This document shows positions 1 to 64,000 of a stretch of 64,000 nt of DNA, piece by piece (the first letter of the stretch is position 1; each line of letters begins with the position of its first letter). The DNA is taken from the sequence record MF327006. The stretch is one strand, 5' to 3'. The notes under the pieces are model-generated. The model did no database searches, was not told the origin of the DNA, and saw nothing but the letters and a program-made list of their open reading frames with translations. Both the position numbers and the translations under genes were made by a program. Origin of the DNA: Shigella phage Sf20.

Positions 1-1
1 A

Positions 2-142
2 CCAATGAATGAAATGAGCGTTCATGTTGATATTGGGTCGGATAGATTTGGTAGATATACAGATCTGGTGTATGCCGACCTTGTTATGACATTCCAGCGT
101 GACGCTAGCAGTAATTTTTGGTTTTGGTACGCTGTTCCCTGA
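2..142 (+). CDS. 3' end of an ORF entering from upstream of the window (partial, identity unresolved)
   Basis: Open frame from window edge to TGA at 140-142; no recognisable motif. Confidence 0.25.
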   Translation, partial: PMNEMSVHVDIGSDRFGRYTDLVYADLVMTFQRDASSNFWFWYAVP

Positions 143-174
143 ATTAACCCAAAATTCTCCATAAGGAGGAATGC

Positions 175-327
175 ATGAGTAAGAAAGAAAACAGCTATGT
201 TATGACTCGTAAGGAATACAACGAATTGATGTTAGCATTAGCTTATGCCATTATTCGTTCTGATCATGCAATTAATCTGGTAAACAAAGTTAACCGTAGC
301 GTTGATAATGTTTCTAGGAAGAAGTAA
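175..327 (+). CDS. small hypothetical protein (50 aa)
   Basis: ATG preceded by GGAGG Shine-Dalgarno; followed by hairpin terminator; not in ORF track (<60 aa). Confidence 0.4.
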   Translation: MSKKENSYVMTRKEYNELMLALAYAIIRSDHAINLVNKVNRSVDNVSRKK

Positions 328-336
328 GTTTATTTT

Positions 337-358
337 GGAATCCTTCGGATTCCTTTTT
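337..358 (+). terminator. rho-independent terminator hairpin
   Basis: GGAATCC-TTCG-GGATTCC stem-loop followed by T-run. Confidence 0.5.
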
Positions 359-365
359 CTTTTTG

Positions 366-373
366 TATAAATA
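366..373 (+). promoter_or_regulatory. T4-type late promoter (TATAAATA) for gene 24
   Basis: Exact TATAAATA ~40 nt upstream of the gp24 start; T4 late promoter consensus. Confidence 0.6.
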
Positions 374-410
374 TGATATATCCATTAAGGCAAATACAGG
401 ATTCATAAAC

Positions 411-1652
411 ATGACTCATATTTTTACTGAACTGTTGCGGGAATCTACTTCCTCAGTAGCTAACCAGACAGCGCGACCGCAACTATTATCATTAACTCGC
501 GCGGTAAACAACCTGATTTTCTCTGACCTGGTAGCAATCCAGCCAACGGATCAACCAGTATCTGCATTGTACGGACTACGTTATCTTAATCGTGATGGTC
601 AGATGACTTTCCGAACTGCTGCGACCTACGGTGGCGCGGCTGGTGATCGCACAGAGATTGAAGAGTTTTCAAAAGAAAAATCTTATGACGAAGGCGCACT
701 GTTCAAATCAGGCGATGTTGTATACGAAGTTGTGACCGCTGGTACAGTCGGTGAAGATGCCGAAACTCCAGAATCTGCAATCTTTAAAGGCGTAATGACA
801 AACAAAATTCGTTTCTATAGCGATTGTGCATCGGTAGAATACTTTGAAGATAAAAACACCGAAATTTCGTCTACCTCTATGCAGTTTGACAAGTGGCAAG
901 TTAATGTAGGTTCTCGTAAACTGAAAACCTCGTTCACGACCGAATTGATGCAGGATCTTGAGGCAAGCCAAATCAACTCTGAAAACTCTGTAATTGATCT
1001 TCTGGCTACTGTTGCTTCCGAAGAGATCAACAAAGATATTATTCAGAAGTTGATCACTGTATCATCTCGCTATAAAATTAAAGGGATCACTCCTGATGGC
1101 GTACTTTCTCTCGTTAGCGTTCAGGATGCACCAACACAAGCGCGTGAACTTTACCGCTATGCTTGCGAAATGAGCAATCAAATGTTGCGGACTTCCTCCT
1201 TTGCTGGTACATACGTTTTGGCGTCTTCTCGCGTGGTTGGCCTCCTGCAATCTTCCGGTTGGATGGAAGAAACCGACAATGCTCTAAGCGAAGGTCGTCT
1301 ACGTTGCGGTCTGGAAGTGTACGCAGACACGACAACACCTTTCGATTATATGCTCGTTGGTTGTAAGCACATGATCGGTGATATGGAGAGTGTAGGTTCT
1401 CTGTTCTACTCCCCATATACAGAAGCCGACGGCGCTGGCGCGTATAAGAGCGTAATTGACCCTAATAGCTTCCAGCATCATGTAGCTATTATGAATCGTT
1501 ATTCACTCTCTGTCAACCCATACACATCAAAAGTTGATCAGGAAGAACACCAGGTCATCAAGGGTGACGATTGGGGTAAAATGGCTGGACGTTCAGAAAT
1601 GTCCTACATTTTAGGAATCGAACTGCCACCGCTTGAGATTGACAACGCTTAA
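411..1652 (+). CDS. 24: head vertex protein gp24
   Basis: Strong similarity to T4 gp24 along its length (ELLRESTS..., RYACEMS..., C-terminal MAGRSEMSYILGIELP); ORF-track start at 363 lies inside the late promoter, so the ATG at 411 (MTHIF) is preferred. Confidence 0.9.
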   Translation: MTHIFTELLRESTSSVANQTARPQLLSLTRAVNNLIFSDLVAIQPTDQPVSALYGLRYLNRDGQMTFRTAATYGGAAGDRTEIEEFSKEKSYDEGALFKSGDVVYEVVTAGTVGEDAETPESAIFKGVMTNKIRFYSDCASVEYFEDKNTEISSTSMQFDKWQVNVGSRKLKTSFTTELMQDLEASQINSENSVIDLLATVASEEINKDIIQKLITVSSRYKIKGITPDGVLSLVSVQDAPTQARELYRYACEMSNQMLRTSSFAGTYVLASSRVVGLLQSSGWMEETDNALSEGRLRCGLEVYADTTTPFDYMLVGCKHMIGDMESVGSLFYSPYTEADGAGAYKSVIDPNSFQHHVAIMNRYSLSVNPYTSKVDQEEHQVIKGDDWGKMAGRSEMSYILGIELPPLEIDNA

Positions 1653-2240
1653 CTAAATATCTAACCAAGACAAGTCAGATCCGCCCAAGATTTTTTCGAC
1701 GGCGGATCTATTTTCTTGATGATATAAGTTAAAACATGGTATCCCATGTCTACGGGCAACATAAACAGCAATTCGAGTTCCTCCCGAAACGATTCCATTA
1801 ACTTCTTTCGCCCAAAATATCACACAATCTACAGGGTCATCAAGTGTCTCACCTAAGACTTGAGCAACATTTCTGGAAAACAGATTTTGCATGTATAGCG
1901 GTATAGAACGAGGATTATCATAAACGTGTTCTAATTCATCCATCGCCAGATTCTTTTGTTCTAAGGTTTGCCATGCAATAACATCATGACCGTTATGCTT
2001 GTGGTCATAAAACTTCCAATTTGGAATGAAAATTTTTCTATAATCTGGATCGTAATACTTCATGAAAGCATTGTCCATACCGTAAGCCCCTCCAGAATGC
2101 GCTACAACGCGATTTTCTGACAATACCCTCCCAATGGTACTAGCCATTATCAAAATGTCGCTAGGCGCTTTTCTAGAGCCGATTAAAGCACATCTACGAA
2201 GTGGTTTTACTCCAAATAGATCTTGTAACTGGTCAAACAT
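1653..2240 (-). CDS. Rossmann-fold DprA/SLOG-like protein (hypothetical)
   Basis: GSRKAPSDIL...HSGGAYGMDNAF resembles DprA/SLOG nucleotide-binding cores; GGAGG RBS upstream. Confidence 0.4.
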   Translation of the reverse strand: MFDQLQDLFGVKPLRRCALIGSRKAPSDILIMASTIGRVLSENRVVAHSGGAYGMDNAFMKYYDPDYRKIFIPNWKFYDHKHNGHDVIAWQTLEQKNLAMDELEHVYDNPRSIPLYMQNLFSRNVAQVLGETLDDPVDCVIFWAKEVNGIVSGGTRIAVYVARRHGIPCFNLYHQENRSAVEKILGGSDLSWLDI

Positions 2241-2392
2241 AATATTTCCTCCATAGAAAGCAATATCATACTACAAGTTAATAACAAATACAAGTATCCG
2301 CGTAGCGGAAGCGAGCACAGCGAGCAATAAAACACTTCCAGTAATTGACTAATAAATGTTCGAAACAAATTTTTATTATTCTATAAGATAAG

Positions 2393-2418
2393 TCTTCGTT
2401 TTGATCATAATTTAATCA
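2393..2418. repeat. 26-nt direct repeat copy 1 (TCTTCGTTTTGATCATAATTTAATCA)
   Basis: Identical 26-mer recurs at 2542-2567 in a ~410-bp non-coding region. Confidence 0.7.
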
Positions 2419-2541
2419 TACATGTAAAAACTACACAAAAGGATATCGCTTCGCGAACTCCTACGGAGTATAACATTTGTGTTACAATATGTAGTGATTA
2501 ATAATTAACCAAAGATACATTTTCTATGTTCTAAAGATCTT

Positions 2542-2567
2542 TCTTCGTTTTGATCATAATTTAATCA
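2542..2567. repeat. 26-nt direct repeat copy 2
   Basis: Identical to 2393-2418. Confidence 0.7.
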
Positions 2568-2620
2568 AACAGTATTAATATTGTGCACATGTAAACTAAA
2601 ATTATGTTAATAACAGATAC

Positions 2621-2645
2621 AAAAAAGCCGCCCCGAAGGACGGCT
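2621..2645 (-). terminator. rho-independent terminator hairpin (AGCCG...CGGCT) flanked by A/T runs
   Basis: Stem-loop with A-run on + strand (T-run on - strand), directly downstream of the - strand ORF ending at 2654. Confidence 0.5.
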
Positions 2646-2653
2646 AATGTTAA

Positions 2654-3091
2654 TTATTTGTTGATAACGATCTGATTTCGGCGAATGGTAACATTACTCT
2701 TAGAGATGATCAGATCATCCGGCACTACGTTAGTTTTGTATGGCTGGAAGCGAACAAGCATCTGATTGCGTTTAGACCCTTCCTTAATCTTGATTTCCAT
2801 CTGGATATTGTTGCCTACGTGAGCAACCGCAATTTCACCTTTATTCTCATAGACCCACTTGCTGGTAACGTCTCCTGCAAAAGCCTTAATAACTTGCAAT
2901 GCTTCGTCGTATGCGGTAGAGCTGTGAACTTTCAGAAGGCCAGCCGTAGCAAGACGGGAGCAGGTGATCGCCGGAGATTGCCAAACATCAACATTAATTT
3001 GCTCAATCAGAGTAACACCGCCCGGATCAACTGCTTTGAATGCTTCGAACATTGCCTTTTTCATTGCTACGTGGTTTTTACGGAATTTCAT
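2654..3091 (-). CDS. hypothetical protein (145 aa)
   Basis: ORF with AGAGGTGA RBS upstream, terminator downstream. Confidence 0.5.
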   Translation of the reverse strand: MKFRKNHVAMKKAMFEAFKAVDPGGVTLIEQINVDVWQSPAITCSRLATAGLLKVHSSTAYDEALQVIKAFAGDVTSKWVYENKGEIAVAHVGNNIQMEIKIKEGSKRNQMLVRFQPYKTNVVPDDLIISKSNVTIRRNQIVINK

Positions 3092-3137
3092 AATTAGTCA
3101 CCTCTATTGATTAGTTATTCAGAATATTAATTACAAA

Positions 3138-3413
3138 TCAGGACATTGCCCGTTTGAATGCGTCCATTATAACAGTGTTATTTGGCTTGTCAACACGTTT
3201 TTGAACTTTATTTTTAAATTTTTTGTTGATGTGGTGTTTACGATAAACAACCTTTTCACGGTTGGCGTAAGCCTCGCGTGCGTCTTTTACCATCAACCAT
3301 GCCTTAGCCGCATCTTGTCCGCTGATCCCGCCAATCTTCTTAGCAATATCAACAAAATTAAGACCGTGGTCTTCGCGTAGCATGTAAACCATTAACGCTG
3401 TTTTCTTGTCCAT
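3138..3413 (-). CDS. hypothetical protein with possible helix-turn-helix (91 aa from internal Met)
   Basis: Start MDKKTAL overlaps the upstream stop by 1 nt (TGATG coupling); NFVDIAKKIGGISGQDAAKAW resembles an HTH. Confidence 0.4.
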   Translation of the reverse strand: MDKKTALMVYMLREDHGLNFVDIAKKIGGISGQDAAKAWLMVKDAREAYANREKVVYRKHHINKKFKNKVQKRVDKPNNTVIMDAFKRAMS

Positions 3414-3610
3414 CACTTCGCCCCATTGACGATTAACAGGATAGTGATCAGTACCGGAAACTGGATCATGACAGTGCCAAAAAACCGGATAAACGCATTT
3501 TCTGATTTCCATACATGACATGCGACTAGCTGATAGACCATTGTTGCAACCAAAGCCAGAAAATACATCTCGATTGGTGTTTCTTTGATCAATCGTACAA
3601 TCTCATTCAT
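3413..3610 (-). CDS. small membrane protein (65 aa)
   Basis: Hydrophobic segments; GAGGTGA RBS. Confidence 0.5.
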   Translation of the reverse strand: MNEIVRLIKETPIEMYFLALVATMVYQLVACHVWKSENAFIRFFGTVMIQFPVLITILLIVNGAK

Positions 3611-3737
3611 ACTTCACCTCATACATTCATAAACACAACAACGAATAATACAGTAACAGTTATCAACGCCATTTTCAACCCCATATTCATAATATTTTCT
3701 TCGCCTCACTATGGACAGTAGCATGTCGATGCGTGCC

Positions 3738-3765
3738 ATTATAGGCATCTAAATCGCTCTGTCAA
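3738..3765 (-). promoter_or_regulatory. sigma70-type early promoter (TTGACA-16 nt-TATAAT on - strand)
   Basis: Perfect consensus hexamers read on the - strand, upstream of the 3413..3610 operon. Confidence 0.5.
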
Positions 3766-3769
3766 GCAC

Positions 3770-3801
3770 TAAAAACAAAAAAGCCACCCCGAAGGATGGC
3801 T
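3770..3801 (-). terminator. rho-independent terminator after hoc
   Basis: AGCCACCCCGAAGGATGGCT hairpin with flanking A/T run, just downstream of the hoc stop. Confidence 0.5.
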
Positions 3802-3812
3802 GATAGATTTAA

Positions 3813-5039
3813 TTAAGCAGGATGCGTTTCACGAATGCATAGAACTCGCTCTAACGTATCTCGGTCCAGTTTATGTAAATCTTTGGAATGATACATGAAA
3901 CCATTGCGAGATTCCATGCAAGTGCAATCACTATATTTTTCTTCCGCTGCCGCGATTGTCTCCAGATCTTTGGCGTACTTGCTGGTAGAATAAACTTCTC
4001 GGTCACGCCACTCTAACCCAGCCTCATTGAATTTAACAATCTCGTCAAATACCCACCATCCAATGTAGATAAATGAAGTTTTGCGCCACGGGATCGGGTG
4101 TACGTAACGAAACATTTTATGAAGAGATTCAACAACTTCCATTGAACATTTTCTGCTTGTACTTGATGCAACTTCTACTGTTTCCTCTTCGATCTGTTGA
4201 TATAGTTTAGCAACACACCAGAATTTGGCTGTGTCATCGTAAGTAGCACTCTCTTTGAACAGATGACCGTCTGGCATGATAGAAAATCCTTCCTGTGCTT
4301 CGCCGACCTCACTACCGATCAGAGTCGGTGAGAGTTGCCCCTCGCGCTGCAAATACCAGTTATATTTGATCGTCAAATTAGGCATACCGCTAGAATCGCC
4401 TACAATGTCCTCTGACACAACATAATTAAGTAAAATCTCATTACCTAGTGCCACGGTCTTTGATTCCGCCACATCCTGATCTACGTTCATTGTTGCCAGC
4501 ATGATTTTAGTCGATGCGCTATCGGCTGAATCTTCCGACTCACCCCACACTTTTACAGTATACACGCCGTTTTTATCTGCTGTAAATTCTTTGATTGTAA
4601 TATTCTGTTTTGTGTCTATAACTTCTTCGCCCTTACTCCAACTATAATGTAGTTCATAGTTGTCTGCTGGAGTCTTCCCACCCGAAAATTTTACTGTTGC
4701 ATGTAATTCTACGTCTTTTTGTGATGATACGTAGAAATGCGGCGGTTCGGTGATATTTACGATTAATTCAGCTTCTTCCATGAGGAAAACGTCAGATTCT
4801 ACTGATGTCGTCGTATCGGTATCTTGTACCGTTACTTTATAGCTACCCGCATTTTCACTTGTTGCGTCTGCTACAGTTAGCGTAGCTGTGCTATTTTCAT
4901 GCGGTTGGTCGTCTTTTGTCCATGTATATGTCAAATTGCTGGGTAATGGTTCGTCACCCGTTACAGTCGCCGTTAAGGTGAAACCATCGCCAGCAAGAAA
5001 ACATCTTTTGTCAGATTTAATTGATACTGTGAAAGCCAT
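3813..5039 (-). CDS. hoc: Hoc-like head outer capsid decoration protein (Ig-like repeats plus capsid-binding C-terminus)
   Basis: C-terminal YVHPIPWRKTSFIYIGWWVFDEIVKF...ESRNGF matches the T4 Hoc capsid-binding region; N-terminal repeated Ig-like modules (TYTW, YSWSKGE). Confidence 0.8.
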   Translation of the reverse strand: MAFTVSIKSDKRCFLAGDGFTLTATVTGDEPLPSNLTYTWTKDDQPHENSTATLTVADATSENAGSYKVTVQDTDTTTSVESDVFLMEEAELIVNITEPPHFYVSSQKDVELHATVKFSGGKTPADNYELHYSWSKGEEVIDTKQNITIKEFTADKNGVYTVKVWGESEDSADSASTKIMLATMNVDQDVAESKTVALGNEILLNYVVSEDIVGDSSGMPNLTIKYNWYLQREGQLSPTLIGSEVGEAQEGFSIMPDGHLFKESATYDDTAKFWCVAKLYQQIEEETVEVASSTSRKCSMEVVESLHKMFRYVHPIPWRKTSFIYIGWWVFDEIVKFNEAGLEWRDREVYSTSKYAKDLETIAAAEEKYSDCTCMESRNGFMYHSKDLHKLDRDTLERVLCIRETHPA

Positions 5040-5208
5040 ATAAAGCCACTCCCATAGAAAATCCGAATTTAATTAATTGAAATAGTTGATTGCCATCAAC
5101 CAGATAACCATTGCGAGATTCCAATACATGAGTATTAGAATAGTGATGCAACGAGGCCGAAATAGTATCGATCTCGTCTGGGTATTTGTTCTGTTTGATG
5201 TAATACAT
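5017..5208 (-). CDS. small ORF with Hoc C-terminus-like ESRNGY motif (possible remnant)
   Basis: YYIKQNKYPDE...ESRNGYL echoes the Hoc/neighbour C-termini; no clear RBS. Confidence 0.25.
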   Translation of the reverse strand: MYYIKQNKYPDEIDTISASLHHYSNTHVLESRNGYLVDGNQLFQLIKFGFSMGVALYGFHSIN

Positions 5209-5304
5209 TGATTTTGTTAGACATGTAGTATCCTCTTTTTAATTGCATAACGGAACTACAATTAAAATTATAACAAATATTTCACAACTTTTATCACCCA
5301 AAAA

Positions 5305-6030
5305 TTACTTGAGTGTGTGGAATTGGCTATGTTTAGTCTCTCGCACCTTGACAGACCCATCGCGTTTGATATAATAGATCAGTGACTTGAGGGTGTCGTG
5401 TACATACGCGTGCGGGAAACGCTCTGGATACTTCTTCCAATCTGGAGTATTAACGATCCAGTCGAAAATCCACCACGGGCAGGAGTAGTAACCACGACCG
5501 CCACCGATCAAGCAAATGGTCGGACGGAAGCCAGTAAGATCGCAAAATGAATCAGTGTCATGTGCTGGGGAACGATGCTCTGCTTCGTTAGAGAAAATGT
5601 TGGCTACCGGAGATTCCACTTTAACTTCCGGTGCTTCTTCAACATCTGACTTAACTTCTTCGACCACTGGTTCAACTGCTGGAGATTCTTCTTTTGTTTC
5701 TTCAATGGCGATCTCAGGTTCTTTCATTGCTTCAACCAGAGACGGATCAACTTCGTCGAATACCACTTTATCATCTGCGGTGTCTGCTGCCAGAATAAGA
5801 TCGTTAATACTGGTTCCTTCTGCCGGAGTTTCTTCTTCCATTTCGGAAGCCAGTTTAGTTAATTCGGTTTCTACGAACTCGATCATGTTCTCTAGTGATA
5901 AAGTCTTTTTGACCTTAATATCAAATTGTTTTGCGTAGTCAGCTAATTCTGTTTTAGCTGTTTTCTGTGCTTCTTTGTCGTCGGACGCCGCAATAGCGCG
6001 GAGTTCTTCGAAATATTCTTTATCAAACAT
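5305..6030 (-). CDS. acidic head-associated protein with Hoc-like C-terminal module (Inh-like by position)
   Basis: Acidic low-complexity middle; C-terminal GYYSCPWWIFDWIVNTPDW resembles Hoc IGWWVFDEIVKF; sits between hoc and uvsW as inh does in T4. Confidence 0.45.
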   Translation of the reverse strand: MFDKEYFEELRAIAASDDKEAQKTAKTELADYAKQFDIKVKKTLSLENMIEFVETELTKLASEMEEETPAEGTSINDLILAADTADDKVVFDEVDPSLVEAMKEPEIAIEETKEESPAVEPVVEEVKSDVEEAPEVKVESPVANIFSNEAEHRSPAHDTDSFCDLTGFRPTICLIGGGRGYYSCPWWIFDWIVNTPDWKKYPERFPHAYVHDTLKSLIYYIKRDGSVKVRETKHSQFHTLK

Positions 6031-6056
6031 GTTATTCTCCTGATTGGGGGTGTTTG

Positions 6057-6064
6057 TATAAATA
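6057..6064 (+). promoter_or_regulatory. T4-type late promoter (TATAAATA) for uvsW
   Basis: Exact TATAAATA ~37 nt upstream of the uvsW ATG. Confidence 0.55.
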
Positions 6065-6100
6065 TTTGTATACTGTATTTATTGAGTGAGGCTATTCGCT

Positions 6101-7603
6101 ATGCAAGATATTAAAATTCACTTTCTGAACTACTCCCATGTTCAAATTGAATGTAGCGATTCAATTTTATTAGAAATGCGAGATTATTTTAGTTTTGAAG
6201 TCGAGGGAGCGCGGTTTCAAAAAAGATTTAAGTATGGTGGATGGGATGGGCGTATTCGTCTTTTAGATTACAACGGAAAGCTGCCAATCGGCCTAACTAA
6301 AACCGTGGGAATCTTCGCTAAAAATATGGGCTATAGCGTATGGGTAGATCCTCGCTTATTCGAAAAAGAACAAGTTACAGAAGAAGAAATTACAAAATGG
6401 TGTAATGACTTAGAATTATATTCCGGTGCTAACAGGATCACCCCGCATTGGTATCAATCAAAGGCTGTCTTTGAAGGTATCCATCATAAACGCCGTATGT
6501 TAGTTTTGCCTACGTCCGCTGGTAAATCTGCGATTGCTTGTATGTTGTCTCGCTGGTACTTAGAGAACTACGAAGGGAAAGTGCTGATCATCGTTCCTAC
6601 CACGTCGCTAGTGCTGCAAATGCGTGATGATTTTGTTGATTATCGCCAGTTTCCGTATGAAGCAATTCATACTATCATGAGCGGTACTAGTAAACACGTA
6701 GGTGATCGCCTGATCGTTGTTAGTACGTGGCAATCAGCATGTAAACAGCCTCGTGAGTGGTTCCAACAATTTGGGATGGTAATTGTTGATGAATGTCACA
6801 AAGCCACTGCTAAAAACCTGCTAAACATCGTTACTGATATGGCTCATTGCCAATTTAAGATCGGCATGACTGGTTCCCCTCGTGACGGGAAAGCTAACAT
6901 GATGCAGTATGTCGGGCTTTTCGGTGATATTTCCAAGATCGTGAGTATTGACCGCCTGATGGAAGAAGGGCAGGTGACAAAACTGAAAATTAACTGTCTT
7001 TTCCTTCGTTATACCGATGAGGAATGTAGCGCGGTTAAGGGGCGAGAATATGCGGAAGAGATCAAGTATATTACGTCTAACCCACGACGAAATAAGTTTG
7101 CTTGTAATTTGGCGCTAAAACTCGCTAAGAAGGGCGAAAACGTATTCCTTATGTTCCGCAATACTAAGCACGGAAAACTTATGTATGACGCGTTACAGAA
7201 GGTACACGACAAGGTTTATTATATTGACGGTGGAGTTAAGACAGAAGAACGTGATGAATTTAAGAAAATGGCGGAGGGTGACACCGGGATCATTTGTGTT
7301 GCGTCTTATGGTGTATTCTCTACTGGTGTTTCAATTAAGAATTTGCATCATGTTATTTTCGGTCATCCAGTGAAGGAATCAACTATCGTTCGTCAGAGTA
7401 TCGGTCGTGCATTGCGTAAACATGGTTCGAAAGACATTGCAACGGTCTGGGATCTTATAGATCATCTGGCGGTGAAGACAAAGAGCAAGAATGCTAAGAA
7501 ACAGTTTAGCCACCTTAATTATGCTCTTAAACATGCGCTTGAAAGAATAAAAATTTATAACACCGATCGATTCGAATATGTCACGAAAACAATCGAGATT
7601 TAA
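6101..7603 (+). CDS. uvsW: UvsW RNA-DNA/DNA-DNA helicase (SF2)
   Basis: Near-colinear with T4 UvsW (MQDIKIHF..., PTSAGKS Walker A, DECH box, GKANMMQYVG); ORF-track start at 6086 is a GTG, ATG at 6101 matches the T4 N-terminus. Confidence 0.9.
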   Translation: MQDIKIHFLNYSHVQIECSDSILLEMRDYFSFEVEGARFQKRFKYGGWDGRIRLLDYNGKLPIGLTKTVGIFAKNMGYSVWVDPRLFEKEQVTEEEITKWCNDLELYSGANRITPHWYQSKAVFEGIHHKRRMLVLPTSAGKSAIACMLSRWYLENYEGKVLIIVPTTSLVLQMRDDFVDYRQFPYEAIHTIMSGTSKHVGDRLIVVSTWQSACKQPREWFQQFGMVIVDECHKATAKNLLNIVTDMAHCQFKIGMTGSPRDGKANMMQYVGLFGDISKIVSIDRLMEEGQVTKLKINCLFLRYTDEECSAVKGREYAEEIKYITSNPRRNKFACNLALKLAKKGENVFLMFRNTKHGKLMYDALQKVHDKVYYIDGGVKTEERDEFKKMAEGDTGIICVASYGVFSTGVSIKNLHHVIFGHPVKESTIVRQSIGRALRKHGSKDIATVWDLIDHLAVKTKSKNAKKQFSHLNYALKHALERIKIYNTDRFEYVTKTIEI

Positions 7604-7646
7604 TAAATAGGGGCTTTAATGCCCCTTTATTCTACGGAGATTAAAA

Positions 7647-7883
7647 ATGATTAGCTTTAAACGTTTTTTGGTTGAGGCCGCTATTGACGGTTTCATGCGT
7701 AAGATTTATTCTTGTAATACTATCGAGGGATTAAATGAACTTGAGGCATATTATGAGAAGCGCAAGAAAGAAACAGAATTGAAACCTGCTGATGATATTT
7801 CGATCCGTGATGCCATCGCCGGACGCCGTAAGCAATTGGAAGCGGACAACGAGCCAGAAGATGAGCCGGAAGAGGATTTTTAA
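7647..7883 (+). CDS. uvsW.1: UvsW.1-like small protein
   Basis: 78-aa ORF immediately after uvsW, GGAGA RBS; acidic C-terminus. Confidence 0.6.
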   Translation: MISFKRFLVEAAIDGFMRKIYSCNTIEGLNELEAYYEKRKKETELKPADDISIRDAIAGRRKQLEADNEPEDEPEEDF

Positions 7884-7896
7884 GATATAAAAAAGC

Positions 7897-7915
7897 CCCA
7901 TCATTGATGGGGCAA
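7897..7915. terminator. bidirectional terminator hairpin (GCCCCATCA/TTGATGGGGC)
   Basis: Perfect 9-bp stem flanked by A-run and T/A-rich sequence between convergent genes. Confidence 0.5.
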
Positions 7916-7946
7916 AATAAACCAATTAAAATCGGTTATCAACAAA

Positions 7947-8123
7947 TTACATTAACAGCATTGTTTGCTCTACGAGTTGTTCTTGTTCTTCGCCGTTCGC
8001 ATCTTCACTAATCGAACGTTCTGTTACTAGCTGTAAGCAGTAGCCAGTGTGAACAACGCCGTTTTCTGTCTGGACGGATAACGCATCCTCGACAGGTTGT
8101 TTACAACAAATACAGATTTTCAT
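7947..8123 (-). CDS. small Cys-rich protein (58 aa), downstream of uvsY
   Basis: AGGAGG RBS; MKICICCKQP...YC cysteine cluster; not in ORF track (<60 aa). Confidence 0.4.
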   Translation of the reverse strand: MKICICCKQPVEDALSVQTENGVVHTGYCLQLVTERSISEDANGEEQEQLVEQTMLLM

Positions 8124-8144
8124 AAAAATTCCTCCTGCATGTAT

Positions 8145-8552
8145 TTAGCGTCCAGATTCCAGCATACGCAATTCTATAGCATTCTTGATCGCAAATCCAC
8201 GAGATTTAACGATATCAAGTGCGCGACCAGCAAAATCCATTACCATCTGGTAATATGCAATTTTCGTATCAAGCGGTAAGATCTCGTCGTCTGCTGCCAT
8301 GACAACTTTCAATTCTGATTTCTCATATTCAGCGCGACACCAGTCATCACTGCGGTTAGTGTAAAAATCAAGACGATTTTTCATAGCCTTTTTCTTTTTA
8401 GCCTCAAGTGCAATCGTCTCTCTTTTCGCCTCGCTGTAAATCCTTAACCACTTTGAGTATACTACCGGATTATTCAGCGCCTCCCATTGCAACTTAGTCG
8501 CATCGATCTTCATGTCAGCTTCTAATTGTTCTTTCAAATCGTTTAGGTCCAT
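8145..8552 (-). CDS. uvsY: UvsY recombination mediator
   Basis: Similarity to T4 UvsY (KLQWEALNN, LDFYTNRSD, KSRGFAIK). Confidence 0.85.
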   Translation of the reverse strand: MDLNDLKEQLEADMKIDATKLQWEALNNPVVYSKWLRIYSEAKRETIALEAKKKKAMKNRLDFYTNRSDDWCRAEYEKSELKVVMAADDEILPLDTKIAYYQMVMDFAGRALDIVKSRGFAIKNAIELRMLESGR

Positions 8553-8599
8553 AATATCCCCTTATTCACACTAAGACCTATATCATATCACACACAAAA

Positions 8600-8998
8600 T
8601 CACTTTGCAAGTCTTATGCGTAGTTGTTCAAGATCATCTGGGTTGTCTATTACTGAAAAGTAGATTGATACTATGATTGAGTTATCGTCGTACTGCGGAG
8701 TTACTTCTACTGTCAGGTTTCGGACCCGTGGTTCATAGTTTCGGATCGCCTCATTGATGTTTTTTGATAAGGTATCCACTGTCAGTGGGTTCATGTTCTC
8801 AAACAGTGATTTATTGAGATCGCATCCAAACAGTGGATCAAATGGACGAGATCCCTTGCGAGTAGTCACGATCAGTAGAATAGAATCCTTAACCGCTTTA
8901 ATCCCTATGTTCTTTTTAACGTCGTTATTCCACGATCTGGATATATTGAGATCCAAATCAGTATACATCTGATTAATAGTTGCCATGTTATACCTCAA
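8600..8998 (-). CDS. 25: baseplate wedge protein gp25
   Basis: TTRKGSRPFDPLFGCDL and FSVIDNPDDLEQ match T4 gp25; same length (132 aa). Confidence 0.9.
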   Translation of the reverse strand: MRYNMATINQMYTDLDLNISRSWNNDVKKNIGIKAVKDSILLIVTTRKGSRPFDPLFGCDLNKSLFENMNPLTVDTLSKNINEAIRNYEPRVRNLTVEVTPQYDDNSIIVSIYFSVIDNPDDLEQLRIRLAK

Positions 8999-9624
8999 AG
9001 AATTTTAAGGAAACTGGATAGACCTGATAATGAATATACACCAGATTCCCCGCATTCGCACTTGATCGGTACTGCCAGCGTGATTTGATTTCTTGTTAGC
9101 TCGTCGATCACTTCTTCCACTTTATCCGTGGTAAGCATATCCAGCACGCGGTCAAAGTCCTGTGCGTTCAGGTCGTCTATATTGAATTGCTGATCTCCGA
9201 TCACGATATATTCGATACATGCAATTACCATCTGCATAATATCAACATCTTCTGTAAACTTAGGTTGACGAAATTTGATTTTTACTTGCCCTAAGTCCAG
9301 AATATACGGTTCAACTTCTGGTATCTGTGTGCGTGAAACATCAAGAGAGTATACTTTCTCTTTATTGCATACACCACACACCCAAGTAGCATCAAATTTC
9401 ATCTTATTGAGGCTGTGACACCATAAGAGAAGAAAAATATATTCTGCTTCGCATTTCTCTAGCTCTAATGCATTGATCCCCGTACATTCATGTATGGTCT
9501 CTATAACAACCTCTGACAGCTTGCCAGTCTCTTTTGCTGCTACCAGTTTTTGAAATTCGCCGAAGGTGAAAGCACGGGCGTGTATCAACTTTTCGCCTAA
9601 TTGGATCTTGAACAAGTATTGCAT
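8995..9624 (-). CDS. 26: baseplate hub protein gp26
   Basis: Position and size (209 aa); CxxC motifs; overlaps the gp25 start by 4 nt. Confidence 0.75.
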   Translation of the reverse strand: MQYLFKIQLGEKLIHARAFTFGEFQKLVAAKETGKLSEVVIETIHECTGINALELEKCEAEYIFLLLWCHSLNKMKFDATWVCGVCNKEKVYSLDVSRTQIPEVEPYILDLGQVKIKFRQPKFTEDVDIMQMVIACIEYIVIGDQQFNIDDLNAQDFDRVLDMLTTDKVEEVIDELTRNQITLAVPIKCECGESGVYSLSGLSSFLKIL

Positions 9625-9666
9625 AATAAAACACCCTTTATAAACACATAGAATTATTTAGTATTT

Positions 9667-9674
9667 TATAAATA
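9667..9674 (+). promoter_or_regulatory. T4-type late promoter (TATAAATA) for gene 51
   Basis: Exact TATAAATA ~20 nt upstream of gene 51 in the divergent 26/51 intergenic region. Confidence 0.55.
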
Positions 9675-9694
9675 CCCGAAAGGGGGATTATACC

Positions 9695-10465
9695 ATGAAT
9701 ATTATCCGAATAAAACTACCGGAAGGTGTGCAGAGATTTAAACCATTCACGGTAAAAGATTATAGAGATTTCCTTCTGGTGTCAACTGAAATTAAGATGA
9801 ATCCAGAAGAAGAACAAACGATTCTTGATGAGCTATTAGAAGAAATATATCCAGACGTAGATCCGGCATTTCGTGAATATATTTTCCTGAATGTCTTTAC
9901 TAGTTCAATTGGTAAAACTAAGATACCGCTTTGTTTTACTTGCCCGACTTGCAACAAAGAAAGAAGAATGTTGCTTAACTTACAGGTTGAAGCCCTAAAA
10001 CCAATCGTTCTAGAGGCCGCAGGGCTTAAAATAACTTTCCGGTATGTTAAACCATCAACCGACTATGCAAAAACGTTTCTGGATGCGATAGAGCGTGTAT
10101 CTGATGGTATTAATGATTATCTATGGACTGAATTACCGGAAGAAGTTAGAGAACAGGTTATCGATTCAATCTCATTTGCTGAATTTGAAGAAGTTGTCAA
10201 GCAGATGCACACAATCAAGATCGAACAAAAGATATCTTGTTGTGAAAGTCATGACCTGAAATACATAGGTCTTCTTCCATTATTCAAATTGTTGTTGAAT
10301 CCAGATGAGTTATTCATCTTTTATCGAATAAACCATCTATTGGCAAAATCAAATTATTCTATCAGTGATCTTATGGATATGTTACCCGTCGAGAGAAACA
10401 TTGCACTGACACTGGTCGAGAAAGACGTAAAAGAGGCAAATAATGCAAAGAACGGGGTTTCCTAA
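9695..10465 (+). CDS. 51: baseplate hub assembly protein gp51
   Basis: Position between 26 and 27; CxxC...CxxC motif paralogous to gp26. Confidence 0.7.
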   Translation: MNIIRIKLPEGVQRFKPFTVKDYRDFLLVSTEIKMNPEEEQTILDELLEEIYPDVDPAFREYIFLNVFTSSIGKTKIPLCFTCPTCNKERRMLLNLQVEALKPIVLEAAGLKITFRYVKPSTDYAKTFLDAIERVSDGINDYLWTELPEEVREQVIDSISFAEFEEVVKQMHTIKIEQKISCCESHDLKYIGLLPLFKLLLNPDELFIFYRINHLLAKSNYSISDLMDMLPVERNIALTLVEKDVKEANNAKNGVS

Positions 10466-11552
10466 TGTCTCAATAAAACTTTATCAGGATTATGAGGCAT
10501 TTCTAAATCATCGCTTTATAGAATTGGGCGCTACCTTTGTTACAATGACTCTGCGTGATTCGATTCGTGGGGTGAACGAAGGATTGTTGCAATTCTATGA
10601 TAATAAGGCGATGCATACAAAATTAAACGGGAGAGAGATCATTCAGATTTCGCTATCCACTGCTAATACAGATGAAGTGTTTAACCGAATCTATGGGATC
10701 TCTCATAGTAATGTAACAATTGACCAAAAATCCGACAACATTTTAACATTCCAGTTAAAGAGCTATCACGAATCATTAAACCTTAAATTTTCTCGCTCAT
10801 TGACAAATAACGCGGTTAATAACGTAACTAGCATGATTGATGCCATCTATAAGGAAGTTCCTTTATGGAAACCTACTATAAAGGGTGATAACGTTGTTAT
10901 TCCTCGTTGTCCGTGGGTTAGTACCATAAATGACTATATGGATTTTGTGAGGGCATACGGGCAAAGCGTAGAAACCGAGTCTTTCGTGTATTGCTGGGAA
11001 GATTTTGATGGTATAACGATCGCTGGACACGATACAATATTAAAAAATGAGCCAATACCAGCTATAATCTGTGAGCCTAGACTCATGGGGCAGTTTATTG
11101 ATATGTCGCCTAATCTGATGGTTTTTAATTTCGAGTGGCAGACTAAGAGCAATGCTAAAGTTAAAAATTCATTTAGCAATGTGACATACACAACTATTGA
11201 TTTTGTTACTAAGCAGTATAATAAAATTATTGTTGGTAATGGGGATAATATTGCACACTTTGCTCATGGTGGCGCTTATGGCGATTTAACTTATAAGAAT
11301 GCGTTTTTGGAAGGTTCTAAACTTGCCACAATAGAACAATATGATTCATATGCTACCGCCGTGTGTCACGGTAATTTTTCGTTGCGCCCCGGCATGGTTA
11401 TTCGATTCTTTGATGAGAAGCAACAAGCACGCAATGATTTTATTGTTGACGAAGTGGTGCATGAAATTAGCCGAGAGCAATCATTAACTCACCTGTATAT
11501 GATCGGTAATAGCGAAGAATTACAGGAAGTCAAATTTGAAGGTAAGATATAA
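10443..11552 (+). CDS. 27: baseplate hub protein gp27
   Basis: N-terminus MQRTGFPNVSIKLYQDYEAF...TMTLRDSIRGVNEGLLQFYD matches T4 gp27. Confidence 0.9.
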   Translation: MQRTGFPNVSIKLYQDYEAFLNHRFIELGATFVTMTLRDSIRGVNEGLLQFYDNKAMHTKLNGREIIQISLSTANTDEVFNRIYGISHSNVTIDQKSDNILTFQLKSYHESLNLKFSRSLTNNAVNNVTSMIDAIYKEVPLWKPTIKGDNVVIPRCPWVSTINDYMDFVRAYGQSVETESFVYCWEDFDGITIAGHDTILKNEPIPAIICEPRLMGQFIDMSPNLMVFNFEWQTKSNAKVKNSFSNVTYTTIDFVTKQYNKIIVGNGDNIAHFAHGGAYGDLTYKNAFLEGSKLATIEQYDSYATAVCHGNFSLRPGMVIRFFDEKQQARNDFIVDEVVHEISREQSLTHLYMIGNSEELQEVKFEGKI

Positions 11553-12070
11553 TGACAGAAACTAAACCTATGTTAAAATTTGTTGTTCCTGTAAAAAAAT
11601 TAGAGATAAACGGGAAACATATCAAGATCCCAAAAATGGGGATTAAGCAACATCGATTATTAAAAGATGTTCGTAGCTGTGATGAAACATTAAAGATTCT
11701 TCTTGATTCAATCTGTCCTGGGTTAAACGCTGCCGAGTCTGAATTGGTTATGCTTAACCTTTGTGCGTTTAATGGTAAGTGTCTGGAAGAAAAAGATGGT
11801 CTTAAGCTGTCTGATGTGTATATTTGTACAGAGACTGAATTTACTTTAAATGGTAAAGTCTTTAAATTTAAAAATCCAATGTATACTTCTGACCCCATTA
11901 TCGATGACGCTGATTTCTTGAGTCATCATTATCACGATCCTAGCGTAGACTTCCATGATTTCCCAGCTTTTATTATGGATTGGGCTACAGGATTAAGAAA
12001 AACTATTGCACTGGATACACCGGAAGGTACTATCTATGGTGGAATTAACATATTGGATCGCCTATCATGA
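11552..12070 (+). CDS. 28: baseplate hub distal subunit gp28
   Basis: Size and synteny (27-28-29); translationally coupled. Confidence 0.7.
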   Translation: MTETKPMLKFVVPVKKLEINGKHIKIPKMGIKQHRLLKDVRSCDETLKILLDSICPGLNAAESELVMLNLCAFNGKCLEEKDGLKLSDVYICTETEFTLNGKVFKFKNPMYTSDPIIDDADFLSHHYHDPSVDFHDFPAFIMDWATGLRKTIALDTPEGTIYGGINILDRLS

Positions 12071-13800
12071 ATGACGCATTAACATCATTTCGCGGGATGC
12101 GCAAGGAAGCGGAAGAAAACCCGATTGATAAACTTAACAAATTAGATAAACTTGATTCTATTGATAATTTGCAAGCCGCTACCGAATTGGTGGCTGAGAC
12201 AGTGGAACAAAAATCTAATGAAGTTGTTGGTGCGGTAGAGGATAACACCGCAGCCAATGAATTGACGGCAGAAAATACACAATCTACCGCTGGCAATACC
12301 CAAAAAACTTATGAAGAATTGCAAAAACTCAATAATTTCTCTTCTCAGATGAATGAGAAATTACGTGGTTTTGGTGTTATGATGGAACGTAGATTTGGTG
12401 TTGTCAGTAAAATGGCTAGCGGTATTGGTGCGATTGAAGAAGCATTGAAAAAACCGGAACAACCGCAAACAATGCCATCACCTCAGCCAGTTTTGCCTAC
12501 TGTGCCGGAACAGCCTAATAATGACAACTATCAAGGTCTTCCAAAGAAAAAACCAGATGTTGAGGAACGGAAGAAAAAGAACGCCACAGATAAGCGTAAT
12601 GCAGATTCTATGGAAAATCTTCTTAAAGTTGTTCGTGGAGGATTTAAAGAAACCATAGGTATCTCTAATAAGGTCTTAGGGATGTTATTTAAGATCACTT
12701 TGACCGCTATGGCAGAAGCCGCAAAATGGGGTGCTATTTTGATGGGTATTGTTTTTGTCATTGATACCCTGATGGTTCATTTCAGATATTGGAGCGATTT
12801 ATTCGAGACAAAGTTCAGTGAATTTATGGATAAGGCCGGAGAATGGGCTGGTCCTATTAGCGATATTTTAACTACTGTTCGTCAGGTTCGAGATTATTGG
12901 TCTAAAGGCGAATATGGGGAGTTAATTAAATCTCTTGTTATGGGTATTGGTGATGCATTCTATAAAACCTTTATCCAACTTGATCGAATTATCACTACTG
13001 GTATTGCTAAAATTCTTCGCATGATCCCTGGTATGGGTGATTATGCCGATAAGTTAGAATATGGTGCTTTAAAATCTGCTGTCGCTCAAGGCTATACGCC
13101 AAATGAAAGAGAACTCGAATTAATGGATAAGATCGAGTCTGAACACGAAGAAGACAAATATGGAGAGCGCACAGGATGGACAGGAAAAGCCCGTGATATT
13201 GGCGAAGCTATTGGGGATTCTATTAAGGATAAAGTTAACGAAGGTCTTGTTAGTCTGGGCTGGAGAGATCAAAAGGATGTTGACGCAGAGAAACGACAAG
13301 AAGAATTAAAACGCGGGGAATATAAGTCTGTTTCTGCTGAACAACGATCTGCTAGTCGTAAACTTAGAATTAAAAGCGAGGGCGCGATCAATAATATTAA
13401 TGAAGTTATGGAGAATTTGAGCGGTGACTATGACAAAGAAAGAATGGGAGAGTTGAAAAAGGATATTGATGTTTACCGTGAGCAAGTTCAAGATCCTACA
13501 TTAGTTGAAAGTGATCGTTCTCAGTTAGAGCGTCTTATTGAAAAATTTGATGAGATGTATGCTGATAAAACTAAGGGTGTGGTTCCAACTAATCCTGTTC
13601 CTGCAACTGAAACGGAAACAGCAAAACAAGCGGAACGTACTGAACAAATGCAGAAACAAGCTGCAATCCAGCAACAAACGACAAATCAGACCTCAAACGT
13701 AAATAATACACAAATTGTAACAAACAATAGAACTATTAAACAGGGTGCACCAACAACTAGAATTGATGCTCCCGGTACAATTAATATGGGGAACTTTTAA
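12067..13800 (+). CDS. 29: baseplate hub / tail length determinator gp29
   Basis: Size (577 aa), synteny, coiled-coil rich. Confidence 0.8.
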   Translation: MNDALTSFRGMRKEAEENPIDKLNKLDKLDSIDNLQAATELVAETVEQKSNEVVGAVEDNTAANELTAENTQSTAGNTQKTYEELQKLNNFSSQMNEKLRGFGVMMERRFGVVSKMASGIGAIEEALKKPEQPQTMPSPQPVLPTVPEQPNNDNYQGLPKKKPDVEERKKKNATDKRNADSMENLLKVVRGGFKETIGISNKVLGMLFKITLTAMAEAAKWGAILMGIVFVIDTLMVHFRYWSDLFETKFSEFMDKAGEWAGPISDILTTVRQVRDYWSKGEYGELIKSLVMGIGDAFYKTFIQLDRIITTGIAKILRMIPGMGDYADKLEYGALKSAVAQGYTPNERELELMDKIESEHEEDKYGERTGWTGKARDIGEAIGDSIKDKVNEGLVSLGWRDQKDVDAEKRQEELKRGEYKSVSAEQRSASRKLRIKSEGAINNINEVMENLSGDYDKERMGELKKDIDVYREQVQDPTLVESDRSQLERLIEKFDEMYADKTKGVVPTNPVPATETETAKQAERTEQMQKQAAIQQQTTNQTSNVNNTQIVTNNRTIKQGAPTTRIDAPGTINMGNF

Positions 13801-14858
13801 TGAAAATTAGTGTTATCAATGATGCCGTTGATAGCTTTAAAGCGGGGGTTAAAACCTCCGCTGGTTTTACCTCAAAAAATAAAGGGAAAACATTAACCGC
13901 TCAATTCCCCGCTGAACGTGCTAGCGGTAATGATGCTAGCGGTTATTATATCAACGACTTATATAATAATGGTCTGTTATTCACTGCATACGATTATACA
14001 TCTCGTACTACTGGTTCGTTGCGTGATTTCAGGAAAAAGAAAAATGTTGCTAGCGGTTTTGGCGGTAGCGTTAATATCGCTGGTTTTGATTTAAATTTGG
14101 GTGGGAGAAATGCTGCATTTGACCGAGAGGCAATTGCTAATATTCTTCTTCCTCGTAGTCAATCTGACGTTGACGCTGCCAGCCATAAGTTTAATGATGT
14201 TGGTGAATCTGTTATTTCTCGCGGCGGTGGTACTTTAGGCGGTGCTCTTTCTAATATGGCATCTACTGCCGTTTTTGGTGGTATCGAAAGTATTACTGGT
14301 GGATACCTTGCCGATCACGGTGAACAGATTTATAATACTGCGCGAAGCATGTATGCGGGTGCTGACGCACGAACGAAAAACTACGTATGGCATCTAACCC
14401 CACGTAGTATTGAAGACCTTCGCAATATTCTGATCATATACGAAACGTTTTTAGAATTGTCTTATGGTTCTAGTGGTATTTCCAGCACCGCAAAAGAATT
14501 AAAAGCGGAAGTTGATGCGTGGTATAAAAATACACTATTGAGAAAATCCACTCCAGAGGAAGCGAAGAGAAATGATACTATGTTTGAAGGGATCACCGAT
14601 TTTCTATCAAACGTAATTACTGTATCTAACCCGACAATATGGATGATCTCTAACTTCGGCAAGCGTACATCGTTTGAAGGGCGTAGCGATGCATTTGGTC
14701 CCGCTCAGATCTCAAGTGTACGTCTGGACAAGTCGCCTGATGGTAAGTTTAATGGCCTTGCTATTTCTCCTAACTTGCCGAGTACCTTTGTTCTGGAAGT
14801 AACATTTAGAGAGATCTTGACACTTTCCCGTGGTACTATATTTGGGAGTGCGGCATAA
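13800..14858 (+). CDS. 48: baseplate tail tube cap gp48
   Basis: Size and synteny 29-48-54. Confidence 0.8.
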   Translation: MKISVINDAVDSFKAGVKTSAGFTSKNKGKTLTAQFPAERASGNDASGYYINDLYNNGLLFTAYDYTSRTTGSLRDFRKKKNVASGFGGSVNIAGFDLNLGGRNAAFDREAIANILLPRSQSDVDAASHKFNDVGESVISRGGGTLGGALSNMASTAVFGGIESITGGYLADHGEQIYNTARSMYAGADARTKNYVWHLTPRSIEDLRNILIIYETFLELSYGSSGISSTAKELKAEVDAWYKNTLLRKSTPEEAKRNDTMFEGITDFLSNVITVSNPTIWMISNFGKRTSFEGRSDAFGPAQISSVRLDKSPDGKFNGLAISPNLPSTFVLEVTFREILTLSRGTIFGSAA

Positions 14859-15790
14859 TGTTTGATTTAAATGACTTTAACGAACAAGCCGCTAACCTTG
14901 ACTTTCAGCGATCTAACTTATTCAGCGTGGCATTTGCCACCACTCCAAGTAATAAGACACAAGCGATCCTAGAAAGTATGGGTGGTGCGGTATATGATAT
15001 TATACCAAATGCATTAAATGACTATTTCGGGATTACTCGTGGTGATTATACTGACGCATTAACAAATCTTGCTGTACAGGGTGTTAGGCGTGCTGTTGAT
15101 TCATCTGGTGTCAAAAAGTATCTTTTAGGTGCAATGTCATCCCGCGTAGTTCAATCTCTTCTGGGGCAATTTGATGTTGGTACGTATGCTCTTGACTGGT
15201 TCAATATGGCATATAAGACAAGCGGTCTTCTGGTGTATGCTGTTAAGGTTCCAGAAAACAGATTGAATTATGAAATGGACCGTAACCACAATGCGCCAAA
15301 CATTCGAATTACCGGACGTGATTTTGATCCGCTTGTATTGAGCTTTAGAATGGACTCTAGCGCATCAAACTATAGAGCAATGCAGGATTGGGTTAACTCA
15401 GTAGAAGACCCCGTTACAGGGCTTCGTGCGCTTCCTGTTGACGTTGAAGCAGATATTCAGGTCAACTTACATAACCGAATGGGAGTTCCTCACACGATCA
15501 TGATGTTTAATGGTTGTGTTCCTGTTGGTGTGAGTGCACCGGAATTAAACTATGAAAACAACAACGAAATCACAACATTCGATGTTACTTTCGCATATCG
15601 TTCTATGCAAACTGGTGCTGTAGGAGAGCAAGCCGCGCGAGAATGGATTGAGGATAAGGCAATAAACGCAATAACAAACACTTTCGGCAATAATTTACTT
15701 GATAGTGGGTTATCTGCTGCTGGTAATGCTTTATCGCGTCTAAATGGCGTTGGTGGGCGTGTGGTGAATACTGTCACTAACTGGTTCTGA
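14858..15790 (+). CDS. 54: baseplate tail tube initiator gp54
   Basis: Size and synteny. Confidence 0.8.
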   Translation: MFDLNDFNEQAANLDFQRSNLFSVAFATTPSNKTQAILESMGGAVYDIIPNALNDYFGITRGDYTDALTNLAVQGVRRAVDSSGVKKYLLGAMSSRVVQSLLGQFDVGTYALDWFNMAYKTSGLLVYAVKVPENRLNYEMDRNHNAPNIRITGRDFDPLVLSFRMDSSASNYRAMQDWVNSVEDPVTGLRALPVDVEADIQVNLHNRMGVPHTIMMFNGCVPVGVSAPELNYENNNEITTFDVTFAYRSMQTGAVGEQAAREWIEDKAINAITNTFGNNLLDSGLSAAGNALSRLNGVGGRVVNTVTNWF

Positions 15791-15798
15791 TAAGCGAA

Positions 15799-15826
15799 AG
15801 GCGGGGATTATCCCCCGCCTTTTTAT
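15799..15826. terminator. bidirectional rho-independent terminator (GGCGGGGATTATCCCCCGCC + T-run)
   Basis: GC-rich hairpin between convergent gene 54 and the - strand lipoprotein gene. Confidence 0.6.
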
Positions 15827-16308
15827 TTTGCTAAATCATTGCAATATTTTAGTGCCTTAGTTTGAAATTCTGCGCTGTTAAGTTCTTCATAACGGTCATA
15901 ATCACCGTTTAATGCTGCCTTTCTTGCTTCTTGCTCTATCTGCATGTCAGACATGATAATACAGCGATCCCGTGCTTTCATCTTCTCAAGTTGTATAGAC
16001 TCTTCTTTCTGCTTGCGCAATTCTTCTTGACGCTTCTTTTCTTCTTGTGCTTTCTCTTCCCGCGCTTCTTTGATTGCATCCTTGAACATCTGCGTTTGTG
16101 GTGCTAAACCAACTTTAACGCGATCCACGTCTCGACGTTCCATTTTAGAAATAAAGCACGATTCGATCTGATCATCACTTGCATATGCTGCTTTACATTC
16201 ACGAAGCAAGAAAACCGGATCTGATTTAGCATTCATCATAGCTTCCATGTTGGCACAACCAGTAAGCATGAATGCAGCCGCAAGACCAATCAGTTTAATC
16301 ATTTTCAT
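15823..16308 (-). CDS. putative lipoprotein
   Basis: Signal peptide with lipobox LTGC near N-terminus; lysine/glutamate-rich coiled region. Confidence 0.55.
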   Translation of the reverse strand: MKMIKLIGLAAAFMLTGCANMEAMMNAKSDPVFLLRECKAAYASDDQIESCFISKMERRDVDRVKVGLAPQTQMFKDAIKEAREEKAQEEKKRQEELRKQKEESIQLEKMKARDRCIIMSDMQIEQEARKAALNGDYDRYEELNSAEFQTKALKYCNDLAK

Positions 16309-17129
16309 TTAGTCACCTCACCGAAAATTGTAAATTGTCTACGATTCTCATCGCCGAAAGATTCTACTACGTCGTTTACCTTGACGCAAGTCCCGCGCGG
16401 TAAAATTACTTCACATTCGCAAGGGTTCCATGCAATTGACCCAACAACAAAACCTTTATGATCTTTTACGTCAATTACCCATGATACATTACAAGAATGT
16501 TGCATCTTTCCGGTCATTGATTCATATCGATTCTCACAATAAAGGCTAGTGCTGTTTGATAGCCATCCTCCAAAGATGATCGGTGTCATGCTGGTCGATA
16601 CAAAGTTTTTAAAGGTAAACTCCTTATCTTCAATGATGCGCTCTATTGTCTGAATGTCAAGATGTTGACCGCGATAAAGAGTACCGTTTAACTTTTCGGT
16701 TTTATCCATGACACAATCCATCAAATCAACAATCTCTGATATCTCATCGGTCATGTCTTCTTCCCCTAAGAGAGCACCATTTACCCATTCGTATTGCTCA
16801 GACACATAATCACATATTGCATTATATTCTGCTGGGGTTATGTTGTTATGTTTGTAATGTTTGAATACATTATCTCCAAAGTCTTCGGAGTGTACTTCAT
16901 ACATCACATTAATGATTTTCTTGACAAATCCATAATCTTGTGTCTCACGCTCAAGGAAGCGGATAACCTTCACATAATCATCAAAGTTAATCTGATCGCT
17001 GATCATCTCAGTGATCATGTAACCATTAATCCCCTCAATGTCATATGTTTCGATGTAATTATCCATACGTTCCATCATTGATTCGCGTGATTCTTCTGAA
17101 AGACGAAAATCCTGTAATTTCTTGAACAT
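16305..17129 (-). CDS. ADP-ribosyltransferase (Alt/Mod family paralog)
   Basis: R-S-E triad context: LYRGQHLD, FVSTS, ECEVILPRG; closely mirrors the C-terminal catalytic region of the adjacent alt gene. Confidence 0.65.
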   Translation of the reverse strand: MFKKLQDFRLSEESRESMMERMDNYIETYDIEGINGYMITEMISDQINFDDYVKVIRFLERETQDYGFVKKIINVMYEVHSEDFGDNVFKHYKHNNITPAEYNAICDYVSEQYEWVNGALLGEEDMTDEISEIVDLMDCVMDKTEKLNGTLYRGQHLDIQTIERIIEDKEFTFKNFVSTSMTPIIFGGWLSNSTSLYCENRYESMTGKMQHSCNVSWVIDVKDHKGFVVGSIAWNPCECEVILPRGTCVKVNDVVESFGDENRRQFTIFGEVTK

Positions 17130-17152
17130 TTTAAGCCTCCCATATAACAGAA

Positions 17153-17181
17153 AACGGGGCTAGTATAAAACTAGTCCCCGT
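17153..17181 (-). terminator. terminator hairpin downstream of alt
   Basis: ACGGGGCTAGT...ACTAGTCCCCGT stem-loop with T-run on the - strand. Confidence 0.5.
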
Positions 17182-17207
17182 TTGAGTCAACCATTATTTC
17201 TTAAAAA

Positions 17208-19333
17208 TTACATTTTAAATTTATCTGGCATTGCGTCTACAGATACCAGGTCAGCGATAAGCTGACGTAGAGTTGCCTTATCTGCTTTCTTACGTTCGGT
17301 TTTAGCTTCGCTAATGAAGCTGGAGAAAGACAGGTCAGAAGCAGGTTTAACAACACCTTCACGGATGAATGCATCACCGTCCGCGATCATCTCGCCAGAT
17401 TCTTGTAATGCTGCCAGTTCATTTTTGTTCATAATATGTGCCTCAATGTAATAAGTTTCTTGTGAATCCGTCGATGCCGTAGCACGAGTTACCGTATCAA
17501 AGGATAACACAACACCGCGAGGAAGTAAAATCTCGCATTCTTTGTAAGCAAATGCTTTGTTACCTACTGGCAAGACAGGGATGTTTTCCGCGCCAGCAAT
17601 GGAGAAAGCAACATTAGCGCCACCTTCACCGCGAGAGCCAGCCATAGAATCAACACCAGCAACGGCACTAGCCACGTTTGCATTCCAGCCGCCAAAAATT
17701 CACCGCGAGAGCCAGCCATAGAATCAACACCAGCAACGGCACTAGCCACGTTTGCATTCCAGCCGCCAAAAATGTTAGGTGCAAGGGAAGTGCTCACATA
17801 GTTTTTAAAGTAAAACGCTTTTTGCTTACGTGCAGTTTCCCACATTTGCGACCGGAAGTCCATACCACGATACAGAATAGTACCCGGATCAAGTTTAACA
17901 CCATAGTTAGAGAAGGCATTATCCAGTGCATCGCACATCTTGACCAATTCTTCTGGATCTGCGATTCCCTCAAACTCTTCCAGCTTACGATCAGTTAGGA
18001 AGTTGTTCATATTGATGTATGCTGCATCGGCATATTCGCTCAACACAAAACCTTCCGCGCCTGGCAGATCAAGATCAATATCTGCCATCATTTCACCCAT
18101 GTTGCTAGCAATTGCTTCAAACATACCGGAGGCAACATTACGTAGGGCATCGGTTTTAATCTGGGTGATATGACTACGCAGCATTTCAGCTTTTACATCT
18201 GCTGGCATAGACTGGTCTACTCGATCCATTGCCAAGGCGGTGATCTTGTTTTCGAATACTTCCTCGCTCATGATTTCTTTTAAGCGTTTGACCGAGGCTG
18301 CGATAACTTCCGCAGACAATGGGTCATATTGATCCTGAACTTTTACCAGTTCGCTTACTGCGTATTTTGCATCGGCTTCGCTTTCAAAAATAGTACGCAT
18401 GAAACCATAGCGAGTGATAATATCACTTGTCCAGTCATTCAGAGAACGGGCGGTTGAACGTTCTAAGGCTTGACGGTCAATCAGAGTATTAAACTGTTTC
18501 TTAGGTTCTGCTTCGGTGATATCTTCTTCCGGTTTAAGATTAATTTTTTCTGGATGATTCACATAGTCGCTGTTATAGGTCGCTTGAGTTTTCAGCATTT
18601 CTTCTTTAGTCAAACGAGATTTAGCCGCTACGCGTTGTTCTGCTTCCGCGTTTCGTTCTTCTTCTGACACAAGACTAGCCGCATACGCCTCATCTTTAGT
18701 CAGAGATTCACCAGTAGCCTTAGATACCCAGCGATCACCTAAATCACTTTCTACTTTAGTGAACAAGGATTCATCAAGTTTAATCCCTTTAATCTTATCA
18801 ATCGCCATCCCGCGACGCTTGACAACAACTAAAGCGATCTTTTTGCTGGTCATTACTTCCTGCTGGAATACTTCAAACTTCGGTGTACGACGCACCAAAC
18901 GCTCTATAACGCGCTTAACCAGTTCGGTCTTACCTTTCATGCGGGATACGTTAAAACGGAACATAACAGCGTCTAATTGAGCTTTACGGGCTGTTTCCAT
19001 AACCACATCAAAAGCACTTGCCATAACTGCAATCGGGTTATCGCCTAGACCATTTTTAAGCTGTATAATACGACCGCTTTTGTTCATTTCGCACAGTACA
19101 ACATGTGCGGTCTTGTCACCCATACGAATGATTTTAGGTGTTTTGTTGGTGAAGTTGCAAAGACGGACAATCACATCTTTATCGCGTGTCTGTACTGCAA
19201 AAAGCTGTTTAGGATTCTGCTTAGGCTTTAAGCACTGTACAGGAGCAATACTGCCAAAGTTTTCTTCCTCTTCCGTCAACAGCCATTTCTCGAAAGATTC
19301 AATCATTAGATCGTCGATTTCTAAGTTAAACAT
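17208..19333 (-). pseudogene. alt: alt ADP-ribosyltransferase, reading frame split by a 74-bp tandem duplication (ORFs 17564..19333 and 17208..17675)
   Basis: Upstream ORF ends ...FKNYVSTSLAPNIFGG...VAGVDSMAGSRGE then garbage; downstream ORF begins ASAVAGVDSMAGSRGE... and carries ECEILLPRG; removing one repeat copy gives a 684-aa protein (T4 Alt is 682 aa). Confidence 0.75.
17625..17772. repeat. perfect tandem duplication, 2 x 74 bp (17625-17698 and 17699-17772)
   Basis: Unit TTCACCGCGAGAGCCAGCCATAGAATCAACACCAGCAACGGCACTAGCCACGTTTGCATTCCAGCCGCCAAAAA repeated head-to-tail; 74 is not a multiple of 3. Confidence 0.9.
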
Positions 19334-19379
19334 TTTATATCCTCTAGTTGATAACCTATAAACCTATATTTATGAAAAC

Positions 19380-19400
19380 GGGGCTTAACGCCCCCTTTTT
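19380..19400. terminator. bidirectional terminator hairpin (GGGGCTTAACGCCCC + T-run)
   Basis: GC stem with A-run before and T-run after. Confidence 0.5.
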
Positions 19401-19401
19401 A

Positions 19402-19614
19402 TTATAATGCACCATCAAGCAATTGCTCTAAGGTGTATCCTGAATAGTCTTTTTCAATCAGGATATATTTTCCTACTCGTTTAATACAACCACGCATTTC
19501 AACGTATTCTGCGTAGTTGATGGTACGAGTTGTTCCATCTTCCAGTAATGCAGTACCGATTTCGTTAATGCGGTCATAAGTTACGTCGGTAATGATGATT
19601 TCGATGTTAGCCAT
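19402..19614 (-). CDS. hypothetical protein (70 aa)
   Basis: Internal ATG with AGGAG RBS directly downstream of a palindromic-spacer promoter; the ORF-track start lies inside that promoter. Confidence 0.5.
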   Translation of the reverse strand: MANIEIIITDVTYDRINEIGTALLEDGTTRTINYAEYVEMRGCIKRVGKYILIEKDYSGYTLEQLLDGAL

Positions 19615-19650
19615 TTGATACTCCTTAGTAGTTCGTTTCGGTATGTGTGC

Positions 19651-19679
19651 ATTATAGGGGATCACCGATCCCCTGTCAA
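19651..19679 (-). promoter_or_regulatory. early sigma70-type promoter with palindromic spacer (stem-loop type)
   Basis: On - strand: TTGACA, 17-nt spacer GGGGATCGGTGATCCCC (perfect palindrome), TATAAT; A-rich UP-like tract upstream. Confidence 0.55.
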
Positions 19680-19686
19680 CAACTTT

Positions 19687-20241
19687 TTAGTTATTTTTTA
19701 ATTGTTCATCTTGCAATAATGCAATCACATGCTGGCGATGTTCTTCCGATTGAGGTACACCGAAAAAGTTTGTTTTGTAGAAATACTCTAATCGGTCTTC
19801 TCGTGTGCTCTCTTCCATCATGATCGCGGGTAGTCCGAGATTTCGGAAACGTCGCTTTTCTGCTGGCGTAAAATCACTGTAATACAACATAGAATCATCA
19901 TTACAAGCAATGCTAAACTCATCCTTCATAAAGGAGAATATTGCGTTTAAACGCTGTTTACCGTCCACGATTTCGATCTCATAGCGAGAGCCATCATCAA
20001 TCTTAGCCATTGCGATAGCACCAACCGGAAAATCATTAATCAGGTTTTCAATAAACATACGTTTGTTTTCGGTGTCCCATACTAAAGGACGCTGATAATC
20101 TGGGTTCATGTTGATATAGCCATCTTCTAACCATGCTTCGTAAACAGAGATAACAAAGTTTTTAGTATTGGTATAGTAGCGGCGTTTAGGCGTTAAACGG
20201 TTCATGTTATAGTCTCCTGAATGGGTCATCACGTAAATCAA
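19687..20241 (-). CDS. DUF262 (ParB-like nuclease superfamily) domain protein
   Basis: DYQRPLVWD and IVDGKQRL motifs resemble the DUF262/GmrS N-terminal domain signature (DGQQR). Confidence 0.55.
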   Translation of the reverse strand: MIYVMTHSGDYNMNRLTPKRRYYTNTKNFVISVYEAWLEDGYINMNPDYQRPLVWDTENKRMFIENLINDFPVGAIAMAKIDDGSRYEIEIVDGKQRLNAIFSFMKDEFSIACNDDSMLYYSDFTPAEKRRFRNLGLPAIMMEESTREDRLEYFYKTNFFGVPQSEEHRQHVIALLQDEQLKNN

Positions 20242-20536
20242 TATCTTTTAAGAACTCATCCCATGAATGGCGGATATTGTTCTTAATTCTCCAGATGAGC
20301 GCAGGGATTGAACGCTCTCCCATCTGGAAGTATGGATCATATGATCCGTATGCCCAATATGCTACTACAATTCCACAATCAGAGCAATAGTATTCTATTT
20401 CACTTGCTGGCGACCAAAGTCCATCAATATGATCGGTGATCTTGCTTTCGATGTTATGGCTATGACAATCAGGGCAACGGATGCAATGACCTTGTTTATC
20501 GTAATTTGACGTTAGCGAATACTTAAACAATCTCAT
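20207..20536 (-). CDS. zinc-ribbon protein (two CxxC pairs)
   Basis: CIRCPDC...CSDCG; overlaps the downstream gene start, operon-like. Confidence 0.45.
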   Translation of the reverse strand: MRLFKYSLTSNYDKQGHCIRCPDCHSHNIESKITDHIDGLWSPASEIEYYCSDCGIVVAYWAYGSYDPYFQMGERSIPALIWRIKNNIRHSWDEFLKDIDLRDDPFRRL

Positions 20537-21252
20537 TATAGATCCTTATTTGCTTCAAATACTGCCTTTGCGAATCCTCGCGGGGTAAGTGACCTTATAG
20601 TCTTTGTTTTCGTTCCTTTCCCGCCTAGCTTAGAATGCTGTTTACTGTACCCTTTATTAATCTGCAACGGTTTCTTTTCTGGCATTATAAAGCCTTGTCC
20701 GGTCCATAAGCAAGTCTTTTTTGGGTACATATCACGGGCGGCAATATACTCAGGAAACGTAGGATGCTTATCATCTTCCGGCAAATAACCGCCATATTCC
20801 CACGGATGGAACATATAATCAGGCTTACGCCACATGCTAGAGATAACGCTTACAGGATTCTCTATCATGTAGGGAACTCCTAGCCATTCACCCAAATAAG
20901 CGGTTATTTTAGCTGCCCGTACATCATGAACTTGAATCAATGGTCCTTGTTCTCGTTTCTTTCGTTCAAAGTGCGCAGCGCCACTAACAGCTAAATTGGT
21001 GCACGGTGGGAATGCAAAGATAATATCCGGTTTCCCCCATTCAAGGTCCATTGCTCTTTCCAGCCAGTTCAAATCAATCCATGTGTTTACATAGGTAATG
21101 TTTGGATGTTCAAATCTGGTATTATACTTTTTGTATGTGCCGTGGTCGCCATCATCAGCATTAAAGCAGATCACCTTATGACCTGCTTTAGCCCATTCTA
21201 GCCCCATTATCCCCGATCCGTCAAAGTTACAGAATATTAATTTTTGTTTCAT
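20536..21252 (-). CDS. DNA cytosine-5 methyltransferase-like protein (catalytic core only)
   Basis: Motif I-like FDGSG, motif IV-like PPC (catalytic Cys), motif VI-like ENP, with spacing typical of C5-MTases; no large target recognition domain. Confidence 0.45.
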   Translation of the reverse strand: MKQKLIFCNFDGSGIMGLEWAKAGHKVICFNADDGDHGTYKKYNTRFEHPNITYVNTWIDLNWLERAMDLEWGKPDIIFAFPPCTNLAVSGAAHFERKKREQGPLIQVHDVRAAKITAYLGEWLGVPYMIENPVSVISSMWRKPDYMFHPWEYGGYLPEDDKHPTFPEYIAARDMYPKKTCLWTGQGFIMPEKKPLQINKGYSKQHSKLGGKGTKTKTIRSLTPRGFAKAVFEANKDL

Positions 21253-21494
21253 ATACGCCCCTTTAATCCAACACAGATTTTAGAAGGTTCTTTGCCGTGC
21301 CACATTAAGTAAAGTCCGTTAATGCGGCCTTGTTTTGTATATGATTCTTTTCTGATCTTCTTATAGTGTCGTGTTTCCTCAGCCGATTGTTTAGAATACC
21401 AATCATAAAGGAAGATGAACAAAGGCCACCCATTAGCGGCCTTAATGCAGTTATTCAAAAATTCCTTATTGCGTTTAATTAATTTTCTTTTCAC
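21249..21494 (-). CDS. hypothetical protein (81 aa)
   Basis: ORF translationally coupled to the MTase-like gene. Confidence 0.4.
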   Translation of the reverse strand: MKRKLIKRNKEFLNNCIKAANGWPLFIFLYDWYSKQSAEETRHYKKIRKESYTKQGRINGLYLMWHGKEPSKICVGLKGRI

Positions 21495-21742
21495 GCTGCC
21501 CCCATTGGTTTGATAGTAACAGAATCTAAAAGACCTTTGTTAGCCAGTTCGCGGCAAGTTTTCAGATCCGCAACTTCCCAACCAGCCGCAATCAGGTTAT
21601 CAATCAGGCTGTTAGCAACTTCTTCGCTCATGAAAGAGCACTGTTTGCCGATGGTGTAGCGTACACGCTGTAATTTCAGTTTACGGAAGCCTTTAACGTT
21701 CAGGTCTTTAGCGATTTTCTTTGCGGTTTCGATGTTAGCCAT
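21491..21742 (-). CDS. hypothetical protein (83 aa)
   Basis: ORF with GGAGAATCAAAC RBS and promoter upstream. Confidence 0.45.
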   Translation of the reverse strand: MANIETAKKIAKDLNVKGFRKLKLQRVRYTIGKQCSFMSEEVANSLIDNLIAAGWEVADLKTCRELANKGLLDSVTIKPMGAA

Positions 21743-21782
21743 TGTTTGATTCTCCTAAGTGGTATCTCGTCTTGATGGTTGT

Positions 21783-21811
21783 ATTGTAGGGGAGTTATCC
21801 TCCCCTGTCAA
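21783..21811 (-). promoter_or_regulatory. early promoter with stem-loop spacer
   Basis: - strand: TTGACA, spacer GGGGAGGATAACTCCCC, TACAAT. Confidence 0.5.
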
Positions 21812-21825
21812 CACTTTTTATAAAA

Positions 21826-21993
21826 TTATTTGTTAATTTCTGGTGCGTTGCTAGGATAGTAACCTTCTTTAACACCCAGATATTTTGCAACCATCCCTAC
21901 AATCTTCTGTGCTACTACAATGTCAAATTTCAGATAATCTTCGCCGTGGGTTTCAATGATATATGCTTCACATGCTGCTTTAGTCTCGAACAT
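21826..21993 (-). CDS. small hypothetical protein (55 aa), paralog of 25593..25760
   Basis: MFETKAACEAYIIETHGEDYLKFDIVVAQK... ~85% identical to the 25593 copy; GGAGAATCAAA RBS; below the ORF-track cutoff. Confidence 0.5.
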   Translation of the reverse strand: MFETKAACEAYIIETHGEDYLKFDIVVAQKIVGMVAKYLGVKEGYYPSNAPEINK

Positions 21994-22026
21994 TTTGATT
22001 CTCCTATTTCGTTTCGTTATGTGTGT

Positions 22027-22055
22027 ATTATAGGGGATCTCCCGATCCCCGTCAA
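22027..22055 (-). promoter_or_regulatory. early promoter with stem-loop spacer
   Basis: - strand: TTGACG, spacer GGGATCGGGAGATCCCC, TATAAT. Confidence 0.5.
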
Positions 22056-22069
22056 CAACTTTTTTAAAA

Positions 22070-22351
22070 TTATTCGTGATTAGTTTCGATGTTGTGCATT
22101 TTGCACCAGTTCAGCCAATCACCCAGATCCTGATAGTTAATGCTTTTATCTGCTGCCATCGTTTTTGTCTTGATACCCATATGTGCGTTATGAGTAAGCA
22201 TTTTTACAGTGAACTCAATTTTATCACCTTTAGCTTTAACATCAACCAGTTTGGTCCACTGGCTACCAGCGCCGCGAATGTTCATACCAACGATGTTTCC
22301 GATGTATGCTTCTTTGTTTTTCAGGATTTCGGTTGCTTTGATGAATTTCAT
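22070..22351 (-). CDS. hypothetical protein (93 aa)
   Basis: ORF behind its own promoter and RBS. Confidence 0.45.
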   Translation of the reverse strand: MKFIKATEILKNKEAYIGNIVGMNIRGAGSQWTKLVDVKAKGDKIEFTVKMLTHNAHMGIKTKTMAADKSINYQDLGDWLNWCKMHNIETNHE

Positions 22352-22372
22352 TTTTGATTCTCCAGTTCGTTT

Positions 22373-22401
22373 CGGTATGTGTGTATTATGCTATGTTCTT
22401 A
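22373..22401 (-). promoter_or_regulatory. early sigma70-type promoter
   Basis: - strand: TTGACA, 17 nt, CATAAT, A-tract upstream. Confidence 0.45.
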
Positions 22402-22421
22402 CTTTGGTGTCAACAACTTTT

Positions 22422-22691
22422 TTAGATATTTTCAGAAATAAATTTTAAAACTTGACGTAAATGTTTCTCATCTTTGATAGTCGCCGGAAGTTCTTCTTTT
22501 ACTTCCTGTGCAAGATAGATATTTCCGTTCCAAGTGAAAGATCCGTCTTCGTTTACGCGATAGCTGAACATCCACTCGCAATCATTTTCGATTTCATATA
22601 CACACAGAAGGGTGTAATCGTTAAAGCTATTGATTTCAAGGTCGAAGCCGTGACGTTTTGCAAAGTTGGTAGTGGTTTTAGTCAGAGCCAT
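22422..22691 (-). CDS. hypothetical protein (89 aa)
   Basis: ORF with AGGAGAATCAAACA RBS. Confidence 0.45.
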   Translation of the reverse strand: MALTKTTTNFAKRHGFDLEINSFNDYTLLCVYEIENDCEWMFSYRVNEDGSFTWNGNIYLAQEVKEELPATIKDEKHLRQVLKFISENI

Positions 22692-22728
22692 TGTTTGATT
22701 CTCCTAAATGGTATCTCGTTTCGATGGG

Positions 22729-22757
22729 TGTATTATGCTATAGGCCGGATCTGGTGT
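22729..22757 (-). promoter_or_regulatory. early sigma70-type promoter
   Basis: - strand: TTGACA, 17 nt, CATAAT; conserved leader CATCGAAACGAGATAC. Confidence 0.5.
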
Positions 22758-22767
22758 CAATGCCTTT

Positions 22768-22797
22768 TTTAAAAAAGCCGACACTAAGGTCGGCACA
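22768..22797. terminator. terminator hairpin GCCGACACTAAGGTCGGC (same hairpin recurs near 23270)
   Basis: Perfect 6-bp GC stem flanked by A-run and T-run. Confidence 0.5.
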
Positions 22798-22799
22798 TT

Positions 22800-23111
22800 T
22801 TAAAAATTCTTGCTATATATGCAAGCCTCATAATCTAGAGGATGACCGCCAATCCTACCCGGCTTAATATTCCAACCGCATCGATATTTGCTGACCATGC
22901 TAACAGTTTCGGTTCTTAGAGCATTTCTTTGCAAATCATACCCCCTAAATTCTTGTCTATAAGGACAGTCCGCTTTGCAAGTTGGCGGTTCTACGTCATT
23001 TAGAGGGTCGGAAGCAGTTGGCTTTATTATCAATTCTTTGTTTGCAATAATCATAAGCACATCCCATTGAAGACAATTTAACATCTTCGCAATAAGTGTT
23101 GAATCCGTCAA
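22800..23111 (-). CDS. hypothetical Cys-containing protein (start uncertain)
   Basis: ORF overlaps the upstream gene by >100 nt; true start probably internal. Confidence 0.3.
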   Translation of the reverse strand: MTDSTLIAKMLNCLQWDVLMIIANKELIIKPTASDPLNDVEPPTCKADCPYRQEFRGYDLQRNALRTETVSMVSKYRCGWNIKPGRIGGHPLDYEACIYSKNF

Positions 23112-23187
23112 ACACGATCACTTCGTATTTGACTCCATCAGCGATAGCTTTTACTTTATACCATCCATGCTTGTATAAAATCTTCAT
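22996..23187 (-). CDS. hypothetical protein (63 aa)
   Basis: GAGGA RBS; promoter upstream. Confidence 0.45.
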   Translation of the reverse strand: MKILYKHGWYKVKAIADGVKYEVIVFDGFNTYCEDVKLSSMGCAYDYCKQRIDNKANCFRPSK

Positions 23188-23304
23188 CTTTATTTCCTCG
23201 ATCTCGTTTCGATGGGTGTATTATGCTATAGGCTAGACCAGGTTGTCAACAACTTTTTTAATTTTTTGGAAATAAAAAGCCGACACTAAGGTCGGCTAAT
23301 AAAA

Positions 23305-23613
23305 TCATTTAGACAAGTAATCATTCTGTGCAATACGGTCGGCGTATGCTGGTGTTATGTCAATCGCCAGCACTTTAACGCGTGCTTTCTTGCGACCTGG
23401 GTTTTCTCGTAACCAGTGCTCATGACCGTGAACATTTTTATACTTTGATGCTTCTTCAAATGTACGGATCGGACCTGGGTAATCAGCGTAAAGGATCTCT
23501 AGGTCTTCGGTGATGTAAAAATATACATCGTAATTACTGTTCTCTAGTTTAAGCAGAGAGTTGCGAAATTGTGGTAAATTCTCGCGGGTAAATTCAACTA
23601 CAAGATTTTTCAT
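23305..23613 (-). CDS. HxHW-motif family protein, copy 1
   Basis: HGHEHW...VKVLAIDI shared with five neighbouring paralogs. Confidence 0.5.
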   Translation of the reverse strand: MKNLVVEFTRENLPQFRNSLLKLENSNYDVYFYITEDLEILYADYPGPIRTFEEASKYKNVHGHEHWLRENPGRKKARVKVLAIDITPAYADRIAQNDYLSK

Positions 23614-23663
23614 AGTGATATCCTCATTCAGATAGATTAAAAGGGGGCTTAACGCCCCGTATA

Positions 23664-23951
23664 TTAAAACAGTCCTTCCTGTACACCGTAGTAGAGTTCA
23701 TCGCTGATAATTTCATTAATGCGACGGTGTGCATATTCCTGATTTGCGAAGTTATCAGCAAGTTCTACTTTAGTTTCGCCGTCATGAGTCCATTTAGTGA
23801 TAACTTTACCATCTGCAAATTTGAAGTTGAACTCTTTAGCTACTGCATCGCGTACCAGACGTGCGAACTTGTTGTTACGGATTGCATTATCGGTTTCGTG
23901 TGCAGCGTGAGCGAATTTGTTAACTTTCAGAGTGATAGTAATGTATGCCAT
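23664..23951 (-). CDS. hypothetical protein (95 aa), AKEFN-motif family
   Basis: LVRDAVAKEFNFKF resembles LIREVRKALAKEFNTKI of 26978..27289. Confidence 0.45.
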   Translation of the reverse strand: MAYITITLKVNKFAHAAHETDNAIRNNKFARLVRDAVAKEFNFKFADGKVITKWTHDGETKVELADNFANQEYAHRRINEIISDELYYGVQEGLF

Positions 23952-24032
23952 AATTTGATTCTCCTAGTTAGAAAGTGTATCTCGTTTCGATGGGGATATT
24001 ATGCTATATCCCCGATCCGGTGTCAACACTTT

Positions 24033-24311
24033 TTATAAAATAATTTTTTGATATTTTTCTATGATGTTCGTGTAAGTCACATCAACCGCTAGCACCGTTG
24101 CTTCGAATCCACCGTTTAGCCAATGGCTATGATCATGATCGTGAAAGAAACCTAGACCAGTACGAAGACCTTCTTTATATTCTGCGCGTACATTCAGTTT
24201 GTCGTCGATAAACAGATAAAACCATGAATTTTTACTAGGATTGATGATACAACCTTTCAGATTAGGGAGAATATCACGACTAAGAATAAACTTATCACCT
24301 ACTTTGAGCAT
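24033..24311 (-). CDS. HxHW-motif family protein, copy 2
   Basis: Internal start MLKVG with GAGGAAA RBS; HDHDHSHW...TVLAVDV. Confidence 0.5.
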   Translation of the reverse strand: MLKVGDKFILSRDILPNLKGCIINPSKNSWFYLFIDDKLNVRAEYKEGLRTGLGFFHDHDHSHWLNGGFEATVLAVDVTYTNIIEKYQKIIL

Positions 24312-24325
24312 AATATTTTCCTCAC

Positions 24326-24634
24326 TTATAAAGTTTGACCGTTGTTTTTCGCGTAATGCTGAATGCGTGCTTGATCTGCTTCCGCTGGTGATAGATTCCA
24401 TGCGATCACTACAACTTCTGACGCATCATGATCATTATCACTTACCCAATGATTATGATTCATACAATTGTTTGCTATCGCGTGAGCAAATGATCTCATT
24501 ACCGGAGACGTATAATCATAGTAACGGATTTTCAGATTTTCATCAACGTACAAGTAGATCGTATACGGCTTATATTCAGTAACCAGTAACAGACAGTTAC
24601 GCAATTCTGGGAAAATCTTTTTAGTTAATTTCAT
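24326..24634 (-). CDS. HxHW-motif family protein, copy 3
   Basis: Internal start MKLTKK with GAGGA RBS; NHNHW...VVVIAWN. Confidence 0.45.
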   Translation of the reverse strand: MKLTKKIFPELRNCLLLVTEYKPYTIYLYVDENLKIRYYDYTSPVMRSFAHAIANNCMNHNHWVSDNDHDASEVVVIAWNLSPAEADQARIQHYAKNNGQTL

Positions 24635-24635
24635 T

Positions 24636-24854
24636 TTATAATCCTCGGTCGCGGCTATAGTAAACGGTACGCCATACAATTTCATGTTTCGTGTCGCTCC
24701 AGCACACGATCTCATTTACTCTTAAATCTTTGTTATCAACAAAAGATGAACATTGTGACGCTTCTTTCATCATTTTATCTGCTGTTTTCTCATCAAATAC
24801 AGCACAGATTTCTTTATACACTCGATAATCTTTGAATTGACTCTGAATACCCAT
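24636..24854 (-). CDS. hypothetical protein, KMMKEAS family copy 1
   Basis: Paralogous to 24814..25077 (SQFKDYRVYKEI...KMMKEASQC); start uncertain. Confidence 0.4.
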   Translation of the reverse strand: MGIQSQFKDYRVYKEICAVFDEKTADKMMKEASQCSSFVDNKDLRVNEIVCWSDTKHEIVWRTVYYSRDRGL

Positions 24855-25077
24855 AATTAACACCATTCCAACCAATTGTTTTTGAGAAAACGTTTATCCA
24901 CTGTTGAGTGTAACATGTTTCTTTCCATGATACAATACGAGTAGAATAATGGTTTTTGTTTCCAGAAAAGGACGGGCATTTTGATGCATCTTCCATCATC
25001 TTTTCGGCGAACTCTGGTGCGTATACTCGCAGGATCTGTTGATATGCTTTGTATTCTTTAAATTTGCTCATAATCAT
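24814..25077 (-). CDS. hypothetical protein, KMMKEAS family copy 2
   Basis: SKFKEYKAYQQI...KMMEDASKC. Confidence 0.4.
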   Translation of the reverse strand: MIMSKFKEYKAYQQILRVYAPEFAEKMMEDASKCPSFSGNKNHYSTRIVSWKETCYTQQWINVFSKTIGWNGVNYGYSESIQRLSSV

Positions 25078-25336
25078 TCACTACCTTATCAGCTTCTTTT
25101 GTTGTTTTTACATCAACTGCGATAACTCGTAAAGGTTCGTCATGGTTCCACCAGTGGTCATGAATATCAGCTTGTGATTTATCACCAAAGGAATCACGAA
25201 TATCATTTTTACATTTATAGCTAATGTGACCTTCATAGTCAACATAAAGGTAATTATCGAAAATCGGCGTTTTTAAGATCATACCGAAAAATCTTTCTTT
25301 GTGTGTCTTATCCAGCGTTGCAGTAATTCGCATCAT
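25058..25336 (-). CDS. HxHW-motif family protein, copy 4
   Basis: IHDHWW...RVIAVDV. Confidence 0.5.
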   Translation of the reverse strand: MMRITATLDKTHKERFFGMILKTPIFDNYLYVDYEGHISYKCKNDIRDSFGDKSQADIHDHWWNHDEPLRVIAVDVKTTKEADKVVNDYEQI

Positions 25337-25592
25337 AATATATTCCTCTTAGAAAGGGATGGTCATTTCTTGAGCTTGTACGTTCTCGTTAGGATTAAAC
25401 TTCATCCAGCCGATATTGTCTACCAGCATATGCACATTTTTATCATATCCTACGTGGGTAGTCAATACTGTATGTGCTTTACCTTCAATGATGAGTTCCA
25501 TGTACTTCTGAACTTCGATAGCTTTCATTTTGATTCTCCGTTTGTTGTCTTGATGGGAGTATCTTACTACTCCCTTTAATCATTGTCAACTA

Positions 25593-25760
25593 TTATTTGT
25601 TAATTTCTGGTGCGTTGCTCGGATAGTAACCTTCTTTAACACCAAGATATTTTGCAACCATTCCGGTGATCTTCTGTGCTACTACGATATCGAATTTCAG
25701 GTAGTCTTCACCGTGGTTTGCTACAATGTACGCTTCGCATTCTGCTTTAGTCTGGAACAT
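25593..25760 (-). CDS. small hypothetical protein (55 aa), paralog of 21826..21993
   Basis: MFQTKAECEAYIVANHGEDYLKFDIVVAQK...; internal start directly downstream of a palindromic-spacer promoter. Confidence 0.5.
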   Translation of the reverse strand: MFQTKAECEAYIVANHGEDYLKFDIVVAQKITGMVAKYLGVKEGYYPSNAPEINK

Positions 25761-25804
25761 TTTTGATTCTCCTATATCTCGTTGGTATGTGTGCATTATA
25801 GGGG

Positions 25805-25833
25805 ATCGGTGATCCCCTGTCAACAACTTTATA
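25805..25833 (-). promoter_or_regulatory. early promoter with palindromic spacer
   Basis: - strand: TTGACA, GGGGATCACCGATCCCC, TATAAT. Confidence 0.55.
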
Positions 25834-26122
25834 ATGCTTTATATGCGTATTTCATAAATTTGTCTGCCACTTCATTGGCATGTTCAGATTCTACGCCTGA
25901 TTCGAGAACAATAGCTAGGTCGGTTTCGTCATTCCCGCCGTACCAATGATTTGATGTTCGATTTTTTTCAATTGGAAAGTGGTCACTTTTATCTGTGCGA
26001 CAAAATACATCTAAATGCTCGTCGATGTAAAAGATCCAATCTTCATAAAGAATAACGGTATTAGCAAGATTTTTATTGCCTTCAACGAAAGGTTCGGCTA
26101 CAAACAAATTAGTATGTTCCAT
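25829..26122 (-). CDS. HxHW-motif family protein, copy 5
   Basis: Internal start MEHTNLF with GAGGAAAA RBS; TSNHW...LAIVLESG. Confidence 0.45.
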   Translation of the reverse strand: MEHTNLFVAEPFVEGNKNLANTVILYEDWIFYIDEHLDVFCRTDKSDHFPIEKNRTSNHWYGGNDETDLAIVLESGVESEHANEVADKFMKYAYKAL

Positions 26123-26138
26123 AGTATTTTCCTCAAAA

Positions 26139-26330
26139 TTATACAGCTTCGTAAACTTCCCAATGTCCAACACCAGCACGCTTAACGAAAAGGTTTTCTT
26201 TGATGTTATTCATAAACGTCTGGATGGATTTAATGCGGTTTGAAGGTTTCCATTCTTCGTTGGCATTGCGTCGATACATCATAACATTACCAGTTCGCTT
26301 ATATTCAGCAACCATTTTAAGACCACACAT
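26139..26330 (-). CDS. hypothetical protein (63 aa)
   Basis: ORF in operon-like spacing. Confidence 0.35.
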   Translation of the reverse strand: MCGLKMVAEYKRTGNVMMYRRNANEEWKPSNRIKSIQTFMNNIKENLFVKRAGVGHWEVYEAV

Positions 26331-26387
26331 AATATTATCCTCAATTTGTGGGAGAGTATTACCCCTCCCAATGATTGTTATGTTATA

Positions 26388-26708
26388 TCACACAAAATGG
26401 CGTGTCAATGCTTCTTTTGCGGTTCCGCTAAGACTTTCGATCTCGCCTGGCATAACATCAACCGCCAGAACTTCTACAACATCCTCGGACCCTAACCAGT
26501 GAGTATGACCTTTGTAGAACTTGATAACCAGACTACCTTCCTCGTCCCATTTAACGCTATCGCTAGCCCACCACACATCACAGTCGATAAAGTTGATGTA
26601 AAGCACACTACGCCACATTGAATTAATTACTTTCAATATTGCGCCTTTCATCTCTTCCACGGTATGGTCTTCCATTTTGAAGACCTCACCTACCTGAACT
26701 TTTGCCAT
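26388..26708 (-). CDS. HxHW-motif family protein, copy 6
   Basis: GHTHWLGSEDVVEVLAVDV. Confidence 0.5.
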   Translation of the reverse strand: MAKVQVGEVFKMEDHTVEEMKGAILKVINSMWRSVLYINFIDCDVWWASDSVKWDEEGSLVIKFYKGHTHWLGSEDVVEVLAVDVMPGEIESLSGTAKEALTRHFV

Positions 26709-26725
26709 TTAGTCACCTCTCTTTA

Positions 26726-26905
26726 TTACATAACAATCACGCCAGCCGTTGAAAGTTGATGTTTCAACTGAGCATTTTCTGCTACCGTCAAATCAATGAT
26801 TTCTTGTGACGCTGCAATCATATAGCCATTGGTGATATTGTTTTGCATCAGTTCAATGGTTTCTTCGTTGTAGCGGATTTTAGCGATGATTTCGTTGAAG
26901 TTCAT
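26726..26905 (-). CDS. small hypothetical protein (59 aa)
   Basis: ATG with AGGAGAATCAATT RBS; promoter upstream. Confidence 0.4.
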   Translation of the reverse strand: MNFNEIIAKIRYNEETIELMQNNITNGYMIAASQEIIDLTVAENAQLKHQLSTAGVIVM

Positions 26906-26939
26906 AATTGATTCTCCTAGTTCGTTTCGGTATGTGTGT

Positions 26940-26969
26940 AGTATAGGGGAGTTTAACCTCCCCTGTCAA
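26940..26969 (-). promoter_or_regulatory. early promoter with stem-loop spacer
   Basis: - strand: TTGACA, GGGGAGGTTAAACTCCCC, TATACT. Confidence 0.5.
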
Positions 26970-26977
26970 CAACTTTT

Positions 26978-27289
26978 TTAAAGTTTTTCCATGATAACGG
27001 TCATAATTACATCTTCTGCGCGAGCGGTCAGATTATCAGCGTCAGCATGTGGGCGGTTGGTTGTTACAGAGATAACACCGTTGCGCACTGGTTTGATATT
27101 GATATCAAGATGATCCGCGAAACGTTCGCCAGTTACAGAATGAATTTTGGTGTTAAATTCTTTTGCCAGTGCCTTGCGAACTTCACGAATCAGGATAGCG
27201 TTTTTCAGTTGGTTCTCCGCGCTCATGGTCTTCTGGGTGTTCATGGTTCCGTCGAAGTCAATCATTGGCAGCGTTACGATGTATTTCAT
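26978..27289 (-). CDS. hypothetical protein (103 aa), AKEFN-motif family
   Basis: Paralogous motif with 23664..23951. Confidence 0.45.
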   Translation of the reverse strand: MKYIVTLPMIDFDGTMNTQKTMSAENQLKNAILIREVRKALAKEFNTKIHSVTGERFADHLDINIKPVRNGVISVTTNRPHADADNLTARAEDVIMTVIMEKL

Positions 27290-27334
27290 TTTTGATTCTC
27301 CGTTTAAGAAAGTGTGTTTCGTTTTGATGTGTGT

Positions 27335-27363
27335 AGTATAGGGGATACGTGATCCCCTGTCAA
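27335..27363 (-). promoter_or_regulatory. early promoter with palindromic spacer
   Basis: - strand: TTGACA, GGGGATCACGTATCCCC, TATACT. Confidence 0.5.
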
Positions 27364-27376
27364 CAACTTTTTTGAA

Positions 27377-27721
27377 TTATTTTTTCATGAGCTTAATGGC
27401 TTCTTCCATAGCCAGCACATTTCGATAGTTAGGGTATCGTGTTAGATCGTCATACATTCGCTTAAGGGTGGAAACTTCCTCAAACTCTGGGTTTTCTAGA
27501 TACAGTTGAACAAATTGTTTCTCTACCATCTCTGCTTTTAGCTTGTCTGCTTGTTCCTGTTCATATGATTTCGTTGGACCCAACACCAACAAAATGATAA
27601 AGGTGATCAACGGGCTAATGATCAATGATAGGATAACATAACCGATAACGCTACGGTTTAAACGGCTTGCATACATGCCTACCAGGAAAACAAAAAGGAT
27701 ATAGATAAACAGAAAGAACAT
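27377..27721 (-). CDS. membrane protein (two N-terminal TM helices)
   Basis: Hydrophobic N-terminal 50 aa followed by a charged coiled region. Confidence 0.5.
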   Translation of the reverse strand: MFFLFIYILFVFLVGMYASRLNRSVIGYVILSLIISPLITFIILLVLGPTKSYEQEQADKLKAEMVEKQFVQLYLENPEFEEVSTLKRMYDDLTRYPNYRNVLAMEEAIKLMKK

Positions 27722-27728
27722 ATAATGG

Positions 27729-28202
27729 TTACTCCTTATTTTCGCGCTCGTACTTTTCGAAATAAAATTCTACTGGCTGGTCATTAATTGACAGCAATCC
27801 AAAGCGTTTAGCCGCTCGCAATCCCATATTGCGCTGAATGTACTTCTGGAAGTTCTCGCGTATACACTTACGCCAGTATTCTAAGCCCATACAGCTTTTA
27901 TAAAGATTGCATTGCACACACGCCGGATTCATGTTATCAAGTATATCATGTTCCGGTTTATGCATTCCTACAACCTTATACTTCCACGATCCATCATCAT
28001 TACGGGCAATTCGTCCATTTTCATCATAGACTACCTTTGAGCGTCGCAATACTGGTTTGATGTGGTCTGCGTGCCAGCGATCCCCTAGTTCCTCGCCACA
28101 ATAGGCACAACGTCCACCATATTTCATTTTCAGGATCTGTCGTTGCTCTTTCTTTGACAATTTTTTAGGTTTAGGGGCTTTCGCCCCTTCATTATCACAC
28201 AT
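27729..28202 (-). CDS. HNH endonuclease (freestanding homing-endonuclease-like)
   Basis: CAYCGEELGDRWHADHIKP...CVQCN: HNH/zinc-finger signature. Confidence 0.7.
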   Translation of the reverse strand: MCDNEGAKAPKPKKLSKKEQRQILKMKYGGRCAYCGEELGDRWHADHIKPVLRRSKVVYDENGRIARNDDGSWKYKVVGMHKPEHDILDNMNPACVQCNLYKSCMGLEYWRKCIRENFQKYIQRNMGLRAAKRFGLLSINDQPVEFYFEKYERENKE

Positions 28203-29697
28203 CGAATACCTCTTTTACTGTATTTGCAGTGGTCTTGTCGTAGCGAATACGTTTGATGATTGGGAGAAATAAAGAGAACTCCGGTTCATCTTCTTTACGT
28301 GATTTGCTGCGAATGTACCCGTTGCATGTCATCTCAATGACTTTTCCAATCAGGTTATGACGGTCAGCCCATAACATTTCTCGGTCGAGTTCATTTCGAC
28401 GATCGAACGGAATTACACGTTCAGTACCATCATCACCTTTTTCGGTTGTAGTGTCGGTTAATCCCGATCCGGTGTTAGTCATCATTCGTCCGCACGCACT
28501 ACGGACAGTAAAACCGCCTACCTTATTGGGGTCTTTACTATGCGGATATACATCAACAATTTCCGCGTCGAAGTCAATCACTTCTTTAAATTTAACCTGA
28601 TCTTTACTACGGCGATCTTCAAATACACCATGTAAATTTTTAAGGATAATACCTTCTAAGCCCATGTTTACATAGCGATGATATACTTCGCGAGCTTCAT
28701 CTATATTGTTAACTACAGTGTTTTCGATTATCTGAACACGAGGATCGTTAAGTTCTTCAACAATCTGTTTTAGTTCTTCGAATCGATCTTTATATTGCTT
28801 CGTTGCTTTCTCGTTTCCGTAATACACATCACGGTCGATAACATCCCAGACAGTGTAAACAATACATTGGGCTTCTTCTTTTGGAATAGTTCCTTTCAGT
28901 GATTTGTTGAGGATACCATTTCCGGTCTGACGATCTGCAACAACGGATTCTTTTACTGCTTCCGCTACTGGCGTTAATGGCATTTCCTCTTCTTCAAATA
29001 TCCATGACAGAGTACCATCATAAACGCTTTCAACGAAGTTCTGCGCTGGTGTTTGCGAAAGGGTAGGCATATATACCAATTCCCCATCTAGAACAATTCC
29101 ACGGCCTCGTAGACGCTCTAGAACAGCAAACAAATCATCAAGTCCCTGATAGGTATTACCTGAACGGGTATAGATTGCTAATGTTTCCCCGTCAATATCA
29201 GCCATCCCACGAGCGCCATCGCTTTTAAGTTGTGCATACGCCGGATACTTGATATTAGCAATAGTCTTATCAGAACATGACGATGCAAGGTGGCACGGTT
29301 GCTGAGGGATCAGTTTCTTCCATACCTTGTTTGCAGTGGTAGCGGAACAACCACATTCCAGATCACGATTCAGGACCATCATTGCAACTTTAGCATCATC
29401 CTCTGACAAGCAAGTCAGAGTATCGGTAACTAGCTGTAATGCTGCATTACCAGTTACTTGACGCGTGGCAAGTTTATTTTTAAAGACCTGTAATGCACCG
29501 GATAAAGACAATACAGACGAATAGCGAGATGGTTTATCGTATTTCTTTACGCCAAACGTAACCTGTTTGCAATATGCCAGATAAAAGCATTCTTTCAGCG
29601 TTTCATTGCTTGCTGATTCTTTCAGAATCTTTTCTTTCAGCGATGTTTTGTCTGTTGCTGCAAGCTGATTAATGATATTAAGAATTGACATTTTCAC
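28195..29697 (-). CDS. 30: ATP-dependent DNA ligase gp30
   Basis: Adenylation motif KSDGARG (KxDGxR), size 500 aa, synteny alt-30-31. Confidence 0.85.
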   Translation of the reverse strand: MKMSILNIINQLAATDKTSLKEKILKESASNETLKECFYLAYCKQVTFGVKKYDKPSRYSSVLSLSGALQVFKNKLATRQVTGNAALQLVTDTLTCLSEDDAKVAMMVLNRDLECGCSATTANKVWKKLIPQQPCHLASSCSDKTIANIKYPAYAQLKSDGARGMADIDGETLAIYTRSGNTYQGLDDLFAVLERLRGRGIVLDGELVYMPTLSQTPAQNFVESVYDGTLSWIFEEEEMPLTPVAEAVKESVVADRQTGNGILNKSLKGTIPKEEAQCIVYTVWDVIDRDVYYGNEKATKQYKDRFEELKQIVEELNDPRVQIIENTVVNNIDEAREVYHRYVNMGLEGIILKNLHGVFEDRRSKDQVKFKEVIDFDAEIVDVYPHSKDPNKVGGFTVRSACGRMMTNTGSGLTDTTTEKGDDGTERVIPFDRRNELDREMLWADRHNLIGKVIEMTCNGYIRSKSRKEDEPEFSLFLPIIKRIRYDKTTANTVKEVFDV

Positions 29698-30157
29698 CTC
29701 GTTTTGTTAAACGTTCACGAATATCATTGAGGATACTACAAAATTCCGATTCAGTCAATATAGTCTTTAACGGATCAGTTCCACCTATACTATGACGTAA
29801 TTTCTTATTTCCGGTAGAGAGTAATGCTTTACAAAATTCTGGGTTATTCCGTGCCATCGTAACAAATGCCAGATGTACCAGTCTGTAATAATGCTCACTC
29901 ATTCGATGAATAGGGCGACCCTGAAAATATAACATGTGATTCTCAATCTTTTCAGTTCTTCCGGTTCTTTTTGCTTTGCCACCGTGCATCAAAAAGATTT
30001 CTCTTTGTCTCTGAGGGTTCTTAAATCTTAGCCCCTGTAAAAATCCTTCTGTGCTGTTAATATCGCAACCAAATAGACGGAATGGTCTTTTATTGAAATT
30101 ACTCAATTCACCCGATGGATAAGGTCCACCCGCATAGATATCAATTTCAGAAGTCAT
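29678..30157 (-). CDS. NADAR/YbiA-like (DUF1768) protein
   Basis: LSNFNKRPF...EGFLQGLRF and ALLSTGNKKL match the YbiA/NADAR family signature. Confidence 0.65.
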   Translation of the reverse strand: MTSEIDIYAGGPYPSGELSNFNKRPFRLFGCDINSTEGFLQGLRFKNPQRQREIFLMHGGKAKRTGRTEKIENHMLYFQGRPIHRMSEHYYRLVHLAFVTMARNNPEFCKALLSTGNKKLRHSIGGTDPLKTILTESEFCSILNDIRERLTKRGENVNS

Positions 30158-30393
30158 TGAAACTAATCTCGCTAATCAGAGAGAACGGATCATAATCGTC
30201 ATTAGGAATATCGATAGTAATCGAATGAGGATTTACCCATACACCAAACTGGTCTTCTTCGGTGAATACTTCGGTATGGATTTCGTGGATGTTTACATTC
30301 ATAGTTTTCATAATAAAATTCCTTAATAATCAATAACTTACAAAATCATATAGCCAAAATATAGGCGGGATTATTTCCCGCCGTTTAAAATCA

Positions 30394-30717
30394 TTAACCG
30401 TAAACTACCACAATATTCTGTTTGTGCGTTACAGTCCATTTCAGGTCGATCTCTTCTTCCTTCTTAACGCCGTTAATAACGTCTGGATGAGGAACTTTAT
30501 TCATCTTGCCATGTGGCAGTAGAACAGTTTTACCCAGCAATTCTTTATCTACCGTCTCGCCAATATCAATAATCTTACCTACCAGCGGAATCTCGCCCAT
30601 AGTGCGCTTTTGCTCAATAATGATTCCCATAGAGCTTTTTACTTCGGTCCCTGCGCTTTCTGCTTTAGCTTCGATAATTACATAATCACCAAGTGCTTTA
30701 GGAGTTTTAACGGTCAT
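30394..30717 (-). CDS. 31: gp31 head assembly co-chaperonin (GroES-like)
   Basis: ALGDYVIIE, GIIIEQKRTMGEIP, KVPHPDV align with T4 gp31; size 107 aa. Confidence 0.7.
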   Translation of the reverse strand: MTVKTPKALGDYVIIEAKAESAGTEVKSSMGIIIEQKRTMGEIPLVGKIIDIGETVDKELLGKTVLLPHGKMNKVPHPDVINGVKKEEEIDLKWTVTHKQNIVVVYG

Positions 30718-30758
30718 AATTTTATTACCTCTTCAAATCAATACAGTTTAATGATGAA

Positions 30759-31079
30759 TTATTTATAAATTTCGACGATCTGCGCTGGAGTCAGCCCGTC
30801 TACATTAATCAGACTATCAAGCCCAAAACTACGGAAACCTTCAACTGCAATTTCATATACTGGCAAAGATGTTTCTGATTCTTTACGCGGTTTTTCAACA
30901 TTAGGAACTAACCACTTTTCGTATGTTTCAAACGGCATCAGTGCCGGATCTCGCGTGGCGATCATCTCACGGACAGTACCATCTTTCTTAGTAAACTGCA
31001 AAGAGTGAGTACCGACCGAAAACATTTTCTTTAGTGCTTCACGAAGTGCGATATTATCAACTTGTTCAGTCATTATCAA
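30759..31079 (-). CDS. hypothetical protein (106 aa)
   Basis: ORF between gene 31 and cd. Confidence 0.45.
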   Translation of the reverse strand: MIMTEQVDNIALREALKKMFSVGTHSLQFTKKDGTVREMIATRDPALMPFETYEKWLVPNVEKPRKESETSLPVYEIAVEGFRSFGLDSLINVDGLTPAQIVEIYK

Positions 31080-31572
31080 TACCCTTCAAATCAGTCAATA
31101 ATGCTTTTGGAATACGCGTGATCGTAATATCTGCATTATTCAGAATATCAGCCCAATCACGCCCACCATTTCGGTCATATGTGTCGCAATAGTATAAATG
31201 TTTAATTCCACTGTTTGCAATTGCTTTAGCGCAATCTGGACACGGTGAAGCAGTACACCACATACTAGCGCCTTCAATCGATACCCCGCTACGGGCAGCA
31301 AACAAAATAGCATTTAATTCAGCGTGGATCTCGTTTTTCTGTGACCATGCACTATGCTCTGGTCGTTTTTCTGGGATCATTTTGCCGTCATCATCCAGCC
31401 AACCGTTTTTATGTGCATGACAGCTACAATTTACTTGCCCTGCTGGAGTTCCGTTAAATCCAGTAGAAATGATTCGCCCGTCTTTTTCGATCAGTGCGCC
31501 TACCTTCCACGAAACACATTTAGAGTTCTTTGCGATCAGATAGGCGATCTGCATGTAAGTTTGTGACAACAT
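31066..31572 (-). CDS. cd: dCMP deaminase
   Basis: Zinc-binding deaminase motifs HAELNAI and PCPDC. Confidence 0.85.
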   Translation of the reverse strand: MLSQTYMQIAYLIAKNSKCVSWKVGALIEKDGRIISTGFNGTPAGQVNCSCHAHKNGWLDDDGKMIPEKRPEHSAWSQKNEIHAELNAILFAARSGVSIEGASMWCTASPCPDCAKAIANSGIKHLYYCDTYDRNGGRDWADILNNADITITRIPKALLTDLKGIDND

Positions 31573-31593
31573 AATATAATCCTCACATAGTAA

Positions 31594-31797
31594 TTAACCG
31601 TATACGCGAAAGTATTCTACTGATCCGTCGCTATACTGTTTTACATTGAATGTATTCACACCATGATTATTTCTCATGATGACATATACACTGCGACGTT
31701 CATCGCTAAACGGCATAACTGGCGCTGGTTCAATATCAACACTAAAACCACGTTTAGCAAGTGCTTCGCCTAATTGCTTGAGTTTATCGGTAAACAT
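31594..31797 (-). CDS. hypothetical protein (67 aa)
   Basis: ORF coupled to pseT. Confidence 0.4.
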   Translation of the reverse strand: MFTDKLKQLGEALAKRGFSVDIEPAPVMPFSDERRSVYVIMRNNHGVNTFNVKQYSDGSVEYFRVYG

Positions 31798-32675
31798 TAA
31801 AAGTCTCCGTAGTTAACCTGAAAACATTCTACACCAATTGAGCGGTACATGTCAACCACTTGATCACGGTCATCTACTGCCAAAACAACATGATAACGCG
31901 GTGCAATTTCAGAGAAGAAAATCTCTTTCTTTACTTCATGATCAGGACGACGATCATTAGTTTCACGCTGGAAGTGATCGCTAGGTTCAATACCCTGTTC
32001 ACGCAGCCATTGCAGAGTATCTTCTTCGCAAACATCCTCACGCCCTGAGCATGTAATGATACGATAACCATTATCACGATACAGTTTAAGCATTTCGATC
32101 ACTTGCGGACGCGGTTTATCTTCTTTGACCTTTGTCCAGTCAAACGGATGACGACCGCCCTTATCCGCTAATGTCCCATCAATATCAAAGATCACCGCTT
32201 TCGGTAGCATGGTATTCGGTTTGTATACTTCTTGACCCATATATTCCTGCATCAGATAAAATTGGTTACGCAAATGAGAAAGTGGAATTGCTTTCTCGCC
32301 GCGATAGAAATTACGTTTCTTTAGTGTCTCAAACGGTTCATTGAACACTTGTTCAGTATACACCGCGTTAAATTCTTTTGCAAGTTCTTTGTAGAATACA
32401 CGATGTTTTTCTTTCAGGTTGGTATCAGAGATAATGAGACTCAATCCGCGTGATAGAGTCTCACGAGCAATCATTCTCTGAATAGACTCTACCAGCTTTT
32501 CTTTTTCCTTAGTATACTTGTATTTCAAAAGTGAGTCAACACCAAACAACATAAGACGAAGATCATCACGATTCACATTACGATAATTACTAAACCGTTT
32601 ACATGTTTCCATAGCCCATGTAGTTTTACCGGACCCAGAACAACCAACGGTTAAAATCACTTCACATTTCGGCAT
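31797..32675 (-). CDS. pseT: polynucleotide 5'-kinase/3'-phosphatase
   Basis: P-loop GCSGSGKTTWA, HAD motif IFDIDGTLA, C-terminal LAVDDRDQVVDMYRSIGVECFQV as in T4 Pnk; start MPKCEV with AGGAG RBS. Confidence 0.9.
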   Translation of the reverse strand: MPKCEVILTVGCSGSGKTTWAMETCKRFSNYRNVNRDDLRLMLFGVDSLLKYKYTKEKEKLVESIQRMIARETLSRGLSLIISDTNLKEKHRVFYKELAKEFNAVYTEQVFNEPFETLKKRNFYRGEKAIPLSHLRNQFYLMQEYMGQEVYKPNTMLPKAVIFDIDGTLADKGGRHPFDWTKVKEDKPRPQVIEMLKLYRDNGYRIITCSGREDVCEEDTLQWLREQGIEPSDHFQRETNDRRPDHEVKKEIFFSEIAPRYHVVLAVDDRDQVVDMYRSIGVECFQVNYGDF

Positions 32676-33127
32676 TATTTCTCCTTCGGTTTGCACCGTT
32701 CCTCATTAAGTTCTTTGCGATAATAACACATGATCAACTTACTTTCAAGTGTATATCTCTTGATATCCGCAAGCCAGACTCTGAATTTTTGGGAGTCCTC
32801 CCACGACATAGAAACTCTAGGTTTACCGTCTATTGTATCCACTTTCAGGTCAATGTCAACTTTTTCTATTGGTGCTGGTAGTGGTGGATGTAATTTCGGT
32901 TCCTGTGAATAATGGTCCATTGTACACGAAGAAAGAGCAAATACAATAGGCACAGCGAAGACATGGATTATGGCGGTCTGAAAATTCTTATGTGCTTTCT
33001 TAAACAACCAGTGTATCACGAAAATTGAAAACACCATAAGGATAATAATGCTTGCACCTATCCCCAGATAATCAACCAGATTAAAATTGCTTATCTGCTC
33101 TTGCGTAGGCAATATTTCTATGCTCAT
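32675..33127 (-). CDS. putative outer-membrane spanin / lipoprotein
   Basis: Hydrophobic N-terminus then lipobox-like LSSC and a Pro-rich segment; adjacent to i-spanin-like gene, as pseT.2/pseT.3 are in T4. Confidence 0.35.
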   Translation of the reverse strand: MSIEILPTQEQISNFNLVDYLGIGASIIILMVFSIFVIHWLFKKAHKNFQTAIIHVFAVPIVFALSSCTMDHYSQEPKLHPPLPAPIEKVDIDLKVDTIDGKPRVSMSWEDSQKFRVWLADIKRYTLESKLIMCYYRKELNEERCKPKEK

Positions 33128-33447
33128 TTAGTAGCCTCCTTTAATTCTTCGGTAAACTCCTTAAATGAATCATTAAGCTGTTTCTCTACCAACTTGGGTT
33201 TTTGTGCTACTACATATCCTCGTGTAGCGTCTTTCATTGCTTTGTTTTGTTCTTCTGCAAACTTAGTTCTTATTCCGTACATCTCCTTTTGTAGTGAGTC
33301 TACAACCTTCATCTTTTCATCTGTCTTTTTCTTATACTCTGTAAATTCCTGATTCAGTCGATCTACCTCCTTTTTATTTTCCCACCACATATTGCCACCT
33401 ACCCCCAGCAACACAGATATGATAACAATGTATATCAGCTTTGACAT
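33124..33447 (-). CDS. putative inner-membrane spanin (N-terminal TM plus coiled coil)
   Basis: Start MSKLIYIVIISVLLGV (TM) then charged coiled coil; position next to pseT. Confidence 0.4.
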   Translation of the reverse strand: MSKLIYIVIISVLLGVGGNMWWENKKEVDRLNQEFTEYKKKTDEKMKVVDSLQKEMYGIRTKFAEEQNKAMKDATRGYVVAQKPKLVEKQLNDSFKEFTEELKEATK

Positions 33448-33491
33448 ATTACCCCCAACGACAAAAGGCGGGGAACTAGCCCCGCTTATTA

Positions 33492-34661
33492 TTACCAATC
33501 AATCTTATCAGCCGGAATCAGTTTCTTATAATTCCGTAGATAGTAAGTTTTCATTGAAGCCAGAATACGGTCATAATCAAGACCATCAAATGCAATCATC
33601 AGACACATGAAAATATATGCTTGTGCATCACCGTGTTTACGTGATTCGATAGTCGCATTTGATGCATATGTCTTTCTGTCTTCTCCCGCGTGTGCGTTAT
33701 AAAATTCTGTTGCTGTCGTGAAGGCATTGCGAAGAATAGACCTGAATGCTTCCTCGAATAGCTCGATTCGTTCCAGTGCTTCCGGTTCGCCTTCATATGC
33801 AGCACGCAAATCATCGGTTTCGCTTTCTACGACATAGTAGATCAGGTTATTAGGAAACATCGATGTGTTTTTAATGTTATGCACACCAATATACCATTCA
33901 CTCTTCACTTTGAACAGTTGACCGTCTTTAGTGCGTGCAACAATTCCTTCGATACCTTCTGCGGTCCGAACTTCATCAAGAATATTGCTAAAACGCGCTG
34001 AATCAACCTGTAGCGCATTTACCAGATGAGGACGTAGGATTGCGTCAGCAAATAGCATTTGATGCGGTACGTACTCTCCTGTGACGTTATGGCGTACATT
34101 CAGAAGTGTTAGCGACGGTTCAGAATATTCTACAACAATTCGGTTGCTGGGTGCTGTATATTCAAAGTTGAAAGTATAATCAGACCCAATATCAGCAATC
34201 TTAGCGCGTAGATCCGCATACTTCTCTGAATACAGAAGACCGTTTGCTCTCTCTGCCTGGCTTGAGTACAAGGCCGCTTTAGACTTCAACTGAACATAGC
34301 CGTTATCAATGTATGTGCTTACTAGACTACCGTCCATTTTGTCCATGACCATTTCCACATCTTCCGGCTTAAAGCGAGCGCGATCATTCTCACCCAAATT
34401 AAAAAACTTCTCCATAGGACGAGATGCGATGCGGACCGGACGACCTTTATCGTCAATTTCAAACATGATCCCGCGACACTCTAACGCATCTGGTTTATTC
34501 CACATTTCAGGTTTGCTCAAGTACAGATAGCTAAAAATGCGCATACGGGTTTGCATCGCCGTAATTTCATCTTTGTAATAGAACGTATCAGATCCGTCAC
34601 ATAGTGCCATCAGATTTTTGAACAATGCTAAAACTTTTTTGTTGTTTTCTTTTGTTGACAT
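33492..34661 (-). CDS. rnlA: RNA ligase 1
   Basis: Nucleotidyltransferase lysine motif KMDGSL; size 389 aa; synteny. Confidence 0.8.
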   Translation of the reverse strand: MSTKENNKKVLALFKNLMALCDGSDTFYYKDEITAMQTRMRIFSYLYLSKPEMWNKPDALECRGIMFEIDDKGRPVRIASRPMEKFFNLGENDRARFKPEDVEMVMDKMDGSLVSTYIDNGYVQLKSKAALYSSQAERANGLLYSEKYADLRAKIADIGSDYTFNFEYTAPSNRIVVEYSEPSLTLLNVRHNVTGEYVPHQMLFADAILRPHLVNALQVDSARFSNILDEVRTAEGIEGIVARTKDGQLFKVKSEWYIGVHNIKNTSMFPNNLIYYVVESETDDLRAAYEGEPEALERIELFEEAFRSILRNAFTTATEFYNAHAGEDRKTYASNATIESRKHGDAQAYIFMCLMIAFDGLDYDRILASMKTYYLRNYKKLIPADKIDW

Positions 34662-35058
34662 AATTTGTGTTCCATTCTGGTTTAAATTTGGTGATCAAAA
34701 CAGGTTCTTCGATATCGGCAGTGCTTATAATATCTTTACCCGTTGGATTCTCAATATATAACTCAAAGCACTGGCGGTAATAGAATGTTACTGTCTTACC
34801 TTCCTCTAGCGCCTTATGAATATTCTTACTCTTGCGAGTATCCGCTGTTGGTGTTTGTCTGTTAATGCTAGTCCGGTAATAATTGATCCGCTTTCTGAGA
34901 TTGACAGTCTGACCAATATATACCAGTTCATCATCAACAACAATAGCGTAAAGAACATTTAAACGGTTCTTCTGAGGCGGCAGAATCACATCACCATCTT
35001 TACACTCTAAACATGAATATTTAACGAATCCATAGTTTTCTATTAGCTCATTAATCAT
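34597..35058 (-). CDS. denA: endonuclease II (GIY-YIG family)
   Basis: NVLYAIVVDDELVYIGQTVNLRKRINYYRT closely matches T4 EndoII. Confidence 0.8.
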   Translation of the reverse strand: MINELIENYGFVKYSCLECKDGDVILPPQKNRLNVLYAIVVDDELVYIGQTVNLRKRINYYRTSINRQTPTADTRKSKNIHKALEEGKTVTFYYRQCFELYIENPTGKDIISTADIEEPVLITKFKPEWNTNYVNKRKQQKSFSIVQKSDGTM

Positions 35059-35108
35059 TATCCTTTCCTCACGTCACAACAAAGGCGGGATTTCTCCCGC
35101 CCACCTTA

Positions 35109-35507
35109 TTAACTTTCCAGAATATCGCGAGCTTCGTTACGATCCTTGATGATTTTCAAGACAAATTCCAGTTTTTCTTTGTTCAGCGTTCCATTTTCCA
35201 TTGCTTCTTTGACGGTAAACACTCCGCCACCTTGCCCGTATACAGTGACAGTGATTTCACCTAACATCGTGGTATGAAAACCGCCAATTTTCGGTGATTC
35301 GAAAGAAACAATTACCTCGCGAACAGTATTACCGTCGTTGATTTCTGAGAGGGTAATGTCGTTTTTGTAGGCGGTTGCTTTAACCATACGGATCAGCATA
35401 GTCTGATCTGGGGAGATGGTCATTTTGTCCATTGCATGTTGCAATGCAGCGTAACCGAAAACTTTAACGAAGTCCAGAACGTCTTTGCGAGTTTGAAATT
35501 TAATCAT
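35109..35507 (-). CDS. hypothetical protein (132 aa)
   Basis: ORF behind promoter-like element at ~35541-35569. Confidence 0.45.
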   Translation of the reverse strand: MIKFQTRKDVLDFVKVFGYAALQHAMDKMTISPDQTMLIRMVKATAYKNDITLSEINDGNTVREVIVSFESPKIGGFHTTMLGEITVTVYGQGGGVFTVKEAMENGTLNKEKLEFVLKIIKDRNEARDILES

Positions 35508-35540
35508 CTTGATACTCCTTAGTTGTTTTGGTATGGGAGT

Positions 35541-35569
35541 ATCTTACTACTCCCGTGATATGCTGTCAA
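35541..35569 (-). promoter_or_regulatory. early promoter overlapping stem-loop GGGAGTAGTAAGATACTCCC
   Basis: TTGACA on - strand with hairpin in the spacer/-10 region; same hairpin recurs at ~25541 and ~62470. Confidence 0.4.
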
Positions 35570-35794
35570 CTGCTTTTTTATGCAACCGCAAACATCAACA
35601 TTTGAACATTCTTGGCTGTCTGGCTTTCAAAGTTCTGACATTCTTTGATAATGTCCTCTACTTTCTCGCCGGAGATCTCCGCGTAAGTTTCGATTGCCAT
35701 TTTCAGTACCGCGTCAAAGTTGTTCATTTGATTCTCCTTAAAGTGTATTTCGTTTCGATGGGGGTATATTACTACCCCCGTTTCATGCTGTCAA

Positions 35795-36013
35795 CTACTT
35801 TTTAATGACAAGTTCGAATTTTGCTACCTTGCGTCCTCGTTTATTGAAAGCAACCCACGGACGGTTTTCAATGTAGAACAATTCTTCACCAATAATGAAT
35901 ACTGGCTGATTGTAAAGGCGACCCATCAGGTCACGCTGGCGAATGGTAGTAGATTCGTATACTTCGCCTACTACAAAGTGCTTGCTGATAGAGTCGGTGC
36001 AAGTAAATTTCAT
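35795..36013 (-). CDS. hypothetical protein (72 aa)
   Basis: ORF with promoter cassette upstream. Confidence 0.4.
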   Translation of the reverse strand: MKFTCTDSISKHFVVGEVYESTTIRQRDLMGRLYNQPVFIIGEELFYIENRPWVAFNKRGRKVAKFELVIKK

Positions 36014-36082
36014 TTTGATTCTCCTTTGTTTCGTTTCGATGGGGGTATATTACTACCCCCGTTATTCAGTGTCAACTACTTT

Positions 36083-36301
36083 TTACTTGTTGTATTCATT
36101 CCACCATTGGGTTAGCTTATCAATTATTTTTGTGTTTCTATCCAACTTCTCCCACCGTTTTCTAGGGTTTATCAACCGGAATAGGTAAGGTGTACTTGTT
36201 AAGTGAACTCGGTCAATGTAGTGATTGATGTACTGCTTTTCGATTCTAAGTTTCATCTTTTTACGATGAAAATATGCAATGACTTGTTCTTCTGTTTCCA
36301 T
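36083..36301 (-). CDS. hypothetical protein (72 aa)
   Basis: ORF with promoter cassette upstream. Confidence 0.4.
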   Translation of the reverse strand: METEEQVIAYFHRKKMKLRIEKQYINHYIDRVHLTSTPYLFRLINPRKRWEKLDRNTKIIDKLTQWWNEYNK

Positions 36302-36402
36302 ATGTTCCTCCGTTTCGATGTGCGTATTATGCTATGGTAAGATCAGATTGTCAACACCCAATAACAAAAAAAGTCGCCACTATGGGCGACTTTGAACAAA
36401 CA

Positions 36403-36879
36403 TTAATCATGACCGTGATTTGCAATATCCGCTCGCGTCTTATCTTTGTGATTTCCTACGTCAAAGACACGATAACCATTTTCACGCAAAACTTTAATCA
36501 CTTCTGGGTTATCCTCAAAGACTCCGACAACTTCATCTTTATCAAAGGATTTAATTACCTCTAATTTGATGTGATAGTCTTTACGGGAATCGGTACGGCC
36601 TCTCATAAAGATTTTATCAAAACACACCCCGTTAGAAATCAACCAATCAATTGTTTCCATGTAAGCATGTGAACTTCGTCCGGTGAGGATGTAAATCAAA
36701 TGCCCGTTGTCGGAAAGAGCATTAATAACACGAATTACATCGTAAATGGGGGAATCTCCCCCACATGCCTTGTTATATTCGATCCATGACTCGACTTTAT
36801 CAAGATTTTCGGTTGGCATCTTTGCTAGTCGATGTGTTGGATCTGTGATTGTAAAATCTAAATCGACAAAATATATCAT
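36403..36879 (-). CDS. HAD-superfamily phosphatase-like protein
   Basis: N-terminal DxDxT motif (VDLDFTIT) and ILTGRS motif II. Confidence 0.55.
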   Translation of the reverse strand: MIYFVDLDFTITDPTHRLAKMPTENLDKVESWIEYNKACGGDSPIYDVIRVINALSDNGHLIYILTGRSSHAYMETIDWLISNGVCFDKIFMRGRTDSRKDYHIKLEVIKSFDKDEVVGVFEDNPEVIKVLRENGYRVFDVGNHKDKTRADIANHGHD

Positions 36880-38036
36880 AGATATTTCCCGAATCGGTTG
36901 TAGTCATCGTCTGTTAAATCGGTATTAACCTGAGATACCAGATACATAATCTCTACTTCCTGCGCTGCATTCTGTACTTCGTCAGAGTTCAACCATTTAC
37001 GCATCCACGGTAACGGATGACGACGAACACTAAACGGGCTTTTCAGTCCGGCAGCACGCATACGGGAATCTGCCAGGTATTCTACATAGGTTTTCAGAAT
37101 TTCCGGTGACAGGTTAGGAATTGCCCCCATTGCGAATAGGTGGTCTACCCATTCTTTTTCTTGCTCGACAACATCCAGAAAGATTTTCGTTGCTTCGCCT
37201 TCAAGTTCTTCCGCAATCTGTTTCCACTCATCACCATCAACCCCCGTTTGCCATTGACGAATAATGTATTGTGTGCCTTTTAAGTGAAGTTGTTCATCAC
37301 GCGCAATAAATTTCATGATCTTCGCGTTACCTTCCAGTAAACCACGTTCGGCAAAGCTGAAAGTACATGCAAAGGACACATAAAAACGAATTGCTTCCAG
37401 TGCATTGACGCAGTGTGCACACAGATAAATCGAAGCCATCAGATCTCGTTTTGTATCTTCAAAAAATCTTCTTGCATCATCTAATGCTGTCTGGTCGTCT
37501 CGTTCTTCCCAATAGCGGAGATCTTCTTTTGCATTCTCATACTTACGAATCCAATAAAGAACATCATCATAATATTTCCCGATAGATTCCGCTCGCTTCA
37601 TGATAGCAGGGTTATCGATGATCTGGTCGAACTCACTAGCCGGATCAATGAAACAGTTACGCATAATGTGTGTATAGCTTCGGCTATGAATCGTTTCGCT
37701 GAATGTCCATGTTTGCAACCATGTATCGAGAGTTGGATCAGATACAATTGGACCAAATGCTGCGGACGGTGCGCGACCTTGAATAGAATCAAGTAATGTC
37801 TGATACTTCAAGTTTTCAGTAAAGAAACGCTTTTCAACGTCACCCATATTAAGATATTGAATGCGGTCGGTTGCAAGTGAAATTTCTTCTGGACGCCAGA
37901 AAAATGACAATTGCTTTTCGATCAGTTCTTCAAATACTTGATGACGCTGAATATCATAGCGAGCGATACCCAACCCACTACCCAGAAACATTGGTTCGTT
38001 CATAATATCAACATGTTCGCGGTTAAATACGCTCAT
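36876..38036 (-). CDS. nrdB: ribonucleotide reductase small subunit
   Basis: Di-iron/tyrosyl radical protein architecture, size 386 aa, synteny with nrdA. Confidence 0.85.
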   Translation of the reverse strand: MSVFNREHVDIMNEPMFLGSGLGIARYDIQRHQVFEELIEKQLSFFWRPEEISLATDRIQYLNMGDVEKRFFTENLKYQTLLDSIQGRAPSAAFGPIVSDPTLDTWLQTWTFSETIHSRSYTHIMRNCFIDPASEFDQIIDNPAIMKRAESIGKYYDDVLYWIRKYENAKEDLRYWEERDDQTALDDARRFFEDTKRDLMASIYLCAHCVNALEAIRFYVSFACTFSFAERGLLEGNAKIMKFIARDEQLHLKGTQYIIRQWQTGVDGDEWKQIAEELEGEATKIFLDVVEQEKEWVDHLFAMGAIPNLSPEILKTYVEYLADSRMRAAGLKSPFSVRRHPLPWMRKWLNSDEVQNAAQEVEIMYLVSQVNTDLTDDDYNRFGKYL

Positions 38037-38050
38037 TAATTCACCTCACT

Positions 38051-38218
38051 ATCACTTTTTAACACAAAAGAACTTAGTATTTCTGTTTATTTCGTTATCC
38101 TGTTGCAATTCCTGCACGGCTTCAAAACAGCTTTGATGTGATGAAAACTCCACGCTGGTAACAGTTCCTTTATTATATGATCCTACGCTAACGGAAAGCA
38201 ATAACCATAATGTAGCCA
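38051..38218 (-). CDS. small protein MATLWLL... (55 aa), tandem paralog A
   Basis: Hydrophobic N-terminus; paralogous to 38218..38391; TAATG coupling. Confidence 0.4.
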
Positions 38219-38391
38219 TTAGTTCACCTTTTGTTTTTCAACGCAATATAGATTCATAAAGCGTTTATTGTCTTCGCGGATAATCTCGCGAGCTTTAACG
38301 CAATCCTGCTTTGTTGCAAACTCAATGATTGACATATTTCCGTAATTATACATTGAATTGCTTATTGCAATCAATAACCATACAGTAGCCA
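38218..38391 (-). CDS. small protein MATVWLL... (57 aa), tandem paralog B
   Basis: Same architecture as 38051..38218 (MATxWLL, EF, C...C). Confidence 0.4.
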
Positions 38392-38559
38392 TTATCCTAC
38401 AACCTCAAAACATTTATCATCGGGAAGAATAACCCATTCTACGCCGTATTCATCCTCAACGTAGTAGCAAGTCCCATCATATCGAGCCTCATATACATTA
38501 CCGACAACAAAGCTATCAGCTAGCTCAAAATCTACAGCAACACATTTTAATTTGGTCAT
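38392..38559 (-). CDS. small hypothetical protein (55 aa)
   Basis: Internal start MTKLK with GAGGA RBS downstream of a promoter cassette. Confidence 0.4.
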   Translation of the reverse strand: MTKLKCVAVDFELADSFVVGNVYEARYDGTCYYVEDEYGVEWVILPDDKCFEVVG

Positions 38560-38627
38560 AATAAAATCCTCACTTGTTTTTGATGGTTGTATTATAGCGG
38601 GGATTTCTCCCCGCGTCAACACTTATT

Positions 38628-40871
38628 TTACAGCTTGCAAGATGAGCACTCGCTAGCGTCTTCCGTACCATCTGCACCGTCGCGAACGTTCGCATAATAC
38701 AGGGTTTTCAGACCGTAATATTGAGCAAACAACATATCATCTAACACATCAGCAATATCGACTTTACCAGTCTTATAAGTGCTTGGATCGTATGATGTAT
38801 TGGAACTAATCGCCTGATCCACAAACTTCTGCATGATCGCTGCCAGTGTCAGATAGGGCTTGTTACCTTTCTTGATCAGTGTCCAAAGCAGGTCAATAAC
38901 ATCAGCATTATTCTCTACGTTCGGAATAACCTGATTAAATTGCCCTTCTTTCGATCCTTTAACCGATACAATCCCGCGAGGCGGTTCAATACCGTTTGTG
39001 CTGTTAGATACCTGAGAAGACGACTCACAAGGCATCAGAGCCGAAAGCGTACTATTACGAATGCCATATTTTTTCAGGTCTTCGCGCAGTTCTTCCCAAT
39101 CCATCTCATACACAGGATCAACCAGTTCATCTACTGTCTTTTTGTACCAGTCGATAGGCAGTTCACCGCGTCCATAACGTGTTTCGTGCATCAGTTCGCA
39201 AGCACCCTTCTCTTTAGCCAGTTGCACACTAGCCTTAATCAGAGCATATTGCAAGCGTTCAAACGTTTTATGCGTAAACTCGTTAGCGTCTTCATATGTG
39301 AAGAAATTATCCGCTAGATATGACGCAAAGTTAGTCACACCAACACCCAGAGAGCGACGTTTTTTGGCTGTCAGAGCTTGTTCTACAGGATAATCCTGAT
39401 AATCTAACAGGTTGTCAAGTGCACGCACCATAACCATAGCAATGCGTTCTACTTCTTCCATGTTTTCGATATCGAAATTACCTAAAACATATGCTGCCAA
39501 AGTACATAGGCTAATTTCTGAATCATCACGACCCATCGGTTTTGTAGGCAGAGCAATTTCACAACACAGGTTAGATTGTTTAATCGGTGCTACATTACGA
39601 ATAAACGCCCCGTGATTGTTCATGTTGTCTGTGAACGTTGGGTAGATTCGACCAGTGTTAAAACGTTCAATTGCCACCGCTAAAAACAGGTCTTCGGCTT
39701 TAACACGAGTTTTACGAACACTCGGATCTTTTTCCAGTTTTTCGTAAAGCTGGCGGAAACCTTCCTCATCTCGGAAGTATAGATCCCACAACAAGCCACC
39801 TGCAATATCTGGACTAAACAGAGTAATGTAATCCCGTTTAAGGAATCGCTCTACCATCAGGTTATTAATCTGTACGCCGTAGTCAAGATGGCGAATGCGG
39901 TTATCTTCCACGCCCTTATTGTTCTTTAACACAATCAGACTTTCAAACTCTAAATGCCACATTGGGTAATAGAGTGTCGCTGCCCCGCCACGAATACCGC
40001 CTTGTGAGCATGACTTAACGGCAGTCTGAAAATGTTTCCAGAATGGGATAACGCCAGTATGACGAACTTCACCATGCCCGATCTTAGATCCTTCCGCGCG
40101 AATCATGCCAGCGTTGATACCGATACCAGCACGCTTGCTAATATACTTAATGATTGCATTTGCGGTTTCATTAATACCCTGCAATGAGTCATCACTTTCA
40201 ATCACCACACACGAACTAAATTGGCGTGTTGGAGTACGCACACCCGCCATAATCGGAGTAGGCAGAGAGATTTGCTTATTCGCAACAGCATTATAAAAAT
40301 CAATCACATGTTCAAGTCGATTTTCTGTCTCTTCTTGATGCAAGCACATACCGATCAGCATATACGCAAATTGCGGTGTTTCAATGATTTTCTTAGTGCT
40401 GCGATCCTGAACAAGATATTTCTCTTTTAACTGCATCGCACCAGCATAGGTCATTTTAAAATCAAGTTTATGGTCGATGAATTTCTCCAGATATTCCACT
40501 TCTTCACGGGAATACTTTTGCAGAATTTCGCGATCATATTTTCCGGTTGCAATATTACGCTCAATATGGCTGTAAAAATCAATCGGTTGGAATTGACCGT
40601 ATACTGATTTGCGAAGCGCGAACATTGCAAGGTTACTTGCTACATATTGATAATCGGGTGTTTCTACAGTGATGTTATCTGCGGCGACCTTAATCAATAC
40701 TTTCTGGATATCATTGGTAGACATACCTTCTGTCAGAAGTGGTTCAACCATATCAAACAATTCATATGGATCAACGTTATGACCTTCGGCTGCCGCTTCC
40801 AGAATTTTCATCACTTTTTCTTTTTCAAACGGAACAGTCAGACCGGAAGACTTAACAACATTTTTAATCAT
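38628..40871 (-). CDS. nrdA: ribonucleotide reductase large subunit
   Basis: 747 aa; N-terminal ATP-cone, catalytic NLCCEI and C-terminal Cys pair CSSC. Confidence 0.9.
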   Translation of the reverse strand: MIKNVVKSSGLTVPFEKEKVMKILEAAAEGHNVDPYELFDMVEPLLTEGMSTNDIQKVLIKVAADNITVETPDYQYVASNLAMFALRKSVYGQFQPIDFYSHIERNIATGKYDREILQKYSREEVEYLEKFIDHKLDFKMTYAGAMQLKEKYLVQDRSTKKIIETPQFAYMLIGMCLHQEETENRLEHVIDFYNAVANKQISLPTPIMAGVRTPTRQFSSCVVIESDDSLQGINETANAIIKYISKRAGIGINAGMIRAEGSKIGHGEVRHTGVIPFWKHFQTAVKSCSQGGIRGGAATLYYPMWHLEFESLIVLKNNKGVEDNRIRHLDYGVQINNLMVERFLKRDYITLFSPDIAGGLLWDLYFRDEEGFRQLYEKLEKDPSVRKTRVKAEDLFLAVAIERFNTGRIYPTFTDNMNNHGAFIRNVAPIKQSNLCCEIALPTKPMGRDDSEISLCTLAAYVLGNFDIENMEEVERIAMVMVRALDNLLDYQDYPVEQALTAKKRRSLGVGVTNFASYLADNFFTYEDANEFTHKTFERLQYALIKASVQLAKEKGACELMHETRYGRGELPIDWYKKTVDELVDPVYEMDWEELREDLKKYGIRNSTLSALMPCESSSQVSNSTNGIEPPRGIVSVKGSKEGQFNQVIPNVENNADVIDLLWTLIKKGNKPYLTLAAIMQKFVDQAISSNTSYDPSTYKTGKVDIADVLDDMLFAQYYGLKTLYYANVRDGADGTEDASECSSCKL

Positions 40872-40940
40872 ATTACCTCACTTCATATTTTAGCAGGAAC
40901 AAGTTTATCCTCCATATTGGGGGCTTTCGCCCCCCTTTGT

Positions 40941-42173
40941 TTATACTGCCATTTGAGCGGTGATTGCTGGATGGCTTTGATAGTTGTGAATTTTAAAGTC
41001 TTTCGGAGTCTTTGTCAATACCTCATCTAAAGATTTAAATTCCGGCAACTCAATTGTTGGTTTATCAAACGGAACACGGCTTAACTGTTCCATAACTTGA
41101 TCAAAGTGGTTTTTGTAAATGTGAGTATCTCCACCAGAGAAAATCAGTTCTCCTACCTCAAGATCACACATTTTCGCTATGATGTGAGTTAACAGCGCAT
41201 AGCTGGCGACGTTAAAGGGCAAGCCCAAAAAGCTATCTACGCTTCTCTGAAACCACATGCAAGATAGTTTACCTTCATTGACATAGAATTGCACGAAAGG
41301 ATGACATACACCTAATACAGCATTATGTGTTCCTTGTACGTTCCATGAGTCAATGATGATACGTCGATCCGTTGGATTGTTTTTAATTTGTTCAATCACG
41401 TTTTGTAACTGGTCTTCCCAAATCTTCGGGCGATAGACATATTCTTCATCGTCTTTAGTGCTCGATGTGTCTACGTCCATACTAGCAAAGATCGTGGTAT
41501 CTGGTGCTAAAATATCCCCACCCAGATAATCACTATCAAGCAGATAACCGAAATAACCATCATCTACCCATTCCTGGAATCCCCACAAGCAATATGCATC
41601 ATTAACAAAATTAGATTGAGTCTTCCAGTGATCGGCTACTAAGAATTGATTATATTCAGAATCAAACTCTTCATAACGCATACCACGCCAGATAGCACAT
41701 AAACGGTCTTCTGTGTCATTGGTTGGCGTAAAGTCTTCTACCCACGGGTGTTTAAATGTATGTGTATATTTGCTCTTAACGCGCTTAATTTTGATTTCAC
41801 CATGTGGATGAATCGGTTTGCGTCGCCACGCCATACCATACATATTGCCGACATTATAACCATTGAATCGCAAAGGATTCTTTTCTTTCATATCAAGACA
41901 GTTGCCGCGCCAAATGTCGAAGGCTTCTTCGTCAAACTTGCCGCGTGTAATTTCTTGTAAGCGACGGCGATCAAGTGATCCCTCCATAAACCATAGCAAC
42001 TCGCCAATTACAGAGGCTGTAGCCATCTTTTTAGTGGTCAGTAAGGGGAAACCCTTGCTTAAGTCAATTCGCATTTCTGCACCGAATTTAGAGAGCGTAC
42101 CTACCCCCGTGCGGTCTTCACGAGGCCAGCCATTATCAAGAACATCACGCAACAGTTTCAAATATTCTTTCAT
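40941..42173 (-). CDS. td: thymidylate synthase with ~100-aa internal insertion
   Basis: DRTGVGTLS, DRRIIIDSWNV, CHPFVQFYV, LPFNVASYALL; extra ~100 aa between WRR and DQLQNVIEQ. Confidence 0.85.
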   Translation of the reverse strand: MKEYLKLLRDVLDNGWPREDRTGVGTLSKFGAEMRIDLSKGFPLLTTKKMATASVIGELLWFMEGSLDRRRLQEITRGKFDEEAFDIWRGNCLDMKEKNPLRFNGYNVGNMYGMAWRRKPIHPHGEIKIKRVKSKYTHTFKHPWVEDFTPTNDTEDRLCAIWRGMRYEEFDSEYNQFLVADHWKTQSNFVNDAYCLWGFQEWVDDGYFGYLLDSDYLGGDILAPDTTIFASMDVDTSSTKDDEEYVYRPKIWEDQLQNVIEQIKNNPTDRRIIIDSWNVQGTHNAVLGVCHPFVQFYVNEGKLSCMWFQRSVDSFLGLPFNVASYALLTHIIAKMCDLEVGELIFSGGDTHIYKNHFDQVMEQLSRVPFDKPTIELPEFKSLDEVLTKTPKDFKIHNYQSHPAITAQMAV

Positions 42174-42408
42174 CCCACTTCCCCTTTTTCTTTGCTTTCT
42201 TACGCAGTTTTGCTACTGTCTCGCTAATGTTAATAAAAATATCGTCTGGACCGAATACAGTAACAGGTCTTGATATATCGCTATTTTCTTGTACAGGAAA
42301 CCATGACGCTTTCGATTCATCATAGAGATATTGCAACCCGTAAAGATCTTCTGCTACTGCGTAGTTTTCATGGGTTGCCGACCATAATCGAATAATATTG
42401 ATTTTCAT
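42145..42408 (-). CDS. hypothetical protein (87 aa)
   Basis: ORF between frd and td. Confidence 0.4.
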   Translation of the reverse strand: MKINIIRLWSATHENYAVAEDLYGLQYLYDESKASWFPVQENSDISRPVTVFGPDDIFINISETVAKLRKKAKKKGKWDERIFETVA

Positions 42409-42501
42409 TATTGTTCCCGTCCGCAGTGTAAACACCGACTACCAGCAAACATCAAAGATTCACCACAATGTTTGCACTCATAATCTGTCAGAATTTTCAT
42501 G

Positions 42502-43071
42502 TTACGCCTTCTTACGTTCTAAAATTTGTTCGCTGATCAGGTAATCATCAAGGAAGTAATTATGTTCTTCTTTTGTTGCAAAGTCAAAATATAATTCCTG
42601 AATCATTTCCTTAGAGATACCAACATCATATTCGAACGGATCATTAATTCCTGCTCGTTGAACATACGTTAACACAATACGGTCCGCAAAGTCAACCGCT
42701 TTTTCAATCAGGGAAGGTCCGCCGATAACACTTACCAAACCTTGCGTTTTCTCTAGGGCTTTTAACAGATCCTTCAATTCAATTCCAGTATACACATCAG
42801 GTTGGTCGCCGTTTTTAGCTTTCGGTTCTGGCTTGTTGGTATCGGTGCTAACAACCACATTCAAACGTCCCCAAAGTGCTTTAGGCAGACTTTCAAAGGT
42901 ATTGCGTCCCATTACTACCGCAGAAAAATCAACCTCGCCAATAGTGCGCATTTTAAAGTTTTCCATGTCCTTTTTGATTGGACGCCCCCACGGTAAACCG
43001 CCTTTAAAACCAAAAGCCCAATTTTCATCTGACATTTTAGTGTCACCAATCGCAAATACACATTGAATCAT
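42502..43071 (-). CDS. frd: dihydrofolate reductase
   Basis: GGLPWGRP motif and size 189 aa; synteny frd-td. Confidence 0.85.
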   Translation of the reverse strand: MIQCVFAIGDTKMSDENWAFGFKGGLPWGRPIKKDMENFKMRTIGEVDFSAVVMGRNTFESLPKALWGRLNVVVSTDTNKPEPKAKNGDQPDVYTGIELKDLLKALEKTQGLVSVIGGPSLIEKAVDFADRIVLTYVQRAGINDPFEYDVGISKEMIQELYFDFATKEEHNYFLDDYLISEQILERKKA

Positions 43072-43086
43072 AATATAAATCTCCCA

Positions 43087-43449
43087 TCAAATCAGTTTGA
43101 AATAGTTTTCGTTTACATTTTCTTCTGTGATTGCTGTCTTAAATTCTTGACCGTTATCCGGTGTGATGAAATAACGGTCAGAATAATCACGAAAACGTTT
43201 TAAGTGAGATACCCCAACATTAACACCATTTTCCCAAAAACGAAAGGTAATCATTTTTGGTTCATATCGATAGTCGCTGGTTAACACAGTACCATCACCG
43301 CGACGGGCTTCATAAACCGTAATACATTCACGATTAGCGGCTTTAAGACATTCTTCAATAGTGCCGCACGAGATAATACTTAATTTTTCATCTACGATTT
43401 GTTCTACAGTCCACATAATATAATCCTCTCTTTGTTTCGATATGTGCAT
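43087..43449 (-). CDS. hypothetical protein (120 aa)
   Basis: ORF. Confidence 0.45.
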   Translation of the reverse strand: MHISKQREDYIMWTVEQIVDEKLSIISCGTIEECLKAANRECITVYEARRGDGTVLTSDYRYEPKMITFRFWENGVNVGVSHLKRFRDYSDRYFITPDNGQEFKTAITEENVNENYFKLI

Positions 43450-43463
43450 TATACACTATTGCG

Positions 43464-44309
43464 TTACGCTGTCAACTCTTTTTCAAAAGATTTTACGATA
43501 TACATTAAATTTCTAATTTCGGACGGTGGGATTGTCTCTGTCCACCCGTCCGGCATAACTTTTTGCGATACGTGGCGTGTTTTATTACTAAGTTTTTGTC
43601 GAACAATACCCTCTAATTTTAGGGGTATGTTTCCATCTTTAGTTGTTAACGTATGGAATATAAAGTGACGAACGGAAGACACGCTGGATTGCTGTTTCAT
43701 CCTTTCCTCGGCTTTTTTGTTAGTGATTCCGAACTTATACCCGACAATACAACCCCAATTATCAACCAGTTTTTGTATATAAAAGGTTCCTGGTTTTCTT
43801 TTATCATAACCTCCTTTTTGAGTGGGACATTTCGGACACTGCATATCATCTAAAGATGCGACATATTTGCCATGAACGCAGCAATCCATACTTAGATTCT
43901 TTTCTCTTGCATTAATATACCCATTAATAAATCCATTGGATTTTACTTTTTCATTATGAGAACAAAATTCATCAATTCGTATATTTGCTGATATAACATT
44001 TTTTCTTCTCATTCGTTCCATCCAACATTCTTGACAACCACCTCCCCCATTTTTAAGTATATCGATAGTGGTTAATTTTTGCTTGTGGTTTGGATTTAAT
44101 CCACAAGCAATTTTAATTTTAGATCGTACACCAGACCACTCATAGAATCCCAAATATATCATATCTCCGCTTTTTATTTTTGGCGAATTTAATGCTTCAT
44201 TTTCAATCTCAATTGGAGATTTTGAATTATAGTAATGGATATATTCTATATCTTTAGCAAATCTGGTGTTCATTTTGTCCTCCGTTGTTTCTATGCTTGC
44301 ATTATACAT
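43464..44309 (-). CDS. T5orf172/GIY-YIG-like domain protein with Cys-rich N-terminal region
   Basis: C-terminal GTFYIQKL...VGYKFGITNKKAEERMK...GWTETIPP resembles T5orf172 (MUG113) domain; N-terminal CQEC and CPKC pairs. Confidence 0.45.
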   Translation of the reverse strand: MYNASIETTEDKMNTRFAKDIEYIHYYNSKSPIEIENEALNSPKIKSGDMIYLGFYEWSGVRSKIKIACGLNPNHKQKLTTIDILKNGGGGCQECWMERMRRKNVISANIRIDEFCSHNEKVKSNGFINGYINAREKNLSMDCCVHGKYVASLDDMQCPKCPTQKGGYDKRKPGTFYIQKLVDNWGCIVGYKFGITNKKAEERMKQQSSVSSVRHFIFHTLTTKDGNIPLKLEGIVRQKLSNKTRHVSQKVMPDGWTETIPPSEIRNLMYIVKSFEKELTA

Positions 44310-44328
44310 TATCTCGGATCAGTGTCAA
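44301..44328 (-). promoter_or_regulatory. early sigma70-type promoter
   Basis: - strand TTGACA, 16 nt, TATAAT upstream of 43464..44309. Confidence 0.45.
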
Positions 44329-44354
44329 CACCTTTTTCATAAAAATTTAGGCAA

Positions 44355-44381
44355 TAAAAAAGCCTCCCCTTCGGGGAGGCT
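44355..44381 (-). terminator. terminator hairpin after gene 32 (AGCCTCCCC-TTCG-GGGGAGGCT)
   Basis: Perfect GC stem followed by T-run on - strand. Confidence 0.6.
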
Positions 44382-44391
44382 ATAAAATTCA

Positions 44392-45366
44392 TCACATCGC
44401 TAACAGAGAGTCCAGGTCATCCAGATCAGAAGCGGAGGAAGTACCGCCACCCAGGTCCAGAGATGCCATCAGGTCATCAGCGGAAGAATCTAACGCCGTG
44501 CTAGCTGCATTAATACCAACTACAGTGCTAGCTGCGGTCATACCAGAATCGAATGCATTCATCTGTGCGTCAAAATCGTCAAGCTGGCTGTTAATCGCTG
44601 CCGCAGCACTGGAAGCCGCAGCACCAGCTACCATAGAAACGCCCATAGTTTTCTTAAATTTGGTTTCCAGTTCATCGAACGGTTTAAACTGGCTAGGCGC
44701 TACAATCTCACTCAGATCAACCATGTTTTCCATCAGATATTTCTGATATGCTTCGTCTTCAATTTTCGGAAGCTGTGATTGCTGCATGAAACGAGAATCA
44801 TCATAGTTCTGGTGTTTATCAACCTTCTTAGCTTTCAGGAGGAAGTTAGCACCAGAGAACACACAAGTTACATCGACCGGAACTTCGCCCATATCGGTAT
44901 TCACGTTAACCATTGCAACGATCTTATCATAAATTTTCTGACCGAAGCGGAATTTGAATACCTTACCTTCATTTTCTGGTGCTTGAGGATCTTTCAGTAC
45001 CAGAATATTTGCGTAGTAAGACGCTTTACGCTTAATCAGTTGCCATTCGGTTTTATCGGTATTGTACAGGTCTTTTTCGTTAATATATTTGCACACAGGG
45101 CAAGAATCAAAATCACCGTGGGTGCTGGAGCAGTTTTCCCAATACCATTTACCATTAACTTTGAAGGAATGGTTTACCAGTTTCACAATCGGCAGACCGT
45201 CTTCTGTCTTAGACGGCAGGAAGCGAATCAGTGCTTCACCGTTACCTGCTGCATCAGTCTTAATCTTCCACTCTTTCGGATCTTCTTTGGAGAAACCGTT
45301 GCCACCTTTCAGTGCGGCCAGTTGAGCTTGCAGTTTGGAAGAATCTTGGCGTTTAAACATATTCAC
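44392..45366 (-). CDS. 32: single-stranded DNA-binding protein gp32
   Basis: Extensive identity to T4 gp32 ([47 protein letters not shown]). Confidence 0.95.
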
Positions 45367-45396
45367 TATTCCTTCTTTTGATTGATTTACTAGACT

Positions 45397-45424
45397 ATTA
45401 TACAGATTTAAATTTACTTGTCAA
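45397..45424 (-). promoter_or_regulatory. sigma70-type promoter upstream of gene 32
   Basis: - strand TTGACA, 16 nt, TATAAT. Confidence 0.45.
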
Positions 45425-46101
45425 CTATTTGTTTCGGCTTTTAATTGAGATATTTCTTTACACTCTTTAACTACTTTAACAAATAATGCTCTTGCTTTTG
45501 CGGCGTCAATAACAAGTAGTTTCTTGTACGCCTTCATTTTAACACTATAAGTTTGCCAAATCAAGTCTTTGGCTACCTTATCGTGTTCGTCGATTATATT
45601 TAGAAAGCTATCTAACAACATAAACGACTCAAACGATATAATCCGATTTTGCAGTAGTTTAAAAATACCGCTTGTTTCGGTTGCGGGATTATATGTAATT
45701 AGCTCTTTAAGAGTAACCCCGCGTTTCTCGGAGAAGTATACCAGACTTTTAATGTCATCGTCAAATCGTGTTGCTGCATCGGTTATCTTTCCTATGTATT
45801 CCATATAAAAGCCGTATGCGTCAACATCAGTGATTTCACCTACCCATGCATCGGTATTAGCTACCAGATTGCTTAGGAATAGGAAGTATAATTCTCTTAG
45901 ATTGTACTTTTCCGCTAATTTTGCGAAATAATACTTATCTCTGCGTTTATTGAATGCGGCATCAGACAACCGCATCCTCCAATTGTATTTTACGCAATCA
46001 TAACGCCCGTTCATGTGAGCTTTCATCATGCAATATAACATATACACAGATTTAGCATTAATTCGCATATCTGGATCTGGAGGAAGACGGTTTCTGATCA
46101 T
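45421..46101 (-). CDS. 59: gp59 helicase loader
   Basis: KSVYMLYCMMKAHMNGRYDCVKYNW...RRDKYYF...FLSNLVAN...SFLNIIDEHD match T4 gp59. Confidence 0.9.
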   Translation of the reverse strand: MIRNRLPPDPDMRINAKSVYMLYCMMKAHMNGRYDCVKYNWRMRLSDAAFNKRRDKYYFAKLAEKYNLRELYFLFLSNLVANTDAWVGEITDVDAYGFYMEYIGKITDAATRFDDDIKSLVYFSEKRGVTLKELITYNPATETSGIFKLLQNRIISFESFMLLDSFLNIIDEHDKVAKDLIWQTYSVKMKAYKKLLVIDAAKARALFVKVVKECKEISQLKAETNS

Positions 46102-46110
46102 ACATACCCC

Positions 46111-46365
46111 TTAAATATCGAGAGTGTTGGTCGGTTCGTCGATCACTCCCTTCCTGAGCGTTCTATTTACTATACATTCTTGTGTGATCTTGTCAATAAT
46201 GGACACCGGAATATACTTCTGATAGTGACCATATTCTATAGAGTTTTCCTCTACAAACTGAGTTGTCGCTTCAAGATAAGTCAATCCCTCTTCAACAACC
46301 AGTTTTTCGATTGCAAGACCGTTTGCTGTTTTATTCGCGGCTTTTACCGCATGTTCATTAAGCAT
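46111..46365 (-). CDS. 33: gp33 late transcription co-activator
   Basis: YLEATTQFVEENSI matches T4 gp33; synteny 59-33-dsbA. Confidence 0.65.
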   Translation of the reverse strand: MLNEHAVKAANKTANGLAIEKLVVEEGLTYLEATTQFVEENSIEYGHYQKYIPVSIIDKITQECIVNRTLRKGVIDEPTNTLDI

Positions 46366-46633
46366 TGAACACCCGATCATAGAGTTCTACCGCTTCATCG
46401 CGTTCTGCTTCGAAGGTTTCGCGCTGTTGCTGGTGATACAGTTTAAACAGAATGCCCCACATTTTACCATCTACGCCTAATTCTTCTTTAGCACGCTGTT
46501 TGATCTCTTTGATCTTATCGCCATATGCTTCTTGAATGGTTTTCTGATCGCTGGCTTCTTTAATCAGTTGTGCCAGGGTGTTTCCGTGCACTGCTTCGTC
46601 AAATACTACTTTTTCTTTTTTCTGTTCAGTCAT
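46358..46633 (-). CDS. dsbA: DsbA dsDNA-binding protein
   Basis: VFDEAVHG...IKEASD...AKEELGVDGKM...FEAE...VELYDRVF match T4 DsbA. Confidence 0.8.
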   Translation of the reverse strand: MTEQKKEKVVFDEAVHGNTLAQLIKEASDQKTIQEAYGDKIKEIKQRAKEELGVDGKMWGILFKLYHQQQRETFEAERDEAVELYDRVFNA

Positions 46634-46637
46634 AATA

Positions 46638-47237
46638 TTAACCCTCTTTAGTCATTAATTGAAAACCACGTTCAGCTTTTGATATTTCGCTAGGACTTAA
46701 ATCGTCACCAACATATCCTAGCATCATTTCTCGGATAATGTCAAGTGCTTTTTCATCACCTGATTTTAACTCGAACTCAAGTTCATAATGAGCAGTGTCG
46801 CCCAATCCTTCGCCTACTTTGCCATAATAGAAAGTGTCTTTGCACATTTCCACTATACCACAACCCATATCTAGAGTCAATGACTTGCGATATGTCATTA
46901 CTTGCATTATTGCAGTGATATAGTCGGAGTTTACCCCTAGACAATCAATAAAATGGACGAACTCATCCCAATTTGAAAATGTCATTTCCTCGCGGTTGAA
47001 TAGTCCAGATTCATTATCACCCATTTTGACCATGATCTCTGATTTTCTACAGTCAAGTCGTGCATAAATTCCTTTTTGACGTAGCGCATGATCTTCGGTA
47101 TCATAATAAAATTCGTGTTTTAATATGTTATCTCGGTCTAATAGATTGTACCCGTCATACATTGCCACCCACAAATCACAGATTGTTTCTACACCATCCT
47201 GTGAATGGGCATAGTATTTTAATTCAAGTTCTTTCAT
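46638..47237 (-). CDS. CYTH-like (triphosphate tunnel metalloenzyme) domain protein
   Basis: N-terminal ExExK-like KELELKYY and a later acidic strand ELEFELK; ~200 aa. Confidence 0.45.
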   Translation of the reverse strand: MKELELKYYAHSQDGVETICDLWVAMYDGYNLLDRDNILKHEFYYDTEDHALRQKGIYARLDCRKSEIMVKMGDNESGLFNREEMTFSNWDEFVHFIDCLGVNSDYITAIMQVMTYRKSLTLDMGCGIVEMCKDTFYYGKVGEGLGDTAHYELEFELKSGDEKALDIIREMMLGYVGDDLSPSEISKAERGFQLMTKEG

Positions 47238-47247
47238 ATGTCAACCC

Positions 47248-48195
47248 TTAGAACTCACCAATTTTCTGCAACATTTTAACTAACGCATTTGTTACAAAAT
47301 AGTTATAAATTTTACCGCGTGGTGCTGGTTTAGATTTCTCCCATGCTAACAAAATTTCATATTCGATGTTATCAGGAATAAATTCAAAATCAATAAGTTC
47401 GCGGTTTTCGTCAAAGCGTCGTGCTTCTTCCTCTGTCATCAAAGACTTTGGATCTTCGGCATCGAAAATTTGCTCTAACCATTTGGTTGCAATTGGTTTA
47501 GCTCTTTCTCCTTCCAGTCGTGAGATAATGAAATCACTACGGCACTTGATCGAAGCCACACCGTCTTTTGCGTCACCCTTAACACATTTTACCATAAGGT
47601 CTTTGTAAGGGCTACCATATTTGCATTTCTTCCATGCTTTCTGTACTGGTGCCCACTGTTTCACATTTTTGTATTTGTGTAACTGTGTGTAGTCACCATC
47701 GCCGGAGTTGATTAGCACCTGGCGACCTTCTACAGAAAACTTTTTAGTTAACACAGCGATTATATCATCCGCTTCAACTTTGTCAACCTTAATAACGTGA
47801 TAAGGCATGTTCTCTTTAAACTCTTCGGTGATCTTATTGATCGCAGCAAAGATCATCTCCCAATCACGCGGATCTGCGTCTCGTTTTTCCTTACGGTTGC
47901 GTTTATAGTAAGGTGCGATATCACGTCGCCAGTAACCTTTGCTTGAATCAAAGGCAAGTACCGTAATTGGGTATTGCTCTTTGAATTTTGTCATATTATA
48001 ACGCATGGTGTCAAGGATAAGATGACGAATCATGCCTTCATTAATAGGATCTTCCGGTTTAAAGGTATGCGAGATAGTAGCAATCATAAGCTGCGACATA
48101 TCAATCAAATGCACACCTTCCGGCAGTTTATCTTCTGGATCATCAAAAAAATCATTAAGTGTAGCGGTAGTTTTTGTAAACGGGTTATACGTCAT
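47248..48195 (-). CDS. rnh: RNase H (5'-3' exonuclease, FEN family)
   Basis: GYWRRD, YYKRNR, VDKVEADDIIAV, SGDGDYTQLHKY, PPRGKIYNYF match T4 RNase H. Confidence 0.9.
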   Translation of the reverse strand: MTYNPFTKTTATLNDFFDDPEDKLPEGVHLIDMSQLMIATISHTFKPEDPINEGMIRHLILDTMRYNMTKFKEQYPITVLAFDSSKGYWRRDIAPYYKRNRKEKRDADPRDWEMIFAAINKITEEFKENMPYHVIKVDKVEADDIIAVLTKKFSVEGRQVLINSGDGDYTQLHKYKNVKQWAPVQKAWKKCKYGSPYKDLMVKCVKGDAKDGVASIKCRSDFIISRLEGERAKPIATKWLEQIFDAEDPKSLMTEEEARRFDENRELIDFEFIPDNIEYEILLAWEKSKPAPRGKIYNYFVTNALVKMLQKIGEF

Positions 48196-48197
48196 AA

Positions 48198-48383
48198 TTA
48201 AGTTCTCTCCACTCTCACAACAACATATTCGCCAAACGAGTTAGATACTTCACGATCATACCCGTATTTCTCCATAACTCGCAGAATTGCATTGTTTAAT
48301 TCGGCACGGAAATAATTATAATCCTTATCAGGGATTCTGTCAACTACCCATTTTGCACCTTCTGACAAATCAACTTTAACCAT
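48198..48383 (-). CDS. hypothetical protein (61 aa)
   Basis: ORF coupled to rnh. Confidence 0.35.
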   Translation of the reverse strand: MVKVDLSEGAKWVVDRIPDKDYNYFRAELNNAILRVMEKYGYDREVSNSFGEYVVVRVERT

Positions 48384-48421
48384 AATATATCATCCTCTTT
48401 TGTTTCTATCAAGCCTCATTT

Positions 48422-48429
48422 TATAAATA
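48422..48429 (+). promoter_or_regulatory. T4-type late promoter (TATAAATA) for gene 34
   Basis: Exact TATAAATA ~30 nt upstream of the gene 34 ATG; AAGGAGA RBS follows. Confidence 0.6.
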
Positions 48430-48457
48430 TGAACATACTATAAAAGGAGACCCAATA

Positions 48458-51400
48458 ATGGCAGATTTTTCTCAACATTTCAAGGCCACATTTGGCTTTG
48501 ACGCTGGTAATGAAAAGGTCGTCAATGTAGCATTGGCTGATAAGAATGTCAACACCGATGCGGTCAACGTTGAATTTTTCAATTACCATAATGGTATTAC
48601 TCAGTATGACACAACTCGCGGTTATGATCAATACGGAACTACAATCTATCAAAACCGTCCGTATTATGCAAAAGAAGATATCACAAAGCCAGCAGGTGAT
48701 TTTGACCCGACTAAATGGCAAGCACTGCGCACGGACCCACGTTGGGATTATATTGCAGCAACTTCCGGTGATACTCCTTTAAAGTCTGGTGATTATATCG
48801 CAGCAGATGGTCAATTTGCAAACTTGACTTTCTCTATGCCAACTAAACCAGCAGAGGGAGACACTATAACAGTAAAAGATATCGGTGGCAAGTGTGGTGT
48901 TAACGAATTATCGTTCTTGAGTTCAGGACATGAGTTTTACCATAACGGTAATGTGTATAACCGAAAATGGTATTGCACTACCCCGTATGCAATGAACTAT
49001 TTCATCTTTGTTCGTAATCGTTGGCATGTTTATCAGACGGGAACAGAGCCGCGCGGTGTGTACGCACAGCCAGCGATTGATGCTATTCAAATGCAGAATG
49101 GTGATCAGGTATTTCGTCGTAGTTCGTTGGGTAATATTACCTTAGTGCTTCCTAAGTTTGCCAACAATGGCGACATGATCCAGACTACAGACCTTGACGG
49201 ATTAACCGCAACCAACCACGTTACGGTTAAAGTTCATGAGCACGCAGAAGAACAATCAATTGGCACGTCCGGTCTAAAAGAGATTATCGGTAAGCGTAGC
49301 GGTCATGGTGTATTCATCTTTGACAAGACGGAAAACTTATGGCGTTTGTGGGATGGTGATCAGTCTGTTCGTCTTAAACCGATCATCGATGACACTCGCT
49401 TGCAACCTAATAGCTATGTTGCTGTATTTGGTGATCGTGATGTTACTCTGACGCTGCCGACCAATGTCGAGCCGGGTGATCGTATTCAAGTTTCTATGCA
49501 GTATATGCACGGAAACCAGAATTGCCGTATTATCACCGCCACAGAGGATACAAAAATCCTTATGCCGAAAAACATGGTTCAGTTTCCGAAGCGTAGCGAG
49601 TACCCATTCAACGGGACCGACACATGGAAGGAAGTGTCTGAATTGTCGTTCAATGCGGCTAGTGATTATGTACCTTATCTGGAGTTCTCTTATTCAGAAG
49701 GTGATGATGGTAAGAAATACTGGTTGGTGGCACATGCTCACCCGATTGTAGAACGAGTAGATCCGACTCGTAAAGATCGTGTTGGTGTAATTGCACTGGC
49801 TACCCAGGATGAAACAAACAAAAACCATGAAGAGAATCCTAGCGACGAAGTTGCGGTAACACCAAAAATGCTGGCTAATAAAACCGCCAACGAAACTCGA
49901 CGCGGTATTGCTCGCATTGCGACTCAAGCGGAAACGCATCAAGATACTGGTTCCAACTTCCTGGATGATGTTATCGTTACGCCTAAAAAGTTAAATGACT
50001 GTGTTGCTACCGAAGCCCGTCGTGGCGTGATGGAAATTGCAACCCAGCACGAAACCAATGAAGGTTTAGACGATACCCGCGCTATTACTCCTAAGAAATT
50101 AGAAGAACGTCGCGCTTCCGAAGATCTCGCTGGTATTGCTGAAATTGTTCAGGCTGGCGGTAGTGCTGCCGCTCGACGTGGCGAAGCTGGTACAGGGATC
50201 TATAACATCAACGACCATGTTAAAATTGTTACGCCACAAAACATCAACGAAGTCAAGGCGACCGAAACTTCCCGTGGTGTTGGCTATCTGGCAACTGACG
50301 CGGAAGTGCAAGGGGCTACAGAATCAACCCCGCAAGATGCTTTACTAATCACGACTCGCACGCTAACGAAACGTACTGCTACCGAATCGCGCACTGGTAT
50401 CGCTGAAATTGCAACTCAGGAAGAAACAAACTTAGGTCAAAGTGATAGCCATATCATCACGCCTAAAAAGCTGCATACTCGCCGCGCAACGGAAACTTTA
50501 CATGGTTTAGCAGAAATTGCAACTCAACCGGAATTTGACGCAGGTCTTGACGATGCTCGCATTTCTACCCCATTGAAGATTAAAACCTTCTTTGAGAATG
50601 CACAGCGTTTGAAAGTAGATCCGACTCAGGGGCTTAACCTTACTGGTGATTTGTGGCAAGGTATCATGATCAGCGGTCTGGATGCAACCGAAGACACAAA
50701 AGGTGTCGCTAAAGTTGCTACTACTCAGCTTACGGATGCTGGTCAAGATGATACTACAATCATCACGCCTAAAAAGCTGCAAGGCAAAAAGGCAACCGAA
50801 GGTAAAGAAGGTATTATCCGAGTTGGTACTCAAGCCGAAACCGTGGCTGGTGCACTGGCTAATGTAGCAATTTCTCCGAAGAACTTCAAATATGTTGTTC
50901 AGACAGAGGATACATGGAAAGCAACCGAATCGCGTCGTGGCTTCTTGAAAGTTGCTACTCAGGAAAACTGTTTTGTTGGTGATAATCTGCAAGGTTCTAC
51001 TCAAGAACTAGGAAACTACCAGCATGACGGAATTGCTGTTACCCCGAAAGGATTAAACTACGCACTTGCTAATTTCTTACCTAAGATGGCAACCGCTCAG
51101 AATAGTTTGAAATTGGGTAACGTAGAGGCCGCTAAATGGGCGCGTAGAGACATTGACCAGACCATAGAGAGCAATTACACGTTTAATAAAAAAGTTAACG
51201 TGAAGGGCGATTTAGAGTGCTTAAAATCAGGTTCCTTTGAAACTCTGTCTGTGACTAAGAACTCGACCGATGTTCCGAGTAATGGTCATCTGGTGTTGGG
51301 TGAGCGTGGAGTTGACGGTCACACCGGAATTACTCTGCATGGCACAACCGCATCGGAAGGCATGAAAAACTCTTGGTCGATTATCGTTGGTGGTACGGGA

Positions 51401-52530
51401 ACAGCGCAAGTTGTTGATAGTGATGCTATCGCTTTCGGTAAAATCAATGATGGTGGAGTCGTTGAGCATTACGCCTTTGCTATGAAACACAATGGCGACG
51501 CGACAGCATATAGAGACTTTATTGCAGGTCGTAACCTGTATGCGAAACAAGGCGGTTTATACATTGTTGACCAGTCTAATCCGGCAATGACTCGTTCCCC
51601 AGATGGTATGCTGAATATCGGTCACGGTGGAAGTGTTAACATCAAGGCAGGTCATCAAACGTTAACTACAGAGATCGCCGGACAGAAATATCAGATCGTA
51701 CACGCAGGAAACGCTGACGAAGTTCTTAACCGTCAGTTTGTTAAGAATGCTGGCGATACAATGGTCGGTAAGCTGACTATGGATAATGCGCCTATTGTTT
51801 CTGTTAAGCATGAAGCTAGCGCGGCAACCGCTCCGGCAATCGGTAACATCGGTTTCTGGAATATGCGAGTTACTACCCAGAACATCAAAGAAACTTATCC
51901 AGAGAAGAAAAACGGTACTCTGATGCAATGGGGTACTGACGCGGACGGGCTTACCCAGCTTTGGTCCCCTGATGGTACTCATAAACATTATATCCGTTCC
52001 GGTACTGGCGGGGACAGAAATATCAGATCGTACACGCAGGAAACGCTGACGAAGTTCTTAACCGTCAGTTTGTTAAGAATGCTGGCGATACAATGGTCGG
52101 TAAGCTGACTATGGATAATGCGCCTATTGTTTCTGTTAAGCATGAAGCTAGCGCGGCAACCGCTCCGGCAATCGGTAACATCGGTTTCTGGAATATGCGA
52201 GTTACTACCCAGAACATCAAAGAAACTTATCCAGAGAAGAAAAACGGTACTCTGATGCAATGGGGTACTGACGCGGACGGGCTTACCCAGCTTTGGTCCC
52301 CTGATGGTACTCATAAACATTATATCCGTTCCGGTACTGGCGGTCAATGGACCGCATGGGGTGAAATTTACACCAAACAGAACAAACCTACCGCTCAGGA
52401 AATCGGGGCAGTAGTTGCAGAAGGTGGTTTAATGAACTCTATGACGGTTCGTGATTGGATCAAAGTTGGTAATGTTAAAATCATCGCCAATAATCTGACT
52501 CGTACCGTAGACTTTATCTGGGAAGACTAA
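48458..52530 (+). pseudogene. 34: long tail fiber proximal subunit gp34, reading frame interrupted by a 332-bp tandem duplication (ORFs 48458..52108 and 52093..52530)
   Basis: 1216-aa ORF ends ...GTHKHYIRSGTGG + out-of-frame tail; next ORF repeats MVGKLTMDNAP...HYIRSGTGG then continues; deleting one repeat copy restores ~1246 aa (T4 gp34 is 1289 aa). Confidence 0.75.
51680..52343. repeat. perfect tandem duplication, 2 x 332 bp (51680-52011 and 52012-52343)
   Basis: Both copies read identically by eye from GGACAGAAATATCAGATCG... to ...CCGTTCCGGTACTGGCGG; 332 is not a multiple of 3. Confidence 0.85.
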
Positions 52531-52563
52531 TTAAAGGGGGCGAAAGCCCCCTATGGGGTTATT

Positions 52564-53703
52564 ATGACACAAGATATAGAATTACGCAACACTGGAATTA
52601 GGTTTGCGCATTTCGACGAAGACTCTGCGACATTTACCAGCATTTCAGAAAATAACTCTGTGATGTATAAGCTGGAAGTGCGCGGATCTAATGCGGATTC
52701 TACCAAACCAGCAAGGATTAGATTTAATGGAGTGGAGATCGTTGGCGCTGGCTATGAAAATGGCCTAAATTTGAAAGTTCTTACTCCAACTGGACAACTA
52801 CACGAAGAAAAGGTATTCTATGGTCGCGGTGCTGTTTTGGCAATGCGTGATTATCTTTCTTTGCTGAAAGGTGATTATATCATTGCGATGGCAACTCATG
52901 GAGAATTGTTTGCAGATCCGATAAGTGATGTTGTATTTTCTAAGATGGGATCTGTATCATTCCCGAATCACATTTTGTTACAGCAAATGCCTCGTGTATC
53001 ATATGCAGCAATTTATTCTACTAAAATGGGTAAAATTGTGTGCGAAGGGATGCAAGCGACCCACGGGGAAGGACAAGATTCATCTATACAAATTGAGAAG
53101 GTTTATGATACTATAGATGATCTTGCTATAACAGGAACACCACAACGATTTTTAGATTATCCGGTTGAGTATGTTAGCGAAGATGCCGAACATTTCGAGC
53201 TAATACAATGGCCTCATGATGAGATCAGCGCACCACTTGAATATTTTAACATAAAGGCAGGTGACAAACTATCATTATCATTTGAATTGTTCCGTGATAG
53301 TGCCGCAGCCGCAGCCAACGTAACAGCGCGTTTCTATCACAACTATTTTACTGATGGACAATACAAAACTGGCGTTCGATACAATGCCAGCAAAAAAGAT
53401 CAATGGGAAAAGTTTGAAGCCGTCTATACCGTGCCGGAAGGTGTCGATAGTGTAGTAACTGGTTGTATCAGATATCCAACCAACTCAAATGAAGGTATTG
53501 TTAAAATTAGAAACATACTAATAACGCCGATCAGTGGAGTCGTCAAAACTACTGGTCCTACTTCATTTGGTGTTAATGGTGTTAGAACAACTCATATTCA
53601 GGATAACGGTGATTTTACTAACCCTGTAATGAGTCTTCTTAAGCTGCCTAGAGACAATAAACATATCACATCCAACAACTTTAAAGAGTTCGATGTTGAT
53701 TAA
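52564..53703 (+). CDS. 35: long tail fiber hinge connector gp35
   Basis: Size (379 aa) and synteny 34-35-36-37. Confidence 0.65.
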   Translation: MTQDIELRNTGIRFAHFDEDSATFTSISENNSVMYKLEVRGSNADSTKPARIRFNGVEIVGAGYENGLNLKVLTPTGQLHEEKVFYGRGAVLAMRDYLSLLKGDYIIAMATHGELFADPISDVVFSKMGSVSFPNHILLQQMPRVSYAAIYSTKMGKIVCEGMQATHGEGQDSSIQIEKVYDTIDDLAITGTPQRFLDYPVEYVSEDAEHFELIQWPHDEISAPLEYFNIKAGDKLSLSFELFRDSAAAAANVTARFYHNYFTDGQYKTGVRYNASKKDQWEKFEAVYTVPEGVDSVVTGCIRYPTNSNEGIVKIRNILITPISGVVKTTGPTSFGVNGVRTTHIQDNGDFTNPVMSLLKLPRDNKHITSNNFKEFDVD

Positions 53704-53713
53704 CATTTTTAAC

Positions 53714-53745
53714 AAGCCGATCCATGTGGTCGGCTTTATTTTTAT
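53714..53745 (+). terminator. terminator hairpin after gene 35 (AAGCCGATC...GGTCGGCTT + T-run)
   Basis: Stem-loop followed by TTTATTTTTAT. Confidence 0.5.
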
Positions 53746-53864
53746 ACAGTTGGTTAAATTGTAACCAAAACGAAGAAAGATCTTTAGAATATAGAAAAGT
53801 TTGTTTCGGTTAAAAATTAGTCAGTGCCGTAGGCACGTCGCGAAGCGATATTTTGTTAACATTC

Positions 53865-53872
53865 TATAAATA
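53865..53872 (+). promoter_or_regulatory. T4-type late promoter (TATAAATA) for gene 36
   Basis: Exact TATAAATA ~35 nt upstream of the gene 36 ATG. Confidence 0.55.
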
Positions 53873-53905
53873 CTCGGAACTATAACTAATTTTTGAGGTT
53901 ACTTT

Positions 53906-55396
53906 ATGGCAGATTTGAAACATGGATCTACTGTAGGCGGATCTCCCATTTGGACGCAAGGAAACTTGACGATCCAGCCAGCGGGGGATCAGCTTTTCTA
54001 CAAAGGTCATAAAATCTATACCGCTTTTGATAGACCTTCGGCTACCGATTTTGATGCTGTTAGTGCATCCGAAGGTGGCACATTTCAAAAGCAAGTTCAT
54101 TTCGAGGAAGGTTTAAGCGTAGGTAGCGCATCGGCTGGAGAAACCAAAAAGAATGGTATCTTTAAAGGTCAGAGCGACGCTGCTAATTTTGACGGCGTAA
54201 GCTGGGGTTTGCATTCATGGAAGTCAATCGGCTTTGTTAATGCCCGTGATGGCGTTATCATGGCGTATATTGACACCACAACGGGCGAATTTAAGTCTAA
54301 AGGGACTATCGAAGGGACAACCATTAAAGACACAGGTCAACGCGTCTATAGCCCTGTTAATAAACCAACGAATAATGATTTAGATTTGGTGTCTCGTCGC
54401 GGTGATACCCTAACAGGAACATATAATTTAAACACTGTCACTGTTAAACTATCGGTTGATTCGAAATTAATTGCAAGGGAACGTGATTTAATTAATTTTG
54501 ATGCGACTAAGATCTATTATGGTAACGTTCTTGATACGTTGGTCTTCCGAAGTAAAGATGAGCCTACCATTTTTGTTAATGGCAGAGAAGGTCGTTTTTA
54601 TCACACCAACAATAAACCAACTAAAGCCGATGTTGGGCTAGGCAATGTCACCAATGATGCACAGGTTAAACGTGCTGGTGATATTATGGAAGGTAACTTG
54701 CAAGCGCCTAGAATGTTGGCGACAAACGATCCTGCTGGTCCTAATGAATTGGTTCGTTTGAGCTACTTTGAGAGAAAATCAATGGTAGCAAATCCAACCA
54801 TCATTGGAAACGTTGATTGGAACACTCTTATTAATCGCGGTATCTATCGTGTGGAAAATGCTGGGTCGGGTACTAATAAACCGTCTGATAGCTATTATAA
54901 TGGCGTTTTGATGGTATATCGCCCAGAAGATGCGGTCGGTACTCGTCGAATTGTTCAGGTGTATTATCCTGAATCTATTGACCATCCGATGTGCTGGCGT
55001 TCGTGTTCTAATGAATCCTGGACTGCATGGAACTATGTAGATCACCGTAAATTAGCCGATATTCGCTATGTTAACGTAACTGGCGATACCATGACAGGAC
55101 CGTTAACTGTTCCGGCTGCAAATGGCGTTAGAACAGCTAAAACTAACTATAACGGGGATAACTGTTATGCGGCGTTAAGCGGTGCTGATGGCACTGCGAT
55201 GATTCACCGCATTAGTGATATTAAAGGGACCGAAAAGCTGGGGATCACCCACGACTCAAAGGTCGTGTTTTTCCGTTCTAGAAACAATACTCAAACCGTG
55301 GACCGCTATCAGCTTTATCATGAAGGTAATAAACCTACTCCGGCTGATGTTGGAGCGGTTCCACTTAATGCGGTGATTGATTTTGGTACTTTCTAA
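53906..55396 (+). CDS. 36: long tail fiber distal subunit gp36 (extended, 496 aa)
   Basis: N-terminus MADLKHGSTVGGSPIWTQGN matches T4 gp36 MADLKVGSTTGGSVIWHQGN. Confidence 0.8.
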   Translation: MADLKHGSTVGGSPIWTQGNLTIQPAGDQLFYKGHKIYTAFDRPSATDFDAVSASEGGTFQKQVHFEEGLSVGSASAGETKKNGIFKGQSDAANFDGVSWGLHSWKSIGFVNARDGVIMAYIDTTTGEFKSKGTIEGTTIKDTGQRVYSPVNKPTNNDLDLVSRRGDTLTGTYNLNTVTVKLSVDSKLIARERDLINFDATKIYYGNVLDTLVFRSKDEPTIFVNGREGRFYHTNNKPTKADVGLGNVTNDAQVKRAGDIMEGNLQAPRMLATNDPAGPNELVRLSYFERKSMVANPTIIGNVDWNTLINRGIYRVENAGSGTNKPSDSYYNGVLMVYRPEDAVGTRRIVQVYYPESIDHPMCWRSCSNESWTAWNYVDHRKLADIRYVNVTGDTMTGPLTVPAANGVRTAKTNYNGDNCYAALSGADGTAMIHRISDIKGTEKLGITHDSKVVFFRSRNNTQTVDRYQLYHEGNKPTPADVGAVPLNAVIDFGTF

Positions 55397-55401
55397 TTTT
55401 A

Positions 55402-55427
55402 GCGGGGATTATCTCCCCGCTTTTCTA
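55402..55427 (+). terminator. hairpin AGCGGGGATTATCTCCCCGCT + T-run
   Basis: GC-rich stem-loop between genes 36 and 37. Confidence 0.45.
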
Positions 55428-55466
55428 AATAATGTTATTCTAATAACCGTTTAAGGATTTTATAAA

Positions 55467-58406
55467 ATGGCAGATTTAAGCAGAATCCAATTTAAACGTA
55501 CTAGCACTAAAGGCCGTCGACCTGATGCTGGTACGATGAATCCGGGGGAATTGGCAATCAACCTTGCGGATCAATATCTTCTTACTAAAAATGATTCCGG
55601 TGCTATTATCAATTTAAGTTGTCCTCCGGTTTATGACCGCGATGTTACAATGGCAGGTAAGGTTAAAGGTAATAATTATATCTTAAGTAAAACCGCCAAC
55701 TATCTGGAAGATCAGACAGCGAGAGACCTTAACTACTTTGGTGCTTTCCGTACCAATGGTCTTGACGGTTTTCTCGAACTCACGCTAAACGTTCCTCATT
55801 CTTCTGGTGTTCAGCATGGTCGAGGATTTACTTTCCAGTATGGACACACAGGAAACCGTGTAGAAACTTATGGTTATAATAAAGAAGGACAAAAAGCATT
55901 TAGCTATAAAATGTATCATGAAGGTGATAAACCTACCCCATCGGAATTGAACGTTTATAGCAAACAAGAAGTTGACCGTATGTTTGTTAAAACCGTTAAA
56001 CTTGCTACAGTTCCTGTTGATATCGTTGACGGTTATTTTAAATTAGCAACTGCAATGATTCCGCAAAACGGTCGTAGTGTATTTTTCCGTATTCATGGTG
56101 GTAACGGATATAACGTTACCGCATACGATCAAGTTGATATTGTAGAAATTGTTATTCGCAGTGGAAATAATCGTCCTAAAGGTGTTAACGTTATTGCATA
56201 CCGACGAAATACAAACAAATCATTTGATGTTTTGGCTGTTAATACTTCTGGTGATAACTATGATATCTACGTGAAATATCAGCGTTACACTGATAACGTT
56301 ATTGTTGAATTTGGTAAAAGTGTTGATGTTGATCTGGTAGTCCATGACGTTCCCGACTTTGTTGTTGATCGTCCTGCTGGCGATAATGTTATTGGCGGTC
56401 GCGCGGTAACTCTTTTCAACACAGAAAATAAACGTGGTGTGTTGAGTTTTGACGATAACACACAAAATAGTTATGATATTGTTCACTTGAGTAATGATAA
56501 AGGTACTGGTCGGAAATATATTCGTAAATTCCGCAGTAACTATAATGAAATGATCTGGCATGAGACGGTTCAAGGTTCTACCTATCGACTCGCCACGGGT
56601 AGTACCGATGCTCAGGAGATTCTAACCGTTGAATCTGTTAGCTCAATTGCTGGAACTCATAAAGGTAATATTATTTCTGGACGTATGCTGTTAAATGGCG
56701 GTAGTAATGTTATTACCTTGCGGCGTCCTGCTGGTCAATCCAACCATATTGCGTTTCAAGATAATCGTACTGGAGATATTACCCGTCAAGGATGGATCGG
56801 TTATGCCAATGCTGATACTAACATTTTTGAATGGTATAGTGATGTAGGTGGCAGTTCTATTCGTCAACATATTGACGGACAGATCGAACTTGCAACCGGT
56901 AACACAAAACGCGTTTATACTAACGCTCAATTCATCTCAATGAATAGCGACGCCTACCGCATGCTCTACGGTAATTATGGTGCATTCTGGCGTAATGACG
57001 GCGTTAAAGTTTATCTTCTTTCTACTGCCGAAAATGATAAATTGGGCGGGTGGAATGCCTATCGTCCATTCATTTATGATTTAACTTCCGGTAACGTTCA
57101 ATTAGGCGGTGATGGTAACGAAGAAGCATTAACGTTAGAACGTGCTTCTCGTGCCGCTCGATTTAGTAATGACGTTTACATTAAGAAAGGGCTTTTGACT
57201 TTCGACGCTGGTCGTGCTGGATCTCGCGATTATATTCGATTTAATCATTGGGGTGATAGCAATAATGCTCGTGATAACGTTTTGTACATAGAAGATAGTC
57301 AAGGCCGACATTTTAGTACAGAACGTGCGATGGGTACTGGTGCTCTTAAAGCATACTTCTTAGGCGATCTTGAAGTCGGTGGTAAGTTTACTTGGGGTAA
57401 AAATACAGCTACATCTAGCTTTAATATCCGTGCATGGGGTGCTGATGCTCGTAAACAGGTATTAGAATGTGCTGATGAAAGCGGTTGGCATTGGTATACC
57501 CAACGACCGGGCGGTCCTGGTACTGATGCAATTGAATTTTCTATTAACGGTACGGTTAAGCCTAAAGCAATTCATACTGGCGGCAATATCACTATCAACG
57601 GTGCTGATATTGAGTTTAAACGCGCTGGCAATAAGCATTTATGGTTTAGAGATCCAAACGGATTAGAATTGGGTTTGATTTATTGTGATGATGCTGGTGT
57701 TATTCGTGTCCGTGGTGAGAAGTCGACCGAAGTGTGGAAATTCTCGGCAAAACAGATTCATTTAGAAACGGGTACTGCTGGTAACGGTGTTGGTTTAATC
57801 CGTGGTGCAGTTGGTGGTGGTGCGTGGACTCAATGGAGAGACCGTGGTACTGGCTTACAGGTTGACTGCCAACAATCAGAAAACTCAGCACACAACATAT
57901 GGCGAGCGACTCATCAAGGTAAGTACCATCTTGCAGCAATGGGTGTTCATGCATCTGGTGGTAGTGTTGCTAATACCGTTGTTCGCTTACATGTTCATGA
58001 CTCAAACTATGATTTCACTGCTGTTGGTGACTTCACCGCAGGTCGTAACGGTTCGTTTAACGATGTGTACATTCGTTCTGATGCTCGCCTTAAAATCAAC
58101 AAGGAAGAGTATAAAGAGAATGCCACCGATAAAGTTAATCGCTTAACTGTATACACCTATGACAAGGTTAAATCTTTAACCGACCGTACTGTCATTGCTC
58201 ATGAAGTTGGCATTATCGCACAGGATCTTGAGAAAGAATTGCCGGAAGCAGTAACAACCTCGAAGATCGGAGACGGTGATACACCAGAAGAGATCTTAAC
58301 AATTTCTAACTCTGCTGTCAACGCTCTTTTAATTAAGGCGTTTCAGGAAATGAGCGAAGAATTGAAAGCCGTTAAAGCTGAACTAGCGGAACTTAAAAAG
58401 AATTAA
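55467..58406 (+). CDS. 37: long tail fiber distal subunit / receptor-binding protein gp37 with C-terminal intramolecular-chaperone-like domain
   Basis: N-terminus MADLSRIQFKRTSTKGRRPDAG...GELAINL matches T4 gp37; C-terminal ~110 aa begins SDARLK and ends in a coiled coil, resembling peptidase S74 chaperone domains. Confidence 0.8.
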   Translation: MADLSRIQFKRTSTKGRRPDAGTMNPGELAINLADQYLLTKNDSGAIINLSCPPVYDRDVTMAGKVKGNNYILSKTANYLEDQTARDLNYFGAFRTNGLDGFLELTLNVPHSSGVQHGRGFTFQYGHTGNRVETYGYNKEGQKAFSYKMYHEGDKPTPSELNVYSKQEVDRMFVKTVKLATVPVDIVDGYFKLATAMIPQNGRSVFFRIHGGNGYNVTAYDQVDIVEIVIRSGNNRPKGVNVIAYRRNTNKSFDVLAVNTSGDNYDIYVKYQRYTDNVIVEFGKSVDVDLVVHDVPDFVVDRPAGDNVIGGRAVTLFNTENKRGVLSFDDNTQNSYDIVHLSNDKGTGRKYIRKFRSNYNEMIWHETVQGSTYRLATGSTDAQEILTVESVSSIAGTHKGNIISGRMLLNGGSNVITLRRPAGQSNHIAFQDNRTGDITRQGWIGYANADTNIFEWYSDVGGSSIRQHIDGQIELATGNTKRVYTNAQFISMNSDAYRMLYGNYGAFWRNDGVKVYLLSTAENDKLGGWNAYRPFIYDLTSGNVQLGGDGNEEALTLERASRAARFSNDVYIKKGLLTFDAGRAGSRDYIRFNHWGDSNNARDNVLYIEDSQGRHFSTERAMGTGALKAYFLGDLEVGGKFTWGKNTATSSFNIRAWGADARKQVLECADESGWHWYTQRPGGPGTDAIEFSINGTVKPKAIHTGGNITINGADIEFKRAGNKHLWFRDPNGLELGLIYCDDAGVIRVRGEKSTEVWKFSAKQIHLETGTAGNGVGLIRGAVGGGAWTQWRDRGTGLQVDCQQSENSAHNIWRATHQGKYHLAAMGVHASGGSVANTVVRLHVHDSNYDFTAVGDFTAGRNGSFNDVYIRSDARLKINKEEYKENATDKVNRLTVYTYDKVKSLTDRTVIAHEVGIIAQDLEKELPEAVTTSKIGDGDTPEEILTISNSAVNALLIKAFQEMSEELKAVKAELAELKKN

Positions 58407-58448
58407 GGAAAACTCCCAGGGAAGGGAAACTACTAAGGAGAAACGGCT

Positions 58449-58688
58449 ATGGTCTATAATATCGTCATTGGTGCTTTGTCTAGTTTCGGAATGAAACTAT
58501 TGTCAAAGTTAATTAGTGAAAAGATGCTCACTAAAATTTTCTTCTATTGCGCTCGTCGTCTTGCGGCCTATACCAATACGCCAATTGATGATCGTTTTGT
58601 GGAAGAACTTTATAAGGAGTTTAATAAAGATCAGTCAGAAGATAGTAACGAGCAAGATAAACCTAGTGATAGTCAACTACCTAAATAA
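58449..58688 (+). CDS. hypothetical small protein (79 aa) in the position of gene 38
   Basis: GGAG RBS; hydrophobic N-terminus, acidic C-terminus. Confidence 0.4.
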   Translation: MVYNIVIGALSSFGMKLLSKLISEKMLTKIFFYCARRLAAYTNTPIDDRFVEELYKEFNKDQSEDSNEQDKPSDSQLPK

Positions 58689-58721
58689 GAGTACACTGTC
58701 ATAGTTATCTTAGGGCATTAT

Positions 58722-59378
58722 ATGCAAGTTTCTGAAAAAGGGAAAGACTTTGCTATCTCAAATGTCCTGCGCGCTATTTTCACAACTAAAAGCACGGAGT
58801 TGCTCGTACTTCGTGTTTTTGCTGCCGTCGTGTTGTCCATATTGGCATTTGTCGTTTATAGTAAAAACGAGTTATTTGCGCTTTATAAAGAGACTCGTTA
58901 TGAGACTTATGCTCACATTCTCCAGGTAGAGAAAGACCGCAATTTTGATAATGCAGCACAGGAGCAGTTACAGATAGTTCATGTGTCGGCTGATGCCGAT
59001 TTTTCTGCTGTTTTTAGTTTTCGTCCGAAAAACCTAAACTATTTTGTTGATTTGGTGGCATATGAAGGAAAGCTACCGCATACAATCGATGAAAAGAATT
59101 TAGGCGGATTCCCTATCAATAAAACGAGTGAAGAATATCGTAGACATCTTTTAGGTAAATCATATTTTACCGATAAAGATTTCCAGTATATTCCATCAAG
59201 AGAAAAGAAATTAGAGAATATCGATATAGGTTTCATGTATTCTTGTCCTATATTCAATCTCGATAATGTCTATTCTGGTAGTATCGCCATTTCATGGAAG
59301 AATAAACCGGATATTGACATTGAGAATTTAGATACTCTTTGCAATCAATCTGCCAGAATCCTCGGAAGGATTAGATAA
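58722..59378 (+). CDS. t: holin T
   Basis: 218 aa, same length as T4 T; KNELFALYKETRYETYAHILQVEKDR...QLQIVHVSADADFSAVFSFRPKNLNYFVDLVAYEGKLP...YSCPIFNLDN...ARILGR match T4 holin. Confidence 0.9.
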   Translation: MQVSEKGKDFAISNVLRAIFTTKSTELLVLRVFAAVVLSILAFVVYSKNELFALYKETRYETYAHILQVEKDRNFDNAAQEQLQIVHVSADADFSAVFSFRPKNLNYFVDLVAYEGKLPHTIDEKNLGGFPINKTSEEYRRHLLGKSYFTDKDFQYIPSREKKLENIDIGFMYSCPIFNLDNVYSGSIAISWKNKPDIDIENLDTLCNQSARILGRIR

Positions 59379-59384
59379 CTTAAA

Positions 59385-59415
59385 GGGGAAGCCTTTCGGC
59401 CTCCCCTTCTTTTTA
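59385..59415 (+). terminator. rho-independent terminator after t
   Basis: GGGGAAGCC-TTTC-GGCCTCCCC hairpin followed by TTCTTTTTATT. Confidence 0.55.
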
Positions 59416-59661
59416 TTGGCGCATAGAAGCCCCTGAATCACATTTTGACGCTGTATGATGAAAACATGTAGCGTACCAGTCATCGGCTTGTTTGTCTTCG
59501 TCAGAAAACGCGTAATTGCGTTGTATGCCGTTTTCTACTTTGACCAGTGCAATAGCTGTTTCTGGAAGATCAATCAATCGGACAAAATCACCGTCTTCCC
59601 ACTCCACACGGGCAATATCATAGCCCATCTCAAAGTATACAATCGCTTGTTCTAATTTCAT
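59413..59661 (-). CDS. hypothetical protein (82 aa)
   Basis: ORF. Confidence 0.4.
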   Translation of the reverse strand: MKLEQAIVYFEMGYDIARVEWEDGDFVRLIDLPETAIALVKVENGIQRNYAFSDEDKQADDWYATCFHHTASKCDSGASMRQ

Positions 59662-59987
59662 TCTGGAAACTTCCCGTAAACATTCTCTGCCAGCTTACGT
59701 GCATCTTTTACAATATCTTTCATATAATGACTATAATTTTTAGCTAGATCAATGATGCAATCAACAAAGAAGTAATAGCGTCGCAGTGCTACCAGCTCAA
59801 CATCTTCAAGATGACCATTTTCTCCAATCGCTGAAATATGTTTAAATTCCTTTCGGATCGCGTCCATCGCTACATTAACTTCTTTTATAATATCTTTCGT
59901 ATTATATGCACCTCGACTAATCAAAATTTTGGTTAGGTCTTCTGCTTTTTCGTGAAAGTTGTCAATTTCAAACTCGATCATAATCAC
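59658..59987 (-). CDS. hypothetical protein, ENxxGKF family copy 1
   Basis: Paralogous to 60096..60428 (C-terminal AENVYGKFPE vs TENIFGKF). Confidence 0.45.
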   Translation of the reverse strand: MIMIEFEIDNFHEKAEDLTKILISRGAYNTKDIIKEVNVAMDAIRKEFKHISAIGENGHLEDVELVALRRYYFFVDCIIDLAKNYSHYMKDIVKDARKLAENVYGKFPE

Positions 59988-60095
59988 CTCTCATAATTTC
60001 ACGCTGTTGTTTCAACATTTTTTCGTGGTTTGCTAATTCTATACCTTGTAATAGCATAACCAGTGCAATTTTCAATGATTCATCATCTTTCATAA

Positions 60096-60428
60096 TCAAA
60101 ATTTACCGAAAATATTCTCTGTCATAATTCTTGCTTCGTCGATTATTTTCGTCATGTTCATGGTGTAGTTATGATCATTTAGTGCTTTAATAACAACGAG
60201 CAAGGAATCTAAAAACACTCGATACCGGGTATATTCTACGCTATTTGTGAATACCGATGTTTTCTCTACTTTATCGATCAGATAGCCTAAAGCCGATAGC
60301 GCCTCGTTTACTTCCCTTGTTACTTTATCGGCGCTAAACAACACCGGATAAAGACGCGGTGTGATTAACCGCGCTGCCTCTTTCAATTCGGTCGCTTTCC
60401 ATGATTCATATTTGTCATAGTTAAACAT
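60096..60428 (-). CDS. hypothetical protein, ENxxGKF family copy 2
   Basis: Paralog of 59658..59987. Confidence 0.45.
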   Translation of the reverse strand: MFNYDKYESWKATELKEAARLITPRLYPVLFSADKVTREVNEALSALGYLIDKVEKTSVFTNSVEYTRYRVFLDSLLVVIKALNDHNYTMNMTKIIDEARIMTENIFGKF

Positions 60429-60440
60429 TGTATAATCTCC

Positions 60441-60773
60441 TTACAGATGAAAACCTGTTACGATCACCGCATCGATCATACCGTTAGGAATAAACGGTTC
60501 GCCATCTTTTATTTCAACTTTGAATTGATGCCATTTCGCTAATACTTCTTCCGGTACACCCAGCGATTCAGCGTCTGCTTTAGTTTCATCCATAATCCAA
60601 CTAGGCTGCATGAGAGCATAGTTTACATAGTCCATTTCTGGGGTCATGTCATCAATGTTAATATATTTGCAGTTGACGCGTTTCAGAATTTCAAATTCTT
60701 TATTGTCAACCTGTACCATGTATAATTCAGTAGTTTCTGGAATCAGTTCCCACACAATCAGTACATTTTTCAT
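60441..60773 (-). CDS. hypothetical protein (110 aa)
   Basis: ORF. Confidence 0.45.
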   Translation of the reverse strand: MKNVLIVWELIPETTELYMVQVDNKEFEILKRVNCKYINIDDMTPEMDYVNYALMQPSWIMDETKADAESLGVPEEVLAKWHQFKVEIKDGEPFIPNGMIDAVIVTGFHL

Positions 60774-60781
60774 AGTTCACC

Positions 60782-61150
60782 TCACTTAACAAAGATTTTC
60801 TTTAATGCTTTCAGGATCGTTGCTTCCGGCGCTTCTTCCGGTGGAGGAAGCAATTCTACCACTTCCTCTTCCAACTCGATATAGTCTACCAGATATTCTA
60901 CATAGAATGCAAGTGCTTCCATGAAATTAGATGCTACATCCGATTCACCACACGCGCCTACATGCATTGTATAAACATCACTGCGATCAAGTTTGTGGAT
61001 GCTTCCCAGATAGTTTCGGTTATACCAGACTTCCCACACTTTCAACTTTCCGGTTTTTGTTGATGTTTTATAATCGGTTTCGTAATGATGTAATTGACGT
61101 TGCAGATCATTGATAATAACACATTTTTCGTAATTGTTTTGAATTTCCAT
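60782..61150 (-). CDS. hypothetical protein (122 aa)
   Basis: ORF. Confidence 0.45.
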   Translation of the reverse strand: MEIQNNYEKCVIINDLQRQLHHYETDYKTSTKTGKLKVWEVWYNRNYLGSIHKLDRSDVYTMHVGACGESDVASNFMEALAFYVEYLVDYIELEEEVVELLPPPEEAPEATILKALKKIFVK

Positions 61151-61160
61151 GATGCAATCC

Positions 61161-61352
61161 TCACTTATCGTTCAGAAGTTCTAAAACTTTCTGTCGTACT
61201 TTGTCAATATTAGTTGATTCAAAAACTGTACGGTATCCCCAGCTTTGACCGTATGAGCGGTTGCAATCTCCATATCCCCATTGTTCAACCTGATAGTATT
61301 CAAGGAATGGGTGCTGCCGAACTATGATACCATCGCGATTAAAAATTACCAT
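61161..61352 (-). CDS. hypothetical protein (63 aa)
   Basis: ORF. Confidence 0.35.
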   Translation of the reverse strand: MVIFNRDGIIVRQHPFLEYYQVEQWGYGDCNRSYGQSWGYRTVFESTNIDKVRQKVLELLNDK

Positions 61353-61375
61353 AATATAATCCTCACGTCAACAAC

Positions 61376-61663
61376 TTATTTTCGGTTGTGGTCACGATAT
61401 GTTTTAAAATATCCCTCGTACCACGGTAAAATATCTGGATTTTTACCACTATACAGACCTTTAACCATCATGTCAATAAGGCCATCTGGTGTTTGATAGT
61501 TTCCCGCTTTTATAAGCTCTCTGATTAAAATCTCTCTGTATATGTCTTTCGGATCTTCGTAATCAACTTGTATTGTGGTTGTGGTCTCATTCAATTTGGT
61601 TTCTGGAGTATCTCGGATCGCATCCCACCAATCTTTTGTGATCTTCATGTTATTGAATTGCAT
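61376..61663 (-). CDS. hypothetical protein (95 aa)
   Basis: ORF. Confidence 0.4.
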   Translation of the reverse strand: MQFNNMKITKDWWDAIRDTPETKLNETTTTIQVDYEDPKDIYREILIRELIKAGNYQTPDGLIDMMVKGLYSGKNPDILPWYEGYFKTYRDHNRK

Positions 61664-61674
61664 AATTTAACCTC

Positions 61675-62433
61675 TTACTTGCAAACGTATTGATCTACAT
61701 CAATTGCGCCACCGAATGTAGGATGACGTTTTTCGAATCGAATAGTTCCGTCGTTTGGTTCGAAAACGGAGTATTCATATAGATCTTTCTTGCCAACATT
61801 CTTATAAAACCCGCCTTTAGTCATAACGGTTTCTTGTACGTTTGCTTTGTGTACGTTGTATTCATCAATGTATACAAAATCAACCATCTTCCCATTTTTA
61901 ATGGTTACTTTAAGATCTCCTGGTTGGTTTCCATATTTTGCATACAGTGGGGCTTCTTTAATTTTGGTGGAAATTCCATCTTTCATACTCCACTCATAAC
62001 GAACGGTGCATTGATAGGTAAAAGTTTCGACCTTCGGTTCTTCTACCACTTTTGCTTCCTGTTTCGGTTGTTCTTCTTCAACCTTCGCAGAAGTCTCTGA
62101 ATAGCTTTCTGACGCGGTTTCTTCTTTAGGTAATACATTCATCAAGTTTTGGATTTGAGCGTTATATACAGCCTCCAGTGGCTGAATCTGCCCGATATTG
62201 ATCATTGTATCACGAACAGTTTTATTCCAGTTGCGTTGCTCTTGTTTAAGAGACGGATCAATCTTAACAGCCTTAACATACACCTCATGAAGTTTAGAGT
62301 CCAGTGCGGAGATAGACTCATTAGCACAAATAAACTTCTCTGATTTGGTAGTAGCTTTAGCGCAATCAAAGGACGCAGCGTTAGCACCGAAAGCAGTAGC
62401 AGAAAGAACGATAGCAGCGATAATGTTTTTCAT
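61675..62433 (-). CDS. secreted protein with DUF1311 (LprI-like) N-terminal domain
   Basis: Signal peptide MKNIIAAIVLSATAFGANA; FDCAKATTKSEKFICANESISALDSKLHEVY resembles the DUF1311 C...C...L.Y signature. Confidence 0.5.
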   Translation of the reverse strand: MKNIIAAIVLSATAFGANAASFDCAKATTKSEKFICANESISALDSKLHEVYVKAVKIDPSLKQEQRNWNKTVRDTMINIGQIQPLEAVYNAQIQNLMNVLPKEETASESYSETSAKVEEEQPKQEAKVVEEPKVETFTYQCTVRYEWSMKDGISTKIKEAPLYAKYGNQPGDLKVTIKNGKMVDFVYIDEYNVHKANVQETVMTKGGFYKNVGKKDLYEYSVFEPNDGTIRFEKRHPTFGGAIDVDQYVCK

Positions 62434-62507
62434 AATATATTCCTCAGTGTTTTGTCTTGATGGGAGTATCTTACTACTCCCTTAATCCGGTGTCAACTAC
62501 TTTTAAA

Positions 62508-62768
62508 TTATTTTCGCCATTCACCGGAAACAATAAAGTTTGTAAAGTGAACGTGGTCCGTGATAACGTCATTAAGTACCATATGCGGATATGCTTTAGT
62601 GTAATCACGTTTACGATCAGTCATCCAACCAACGAAAGTCGGTGCAAAGTACGGCACACCGTCAGATGATGCCATATTAAACCATTTATCAGCCATAAAT
62701 GCAGCCGCCCTAAGATTTTTAATTGAAGTAGTGCGACTAATTTCAAAAACTTTATCGGTAAAATTCAT
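62508..62768 (-). CDS. hypothetical protein (86 aa)
   Basis: ORF behind promoter cassette at ~62470-62500. Confidence 0.4.
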   Translation of the reverse strand: MNFTDKVFEISRTTSIKNLRAAAFMADKWFNMASSDGVPYFAPTFVGWMTDRKRDYTKAYPHMVLNDVITDHVHFTNFIVSGEWRK

Positions 62769-63028
62769 TTTAAGCCCCCCGCTCGTGCATTAATACGCAT
62801 TTTCTGCATAGCCATGATCTGGTTTACTGCTTCTTCTTTACGTTCTTGCGTGATAACGTGACCAGATTCCGTAAACTCTCCCGCAACTTCTTCTACGATC
62901 TCGCGAACTTGAGAACGTCCAAAGATGCGGTTTCCTTCGTAGCTCATAAATTCAGTCACTACTTGCTCGATAGATTTCATGTGATTCTCCTTCTTTCGTT
63001 TGGTATGGGAGTATAATACTACTCCCAT
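62765..63028 (-). CDS. hypothetical protein (87 aa)
   Basis: ORF behind promoter cassette at ~63015-63045. Confidence 0.4.
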   Translation of the reverse strand: MGVVLYSHTKRKKENHMKSIEQVVTEFMSYEGNRIFGRSQVREIVEEVAGEFTESGHVITQERKEEAVNQIMAMQKMRINARAGGLK

Positions 63029-63044
63029 TTCTTTACGTCAACAA

Positions 63045-63206
63045 CTATTTTAAATTATTTTCGACCTTCACCCATTCCGCGTATTCTTGCGCGGCTACTT
63101 TCGGATTTAGTCCGTCTTCGTACATTGCATCAAGTAATTCTTTGTCGGTGGGCTTATACCCTAGATAAGCCTCCACCTGATTTTTCCAAATTTTATACCA
63201 GTTCAT
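63045..63206 (-). CDS. hypothetical protein (53 aa from internal Met)
   Basis: Start chosen to abut the upstream gene stop; the ORF-track start has no RBS. Confidence 0.3.
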   Translation of the reverse strand: MNWYKIWKNQVEAYLGYKPTDKELLDAMYEDGLNPKVAAQEYAEWVKVENNLK

Positions 63207-63210
63207 ATTA

Positions 63211-63483
63211 TCACCAGTCAAGAGCGCGTGTCTCTGCGTCTTCCCATGCTTGATCCATAACAGCCTTGAAAACATATTCTAAAGTATCATCTTTAGAGAA
63301 TCCGAAGATTTTAGACGGAATATCTTCAATTGCTACTCCCGCAACTTCTGCATTACGCGCTTGACAATAATGCAACTCTAAGTTATCGAGATAGCGACCG
63401 CCTAATTTCTCCATATCATCCCAGCATTTCCAGTAACCTACTTTATTTGCAATTGCTAACACTTTGCTGTTTTCGTTGCTCAT
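63211..63483 (-). CDS. hypothetical protein (90 aa)
   Basis: Start MSNENSKV with AAGGAGA RBS directly downstream of a promoter. Confidence 0.45.
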   Translation of the reverse strand: MSNENSKVLAIANKVGYWKCWDDMEKLGGRYLDNLELHYCQARNAEVAGVAIEDIPSKIFGFSKDDTLEYVFKAVMDQAWEDAETRALDW

Positions 63484-63593
63484 CTTTGATTCTCCTTTTG
63501 TTTGGTATGTGTGTATTATGCGAGGCTGGATTCGTGAAGTCAACAACTTTTTAAAATAAAAAAGCCGACCACAAGGATCGGCTTAATAATCAG

Positions 63594-63989
63594 TTACTTA
63601 CTAAATTTCTTTTTGGCTTCGTCTACCGCATGAGATGCCAGTACCGCAGCCGCATGTGCGCTTTTATCTGTGTTGCAGAGAACGCCCAGATAAACATCAC
63701 GCCAAAGTTTAATCATCTCGTAGATCATATCAATATCATTTTCTTGTTTGTTGGCGATGCTATTCGTCGTTATCTGGTAAGGTAACGGCTTGATCTGTAC
63801 TGGTTCCGCCATCGGGCTAATCGGTTTCGGATCAGTCATAATAGGTGCTGTTGTGGGTGGTGTTTTCCATACATCATTATTCCACGGTTTAATCGTTGTA
63901 TCGTAAAGTTTATAAGGATTTTTGTCTGGATTAACCATCCAGGCATGATGAGTACCCAAACCATTTGAAGTAATGCGTCGTTCAGTCAT
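63594..63989 (-). CDS. hypothetical protein (131 aa)
   Basis: ORF preceded by terminator hairpin GCCGACCACAAGGATCGGC at ~63565-63585. Confidence 0.45.
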   Translation of the reverse strand: MTERRITSNGLGTHHAWMVNPDKNPYKLYDTTIKPWNNDVWKTPPTTAPIMTDPKPISPMAEPVQIKPLPYQITTNSIANKQENDIDMIYEMIKLWRDVYLGVLCNTDKSAHAAAVLASHAVDEAKKKFSK

Positions 63990-64000
63990 ACTTTCCCTCC

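Follow-up and report, generated by a model that had tools for sequence, protein, structure and literature searches.

The DNA analyzed here (64,000 nucleotides of Shigella phage Sf20, sequence record MF327006; hereafter the window) is, by sequence comparison, that of a Krischvirus, an RB49-type T4-like coliphage, with 97 to 99% identity to RB49 and its relatives. The stretch from 19.6 to 27.4 kb is the alt-to-gene 30 hyperplastic region, equivalent to RB49 ORF185–211. An HNH endonuclease gene at 27729–28202 adjoins it. We located 20 copies of a unit, all on the − strand, in which an A/T-rich tract is followed by a promoter close to consensus (TTGACA-N17-TATAAT), a short leader rich in A and C, a GGAG-type ribosome-binding site (RBS), and a small ORF (Table 1). 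A prior sequence-only reading had cited 17 of these copies, and all 17 proved to be real and on the − strand, but three further members of the family, at 22413, 36354, and 17190, had been overlooked. Early promoters that have diverged further reside at 3193, 3765, 43475, 44328, and 45424. Every string quoted in that reading could also be found. These comprise five hairpins, two leaders (CATCGAAACGAGATAC and ACCGAAACGAACTA), the RBS GGAGAATCAAA, and the terminator GCCGACACTAAGGTCGGC, whose hairpin indeed occurs in identical form in two units (22777–22794 and 23279–23296).

Table 1. Promoter cassettes in the window. Class A, hairpin inside the spacer; class B, hairpin straddling the −10; class C, no embedded hairpin, canonical terminator upstream.
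Cassette	Strand	Class	−35 start	Hairpin or terminator	Remarks
17130..17210	−			Bulged hairpin straddling −10, AAACGGGGACTAGT...ACTAGCCCCGTTT, then TTTTCTG	17190 in the text; downstream of alt; newly listed
19615..19699	−	A	19679	19674..19656, AGGGGATCGGTGATCCCCT	−10 TATAAT; 12/12 promoter match; predicted to drive ORF185 homologue
21743..21831	−	A	21811	21806..21788, AGGGGAGGATAACTCCCCT	Predicted to drive ORF190 homologue
21994..22075	−	A	22055 (TTGACG)	22050..22033, GGGGATCGGGAGATCCCC	Predicted to drive ORF191; RB49 has extra ORF192 at this junction
22352..22433	−		22413	No hairpin or upstream terminator	Promoter, leader, and RBS; newly listed
22692..22796	−	C	22760	Terminator GCCGACCTTAGTGTCGGC + T6, 22794..22777, in A/T-rich upstream zone	With next unit, ~95-nt direct repeat around ~500-nt block absent from six relatives
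23188..23298	−	C	23249	Terminator at 23297..23278	Terminator identical to that of preceding unit
23952..24046	−	B	24026	24013..23992, GGGGATAT-AGCATA-ATATCCCC	−10 CATAAT
25529..25605	−	B	25589	25574..25555, GGGAGTA-GTAAGA-TACTCCC	−10 TAAGAT in loop
25761..25840	−	A	25823	25818..25800, AGGGGATCACCGATCCCCT	12/12 promoter match; slot of published PeSL206/205; loop ACC (GGT in RB49)
26906..26989	−	A	26969	26964..26945, AGGGGAGGTTAAACTCCCCT	18-nt spacer
27290..27383	−	A	27363	27358..27340, AGGGGATCACGTATCCCCT	Slot of published PeSL211/210; hairpin sequence identical in RB49
35508..35589	−	B	35569	35554..35535	
35728..35814	−	B	35794	35779..35760, GGGGGTA-GTAATA-TACCCCC	
36014..36095	−	B	36075	36060..36041	
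36302..36395	−	C	36354	Canonical terminator upstream, 36393..36370	Newly listed
38560..38639	−	A	38619 (TTGACG)	38614..38597, GCGGGGAGAAATCCCCGC	
62434..62516	−	B	62496	62481..62462	
62981..63061	−	B	63041 (TTGACG)	63028..63005, 9 bp	
63484..63585	−	C	63543 (TTGACT)	Upstream terminator AAGCCGATCCTTGTGGTCGGCTT + T-run, 63584..63562	

Matches to TTGACA-N16–18-TATAAT at 11 or 12 of the 12 positions number 14 between 19 and 39 kb, and 12 of these are cassettes, all with N17–18 and all on the − strand. A repeat search showed that the units form overlapping direct-repeat families of 43 to 95 nt. They are the promoter-early stem-loop (PeSL) cassettes of RB49/phi1-type coliphages, which were first defined in RB49 and phi1 at the equivalent genome region (Arbiol et al. 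2010, PMC2839356; Comeau et al. 2014, PMC4122927). This identity, already named in the sequence-only reading, is supported by the phage type, by the equivalent region, and by the presence within the alt-to-gene 30 stretch of orthologues of the experimentally tested PeSL206/205 and PeSL211/210. Because PeSLs have already been described, and in the same genome region, the cassettes constitute a correct rediscovery and not a new element. Three incremental points seem to be new: reverse-complement loop flips, a RegB/S1-like Shine-Dalgarno sequence, and the finding that embedded hairpins and upstream terminators exclude one another. A word search of the 2010 PeSL paper found none of these (for the last, no strict either/or), nor a breakpoint test on ten further genomes.

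A hairpin is present in 15 of the 20 cassettes. It had been equated with the promoter spacer, which is correct for the seven cassettes that carry it wholly inside the spacer; in eight others it straddles the −10, and in five it is absent, including the promoters at 22760, 23249, and 63543, for which an embedded hairpin had been claimed. Similarly, GGGGGTAGTAATATACCCCC and GGGAGTAGTAAGATACTCCC, two of the five quoted hairpins, are not spacers but straddle the −10. The hexamer (TAATAT or TAAGAT) sits in the loop, and about −1 is where the 3′ arm stops. A palindrome within the spacer had also been judged unusual for RNA polymerase contacts. However, RNA polymerase does not read the promoter spacer base-specifically, and therefore a palindrome at this location presents no problem. 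Indeed, PeSL206/205, which carries a spacer hairpin, yielded about 13,000 Miller units (Arbiol et al. 2010, PMC2839356).

Perfect stems of 7 to 9 bp that are matched by at most 1% of shuffles (P ≤ 0.01 each) were found in 14 of the 20 cassettes, and the RNA minimum free energy (MFE) z-scores of the hairpins range from −3.5 to −7.0, such that the palindromes far exceed chance. The strongest fold is that of 17190 (MFE −18.6 kcal/mol, z −7.0), which the perfect-stem search under-scores because its stem is bulged. At least eight distinct arm sequences occur in the window (e.g., GGGGATC, GGGGAG, GCGGGGA, GGGAGTA, GGGGGTA, and GGGGATAT), and all are still complementary to their partners. The arm GGGTGTAT found in relatives likewise retains pairing, and two orthologous contigs from outside Krischvirus exhibit two double changes in the arms (GGGGAG/CTCCCC versus GGGGGA/TCCCCC). 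The stems are thus kept complementary through compensatory changes, as expected for a hairpin under selection.

Canonical terminators reside upstream of none of the 15 cassettes with an embedded hairpin versus four of the five without one (Fisher p = 0.001, with the caveat that shared descent and gene conversion link the copies, so that counts over them are not independent). Embedded hairpin and upstream canonical terminator are therefore mutually exclusive, and the single cassette with neither is that at 22413. These distributions bear on the possibility that the palindromes have no function and are simply passengers of a promoter cassette that multiplied by duplication. As this explanation would predict, paralogy among the cassettes is clear, and gene conversion has homogenized them. 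Nevertheless, we regard it as very improbable, because several unrelated arms at different registers keep perfect pairing while their loops vary freely, because both hairpin types and orthologues are set apart by compensatory double changes, and because the hairpins are distributed in a manner complementary to the terminators.

Although the offset of the hairpin relative to the promoter hexamers varies (5–23, 13/15–34, or −48 to −16), its end always falls at or before about −1. Because the stem-loop thus always precedes the predicted +1, it is made only in RNA read through from the upstream gene, and this placement favors a role in that read-through RNA over a role in promoter recognition. No U-tract follows the class A and B hairpins (0 to 3 T residues in the 8 nt past the stem), and a terminator scan listed none of them. 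By canonical rules, hairpins lacking a U-tract are expected to be weak intrinsic terminators. Nevertheless, the PeSL211/210 stem-loop reduced expression of a lacZ placed after it to about the same degree as rrnB T1 did (Arbiol et al. 2010, PMC2839356). This plasmid assay of one stem-loop, the only functional test, does not separate termination from RNA processing or instability.

An alternative is that the stem-loop acts in RNA as a 3′-end barrier rather than as a terminator, which after read-through and processing would shield the upstream message from 3′-to-5′ exonucleases and thereby set the stability of small early mRNAs. The lack of a U-tract is compatible with this function, as are short stems of high G/C content and high stability (−9 to −14 kcal/mol), like REP-type stabilizers, and a lacZ readout that reports expression and not termination as such. 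Moreover, a hand tally of imperfect stems gave four G·T wobbles on the sense strand versus one A·C mismatch, which weakly fits selection on the sense RNA. However, a pure stabilizer would not reduce a downstream reporter to the extent seen with rrnB T1, and embedded hairpins and genuine U-tract terminators substitute for one another. We therefore consider a barrier-only function unlikely, although it is the most credible of the alternatives.

Cassettes had also been suspected of marking insertion boundaries, and comparison of the alt-to-gene 30 region with ten relatives bore this out. Among 11 distinct indels, six are bounded by cassette junctions on both sides (P = 0.0045), two have a cassette at one end only, and three involve no cassettes. 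Five of the six cassette-to-cassette indels display overlapping homology of 42 to 98 nt; the sixth, RB49 ORF192, has an alignment overlap of only 5 nt. Cassette-bounded indels with such overlaps bear the signature of recombination between repeats, and in PTE-Eco09 an ORF205-type gene occupies the ORF191 slot, an example of gene conversion. Crossovers in hybrid cassettes map upstream of the hairpin (MIZ4), between the hairpin and the leader (JK32 and UPWr_E1), or in the leader (PTE-Eco09). This scatter indicates that exchange is driven by homology, which the whole cassette of ~60 to 100 nt supplies, with the hairpin not being the target.

The 2010 authors raised the idea of a DNA-level site (PMC2839356). 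The GGGG...CCCC palindrome might mainly be the target of a sequence- or structure-specific protein, such as a recombinase helper, a junction-cutting nuclease (e.g., endonuclease VII), the neighboring HNH endonuclease, or an early-promoter repressor, which would actively initiate recombination between cassettes or shut down the promoter. In its favor, the different hairpin types share strongly conserved G-run and C-run ends, an HNH endonuclease gene is close at hand, and loop triplets occur in reverse-complement pairs between identical arms (GGT/ACC, TGT/ACA, and GGC/GCC). The TGT and ACA loops are each present once per genome, in one common slot. Such loops imply that, at least from time to time, the two arms pair with each other as DNA in vivo. 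However, loop flips require no function, as they are an expected by-product of template switching when short perfect palindromes are replicated. Furthermore, arm sequences differ between hairpin types with pairing retained, and crossovers do not cluster at the stem. The existence of three registers relative to the promoter and the substitution of an unrelated canonical terminator in four of the 20 cassettes fit an RNA role and not a fixed operator. On balance, a DNA-level target is improbable.

The RBS GGAGAATCAAA occurs in 11 exact copies, versus 0.7 expected for the degenerate pattern, and always 48 to 62 nt past a cassette −35. Of the 11 positions in the RegB/S1 consensus GGAGRAYARAA, it matches 10. 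The mismatch is at position 8, which is C in place of A and which the RegB paper places among the best-conserved positions. RB49 encodes an active RegB, and the cassette RBS is probably also a RegB/S1-type cleavage target for early shut-off.

We consider it very likely that each PeSL cassette is a compact intergenic module of an RB49-type phage that combines four jobs. First, the A/T-rich, UP-like tract and near-consensus sigma-70 promoter would be used by the unmodified host RNA polymerase immediately upon infection; the sequence match is shown here, and the literature shows activity for orthologues. Second, the G-rich/C-rich stem-loop in read-through RNA may attenuate or terminate transcription or block 3′ decay, and so insulate each small ORF, in keeping with its placement and with one published lacZ test. 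Third, the short, unstructured A/C-rich leader and GGAG(A/T)ATCAA RBS would start translation of the first gene. Fourth, with units of ~60 to 100 nt in one orientation between many small genes, cassette pairs serve as crossover sites for phage homologous recombination that deletes, inserts, or swaps the intervening genes while leaving regulation intact, as shown by the comparative genomics above and, for mini-circles, in the literature.

Nothing essential distinguishes these cassettes from the PeSLs of RB49 and phi1 (PMC2839356, PMC4122927), with which they share phage group, genome region, element order (A/T-rich tract, TTGACA-N17-TATAAT, G(n)-loop-C(n) at variable positions, Shine-Dalgarno, and start codon), a tendency to lie in hyperplastic regions ahead of small orphan ORFs, and association with indels; the arrangement in the window is phi1-type, lacking ORF192. 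Canonical Rho-independent terminators resemble the hairpins in having a 7- to 9-bp G/C-rich stem and a 3- to 6-nt loop at a gene 3′ end, and true examples with T-runs accompany four class C cassettes. In contrast, class A and B hairpins overlap the promoter and are followed by TATAAT/TATACT or ATCGAAAC. T4 early promoters likewise depend on host sigma-70 and have upstream A-tracts, whereas the RB49-type is nearer the Escherichia coli consensus, with G at −33 (TTGAC versus TTTAC in T4) and either T or C at −12. As in RegB-sensitive T4 early sites, a GGAG Shine-Dalgarno precedes an A-rich run, but the cassettes have C at consensus position 8. Integron cassettes and lambdoid morons, both comparisons drawn by the 2010 authors (PMC2839356), also involve small genes, orphans for the most part, that are mobilized as units along with the signals for their expression. 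PeSLs differ from the former in employing no integrase or attC, since exchange at their repeated regulatory sequences relies on general homologous recombination, and from the latter in that the regulatory sequences themselves are the vehicle of mobility (PMC2839356).

Window positions 19500-27500 are 97-99% identical to RB49-type coliphages of the genus Krischvirus (vB_Eco_SAP, TB34, RB49 and others), and annotated relatives place the cassettes in the interval from the alt genes (ADP-ribosyltransferase) to gene 30 (DNA ligase). The interval is equivalent to RB49 ORF185-ORF211, and nearly all of it is taken up by small hypothetical genes on the - strand. The alt-gene 30 hyperplastic region is where promoter-early stem-loop (PeSL) cassettes were defined, and PeSL193/192, PeSL206/205 and PeSL211/210 are the cassettes tested there (Arbiol et al. 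2010, PMC2839356). A sequence-only reading of the window had assigned its repeated early-promoter units to this class of element, and their composition, locus and association with insertions and deletions (indels) all bear out that call. By reading the - strand directly, we determined that all 17 positions it cited are genuine copies and that three family members had been overlooked, giving 20 cassettes, each named here by the start of its -35 element. No Rfam covariance model matched at gathering score on either strand of window 17-39 kb.

The defining attributes of PeSLs recur in these units. The near-consensus sigma-70 promoter of PeSLs (TTGACA-N17-TATAAT) is present: a consensus scan of 19-39 kb for TTGACA-N16-18-TATAAT at 11-12 of 12 positions returned 14 sites, 12 of which are cassettes with spacers of 17-18 nt, all on the - strand. 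Like PeSLs, which are conserved over roughly 100 bp in many copies per genome, the units form direct-repeat families that overlap one another, with repeat lengths of 43-95 nt and 5-9 copies per family, as recovered by a repeat search, and almost every copy carries the aaaaaagttgTTGACA-like run expected of a PeSL. The upstream ORF ends within about 10-40 nt and an ORF of 49-103 aa follows every cassette, an intergenic, hyperplastic setting as in PeSLs. The leaders quoted in the sequence-only reading were located, as was its pair of identical terminator hairpins, which proved to be a portion of a ~95-nt direct repeat around a block missing from six relatives.

Mapped 5' ends are in agreement with the early promoter consensus predicted for RB49 (PMC1524935), and promoter activity in vivo has been reported for PeSL206/205 (PMC2839356), whose orthologous slot is present in the window. 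Because PeSL206/205 carries its hairpin in the spacer and is a very strong promoter, a palindromic spacer is no obstacle to RNA polymerase, contrary to the suggestion that it would be unusual for contacts with the enzyme. A literature search for Krischvirus transcriptomics returned nothing relevant.

We measured the best hairpin in each of the 20 cassettes. Seven hairpins (class A) lie within the 17-18-nt spacer, with the A of TTGACA pairing with the T of TATAAT (for example, AGGGGATC-GGT-GATCCCCT and AGGGGAG-GATAA-CTCCCCT). Eight (class B) straddle the -10 element: the spacer end forms the 5' arm, the loop contains TAAGAT, TAATAT or CATAAT, and the 3' arm stops ~1 base before the expected start site. 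Among the 5 of 20 cassettes without an embedded hairpin, four have a terminator hairpin upstream (class C) and one has none. PeSLs carry a stable G(n)-loop-C(n) stem-loop at variable sites, namely in the spacer, over a hexamer, upstream within the A/T-rich zone or just past the -10, and the placements in the window are subclasses in the 2010 paper (PMC2839356). The description of the spacer as itself the palindrome holds for class A (7/20) but not for the cassettes in which the hairpin straddles the -10 (8/20) or is lacking (5/20), and two of the five hairpins quoted as spacer hairpins belong to class B. A promoter-like site followed by a hairpin downstream of its -10 may represent the fifth PeSL subclass, in which the stem-loop follows the -10.

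The palindromes are conserved beyond chance. Fourteen of the 15 embedded hairpins have 7-9 perfect pairs, which no more than 1% of shuffles attain; in the remaining one (cassette 17190) the stem is bulged and the fold is the strongest of the set. For the hairpins, z-scores of RNA folding range from -3.5 to -7.0. At least eight distinct arm sequences were counted in the window, with GGGTGTAT as a further one in relatives, and every one of them is matched by its complement in the opposite arm. Hairpin types also differ by compensatory double changes: GGGAGTA/TACTCCC versus GGGGGTA/TACCCCC, and GGGGATAT/ATATCCCC versus GGGTGTAT/ATACACCC, the latter with a G.T intermediate in one genome. That varied arms are all self-complementary and that types differ by compensatory double changes argue that the hairpin stem is under selection. 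Among the relatives compared, loops vary freely and stems do not. When IMG/VR was scanned with only the promoter and the G4/C4 ends held constant in the pattern and the inner stem and loop left free, the free inner positions were paired in nearly all matches, although the 18 loci recovered, mostly from two Krischvirus genomes, are too few for large-scale covariation statistics. Two orthologous non-Krischvirus contigs (L011 and L025) differ by two compensatory double changes, GGGGAG/CTCCCC versus GGGGGA/TCCCCC.

Note that in a formal pair count over all -10-straddling cassettes, a 'slid by -2' control matched the score of the structure because the CATAAT-type and TAAGAT/TAATAT-type registers differ by two columns; pairing in these cassettes was judged from direct tallies per subtype. 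A Dam-related role was also considered, as many stems contain two GATC sites, but GATC is 1.5-fold over-represented window-wide (351 versus 230 expected), and the idea was set aside. Observed/expected ratios of palindromic tetranucleotides in the whole window are strongly biased (GGCC 0.25, CTAG 0.43, AGCT 0.58, GATC 1.52 and CGCG 1.51) and suggest restriction avoidance in a phage that uses unmodified cytosine, as RB49 does.

The register of the hairpin relative to the hexamers is variable, and its 3' end always falls at or before about -1, as placed by the usual spacing between the -10 and +1. The hairpin would therefore be absent from the cassette's own transcript. A canonical terminator lies within 70 nt upstream of 0 of the 15 hairpin-bearing cassettes versus 4 of the 5 hairpin-less ones (Fisher p = 0.001), which suggests that the embedded hairpin and an upstream terminator are interchangeable. 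These observations point to a role for the hairpin in read-through RNA of the upstream gene, away from promoter recognition. An operator or repressor site was rejected as the main reading, given that hairpin register and sequence vary and that terminators can replace the hairpin. The read-through role agrees with the terminator/attenuator activity in vivo reported for the PeSL211/210 stem-loop, which reduced lacZ expression downstream to about the same extent as rrnB T1 (PMC2839356), and the hairpin in the orthologous slot of the window has the same sequence as in RB49. The U-run of a canonical intrinsic terminator (at least 5 T in 8 nt) is found only at the four upstream class C hairpins. Since class A and B stems have 0-3 T in the following 8 nt and none passes a terminator scan, their mechanism could be termination, pausing or a 3'-end barrier. 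Elsewhere in the window, G/C-rich terminator hairpins of the AAAGGCGGGGATTATCCCCCGCCTTTT type form a separate family that is not attached to promoters.

As in PeSLs, each cassette ends 3' in a Shine-Dalgarno sequence followed by the initiation codon of a small ORF. The ribosome-binding string noted in the sequence-only reading, GGAGAATCAAA, occurs in 11 copies on the - strand, where chance would give 0.7 per strand for the degenerate pattern, and always 48-62 nt after a cassette -35. A GGAG Shine-Dalgarno is present at 17 of the 20 cassette-proximal genes and at about 2 of 12 operon-internal genes, which mostly have GAGGA(A/T)AATAYT, the GGAG counts not being independent because the ribosome-binding site is part of the repeated unit. 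RegB/S1 sites are 11-nt single-stranded GGAGRAYARAA sequences in the translation initiation region of an early gene of a RegB-encoding phage, and RegB activity has been reported in RB49. GGAGAATCAAA agrees with this consensus at 10 of its 11 positions, the exception being C at position 8, and the cassette may carry a candidate RegB/S1 cleavage site in its Shine-Dalgarno sequence. If so, a gene captured with a cassette would gain early expression, insulation and timed shut-off together.

Window 18800-28300 was aligned to ten relatives by collinear dynamic-programming chaining of BLAST hits, which revealed 11 distinct indels. Consistent with the proposal that cassettes mark insertion boundaries, six indels have both ends at cassette junctions (chance 0.166 per event, P = 0.0045): ORF186, ORF192, ORF191, a 2.3-kb block with a methyltransferase, a ~500-nt block between the twin terminators and a 1.1-kb block. 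Two others have just one of their ends at a cassette. The alignments overlap at the junction by 42-98 nt in five of the six both-end indels, as expected of crossover between two repeats, and by only 5 nt for ORF192; the three indels with a cassette at neither end overlap by only 3-17 nt. The window thereby exhibits the association with insertions, deletions and replacements among close relatives that is known for PeSLs, and mini-circles have been reported for ORF192 and ORF210 (PMC2839356). Hybrid cassettes have their crossover upstream of the hairpin in MIZ4, between hairpin and leader in JK32 and UPWr_E1, and inside the leader in PTE-Eco09. Because these points lie upstream of the hairpin, past it or in the leader, they support exchange that would be driven by homology over a site-specific cut at the stem. 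Of the suggestion that the stem-loop is a recombination or regulatory site, the evidence favours the regulatory part, through read-through RNA; crossovers are not tied to the stem.

Three proteins are encoded in the block that MIZ4 lacks. One is short and has a GmrSD_N (DUF262) domain alone (E = 5e-20), another is a zinc-ribbon protein, and the third, of 238 aa, carries the annotation DNA (C-5 cytosine) methyltransferase in relatives and is without a Pfam match here. Two cassette-flanked 55-aa paralogues share 87% nucleotide identity; in PTE-Eco09 the first slot holds the second type, an arrangement that indicates gene conversion between the two slots. Six paralogous proteins with 17-35% identity have an invariant His-Trp in common and, downstream of it, a conserved hydrophobic ...V(L/I)A(V/I)D(V/I) stretch; none matches Pfam, and together they are a locally expanded orphan family of the hyperplastic region.

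The 3-nt loops found between identical GGGGATC/GATCCCC arms form reverse-complement pairs (GGT/ACC, TGT/ACA and GGC/GCC). A census with 30-mers that fix orientation counted GGT at 73 places in 47 records, ACC at 53 in 44, TGT at 2 in 2 and ACA at 2 in 2, with no GAT loop. GGT and ACC occur in one orthologous slot in roughly equal numbers across ~50 genomes. TGT is in the ORF206/ORF205 slot of 011D4 and of Whisky; SFHK24 carries ACA there, and ACA is also found in SSG23. As TGT and ACA are each single-copy per genome, neither loop has a paralogous donor. In the classical quasi-palindrome model, template switching on a palindrome flips its loop, and this is the simplest account of the flips. Loop flips within a single orthologous slot further indicate that the palindrome pairs as DNA in vivo, and hairpin extrusion at replication forks could therefore actively seed breaks or template switches that shuffle cassettes. 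Inversion is unmentioned in the 2010 paper (PMC2839356). We consider it improbable, however, that the cassette is more than a promoter plus terminator in all these respects taken together, namely DNA pairing of the palindrome, extrusion that seeds shuffling and a built-in RegB/S1 site.

Two perfect tandem duplications lie inside genes. The alt duplication is single copy in all 58 relatives with a match (401 query bases align to 326) and, because 74 nt is not a multiple of 3, shortens the ORF to 589 aa, whereas the RB49 gene has 2052 nt (~683 codons); a sequence or assembly artefact is the probable cause, the alternative being a recent frameshift mutant. The duplication in the gene for gp34, the long tail fibre proximal subunit, is absent from 58 of 58 relatives (1001 query bases align to 669) and is likely an artefact, as it causes a frameshift in a gene that should be essential. 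A 45-nt periodic repeat in the tail-fibre region probably reflects a structural motif that recurs in the gp34 protein.

Positions of cassette-related and other features (window coordinates unless a contig is named)
Feature	Position	Strand	Detail
Cassettes overlooked earlier	17190; 22413; 36354	-	
Cassette in PeSL206/205 slot	25823	-	
Cassette in PeSL211/210 slot	27363	-	
PeSL211/210 hairpin	27358-27340	-	GGGGATCACGTATCCCC
Slot with flipped loop	25800-25818		Loop ACC in window, GGT in RB49
Equivalents of flipped-loop slot in relatives	L001 10130; L004 6319; L006 8680; L029 401-430		
Twin terminator	22777-22794; 23279-23296		
Promoter-like site	26350-26408		TTGACA-N17-TAACAT at an ORF's end
Same site, with the hairpin downstream of its -10	26408-26350		TGGGAG-N10-CTCCCA
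Block missing from MIZ4	19687-21252		2.3 kb, cassette-bounded
55-aa paralogues	21826-21993; 25593-25760		
Six-paralogue family	23305; 24033; 24326; 25058; 25829; 26388 (span 23305-26708)	-	~95-105 aa
AAAGGCGGGGATTATCCCCCGCCTTTT-type terminator hairpins	15797; 19374; 30360; 33464; 35081; 55398		
GGGGCGTTAAGCCCC	19380-19394; 23644-23658		Identical copies
alt (RNA polymerase ADP-ribosyltransferase) duplication	17625-17772		74 nt
gp34 gene duplication	51680-52311		332 nt; 300-nt repeat copies at 51680 and 52012
Tail-fibre periodic repeat	49886-50965		Seven copies, 60-73% identical
Cassettes in uncultivated viral contigs	L016 2084, 3983; L017 1468, 2200; L011 1869; L025 5229		

Similar cassettes, in both spacer-hairpin and -10-straddling designs, occur in uncultivated viral contigs of 174 kb and 366 kb and in two short ones. 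Neither L016 in a near-identity search nor L025 in a distant search had a useful DNA match among isolate phages. These cassettes agree with the wide distribution claimed for PeSLs (Comeau et al. 2014, PMC4122927). As argued in the 2010 paper (PMC2839356), PeSLs are among the few concrete candidates for the "linker sequences" of Botstein and Campbell's modular phage evolution; they would account for the gain and loss of small accessory genes by T4-like phages with regulation left intact. The repeated pattern in the window is real and far beyond chance. It establishes no new principle and adds incrementally to the 2010 and 2014 papers, extending the pattern to ten more genomes sequenced since 2010. 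The cassettes are an element already described, in the phage group and at the locus of its description.

Follow-up and report, generated by a model that had tools for sequence, protein, structure and literature searches.

A probable PeSL-bounded early accessory cassette with a compact Dcm-family methyltransferase and a minimal ParB-DUF262 protein in an RB49-type phage

The genes at 19687-21494 of a 64,000-nucleotide stretch of Shigella phage Sf20 DNA (MF327006; the whole stretch is hereafter called the window) probably belong to a single early accessory cassette, which is bounded by PeSL promoter/stem-loop elements and forms part of a hyperplastic region in the genome of a T4-like phage of the RB49 type. 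On balance, its accessory genes appear to form a mosaic, each moving independently of the others, and no co-evolved system. The window shows 99.6% identity to Krischvirus RB49 OZ035808.1 and 97.9% identity to NC_005066, and its methyltransferase (MTase) RB49p189 and DUF262 protein RB49p187 are fresh members of known protein kinds. A first-pass annotation had regarded a function of the DUF262 protein beside the MTase as new for this gene neighbourhood. This novelty does not hold: RB49p189 is recorded as a DNA methyltransferase in RefSeq and as Dcm in other Krischvirus records, one Krischvirus record annotates RB49p187 as a DUF262 protein, and the PeSLs are published.

The genes of 19687-21494 correspond to RB49p187 to p189.1, and the complete unit runs from p190 to p187. 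We found five minus-strand genes (p190, p189.1, p189, p188, and p187; 21742-19687) situated between two PeSLs, and we infer from the sequence that they form one transcript. The first gene, RB49p190 (21491-21742, 83 aa), lies outside 19687-21494. It is followed by RB49p189.1 (21249-21494, 81 aa), which has a GTG start and a 4-nt overlap at each end; RB49p189 (20536-21252, 238 aa), a compact Dcm-family C5-cytosine DNA methyltransferase; RB49p188 (20207-20536, 109 aa), a CxxC...CxxC zinc-ribbon protein; and RB49p187 (19687-20205, 172 aa), a minimal stand-alone ParB-DUF262 domain. From p190 to p187, the junctions are overlaps of 4, 4, and 1 nt, and then a 1-nt gap. The first-pass annotation had described four overlapping minus-strand genes behind a palindromic-spacer promoter. 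Its reading frames and strand are right, but the genes number five with p190 and the last junction is a gap; likewise, the promoter exists, but at 21811-21783, upstream of the fifth gene RB49p190. RB49p187 starts at an annotated ATG preceded by an AGGAG Shine-Dalgarno (SD) sequence; the 184-aa form of the first-pass annotation begins at a TTG at 20241, which is not the annotated start.

The upstream PeSL (21783-21811, minus strand) precedes RB49p190 and starts the cassette. It reads TTGACA-GGGGAGGATAACTCCCC-TACAAT, a sigma-70 early promoter with 11 of 12 consensus matches, and its 17-nt spacer contains a GGGGAGG...CTCCCC hairpin (-19.4 kcal/mol, z -4.86). The downstream PeSL (19651-19679, minus strand) reads TTGACA-GGGGATCGGTGATCCCC-TATAAT, with 12 of 12 consensus matches and a hairpin z-score of -3.55, and is a putative terminator or attenuator of the cassette as well as a putative promoter of the next gene, RB49p185. 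The downstream PeSL and the upstream PeSL with p190 have a common leader, SD sequence, and first five codons (MANIE). The PeSLs of the window align over ~110 nt, leader and SD sequence included, and their hairpins have z-scores of -3.5 to -4.9. A scan of the window for TTGACA-N17-TAYAAT, allowing at most one mismatch, gave 17 matches against 1.6 expected, all on the minus strand. Inside the genes, a promoter-like site (21224-21195) and a terminator-like site (21443-21422) were taken as chance, since shuffled sequence gives as many in the scan.

PeSLs are a known feature of the RB49 hyperplastic regions, where they act as promoter and terminator cassettes that shuffle ORFans (PMC2839356), and both activities have been demonstrated for other RB49 PeSLs (PMC2839356). 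The locus studied here carries all the hallmarks of such a PeSL-flanked cassette, namely the consensus promoter, the GGGG...CCCC stem-loop, the repeats between ORFans, and the indels. The indels fall exactly at PeSLs: comparison with RB49 shows that the window is without RB49p186, phage SAP has a 79-bp PeSL duplication, and one Krischvirus locus (L009) is without p189.1. In the proposed sequence of events, transcription by the host sigma-70 RNA polymerase would begin soon after infection at the promoter of the upstream PeSL and run through the five translationally coupled genes from p190 to p187, and the hairpin of the following PeSL (19679-19651) would halt or attenuate it.

Profile and structure searches, as proposed in the first-pass annotation, detected both the DUF262 and the MTase folds, and all the motifs quoted there are present (PDYQRPLVWD and VDGKQRL in the 172-aa protein; FDGSG, PPC, and ENP in the 238-aa protein). 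In RB49p189, these are FDGSG at 10-14 (motif I), the catalytic PPC at 82-84, and ENP at 131-133, which are accompanied by a KK pair at 178-179 and a C-terminal IRSLTPRGF motif. Among 50 homologues, Pro82, Pro83, Cys84, Glu131, Asn132, and Pro133 are invariant, and Phe10, Gly12, Ser13, and Gly14 are at least 90% conserved. The protein has the three-dimensional fold of a C5-MTase together with its catalytic motifs, which bears out the original assignment. Its closest structural matches are DNMT3A/3B, and the structural neighbours also include a C5-carboxymethyltransferase (8yf3). DNMT3A/3B are C5-MTases with very short target recognition domains (TRDs). The idea of an MTase core without a TRD is not borne out: ~85 well-conserved residues lie between ENP and IRSLTPRGF, and RB49p189, judged by its sequence, belongs over its full length to a large phage Dcm family that already carries this annotation (phrog_757, the compact phage Dcm family, 2e-90). 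RB49p189 itself falls below the gathering threshold of Pfam PF00145 (14.4 vs 22 bits, E 0.027, N-terminal part only), 10 of the 50 homologues match this profile at E <= 0.01 (best 1.3e-6), and sequence searches of RB49p189 against the PDB gave no match.

RB49p189 is 55% identical end to end (E 1e-91) to bas06_0055 of KarlJaspers, the strain to which K42 belongs (genomes 95.4% identical), and the catalytic positions Cys82, Glu128, Lys175, and Lys176 of the K42 Dcm align with Cys84, Glu131, Lys178, and Lys179 of RB49p189. The K42 Dcm forms 5mC, as measured by LC-MS, and is active when expressed alone (bioRxiv 10.1101/2023.08.16.553469). The fold and the catalytic residues of RB49p189 are established, and activity is demonstrated only for the 55%-identical K42 enzyme. 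RB49p189 is likely an active compact SAM-dependent C5-cytosine DNA methyltransferase, in which Cys84 would attack C6 of the flipped-out cytosine, Glu131 would protonate N3, and the short DNMT3-like recognition insert would give site specificity. Most likely, the phage uses it to methylate its own replicating DNA at specific sites and so to guard against type II restriction by the host. Such activity has a cost in relatives of RB49p189, in which Dcm can trip methylation-sensing defences, for example, the retron Ec86 (bioRxiv 10.1101/2023.08.16.553469).

RB49p187 matches Pfam PF03235 GmrSD_N at 5e-20 (72.9 bits; gathering threshold 33.2) and adopts the ParB/Srx fold, in agreement with the original DUF262 assignment. 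It carries motif I (YQRPLVW, 37-43), motif II (DGKQR, 81-85), and motif III (FYKTN, 142-146), corresponding to QRxxxW, DGxQR, and FxxxN as defined in PMC12065111. Across 62 sequences, Gln38, Arg39, Trp43, Asp81, Gln84, Arg85, Phe142, and Asn146 are invariant, and Gly82 and Lys83 are at least 90% conserved. The AF2 model (pLDDT 94.7) consists of the ParB core and a terminal helix only, and Foldseek placed it with PadC, ParB-CDP, Noc, BrxU, KorB, sulfiredoxin, and Osa. In addition, the family profile matched BrxU (1.8e-7) and also SspE in the PDB, and the best defence-library matches, from PADLOC, were NsnA (3.6e-20) and PD-T4-2_A (5e-12). The relatives cover positions 12-197 of the 199 of the Pfam profile within ~130 residues. 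RB49p187 ends one helix past motif III, with the PeSL after its stop codon, and is too short for a ParBDB/GmrSD-M middle domain, which is also missing from the AF2 structure. As the first-pass annotation had stated, no DUF1524/HNH partner was found in the protein or its neighbouring genes (Pfam, NCBIfam, and PADLOC). From its sequence, RB49p187 is a complete but minimal ParB-DUF262 core, predicted to bind nucleotide through the clustering of motifs I-III around an NTP. Lacking both a DNA-binding middle domain and a nuclease, it would be no restriction enzyme by itself, and most likely would serve, early in infection, as a binding protein or switch that depends on NTP. The short DUF262 family is found in ~300 phage genomes, in phages and prophages, and its bacterial copies lie in prophages or mobile elements. 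A limited literature search found no characterised stand-alone phage DUF262 protein.

The remaining three genes, p188, p189.1, and p190, would encode small accessory proteins. RB49p190 (phrog_14908, 5e-59) is a Krischvirus-only ORFan, with tblastn matches in 56 Krischvirus records and nowhere else, and has a weak PADLOC match to the C-terminal region of RT_UG35 (2.6e-5). RB49p189.1 (phrog_7065, 5.6e-38) has distant homologues (36-39% identity) in other T4-like phages and in ~105-110 kb Salmonella phage records, and is absent from the Krischvirus locus L009 mentioned above. RB49p188 matches phrog_2993 (7e-34) and, below the cut-off, the Pfam Zn_Ribbon_TF family (4.7e-4); its homologues occur in Felixounavirus, Nonagvirus, Guernseyvirinae, and Vequintavirinae, and at the loci inspected none lies beside an MTase or DUF262 gene.

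At the loci inspected, Krischvirus alone has the MTase, zinc-ribbon, and DUF262 genes side by side, and elsewhere each occurs on its own. Among 80 IMG/VR loci with a short DUF262 gene, an MTase or zinc-ribbon gene lies within 6 kb in the two Krischvirus loci and in none of the 78 others, and no recurrent neighbour was found across the 80 viral loci, whose gene clusters reflect lineage synteny only. The closest DUF262 homologues outside Krischvirus (vB_Mm5, POP12, RB43, and ST64B) have other neighbours, and the Dcm locus of KarlJaspers has neither a DUF262 nor a zinc-ribbon neighbour. It is therefore very improbable that the three proteins constitute one DNA-modification module, as had been suggested, in which, for example, the ParB/DUF262 or zinc-ribbon protein supplies DNA targeting to a TRD-poor methylase core. 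In favour of such a module, phages and plasmids commonly have ParB-like domains fused to DNA methylases. In all ~56 Krischvirus genomes, the genes stand next to one another, with translational coupling and in one predicted transcript, and a 344-aa DUF262 relative (P0169) gives a weak N-terminal zinc-ribbon hint. However, none of the MTase or zinc-ribbon loci inspected holds the other two genes, the K42 Dcm needs no partner for its activity, and what lies upstream of DUF262 in RB43 and in ST64B does not resemble the zinc-ribbon protein. The constant co-occurrence of the cassette genes in the ~56 Krischvirus records arises because these genomes are 97-99% identical, and a lineage-specific functional link within Krischvirus is conceivable. 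A Rosetta-stone idea, in which the ~270-aa DUF262 relatives would have the zinc-ribbon protein as their N-terminal ~120 aa, was rejected: in five such relatives, Pfam found nothing but GmrSD_N, the weak Agenet-like and zinc-ribbon hints came from P0169 alone, and the relatives have no obvious likeness to p188. Similarly, the genes upstream of DUF262 in RB43, ST64B, and POP12 were considered as hidden zinc-ribbon or MTase homologues and are not homologous.

The methylase may instead be no conventional 5mC enzyme, being inactive, acting on another substrate, or standing behind the 5hmC/glucosyl-5mC reported in Krischvirus SAP; we regard this as improbable. The close RB49 relative TB34 gave 'no detectable modified DNA' in HPLC-MS, so that virion 5mC would be sparse or absent, and RB49 DNA is cleaved by HpaII and NheI, both methylation-sensitive. 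Krischvirus lacks homologues of dCMP hydroxymethylase and glucosyltransferase, although these modifications were reported in SAP, and the structural similarity to 8yf3 points in the same direction. In contrast, the catalytic residues of RB49p189 are all invariant across thousands of homologues, the 55%-identical K42 enzyme makes 5mC, and HpaII and NheI cover two sites only. The operon coding sequences are identical in SAP and TB34, so the gene is no cause of the difference between them, and as an explanation of this published puzzle they are removed. Over the 5.7-5.8 kb compared, what separates the two phages is the 79-bp PeSL duplication, immediately downstream of the DUF262 gene, together with four single-base indels, which all lie outside the operon; a further mismatch at the end of the alignment is an artefact. 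Moreover, the modifications of SAP are the same as those of the co-studied Tequatrovirus TB37, and SAP is cut less well by BrxU; in our view, the SAP data suggest a mixed lysate. E. coli B is a routine host for growing RB49, and its derivative BL21 carries the retron Ec86 (bioRxiv 10.1101/2023.08.16.553469), which would mean either that the RB49 Dcm differs in specificity or that the effect is masked.

For RB49p187, our leading guess, a tentative one, is that it interferes with host defences built on the same domain, such as Menshen NsnA, PD-T4-2, Dazbog, BrxU/GmrSD, and SspE. It is possible, if doubtful, that it does so as an anti-defence decoy or dominant-negative subunit, which would bind what the host ParB-DUF262 sensors (BrxU/GmrSD, Dazbog, NsnA, PD-T4-2, and SspE) use, whether nucleotide, DNA feature, or dimer interface, and in this phage offset the liability of making 5mC. 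RB49p187 is a sensor domain without any effector, NsnA and PD-T4-2_A head its defence-library matches, and members of its family occur in phages and prophages only, where they sit in early or accessory regions. Furthermore, two DUF262 systems respond to cytosine methylation: BrxU cuts 5mC DNA, and for Dazbog the trigger is a phage C5-MTase. However, the spread of the family follows neither the Dcm family nor phages with modified DNA: the family occurs in RB43, KP15-like phages, and ST64B, with no T-even phages among the records listed. That every NTP-binding motif is strictly conserved points to an enzyme or a switch more than to an inert mimic. Osa has DNase activity. The invariance of motifs I-III and the ParB/Srx fold, common to NTPases and Osa (listed among the ParB-fold NTPases in PMC12065111), are consistent with a stand-alone enzyme for host takeover or competitor exclusion, either an NTPase/pyrophosphatase or a ParB/Osa-type nuclease on nucleotides, host DNA, or foreign DNA. 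Homologues often lie near nucleotide-metabolism genes, including nudE (RB43 and POP12), nrdD/nrdG (vB_Mm5), and a dNMP phosphatase (ST64B), but this pattern is anecdotal in regions that are hot spots of accessory genes, and no metal-binding nuclease motif was identified in RB49p187; we consider the enzyme unlikely. A broader and still less likely proposal is that the short ParB-DUF262 proteins, RB49p187 and its ~300 phage relatives, form a new anti-defence class that poisons same-domain host sensors, and that in Krischvirus one was recruited beside Dcm because some of these sensors detect 5mC. If true, the cassette might explain growth on E. coli B despite a homologue of the Ec86-triggering Dcm.

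As it stands, the locus matters little, being an annotatable accessory cassette in a well-studied phage genus. Nevertheless, the usual account of RB49-type phages gives them "unmodified DNA", yet they encode a close relative of the Ec86-triggering Dcm, and this predicts interactions with methylation-sensing defences. Members of the stand-alone minimal ParB-DUF262 family are found widely in phages; with its strictly conserved nucleotide-binding motifs, the family is tractable for biochemical study and a reasonable candidate for an anti-defence role.

Comparisons with known systems show where each part of the cassette resembles and departs from them. In the case of the methyltransferase, the nearest characterised counterpart is the K42/KarlJaspers (Bas06) Dcm, bas06_0055, which has 236 aa against 238 aa for RB49p189 and whose model is likewise closest to DNMT3A/3B; KarlJaspers is a Drexlerviridae siphovirus, whereas the RB49-type phage is a T4-like myovirus, and the neighbours of the two Dcm genes differ. 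Compared with M.HhaI, M.HaeIII, and E. coli Dcm, RB49p189 is ~90-230 residues shorter and its recognition insert much smaller, and it has PPCT in motif IV and ENP in motif VI instead of the PCQ and ENV of canonical bacterial C5-MTases; the hhalign match to M.HhaI, made with an approximate M.HhaI sequence, was weak. The GmrSD/BrxU type IV restriction enzymes and GmrS have an N-terminal DUF262 domain with QRxxxW, DGxQR, and FxxxN, as does RB49p187. However, those enzymes have ~590 aa with ParBDB and DUF1524/HNH, whereas RB49p187 has 172 aa with neither, fused or adjacent, and is encoded by a phage with unmodified cytosine. In Menshen, NsnA always includes ParBDB, and the genes after it encode the NsnB ABC-ATPase and the NsnC effector (PMC12065111). 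Residues 13-149 of RB49p187 match positions 47-187 of the 385 in the NsnA profile, the DUF262 core only, and no Menshen-type ATPase or effector gene was found in the cassette; RB49p187 thus resembles NsnA and the PD-T4-2 protein A in the DUF262 core, which here stands alone. Finally, the PeSLs are an instance of the type published for the RB49/phi1 cassettes (Arbiol et al. 2010, PMC2839356), and here they enclose five genes, whereas the example in PMC2839356 is a single ORFan (ORFan210).

The region 19400-21900 is 99.6% identical to Krischvirus RB49 OZ035808.1 and 97-98.6% identical to about 55 further Krischvirus genomes, the RB49 reference NC_005066 among them (megablast, GenBank phages). 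The four ORFs of the first-pass annotation, with all of the motifs it quoted, were recovered, and they correspond to RB49p187, p188, p189, and p189.1 of the reference annotation, immediately upstream of alt. RB49p189 is already annotated as "DNA methyltransferase" in the reference and named "Dcm" or "C-5 cytosine DNA methylase" in further records, and p187 is a "DUF262 domain protein" in one record. For the DUF262 gene we prefer the ATG at 20205, with AGGAG 9 nt upstream, which gives 172 aa and matches the RefSeq start; a TTG at 20241 was rejected in its favor. The minus-strand alt (ADP-ribosyltransferase) ORF at 17564-19333 encodes 589 aa, whereas that of the RB49 reference encodes 683 aa. 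The alignment of the two shows a one-base indel together with what looks like a 75-bp repeat difference around 17625-17775; the shorter ORF could reflect a frameshift or an assembly error.

The promoter TTGACA-GGGGAGGATAACTCCCC-TACAAT lies at 21811-21783 on the minus strand, upstream of RB49p190 (21742-21491, minus strand), whose stop codon overlaps the GTG with which p189.1 starts. The palindromic-spacer promoter sequence and the genes behind it are thus present, but the unit comprises five coupled genes rather than four and begins outside the interval first assigned to it. Another such element (19679-19651, minus strand) comes after the stop codon of the DUF262 gene. Against an expectation of 1.6, the window contains 17 copies of TTGACA-N17-TAYAAT, every one of them on the minus strand, and several carry GGGG...CCCC spacers that form stable folds (z -3.5 to -4.9). 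These elements are the published promoter-early stem-loops (PeSLs) of RB49 and phi1, a known element that joins a terminator hairpin to a strong early promoter and mediates ORFan shuffling in hyperplastic regions (PMC2839356). The PeSLs of the window can be aligned over ~110 nt, leader and Shine-Dalgarno included. In the two that flank the cassette (19596-19705 and 21724-21835), the likeness reaches the first five codons, p190 and p185 both starting with MANIE, and thus the recombination substrate extends into coding sequence.

Indel positions coincide with PeSLs, in line with the prediction of the shuffling model; the examples are the missing RB49p186 of the window, a tandem PeSL duplication in phage SAP, and the loss of p189.1 from one IMG/VR Krischvirus. 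In the RB49 reference and most Krischvirus genomes, the 180-nt RB49p186 and a PeSL are situated between p185 and the DUF262 gene; both are missing from the window (19618-19686, compared with 3216-3534 of the NC_005066 segment), as reflected in the match length of 2501 bp versus 2748 bp. This presence/absence polymorphism of RB49p186 falls exactly on a PeSL. At the other end of the cassette, p190 is a Krischvirus-only ORFan; PADLOC weakly relates its residues 12-75 to the C-terminal part of RT_UG35, a defence reverse transcriptase (E 2.6e-5). The 81-aa p189.1 (21249-21494) is distantly related to proteins of other T4-like phages and of Salmonella phage records of ~105-110 kb, and its amino-acid identity among Krischvirus genomes is 87.7-98.8%, compared with about 97-100% for its neighbours. 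It is absent from one metagenomic Krischvirus in IMG/VR, whose methylase gene directly adjoins a truncated p190.

The 238-aa methylase p189 falls below threshold against Pfam DNA_methylase (E 0.027), and sequence searches of the PDB returned nothing for it; a match at 2e-90 came from phrog_757 "DNA methyltransferase", the model specific to its family. The family counts 7,310 proteins and occurs in 1,521 phage records, including Drexlerviridae, Klebsiella phages of ~49 kb, Vequintavirinae, and phiKO2. Across 50 homologues there is little or no variation at FxGxG, PPC, ENP, a KK pair, and the C-terminal IRSLTPRGF. A characterised relative is dcm (711 bp) of phage K42, a strain of KarlJaspers (Bas06); this gene was identified as the trigger of retron Ec86. 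Its product has the catalytic residues C82, E128, K175, and K176, the AlphaFold model of the product was superposed on DNMT3A, and its expression raised 5mC in msDNA by LC-MS, with no rise in the quadruple mutant (preprint, bioRxiv 10.1101/2023.08.16.553469). Its CCWGG specificity was assumed by analogy, backed only by msDNA site mutation (same preprint). KarlJaspers (MZ501090) bas06_0055, a "Dcm-like C5 cytosine methyltransferase" of 711 bp and 236 aa, shares 55% identity with p189 along its whole length (E 1e-91), and the four catalytic positions become C84, E131, K178, and K179 in p189; a Warwickvirus orthologue gave the same outcome. The C5-methyltransferase assignment thus stands, but not the reading of p189 as a core devoid of a target recognition domain: p189 is a bona fide member of the characterised compact Dcm family.

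In the whole window, by a simple base-composition expectation, CCWGG, the assumed site of the related Dcm, is strongly under-represented (27 versus 63 expected), as are CCSGG (0.24), GGCC (0.25), and GGNCC (0.35), whereas CCGG and GCGC show no such deficit; the pattern resembles restriction-site avoidance. HpaII and NheI cut RB49 DNA. Modified nucleosides were not detectable in TB34 by HPLC-MS (PMC13390438), so the phage genome can be only sparsely methylated, if at all. RB49 is propagated on E. coli B, and BL21, a derivative of that host, carries native Ec86 (bioRxiv 10.1101/2023.08.16.553469); retron triggering by p189 is therefore not evident. Unlike TB34, Krischvirus SAP reportedly contains 5hmC and glucosyl-5mC, and SNP analysis by the same authors gave no leads on the difference (PMC13390438). 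We found that, in comparison with TB34, 79 bp of PeSL sequence are perfectly duplicated in tandem in SAP (OZ034687), directly downstream of the DUF262 gene (positions 1968-2046 of its locus, L089), in a cassette otherwise identical to that of TB34. We suspect a mixed SAP lysate, because its modifications are those of the co-studied Tequatrovirus TB37 and BrxU cuts it less well (PMC13390438).

The DUF262/ParB-like assignment of p187 was borne out by Pfam GmrSD_N (5e-20, far over threshold) and by its AlphaFold model (pLDDT 94.7), which matches PadC, ParB-CDP, Noc, BrxU, KorB, sulfiredoxin, and Osa. The top defence-library matches are Menshen NsnA (3.6e-20) and PD-T4-2_A (5e-12), and the family profile matches BrxU (1.8e-7), further DUF262 structures, and SspE in the PDB. 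An exhaustive HMMER search yielded 6,023 relatives, the closest nearly all 160-190 aa, with a second group of ~270 aa bearing an additional N-terminal region. The ParB-DUF262 motifs QRxxxW, DGxQR, and FxxxN (PMC12065111) are all present in a 62-sequence alignment, in which eight motif residues never vary and conservation of G82 and K83 is 90% or more. In relatives, the ~130-residue core covers Pfam profile positions 12-197 of 199, and thus the domain is complete but compacted, not a fragment. As first proposed, no DUF1524/HNH partner was found, nor a ParBDB middle domain, either fused or nearby. The short form occurs in 301 phage records (tblastn), from Krischvirus, RB43/RB16, KP15-like Klebsiella phages, ST64B, and Erwinia and Moraxella phages, with no T-even phage among the matches listed; bacterial copies were located in the nin-type region of a lambdoid prophage and in a Vibrio mobile element. 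In the sizeable ~270-aa subgroup (P0146, P0156, P0161, P0168, P0169), the compact core is C-terminal to an uncharacterised region of ~120 aa; only P0169, with an N-terminal zinc ribbon, gives a weak Agenet/Tudor-like hint there. P0150 is a tandem-duplicated DUF262 protein.

The suggestion of a DNA modification module fared poorly. When 80 IMG/VR loci with short DUF262 relatives were queried with all cassette proteins over 6 kb on each side, the MTase, zinc ribbon, p190, or p189.1 was present in two, both Krischvirus, and clustering of the neighbouring ORFs gave no shared partner. The nearest non-Krischvirus homologues of p187 have unrelated neighbours (vB_Mm5, POP12, RB43, ST64B); that of vB_Mm5, 42% identical, is flanked by nrdD and nrdG. 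Short DUF262 genes recur close to nucleotide-metabolism genes: nrdD and nrdG in vB_Mm5, nudE in RB43 and POP12, and, two genes away in ST64B, a dNMP phosphatase. In such hot spots for accessory genes, chance may account for the pattern. Homologues of the zinc-ribbon protein p188 (285 phage records) have no MTase or DUF262 neighbours in Felixounavirus, Nonagvirus, Guernseyvirinae, or Vequintavirinae. The neighbourhood of the KarlJaspers Dcm contains no zinc-ribbon, DUF262, or other cassette gene, and the K42 Dcm is active when alone (bioRxiv 10.1101/2023.08.16.553469). The linkage is confined to Krischvirus; therefore, the adjacency is lineage-specific, as PeSL-mediated shuffling would predict. 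A functional link may still exist within Krischvirus; cooperation of p187 with the MTase, which we rank last, is very improbable.

Gene order, coupling, the layout of promoters and hairpins, the protein folds, conservation of the catalytic motifs, homology to an active Dcm, and the absence of conserved linkage are shown here; how the cassette works is inferred from them. All five genes would be transcribed early by sigma-70 polymerase, p189 would methylate specific cytosines of replicating phage DNA as an anti-restriction measure, and p187 would bind NTP via motifs I-III and act as a binding or switch protein. It may interfere with host ParB-DUF262 sensors, a tentative reading that we rank first because 5mC DNA is cut by BrxU and a phage C5-MTase triggers Dazbog. 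Ranked second, and doubtful, is a stand-alone NTPase or nuclease. The claim of novelty for this gene neighbourhood does not hold, as p189 and p187 were already labelled in records and the promoter was published. We found nothing categorically new in the cassette: p189 is an additional member of a known, characterised MTase family, and p187 belongs to a known domain family, its stand-alone architecture being uncharacterised but already frequent in databases (phrog_1583). Interest in the locus lies in this short ParB-DUF262 family, which has no assigned function, and in testable links to methylation-sensing defences. With neither ParBDB nor DUF1524/HNH, p187 can be neither a GmrSD enzyme nor a Menshen NsnA.

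Follow-up and report, generated by a model that had tools for sequence, protein, structure and literature searches.

Paralogous small early genes and their promoter-stem-loop cassettes in the RB49-like Shigella phage Sf20

The locus and its promoter cassettes

The window analysed here, a stretch of 64,000 nucleotides of Shigella phage Sf20 (MF327006), is part of a Krischvirus, i.e., an RB49-like T4-type coliphage genome. The locus under study is 99.3 % identical to vB_Eco_SAP and TB34 and 97 % identical to positions 116854-123431 of RB49, and its early-region genes correspond one by one to RB49 ORF190-212. The window contains pairs of related small genes, four of which had been picked out in a sequence-only reading of the window; all four lie on the minus strand at the positions then assigned to them, and the two members of each belong to a single PHROG (Table 1). 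The paralogue finding spans RB49 ORF190-211, the very interval for which promoter-early stem-loop (PeSL) cassettes and mini-circles have been described (Arbiol 2010, PMC2839356). In RB49 and phi1, promoter and terminator activity of PeSLs has been measured and mini-circles with ORF191-194 and ORF210 have been detected experimentally; the crossovers that generate them lie in the stem-loop or in the stretch from the -10 box to the ATG, and the published model explicitly proposes horizontal transfer by mini-circles (PMC2839356).

Table 1. Positions of the paired genes, the PeSLs of pair 1 and the intervening block
Feature	Position	Strand	Description	Basis
PeSL downstream of ORF191	21743..21825	-	drives ORF190	alignment, promoter scan, motif search
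ORF191 (pair 1, copy A)	21826..21993	-	RB49 ORF191 type, 55 aa, phrog_8009	ORF list, BLASTP, PHROG
PeSL upstream of ORF191	21994..22069	-	-35 TTGACG at 22055, stem-loop GGGGATCGGGAGATCCCC, -10 TATAAT, SD AGGAGAA	promoter scan (11/12), motif search, alignment
Block between pair-1 direct repeats	21994..25592	-	~14 small early genes, ORF193 to ORF204	gene tables, junction alignments
ORF198 (pair 3)	23664..23951	-	95 aa, phrog_7474; PeSL ahead, -35 at 24026	PHROG, homology, promoter scan
ORF201 (pair 2, downstream)	24636..24854	-	72 aa, phrog_8471	BLASTP, PHROG
ORF202 (pair 2, upstream)	24814..25077	-	87 aa, phrog_8471	BLASTP, PHROG
PeSL205/204	25529..25592	-	TTGACA-17-TAAGAT; stem-loop GGGAGTA..TACTCCC overlaps -10 box; family D5	alignment, promoter scan, repeat scan
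ORF205 (pair 1, copy B)	25593..25760	-	RB49 ORF205 type, 55 aa, phrog_8009	ORF list, BLASTP, PHROG
PeSL206/205	25761..25828	-	12/12 sigma-70 consensus, stem-loop GGGGATCACCGATCCCC	alignment, promoter scan, motif search
ORF210 (pair 3)	26978..27289	-	103 aa, phrog_7474; PeSLs on both sides, -35 at 27363 and 26969	PHROG, homology, promoter scan
Further tandem pair	38052..38392	-	38052-38219 and 38219-38392, both phrog_5579	BLASTP, PHROG
Pair 4, downstream	59658..59987	-	109 aa, phrog_9457	BLASTP, PHROG
Pair 4, upstream	60096..60428	-	110 aa, phrog_9457	BLASTP, PHROG

A PeSL has an intergenic promoter close to the sigma-70 consensus (-35 TTGACA, a spacer of 17 +/- 1 nt, -10 TATAAT) ahead of a small ORF. 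On the minus strand, a promoter scan from 21.7 to 27.4 kb finds 11 sites that agree with this consensus at 10 or more of the 12 positions, among them those upstream of ORF191, ORF205, ORF198 and ORF210, which bears out the suggestion that the paralogues lie in a region rich in promoter cassette repeats. G/C-rich stem-loops of the GGGG...CCCC type (GGGGATCGGGAGATCCCC, GGGGATCACCGATCCCC, GGGGAGGATAACTCCCC) are placed between the promoter hexamers or overlap them, and repeat scans show PeSL repeats to be abundant across the early region. The RB49/phi1 counterpart of PeSL206/205 behaved as a strong promoter in a lacZ assay (PMC2839356).

Four pairs of related genes

Pairs 1, 2 and 4 are recovered directly in an all-versus-all BLASTP run with the 364 ORFs of the window. 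ORF191 and ORF205 share 49 of 55 amino acids (89 %, E=9e-35) and 86.3 % of their nucleotides over 168 nt, so that the identity of about 85 % first attributed to this gene is correct at the DNA level. ORF201 and ORF202 share 25 of 63 residues (40 %; E=4e-14, or 1e-16 in a direct pairwise comparison) and the members of pair 4 share 23 of 87 (26 %; E=3e-5, pairwise 8e-8). For pairs 2-4, with amino acid identities of 26-40 %, the repeat scans detect no similarity at the DNA level.

Pair 3 is a less obvious case. A direct BLASTP comparison of ORF198 and ORF210 is not significant (E=8), and the Smith-Waterman algorithm finds no more than a 24-aa local match around the AKEFN motif (score 55, against 26 +/- 4.8 for shuffled sequences), the p value of which, about 0.001, would no longer be significant once corrected for the large number of pairs that could be compared. 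The two proteins are about 28 % identical when aligned with MAFFT. Along almost their entire length, both match SP18_gp146 (ORF198, E=3e-15; ORF210, E=6e-13), and both fall into phrog_7474 with E about 4e-43; moreover, the model of ORF198, with a predicted beta-alpha-beta-beta-alpha fold, matches an RB49 protein of ORF210 size in BFVD with a probability of 0.99. Because of this intermediate sequence, the common PHROG and the common predicted fold, ORF198 and ORF210 are considered a true but distant pair. The failure of the direct search for the AKEFN pair, together with the abundance of PeSL repeats in the region, might be taken to mean that the similarities are due to chance or limited to promoter, leader or Shine-Dalgarno sequences. 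However, the alignments of pairs 1, 2 and 4 are significant within the coding regions and not merely in promoters or leaders, and pair 3 is backed by the three lines of evidence just given, which leaves this explanation with a negligible probability.

What the pair 3 proteins do can be approached only through their predicted structure. Among 1.84 billion proteins, only 5 relatives of the ORF198/210 family were found with its profile. No Pfam match was found for any of the pair proteins, no match to DinI for ORF198 or ORF210 at E<=0.1, and no PDB sequence match for the family profile at E<=10. Membership of the DinI family (Pfam PF06183) is therefore not supported. The only lead on function is a possible resemblance in predicted fold to the E. 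coli DNA-damage-inducible protein I (DinI; PDB 7ywa, 1ghh), to which the family is just 14-15 % identical and which binds RecA filaments (PMC9926225).

Pairs 2 and 4 are tandem. A 5-nt insertion, compared with Phi1, makes the 3' end of ORF202 run 41 nt into ORF201, and the members of pair 4 are separated by a 108-nt spacer in which no consensus promoter was found. No promoter cassette was found between the copies of either pair, and they provide no evidence for cassette-mediated duplication; they probably represent old tandem duplicates within transcription units. No mark of PeSL involvement is seen in pairs 2 and 4. The window holds a further tandem pair that the sequence-only reading had not listed, with 38 % identity over 55 aa (E=6e-13, BLASTP).

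The dispersed pair ORF191/ORF205

Alignment of the two pair 1 loci places the 5' boundary of homology in the upstream PeSL, from AAAGTTGTTGAC (the -35 box) onward, and its 3' limit 4 nt beyond the stop codon (TAAT), at the start of the PeSL downstream of ORF191. Homology thus runs from within a PeSL to a point right behind the stop codon, so that what is repeated is a single cassette bounded by PeSLs. The PeSLs of subclass D1 are all about 83-85 % alike, and the similarity of the upstream PeSLs alone is therefore no proof that they were duplicated together with the gene. The PeSLs downstream of ORF191 and ORF205 differ from each other. The structure model of ORF191 is poor (pLDDT 61).

In overall terms, the two copies differ by a dN of 0.055 and a dS of 0.75 (NG estimates; dN/dS 0.07), and this divergence is very unevenly distributed. 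In codons 1-33, synonymous divergence approaches saturation (pS 0.69, dS about 1.9); in codons 34-55, dS is 0.17, and there are only 2 differences in the last 69 nt. The maximum chi-square breakpoint lies at nt 99 (permutation p=0.012). The pairs had originally been read as recent in-genome duplications via ongoing cassette-mediated recombination, in keeping with the 86 % DNA identity of pair 1, its near-identical 3' end and the activity of PeSL recombination at the locus (as seen from the deletion junctions described below and in PMC2839356). But a recent origin is contradicted by the state of the synonymous sites in codons 1-33, by type-specific differences that are fixed across 12 genomes, by the presence of both copies in 51 of 58 Krischvirus records, and by the low identity of pairs 2-4. 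Recent duplication is confirmed for none of the pairs and, as a general account, appears very improbable.

A comparison of 11 ORF191-type and 10 ORF205-type copies from 12 genomes helps to understand the unevenness. Fixed differences between the types are confined to nt 33-41 and 93-99, with none in nt 100-168, and polymorphisms at nt 24, 51 and 141 are common to both. In MIZ4, the 3' segment of ORF205 is identical to that of ORF191 in the window; in PTE-Eco09, bases of the 205 type are found at nt 7, 20 and 24 of ORF191, and bases of the 191 type at nt 51-75 of ORF205. Heterogeneous divergence, shared polymorphisms and genome-specific mosaic patches are the marks of gene conversion, to which the sequences of pair 1 thus point. 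Pair 1 would then look young because gene conversion homogenises its 3' third, in addition to purifying selection.

In principle, the near-identity of the 3' segment could instead reflect a constraint at the nucleotide level, such as an RNA element or a part of the downstream terminator/PeSL. The segment does adjoin the downstream PeSL in both copies and its amino acid sequence is invariant as well. However, the homologue in Siphovirus swi2 differs at many synonymous positions of the segment, the downstream PeSLs differ, polymorphisms are shared between the paralogues, and patchy exchanges are also found in the 5' part, where no constraint is proposed. We regard such a constraint as distinctly improbable.

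A somewhat better case can be made for xenology: the two genes would be alleles of different phage lineages, and the second would have come from a co-infecting relative, carried by a PeSL mini-circle or a recombinant block that became integrated at a PeSL. This would account for 5' two-thirds that are highly diverged at synonymous sites next to an almost identical 3' third, and the family does occur outside Krischvirus, in swi2 (gp36, 72 % protein identity) and in Salmonella phages. Replacement of single genes by other alleles is also common here (the two allele types of ORF201 are only 62 % identical between phages, and in MIZ5 one gene, 54 % identical, replaces both members of pair 4), and transfer by mini-circle is part of the published proposal (PMC2839356). 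Against this, no donor lineage outside Krischvirus was found that has a 205-type or 191-type allele on its own, the family comprises only four clusters in large protein databases, and swi2, the only outgroup, has states in common with both types. We regard xenology as unlikely.

Recombination between the repeats

Together with their PeSLs, ORF191 and ORF205 form direct repeats of about 240 bp, 3.77 kb apart. Cognac and FL04 have each lost the 3.77-kb block: according to the gene tables, the ~14 genes and one copy of the repeat are absent, and the single remaining copy adjoins ORF206 upstream and ORF190 downstream. From the junction alignments, the crossover of Cognac falls in the stretch from the SD to codon 3 and that of FL04 within the PeSL stem-loop, and the two deletions sit on different ORF206 allele backgrounds. 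In MIZ4, ORF191-187 have been lost by a PeSL-PeSL deletion with its crossover in the -35 region of the two PeSLs. Further PeSL-bounded indels are apparent in PTE-Eco09, phiS, SFHK24 and JSE. Comparison with related phages thus reveals deletion junctions inside PeSLs or in the SD-ATG stretch (Cognac, FL04, MIZ4), and cassette recombination demonstrably reshapes the locus. The wider claim that it also produced the paralogues is supported in part: these junctions and the published mini-circles show recombination at the cassettes, but only the dispersed pairs 1 and 3 have each member behind its own PeSL, and the tandem pairs 2 and 4 lend the claim no support. As to the order of events, we infer that duplication came first and deletion later. 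The same topology is expected from a single-copy ancestor and a Campbell-type insertion of the block with a second allele.

Interpretation and relation to known systems

The four pairs are genuine paralogues among the “ORFans”, the small early genes in the hyperplastic region of RB49-type phages, and are probably old. For pair 1, the likely account is that one PeSL-bounded gene cassette came to occupy two PeSL sites 3.77 kb apart, either by copying or by re-insertion of a mini-circle, at a time before the divergence of the Krischvirus genomes sampled; re-integration of mini-circles as the route of dispersal is our inference. Each copy would be expressed from its own near-consensus sigma-70 promoter and both would be kept by purifying selection, while short-patch gene conversion would hold the 3' third identical and leave occasional patches elsewhere. 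The homology-driven recombination of the phage can use the ~240 bp repeats to delete the ~14-gene block, which, judging from the published mini-circles, could also leave as a circle. Pair 3, likewise dispersed, would be of the same kind but far older.

The original pair finding is thus right in outline but ordinary, since PeSL gene shuffling has already been published for exactly this locus, in genomes that are 97-99 % identical (Arbiol 2010, PMC2839356; Comeau et al. 2014, PMC4122927). The published system and the window have in common a near-consensus sigma-70 promoter, a GGGG...CCCC hairpin and an SD upstream of small ORFans; in both, the crossovers of indels between relatives fall inside PeSLs; and the published mini-circles carry ORF191 from pair 1 and ORF210 from pair 3 (PMC2839356). 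The word stems “paralog” and “duplicat”, the latter in the sense of gene duplication, are absent from PMC2839356 and PMC4122927. What goes beyond the published model is that some cassettes are paralogous, that pair 1 bears the signs of gene conversion, and that gene plus PeSL make up a longer direct repeat, the block between which was lost in two phages through different crossovers. These points are details within the known PeSL model and the mechanism is not new.

A more far-reaching scheme, which taken as a whole seems quite unlikely, would see ORF191/ORF205 and their PeSLs as extended direct repeats whose homology is maintained by gene conversion. They would turn the 3.77-kb block (ORF193-204) into an accessory module that is often excised, may be encapsidated and can be inserted again; separately, ORF198 and ORF210 might modulate recombinase filaments of the RecA or UvsX type in the manner of DinI. 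If this were true, these two proteins, one encoded in the block and the other on the published ORF210 mini-circle, would connect the cargo with the recombination responsible for its movement.

Two broader parallels can be drawn. As in concerted evolution of duplicated genes, pair 1 has diverged and homogenised segments, shared polymorphisms and genome-specific converted patches; unlike in the usual examples, the scale is tiny (168-nt genes), the host genome is that of a lytic phage, and the copies lie 3.8 kb apart in direct orientation. The analogy with integron gene cassettes was drawn by Arbiol et al. (PMC2839356) and rests on the small size of the modules, each a single gene with an associated promoter, on their ability to form circles and on their insertion at sites that recur. 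In contrast to integrons, however, the PeSL system has no integrase and no attC/attI sites, each PeSL cassette has its own promoter, and exchange appears to use general homologous recombination at short repeats.

Paralogous gene pairs in the window

BLASTP of all 364 window ORFs with a length of 40 aa or more against one another, complemented by pairwise checks, confirms the observation of paralogous genes made in the sequence-only reading, and the four pairs named there do exist (see table). Their similarity sits in the coding regions and is not confined to promoter and leader sequences. Pairs 1, 2 and 4 are recovered by BLASTP, with pair 1 also sharing 86.3 % DNA identity over 168 nt.

Pair 3 is not captured in this way. 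A Smith-Waterman comparison detects only a 24-residue patch around the AKEFN motif (score 55 versus 26 ± 4.8 for shuffled sequences, p ~0.001), which, with so many pairs to choose from, is too weak and would not withstand correction. The pair is accepted because an intermediate sequence, the PHROG assignment and fold evidence connect its members. ORF198 and ORF210 match one common gene in Gaprivervirus-type phages (tblastn); this gene, SP18_gp146, shares 45 % identity with ORF198 (E=3e-15) and 32 % over 96 residues with ORF210 (E=6e-13). Both proteins fall over their full length into phrog_7474 (E ~4e-43), and a BFVD search with the AlphaFold model of ORF198 yields an RB49 protein that, at 109 aa, has the size of RB49 ORF210 (probability 0.99, TM 0.59–0.67).

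Each of the four pairs corresponds to a single PHROG. No Pfam family was found for the eight proteins, and a match of ORF198 to Tox-ART-HYD1 was dismissed as sub-threshold (E=0.06; 14 bits, where the cut-off is 25). In word-indexed searches covering 5.8 billion proteins, only 4 clusters were obtained for ORF191, 2 for ORF198 and 1 for ORF210; when 1.84 billion representatives were searched with a profile, 5 matches and no bridge to an annotated family emerged.

Positions of the features in the window, with gene names from the RB49 annotation; comparisons by all-versus-all BLASTP except pair 3 (direct BLASTP)
Feature	Name	Position	Strand	Comparison of the two members
Pair 1	ORF191	21826-21993	-	49/55 aa identical, E=9e-35
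Pair 1	ORF205	25593-25760	-	
Pair 2	ORF201	24636-24854	-	25/63 aa identical, E=4e-14
Pair 2	ORF202	24814-25077	-	
Pair 3	ORF198	23664-23951	-	no significant alignment, E=8
Pair 3	ORF210	26978-27289	-	
Pair 4, first member		59658-59987		23/87 aa identical, E=3e-5
Pair 4, second member		60096-60428		
Further tandem pair		38052-38392		38 % identical
Divergent ORF		8995-9624	-	24 % identity over 212 aa, E=3e-11
Divergent ORF		9695-10465	+	
Third PeSL		19629-19688		
74-bp repeat, first copy		17625-17698		
74-bp repeat, second copy		17699-17772		
332-bp repeat, first copy		51680-52011		
332-bp repeat, second copy		52012-52343		

The ORF190-ORF212 locus and its PeSL cassettes

The stretch 21500-27500 matches 58 phage records, Krischvirus throughout, the RB49-like coliphages of the T4 type (megablast), with 99.3 % identity to vB_Eco_SAP and TB34 and 97 % to RB49 (116854-123431). 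Following the RB49 annotation, the finding falls in the block ORF190-ORF212, in which all genes are on the minus strand and which is flanked by a DNA methyltransferase gene and HNH/ligase genes. RB49 ORF192 is absent from the window, as it is from phi1. About half of the ~22 genes at 21.5–27.4 kb have a paralogue within that stretch, including the HxHW genes linked by BLASTP.

This hyperplastic region is where Arbiol et al. (2010, PMC2839356) defined the PeSLs, which combine a strong sigma-70-type early promoter with a stem-loop terminator, and where PeSL mini-circles with ORF191-194 and with ORF210 were demonstrated. In its elements, its locus and its recombination mechanism the window matches what was described by Arbiol et al. 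and by Comeau et al. (2014, PMC4122927), and all of this is already known. Paralogy or gene duplication is discussed in neither paper.

Pair 1 is an old and probably partly homogenised cassette repeat

When the two copies of pair 1 are aligned together with their flanks, homology begins with the -35 box of the upstream PeSL (AAAGTTGTTGAC), continues over hairpin, -10 box and SD through the 168-nt gene, and ends 4 nt past the stop codon, at the start of two differing downstream PeSLs. The repeated unit is therefore a single PeSL-bounded cassette, the cargo expected of a PeSL mini-circle. The promoters of both copies are near-consensus (11/12 matches for ORF191, 12/12 for ORF205), and promoter activity of the PeSL206/205 counterpart has been measured by lacZ assay (PMC2839356).

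The upstream PeSLs were rejected as proof that promoter and gene were co-duplicated. A third PeSL is 83–85 % similar to both of them, equal to their mutual similarity, and PeSL similarity alone is therefore no proof of joint copying. A separate observation concerns the hairpin loop, which is inverted between otherwise equivalent PeSLs, the one at 25795-25823 in the window versus those of Cognac (L004, a relative) and of the third PeSL: the transcribed strand reads GGGGATC-ACC-GATCCCC in the window and GGGGATC-GGT-GATCCCC in Cognac, which looks like a palindrome-mediated loop flip.

The pairs had been described as recent, which is wrong. For pair 1, Nei-Gojobori estimates over the whole gene are dS 0.75 and dN 0.055; separate values were obtained for codons 1–33 (dS ~1.9, with pS 0.69, near saturation; dN 0.095) and codons 34–55 (dS 0.17, dN 0). 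Two copies are present in 51 of the 58 Krischvirus records, the 205 type alone in 5 and the 191 type alone in 2 (tblastn); the duplication is therefore older than the sampled diversity. The overall dN/dS is ~0.07, and both copies are therefore under purifying selection.

By the maximum chi-square method, a breakpoint falls at nt 99 (p=0.012 by permutation). When 11 ORF191-type and 10 ORF205-type copies from 12 genomes are compared, fixed differences between the types are restricted to nt 33–41 and 93–99, with none in nt 100–168, where the between-type distance (mean 4.5, minimum 0) nears the within-type values of 1.7–1.9. Polymorphisms at nt 24, 51 and 141 are common to both types, and in PTE-Eco09 ORF191 carries 205-type bases at nt 7, 20 and 24 while ORF205 carries 191-type bases at nt 51–75. 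The homologue in the siphovirus swi2 has many synonymous differences within the 3' segment, which argues against a general nucleotide-level constraint there. The simplest reading is that of an old pair partly homogenised through short-patch gene conversion.

The swi2 homologue itself (vB_EcoS_swi2, L005 4001-4156, gp36; 72 % at the aa level over 50/55 residues, tblastn) belongs to an unrelated siphovirus of 47.6 kb, where it is flanked by the morphogenesis genes and the gene for the large terminase, and ORF191/205 matches are also found in Salmonella phages. Such a distribution implies horizontal spread of this tiny gene.

Recombination at the repeats in related phages

In Cognac and FL04 the gene order is ORF206, a single copy, ORF190, and the whole ORF205-to-ORF193 stretch is absent. 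Cognac has PeSL206/205 sequence down to the SD and 191-type coding sequence thereafter, with the crossover between the SD and codon 3; in FL04 the switch occurs within the PeSL stem-loop and the ORF206 background is Phi1-type. The differing crossover points and backgrounds indicate that the two deletions are independent events. Their positions agree with the published mini-circle crossovers, located either in the loop or in the stretch from the -10 box to the ATG (PMC2839356).

Other relatives have lost or exchanged different parts of the locus. MIZ4 lacks ORF191 to ORF187; its crossover joins PeSL193/191 and the PeSL that precedes ORF185 within their -35 regions. PTE-Eco09 lacks ORF209-206, phiS ORF210-206 and SFHK24 ORF210, and in JSE another gene occupies the place between ORF193 and ORF191. 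Cassette-level recombination at this locus is thus well supported, its mechanism being already published. The interpretation that the pairs reflect active cassette-mediated recombination is partly borne out: it suits the reshaping of the locus by PeSL recombination and the dispersed pairs 1 and 3, but the tandem pairs 2 and 4 are not tied to cassettes.

Tandem and dispersed pairs

The genes of pair 2 form a tight tandem, and in Phi1 the ORF202 stop is fused with the ORF201 start (TAATTATG). In the window, a 5-nt insertion relative to Phi1 near the 3' end of ORF202 (24814-24854) abolishes the stop codon and lengthens the gene by ~18 codons, generating a 41-nt overlap with ORF201; the RB49 annotation has ORF202 in the same 264-nt form. 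A promoter scan detected no promoter between the two genes. Two allele types of ORF201 exist that share only 62 % identity (the window versus the relatives L002, L003, L013 and L014), and the flanking ORF202 and ORF200 are far more conserved; the allele types represent gene-precise allelic replacement without a PeSL at either edge. JSE retains ORF202 only, and in PTE-Eco09 ORF201 is the only one annotated intact.

Pair 4 is likewise a tandem, with a 108-nt spacer in which no consensus promoter was found. In MIZ5 (L007 860-1171) one gene, 54 % identical to the first member, replaces both, between flanks near-identical to those of the window. Makalu_002 has a shortened megablast match pattern at pair 4 like that of MIZ5. 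The members of pair 3 each stand behind a PeSL and share ~28 % identity. RB49 ORF210 (L001 7538-7867) encodes ERFADH twice through an 18-nt tandem repeat, which the window and most relatives lack.

A further tandem pair, which the sequence-only reading did not list, encodes proteins of 55 and 57 aa, both in phrog_5579. BLASTP also relates two divergently oriented ORFs (8995-9624 and 9695-10465).

Structure models

For ORF191 a helical hairpin is modelled, but with low confidence (pLDDT 61.5), and its quality does not suffice for searching by fold. The model of ORF198 (pLDDT 81.6, pTM 0.76) has the order beta-alpha-beta-beta-alpha, and by two methods its best PDB match is DinI, which binds RecA filaments. 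No PDB sequence was matched by the ORF198/210 family profile, and neither Pfam, the PDB profile nor the 1.84-billion profile search gave sequence-level support for DinI membership. The predicted DinI-like fold may offer a weak functional lead for these otherwise uncharacterised early genes.

Significance and exact tandem duplications

Beyond book-keeping, the significance of the pairs is small. For PeSL-mediated modular shuffling in T4-like phages, the ORF190-ORF212 locus serves as the type example, and the window is a 97–99 % identical relative. The additions are modest: some PeSL cassettes are paralogous to one another, ORF191/205 evolve in concert via short-patch gene conversion, and gene-plus-PeSL repeats explain a recurrent deletion of ~14 genes, found in two natural isolates with different crossover points. 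They show how accessory early genes are copied, homogenised and lost in lytic phages, and agree with the published PeSL model without extending it.

Elsewhere in the window, two exact tandem duplications shift reading frames. One of 74 bp, within the Alt-like ADP-ribosyltransferase gene, leaves a 589-aa ORF, and removal of one copy restores a 683-aa protein; the 8 relatives listed of 58 matching records align over a span 74 bp shorter. The duplication may represent a genuine mutant, an artefact of assembly or a change that was introduced. The other, of 332 bp, lies near the 3' end of the gp34 gene (long-tail-fibre proximal subunit) and yields a 1216-aa ORF with an out-of-frame tail, with 1246 aa restored when one copy is removed. 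This duplication is suspicious, as the tail fibre would probably be disabled by it; the 8 relatives listed of 58 matching records, among them SAP and TB34 with 99.7 % identity, align over a span 332 bp shorter.
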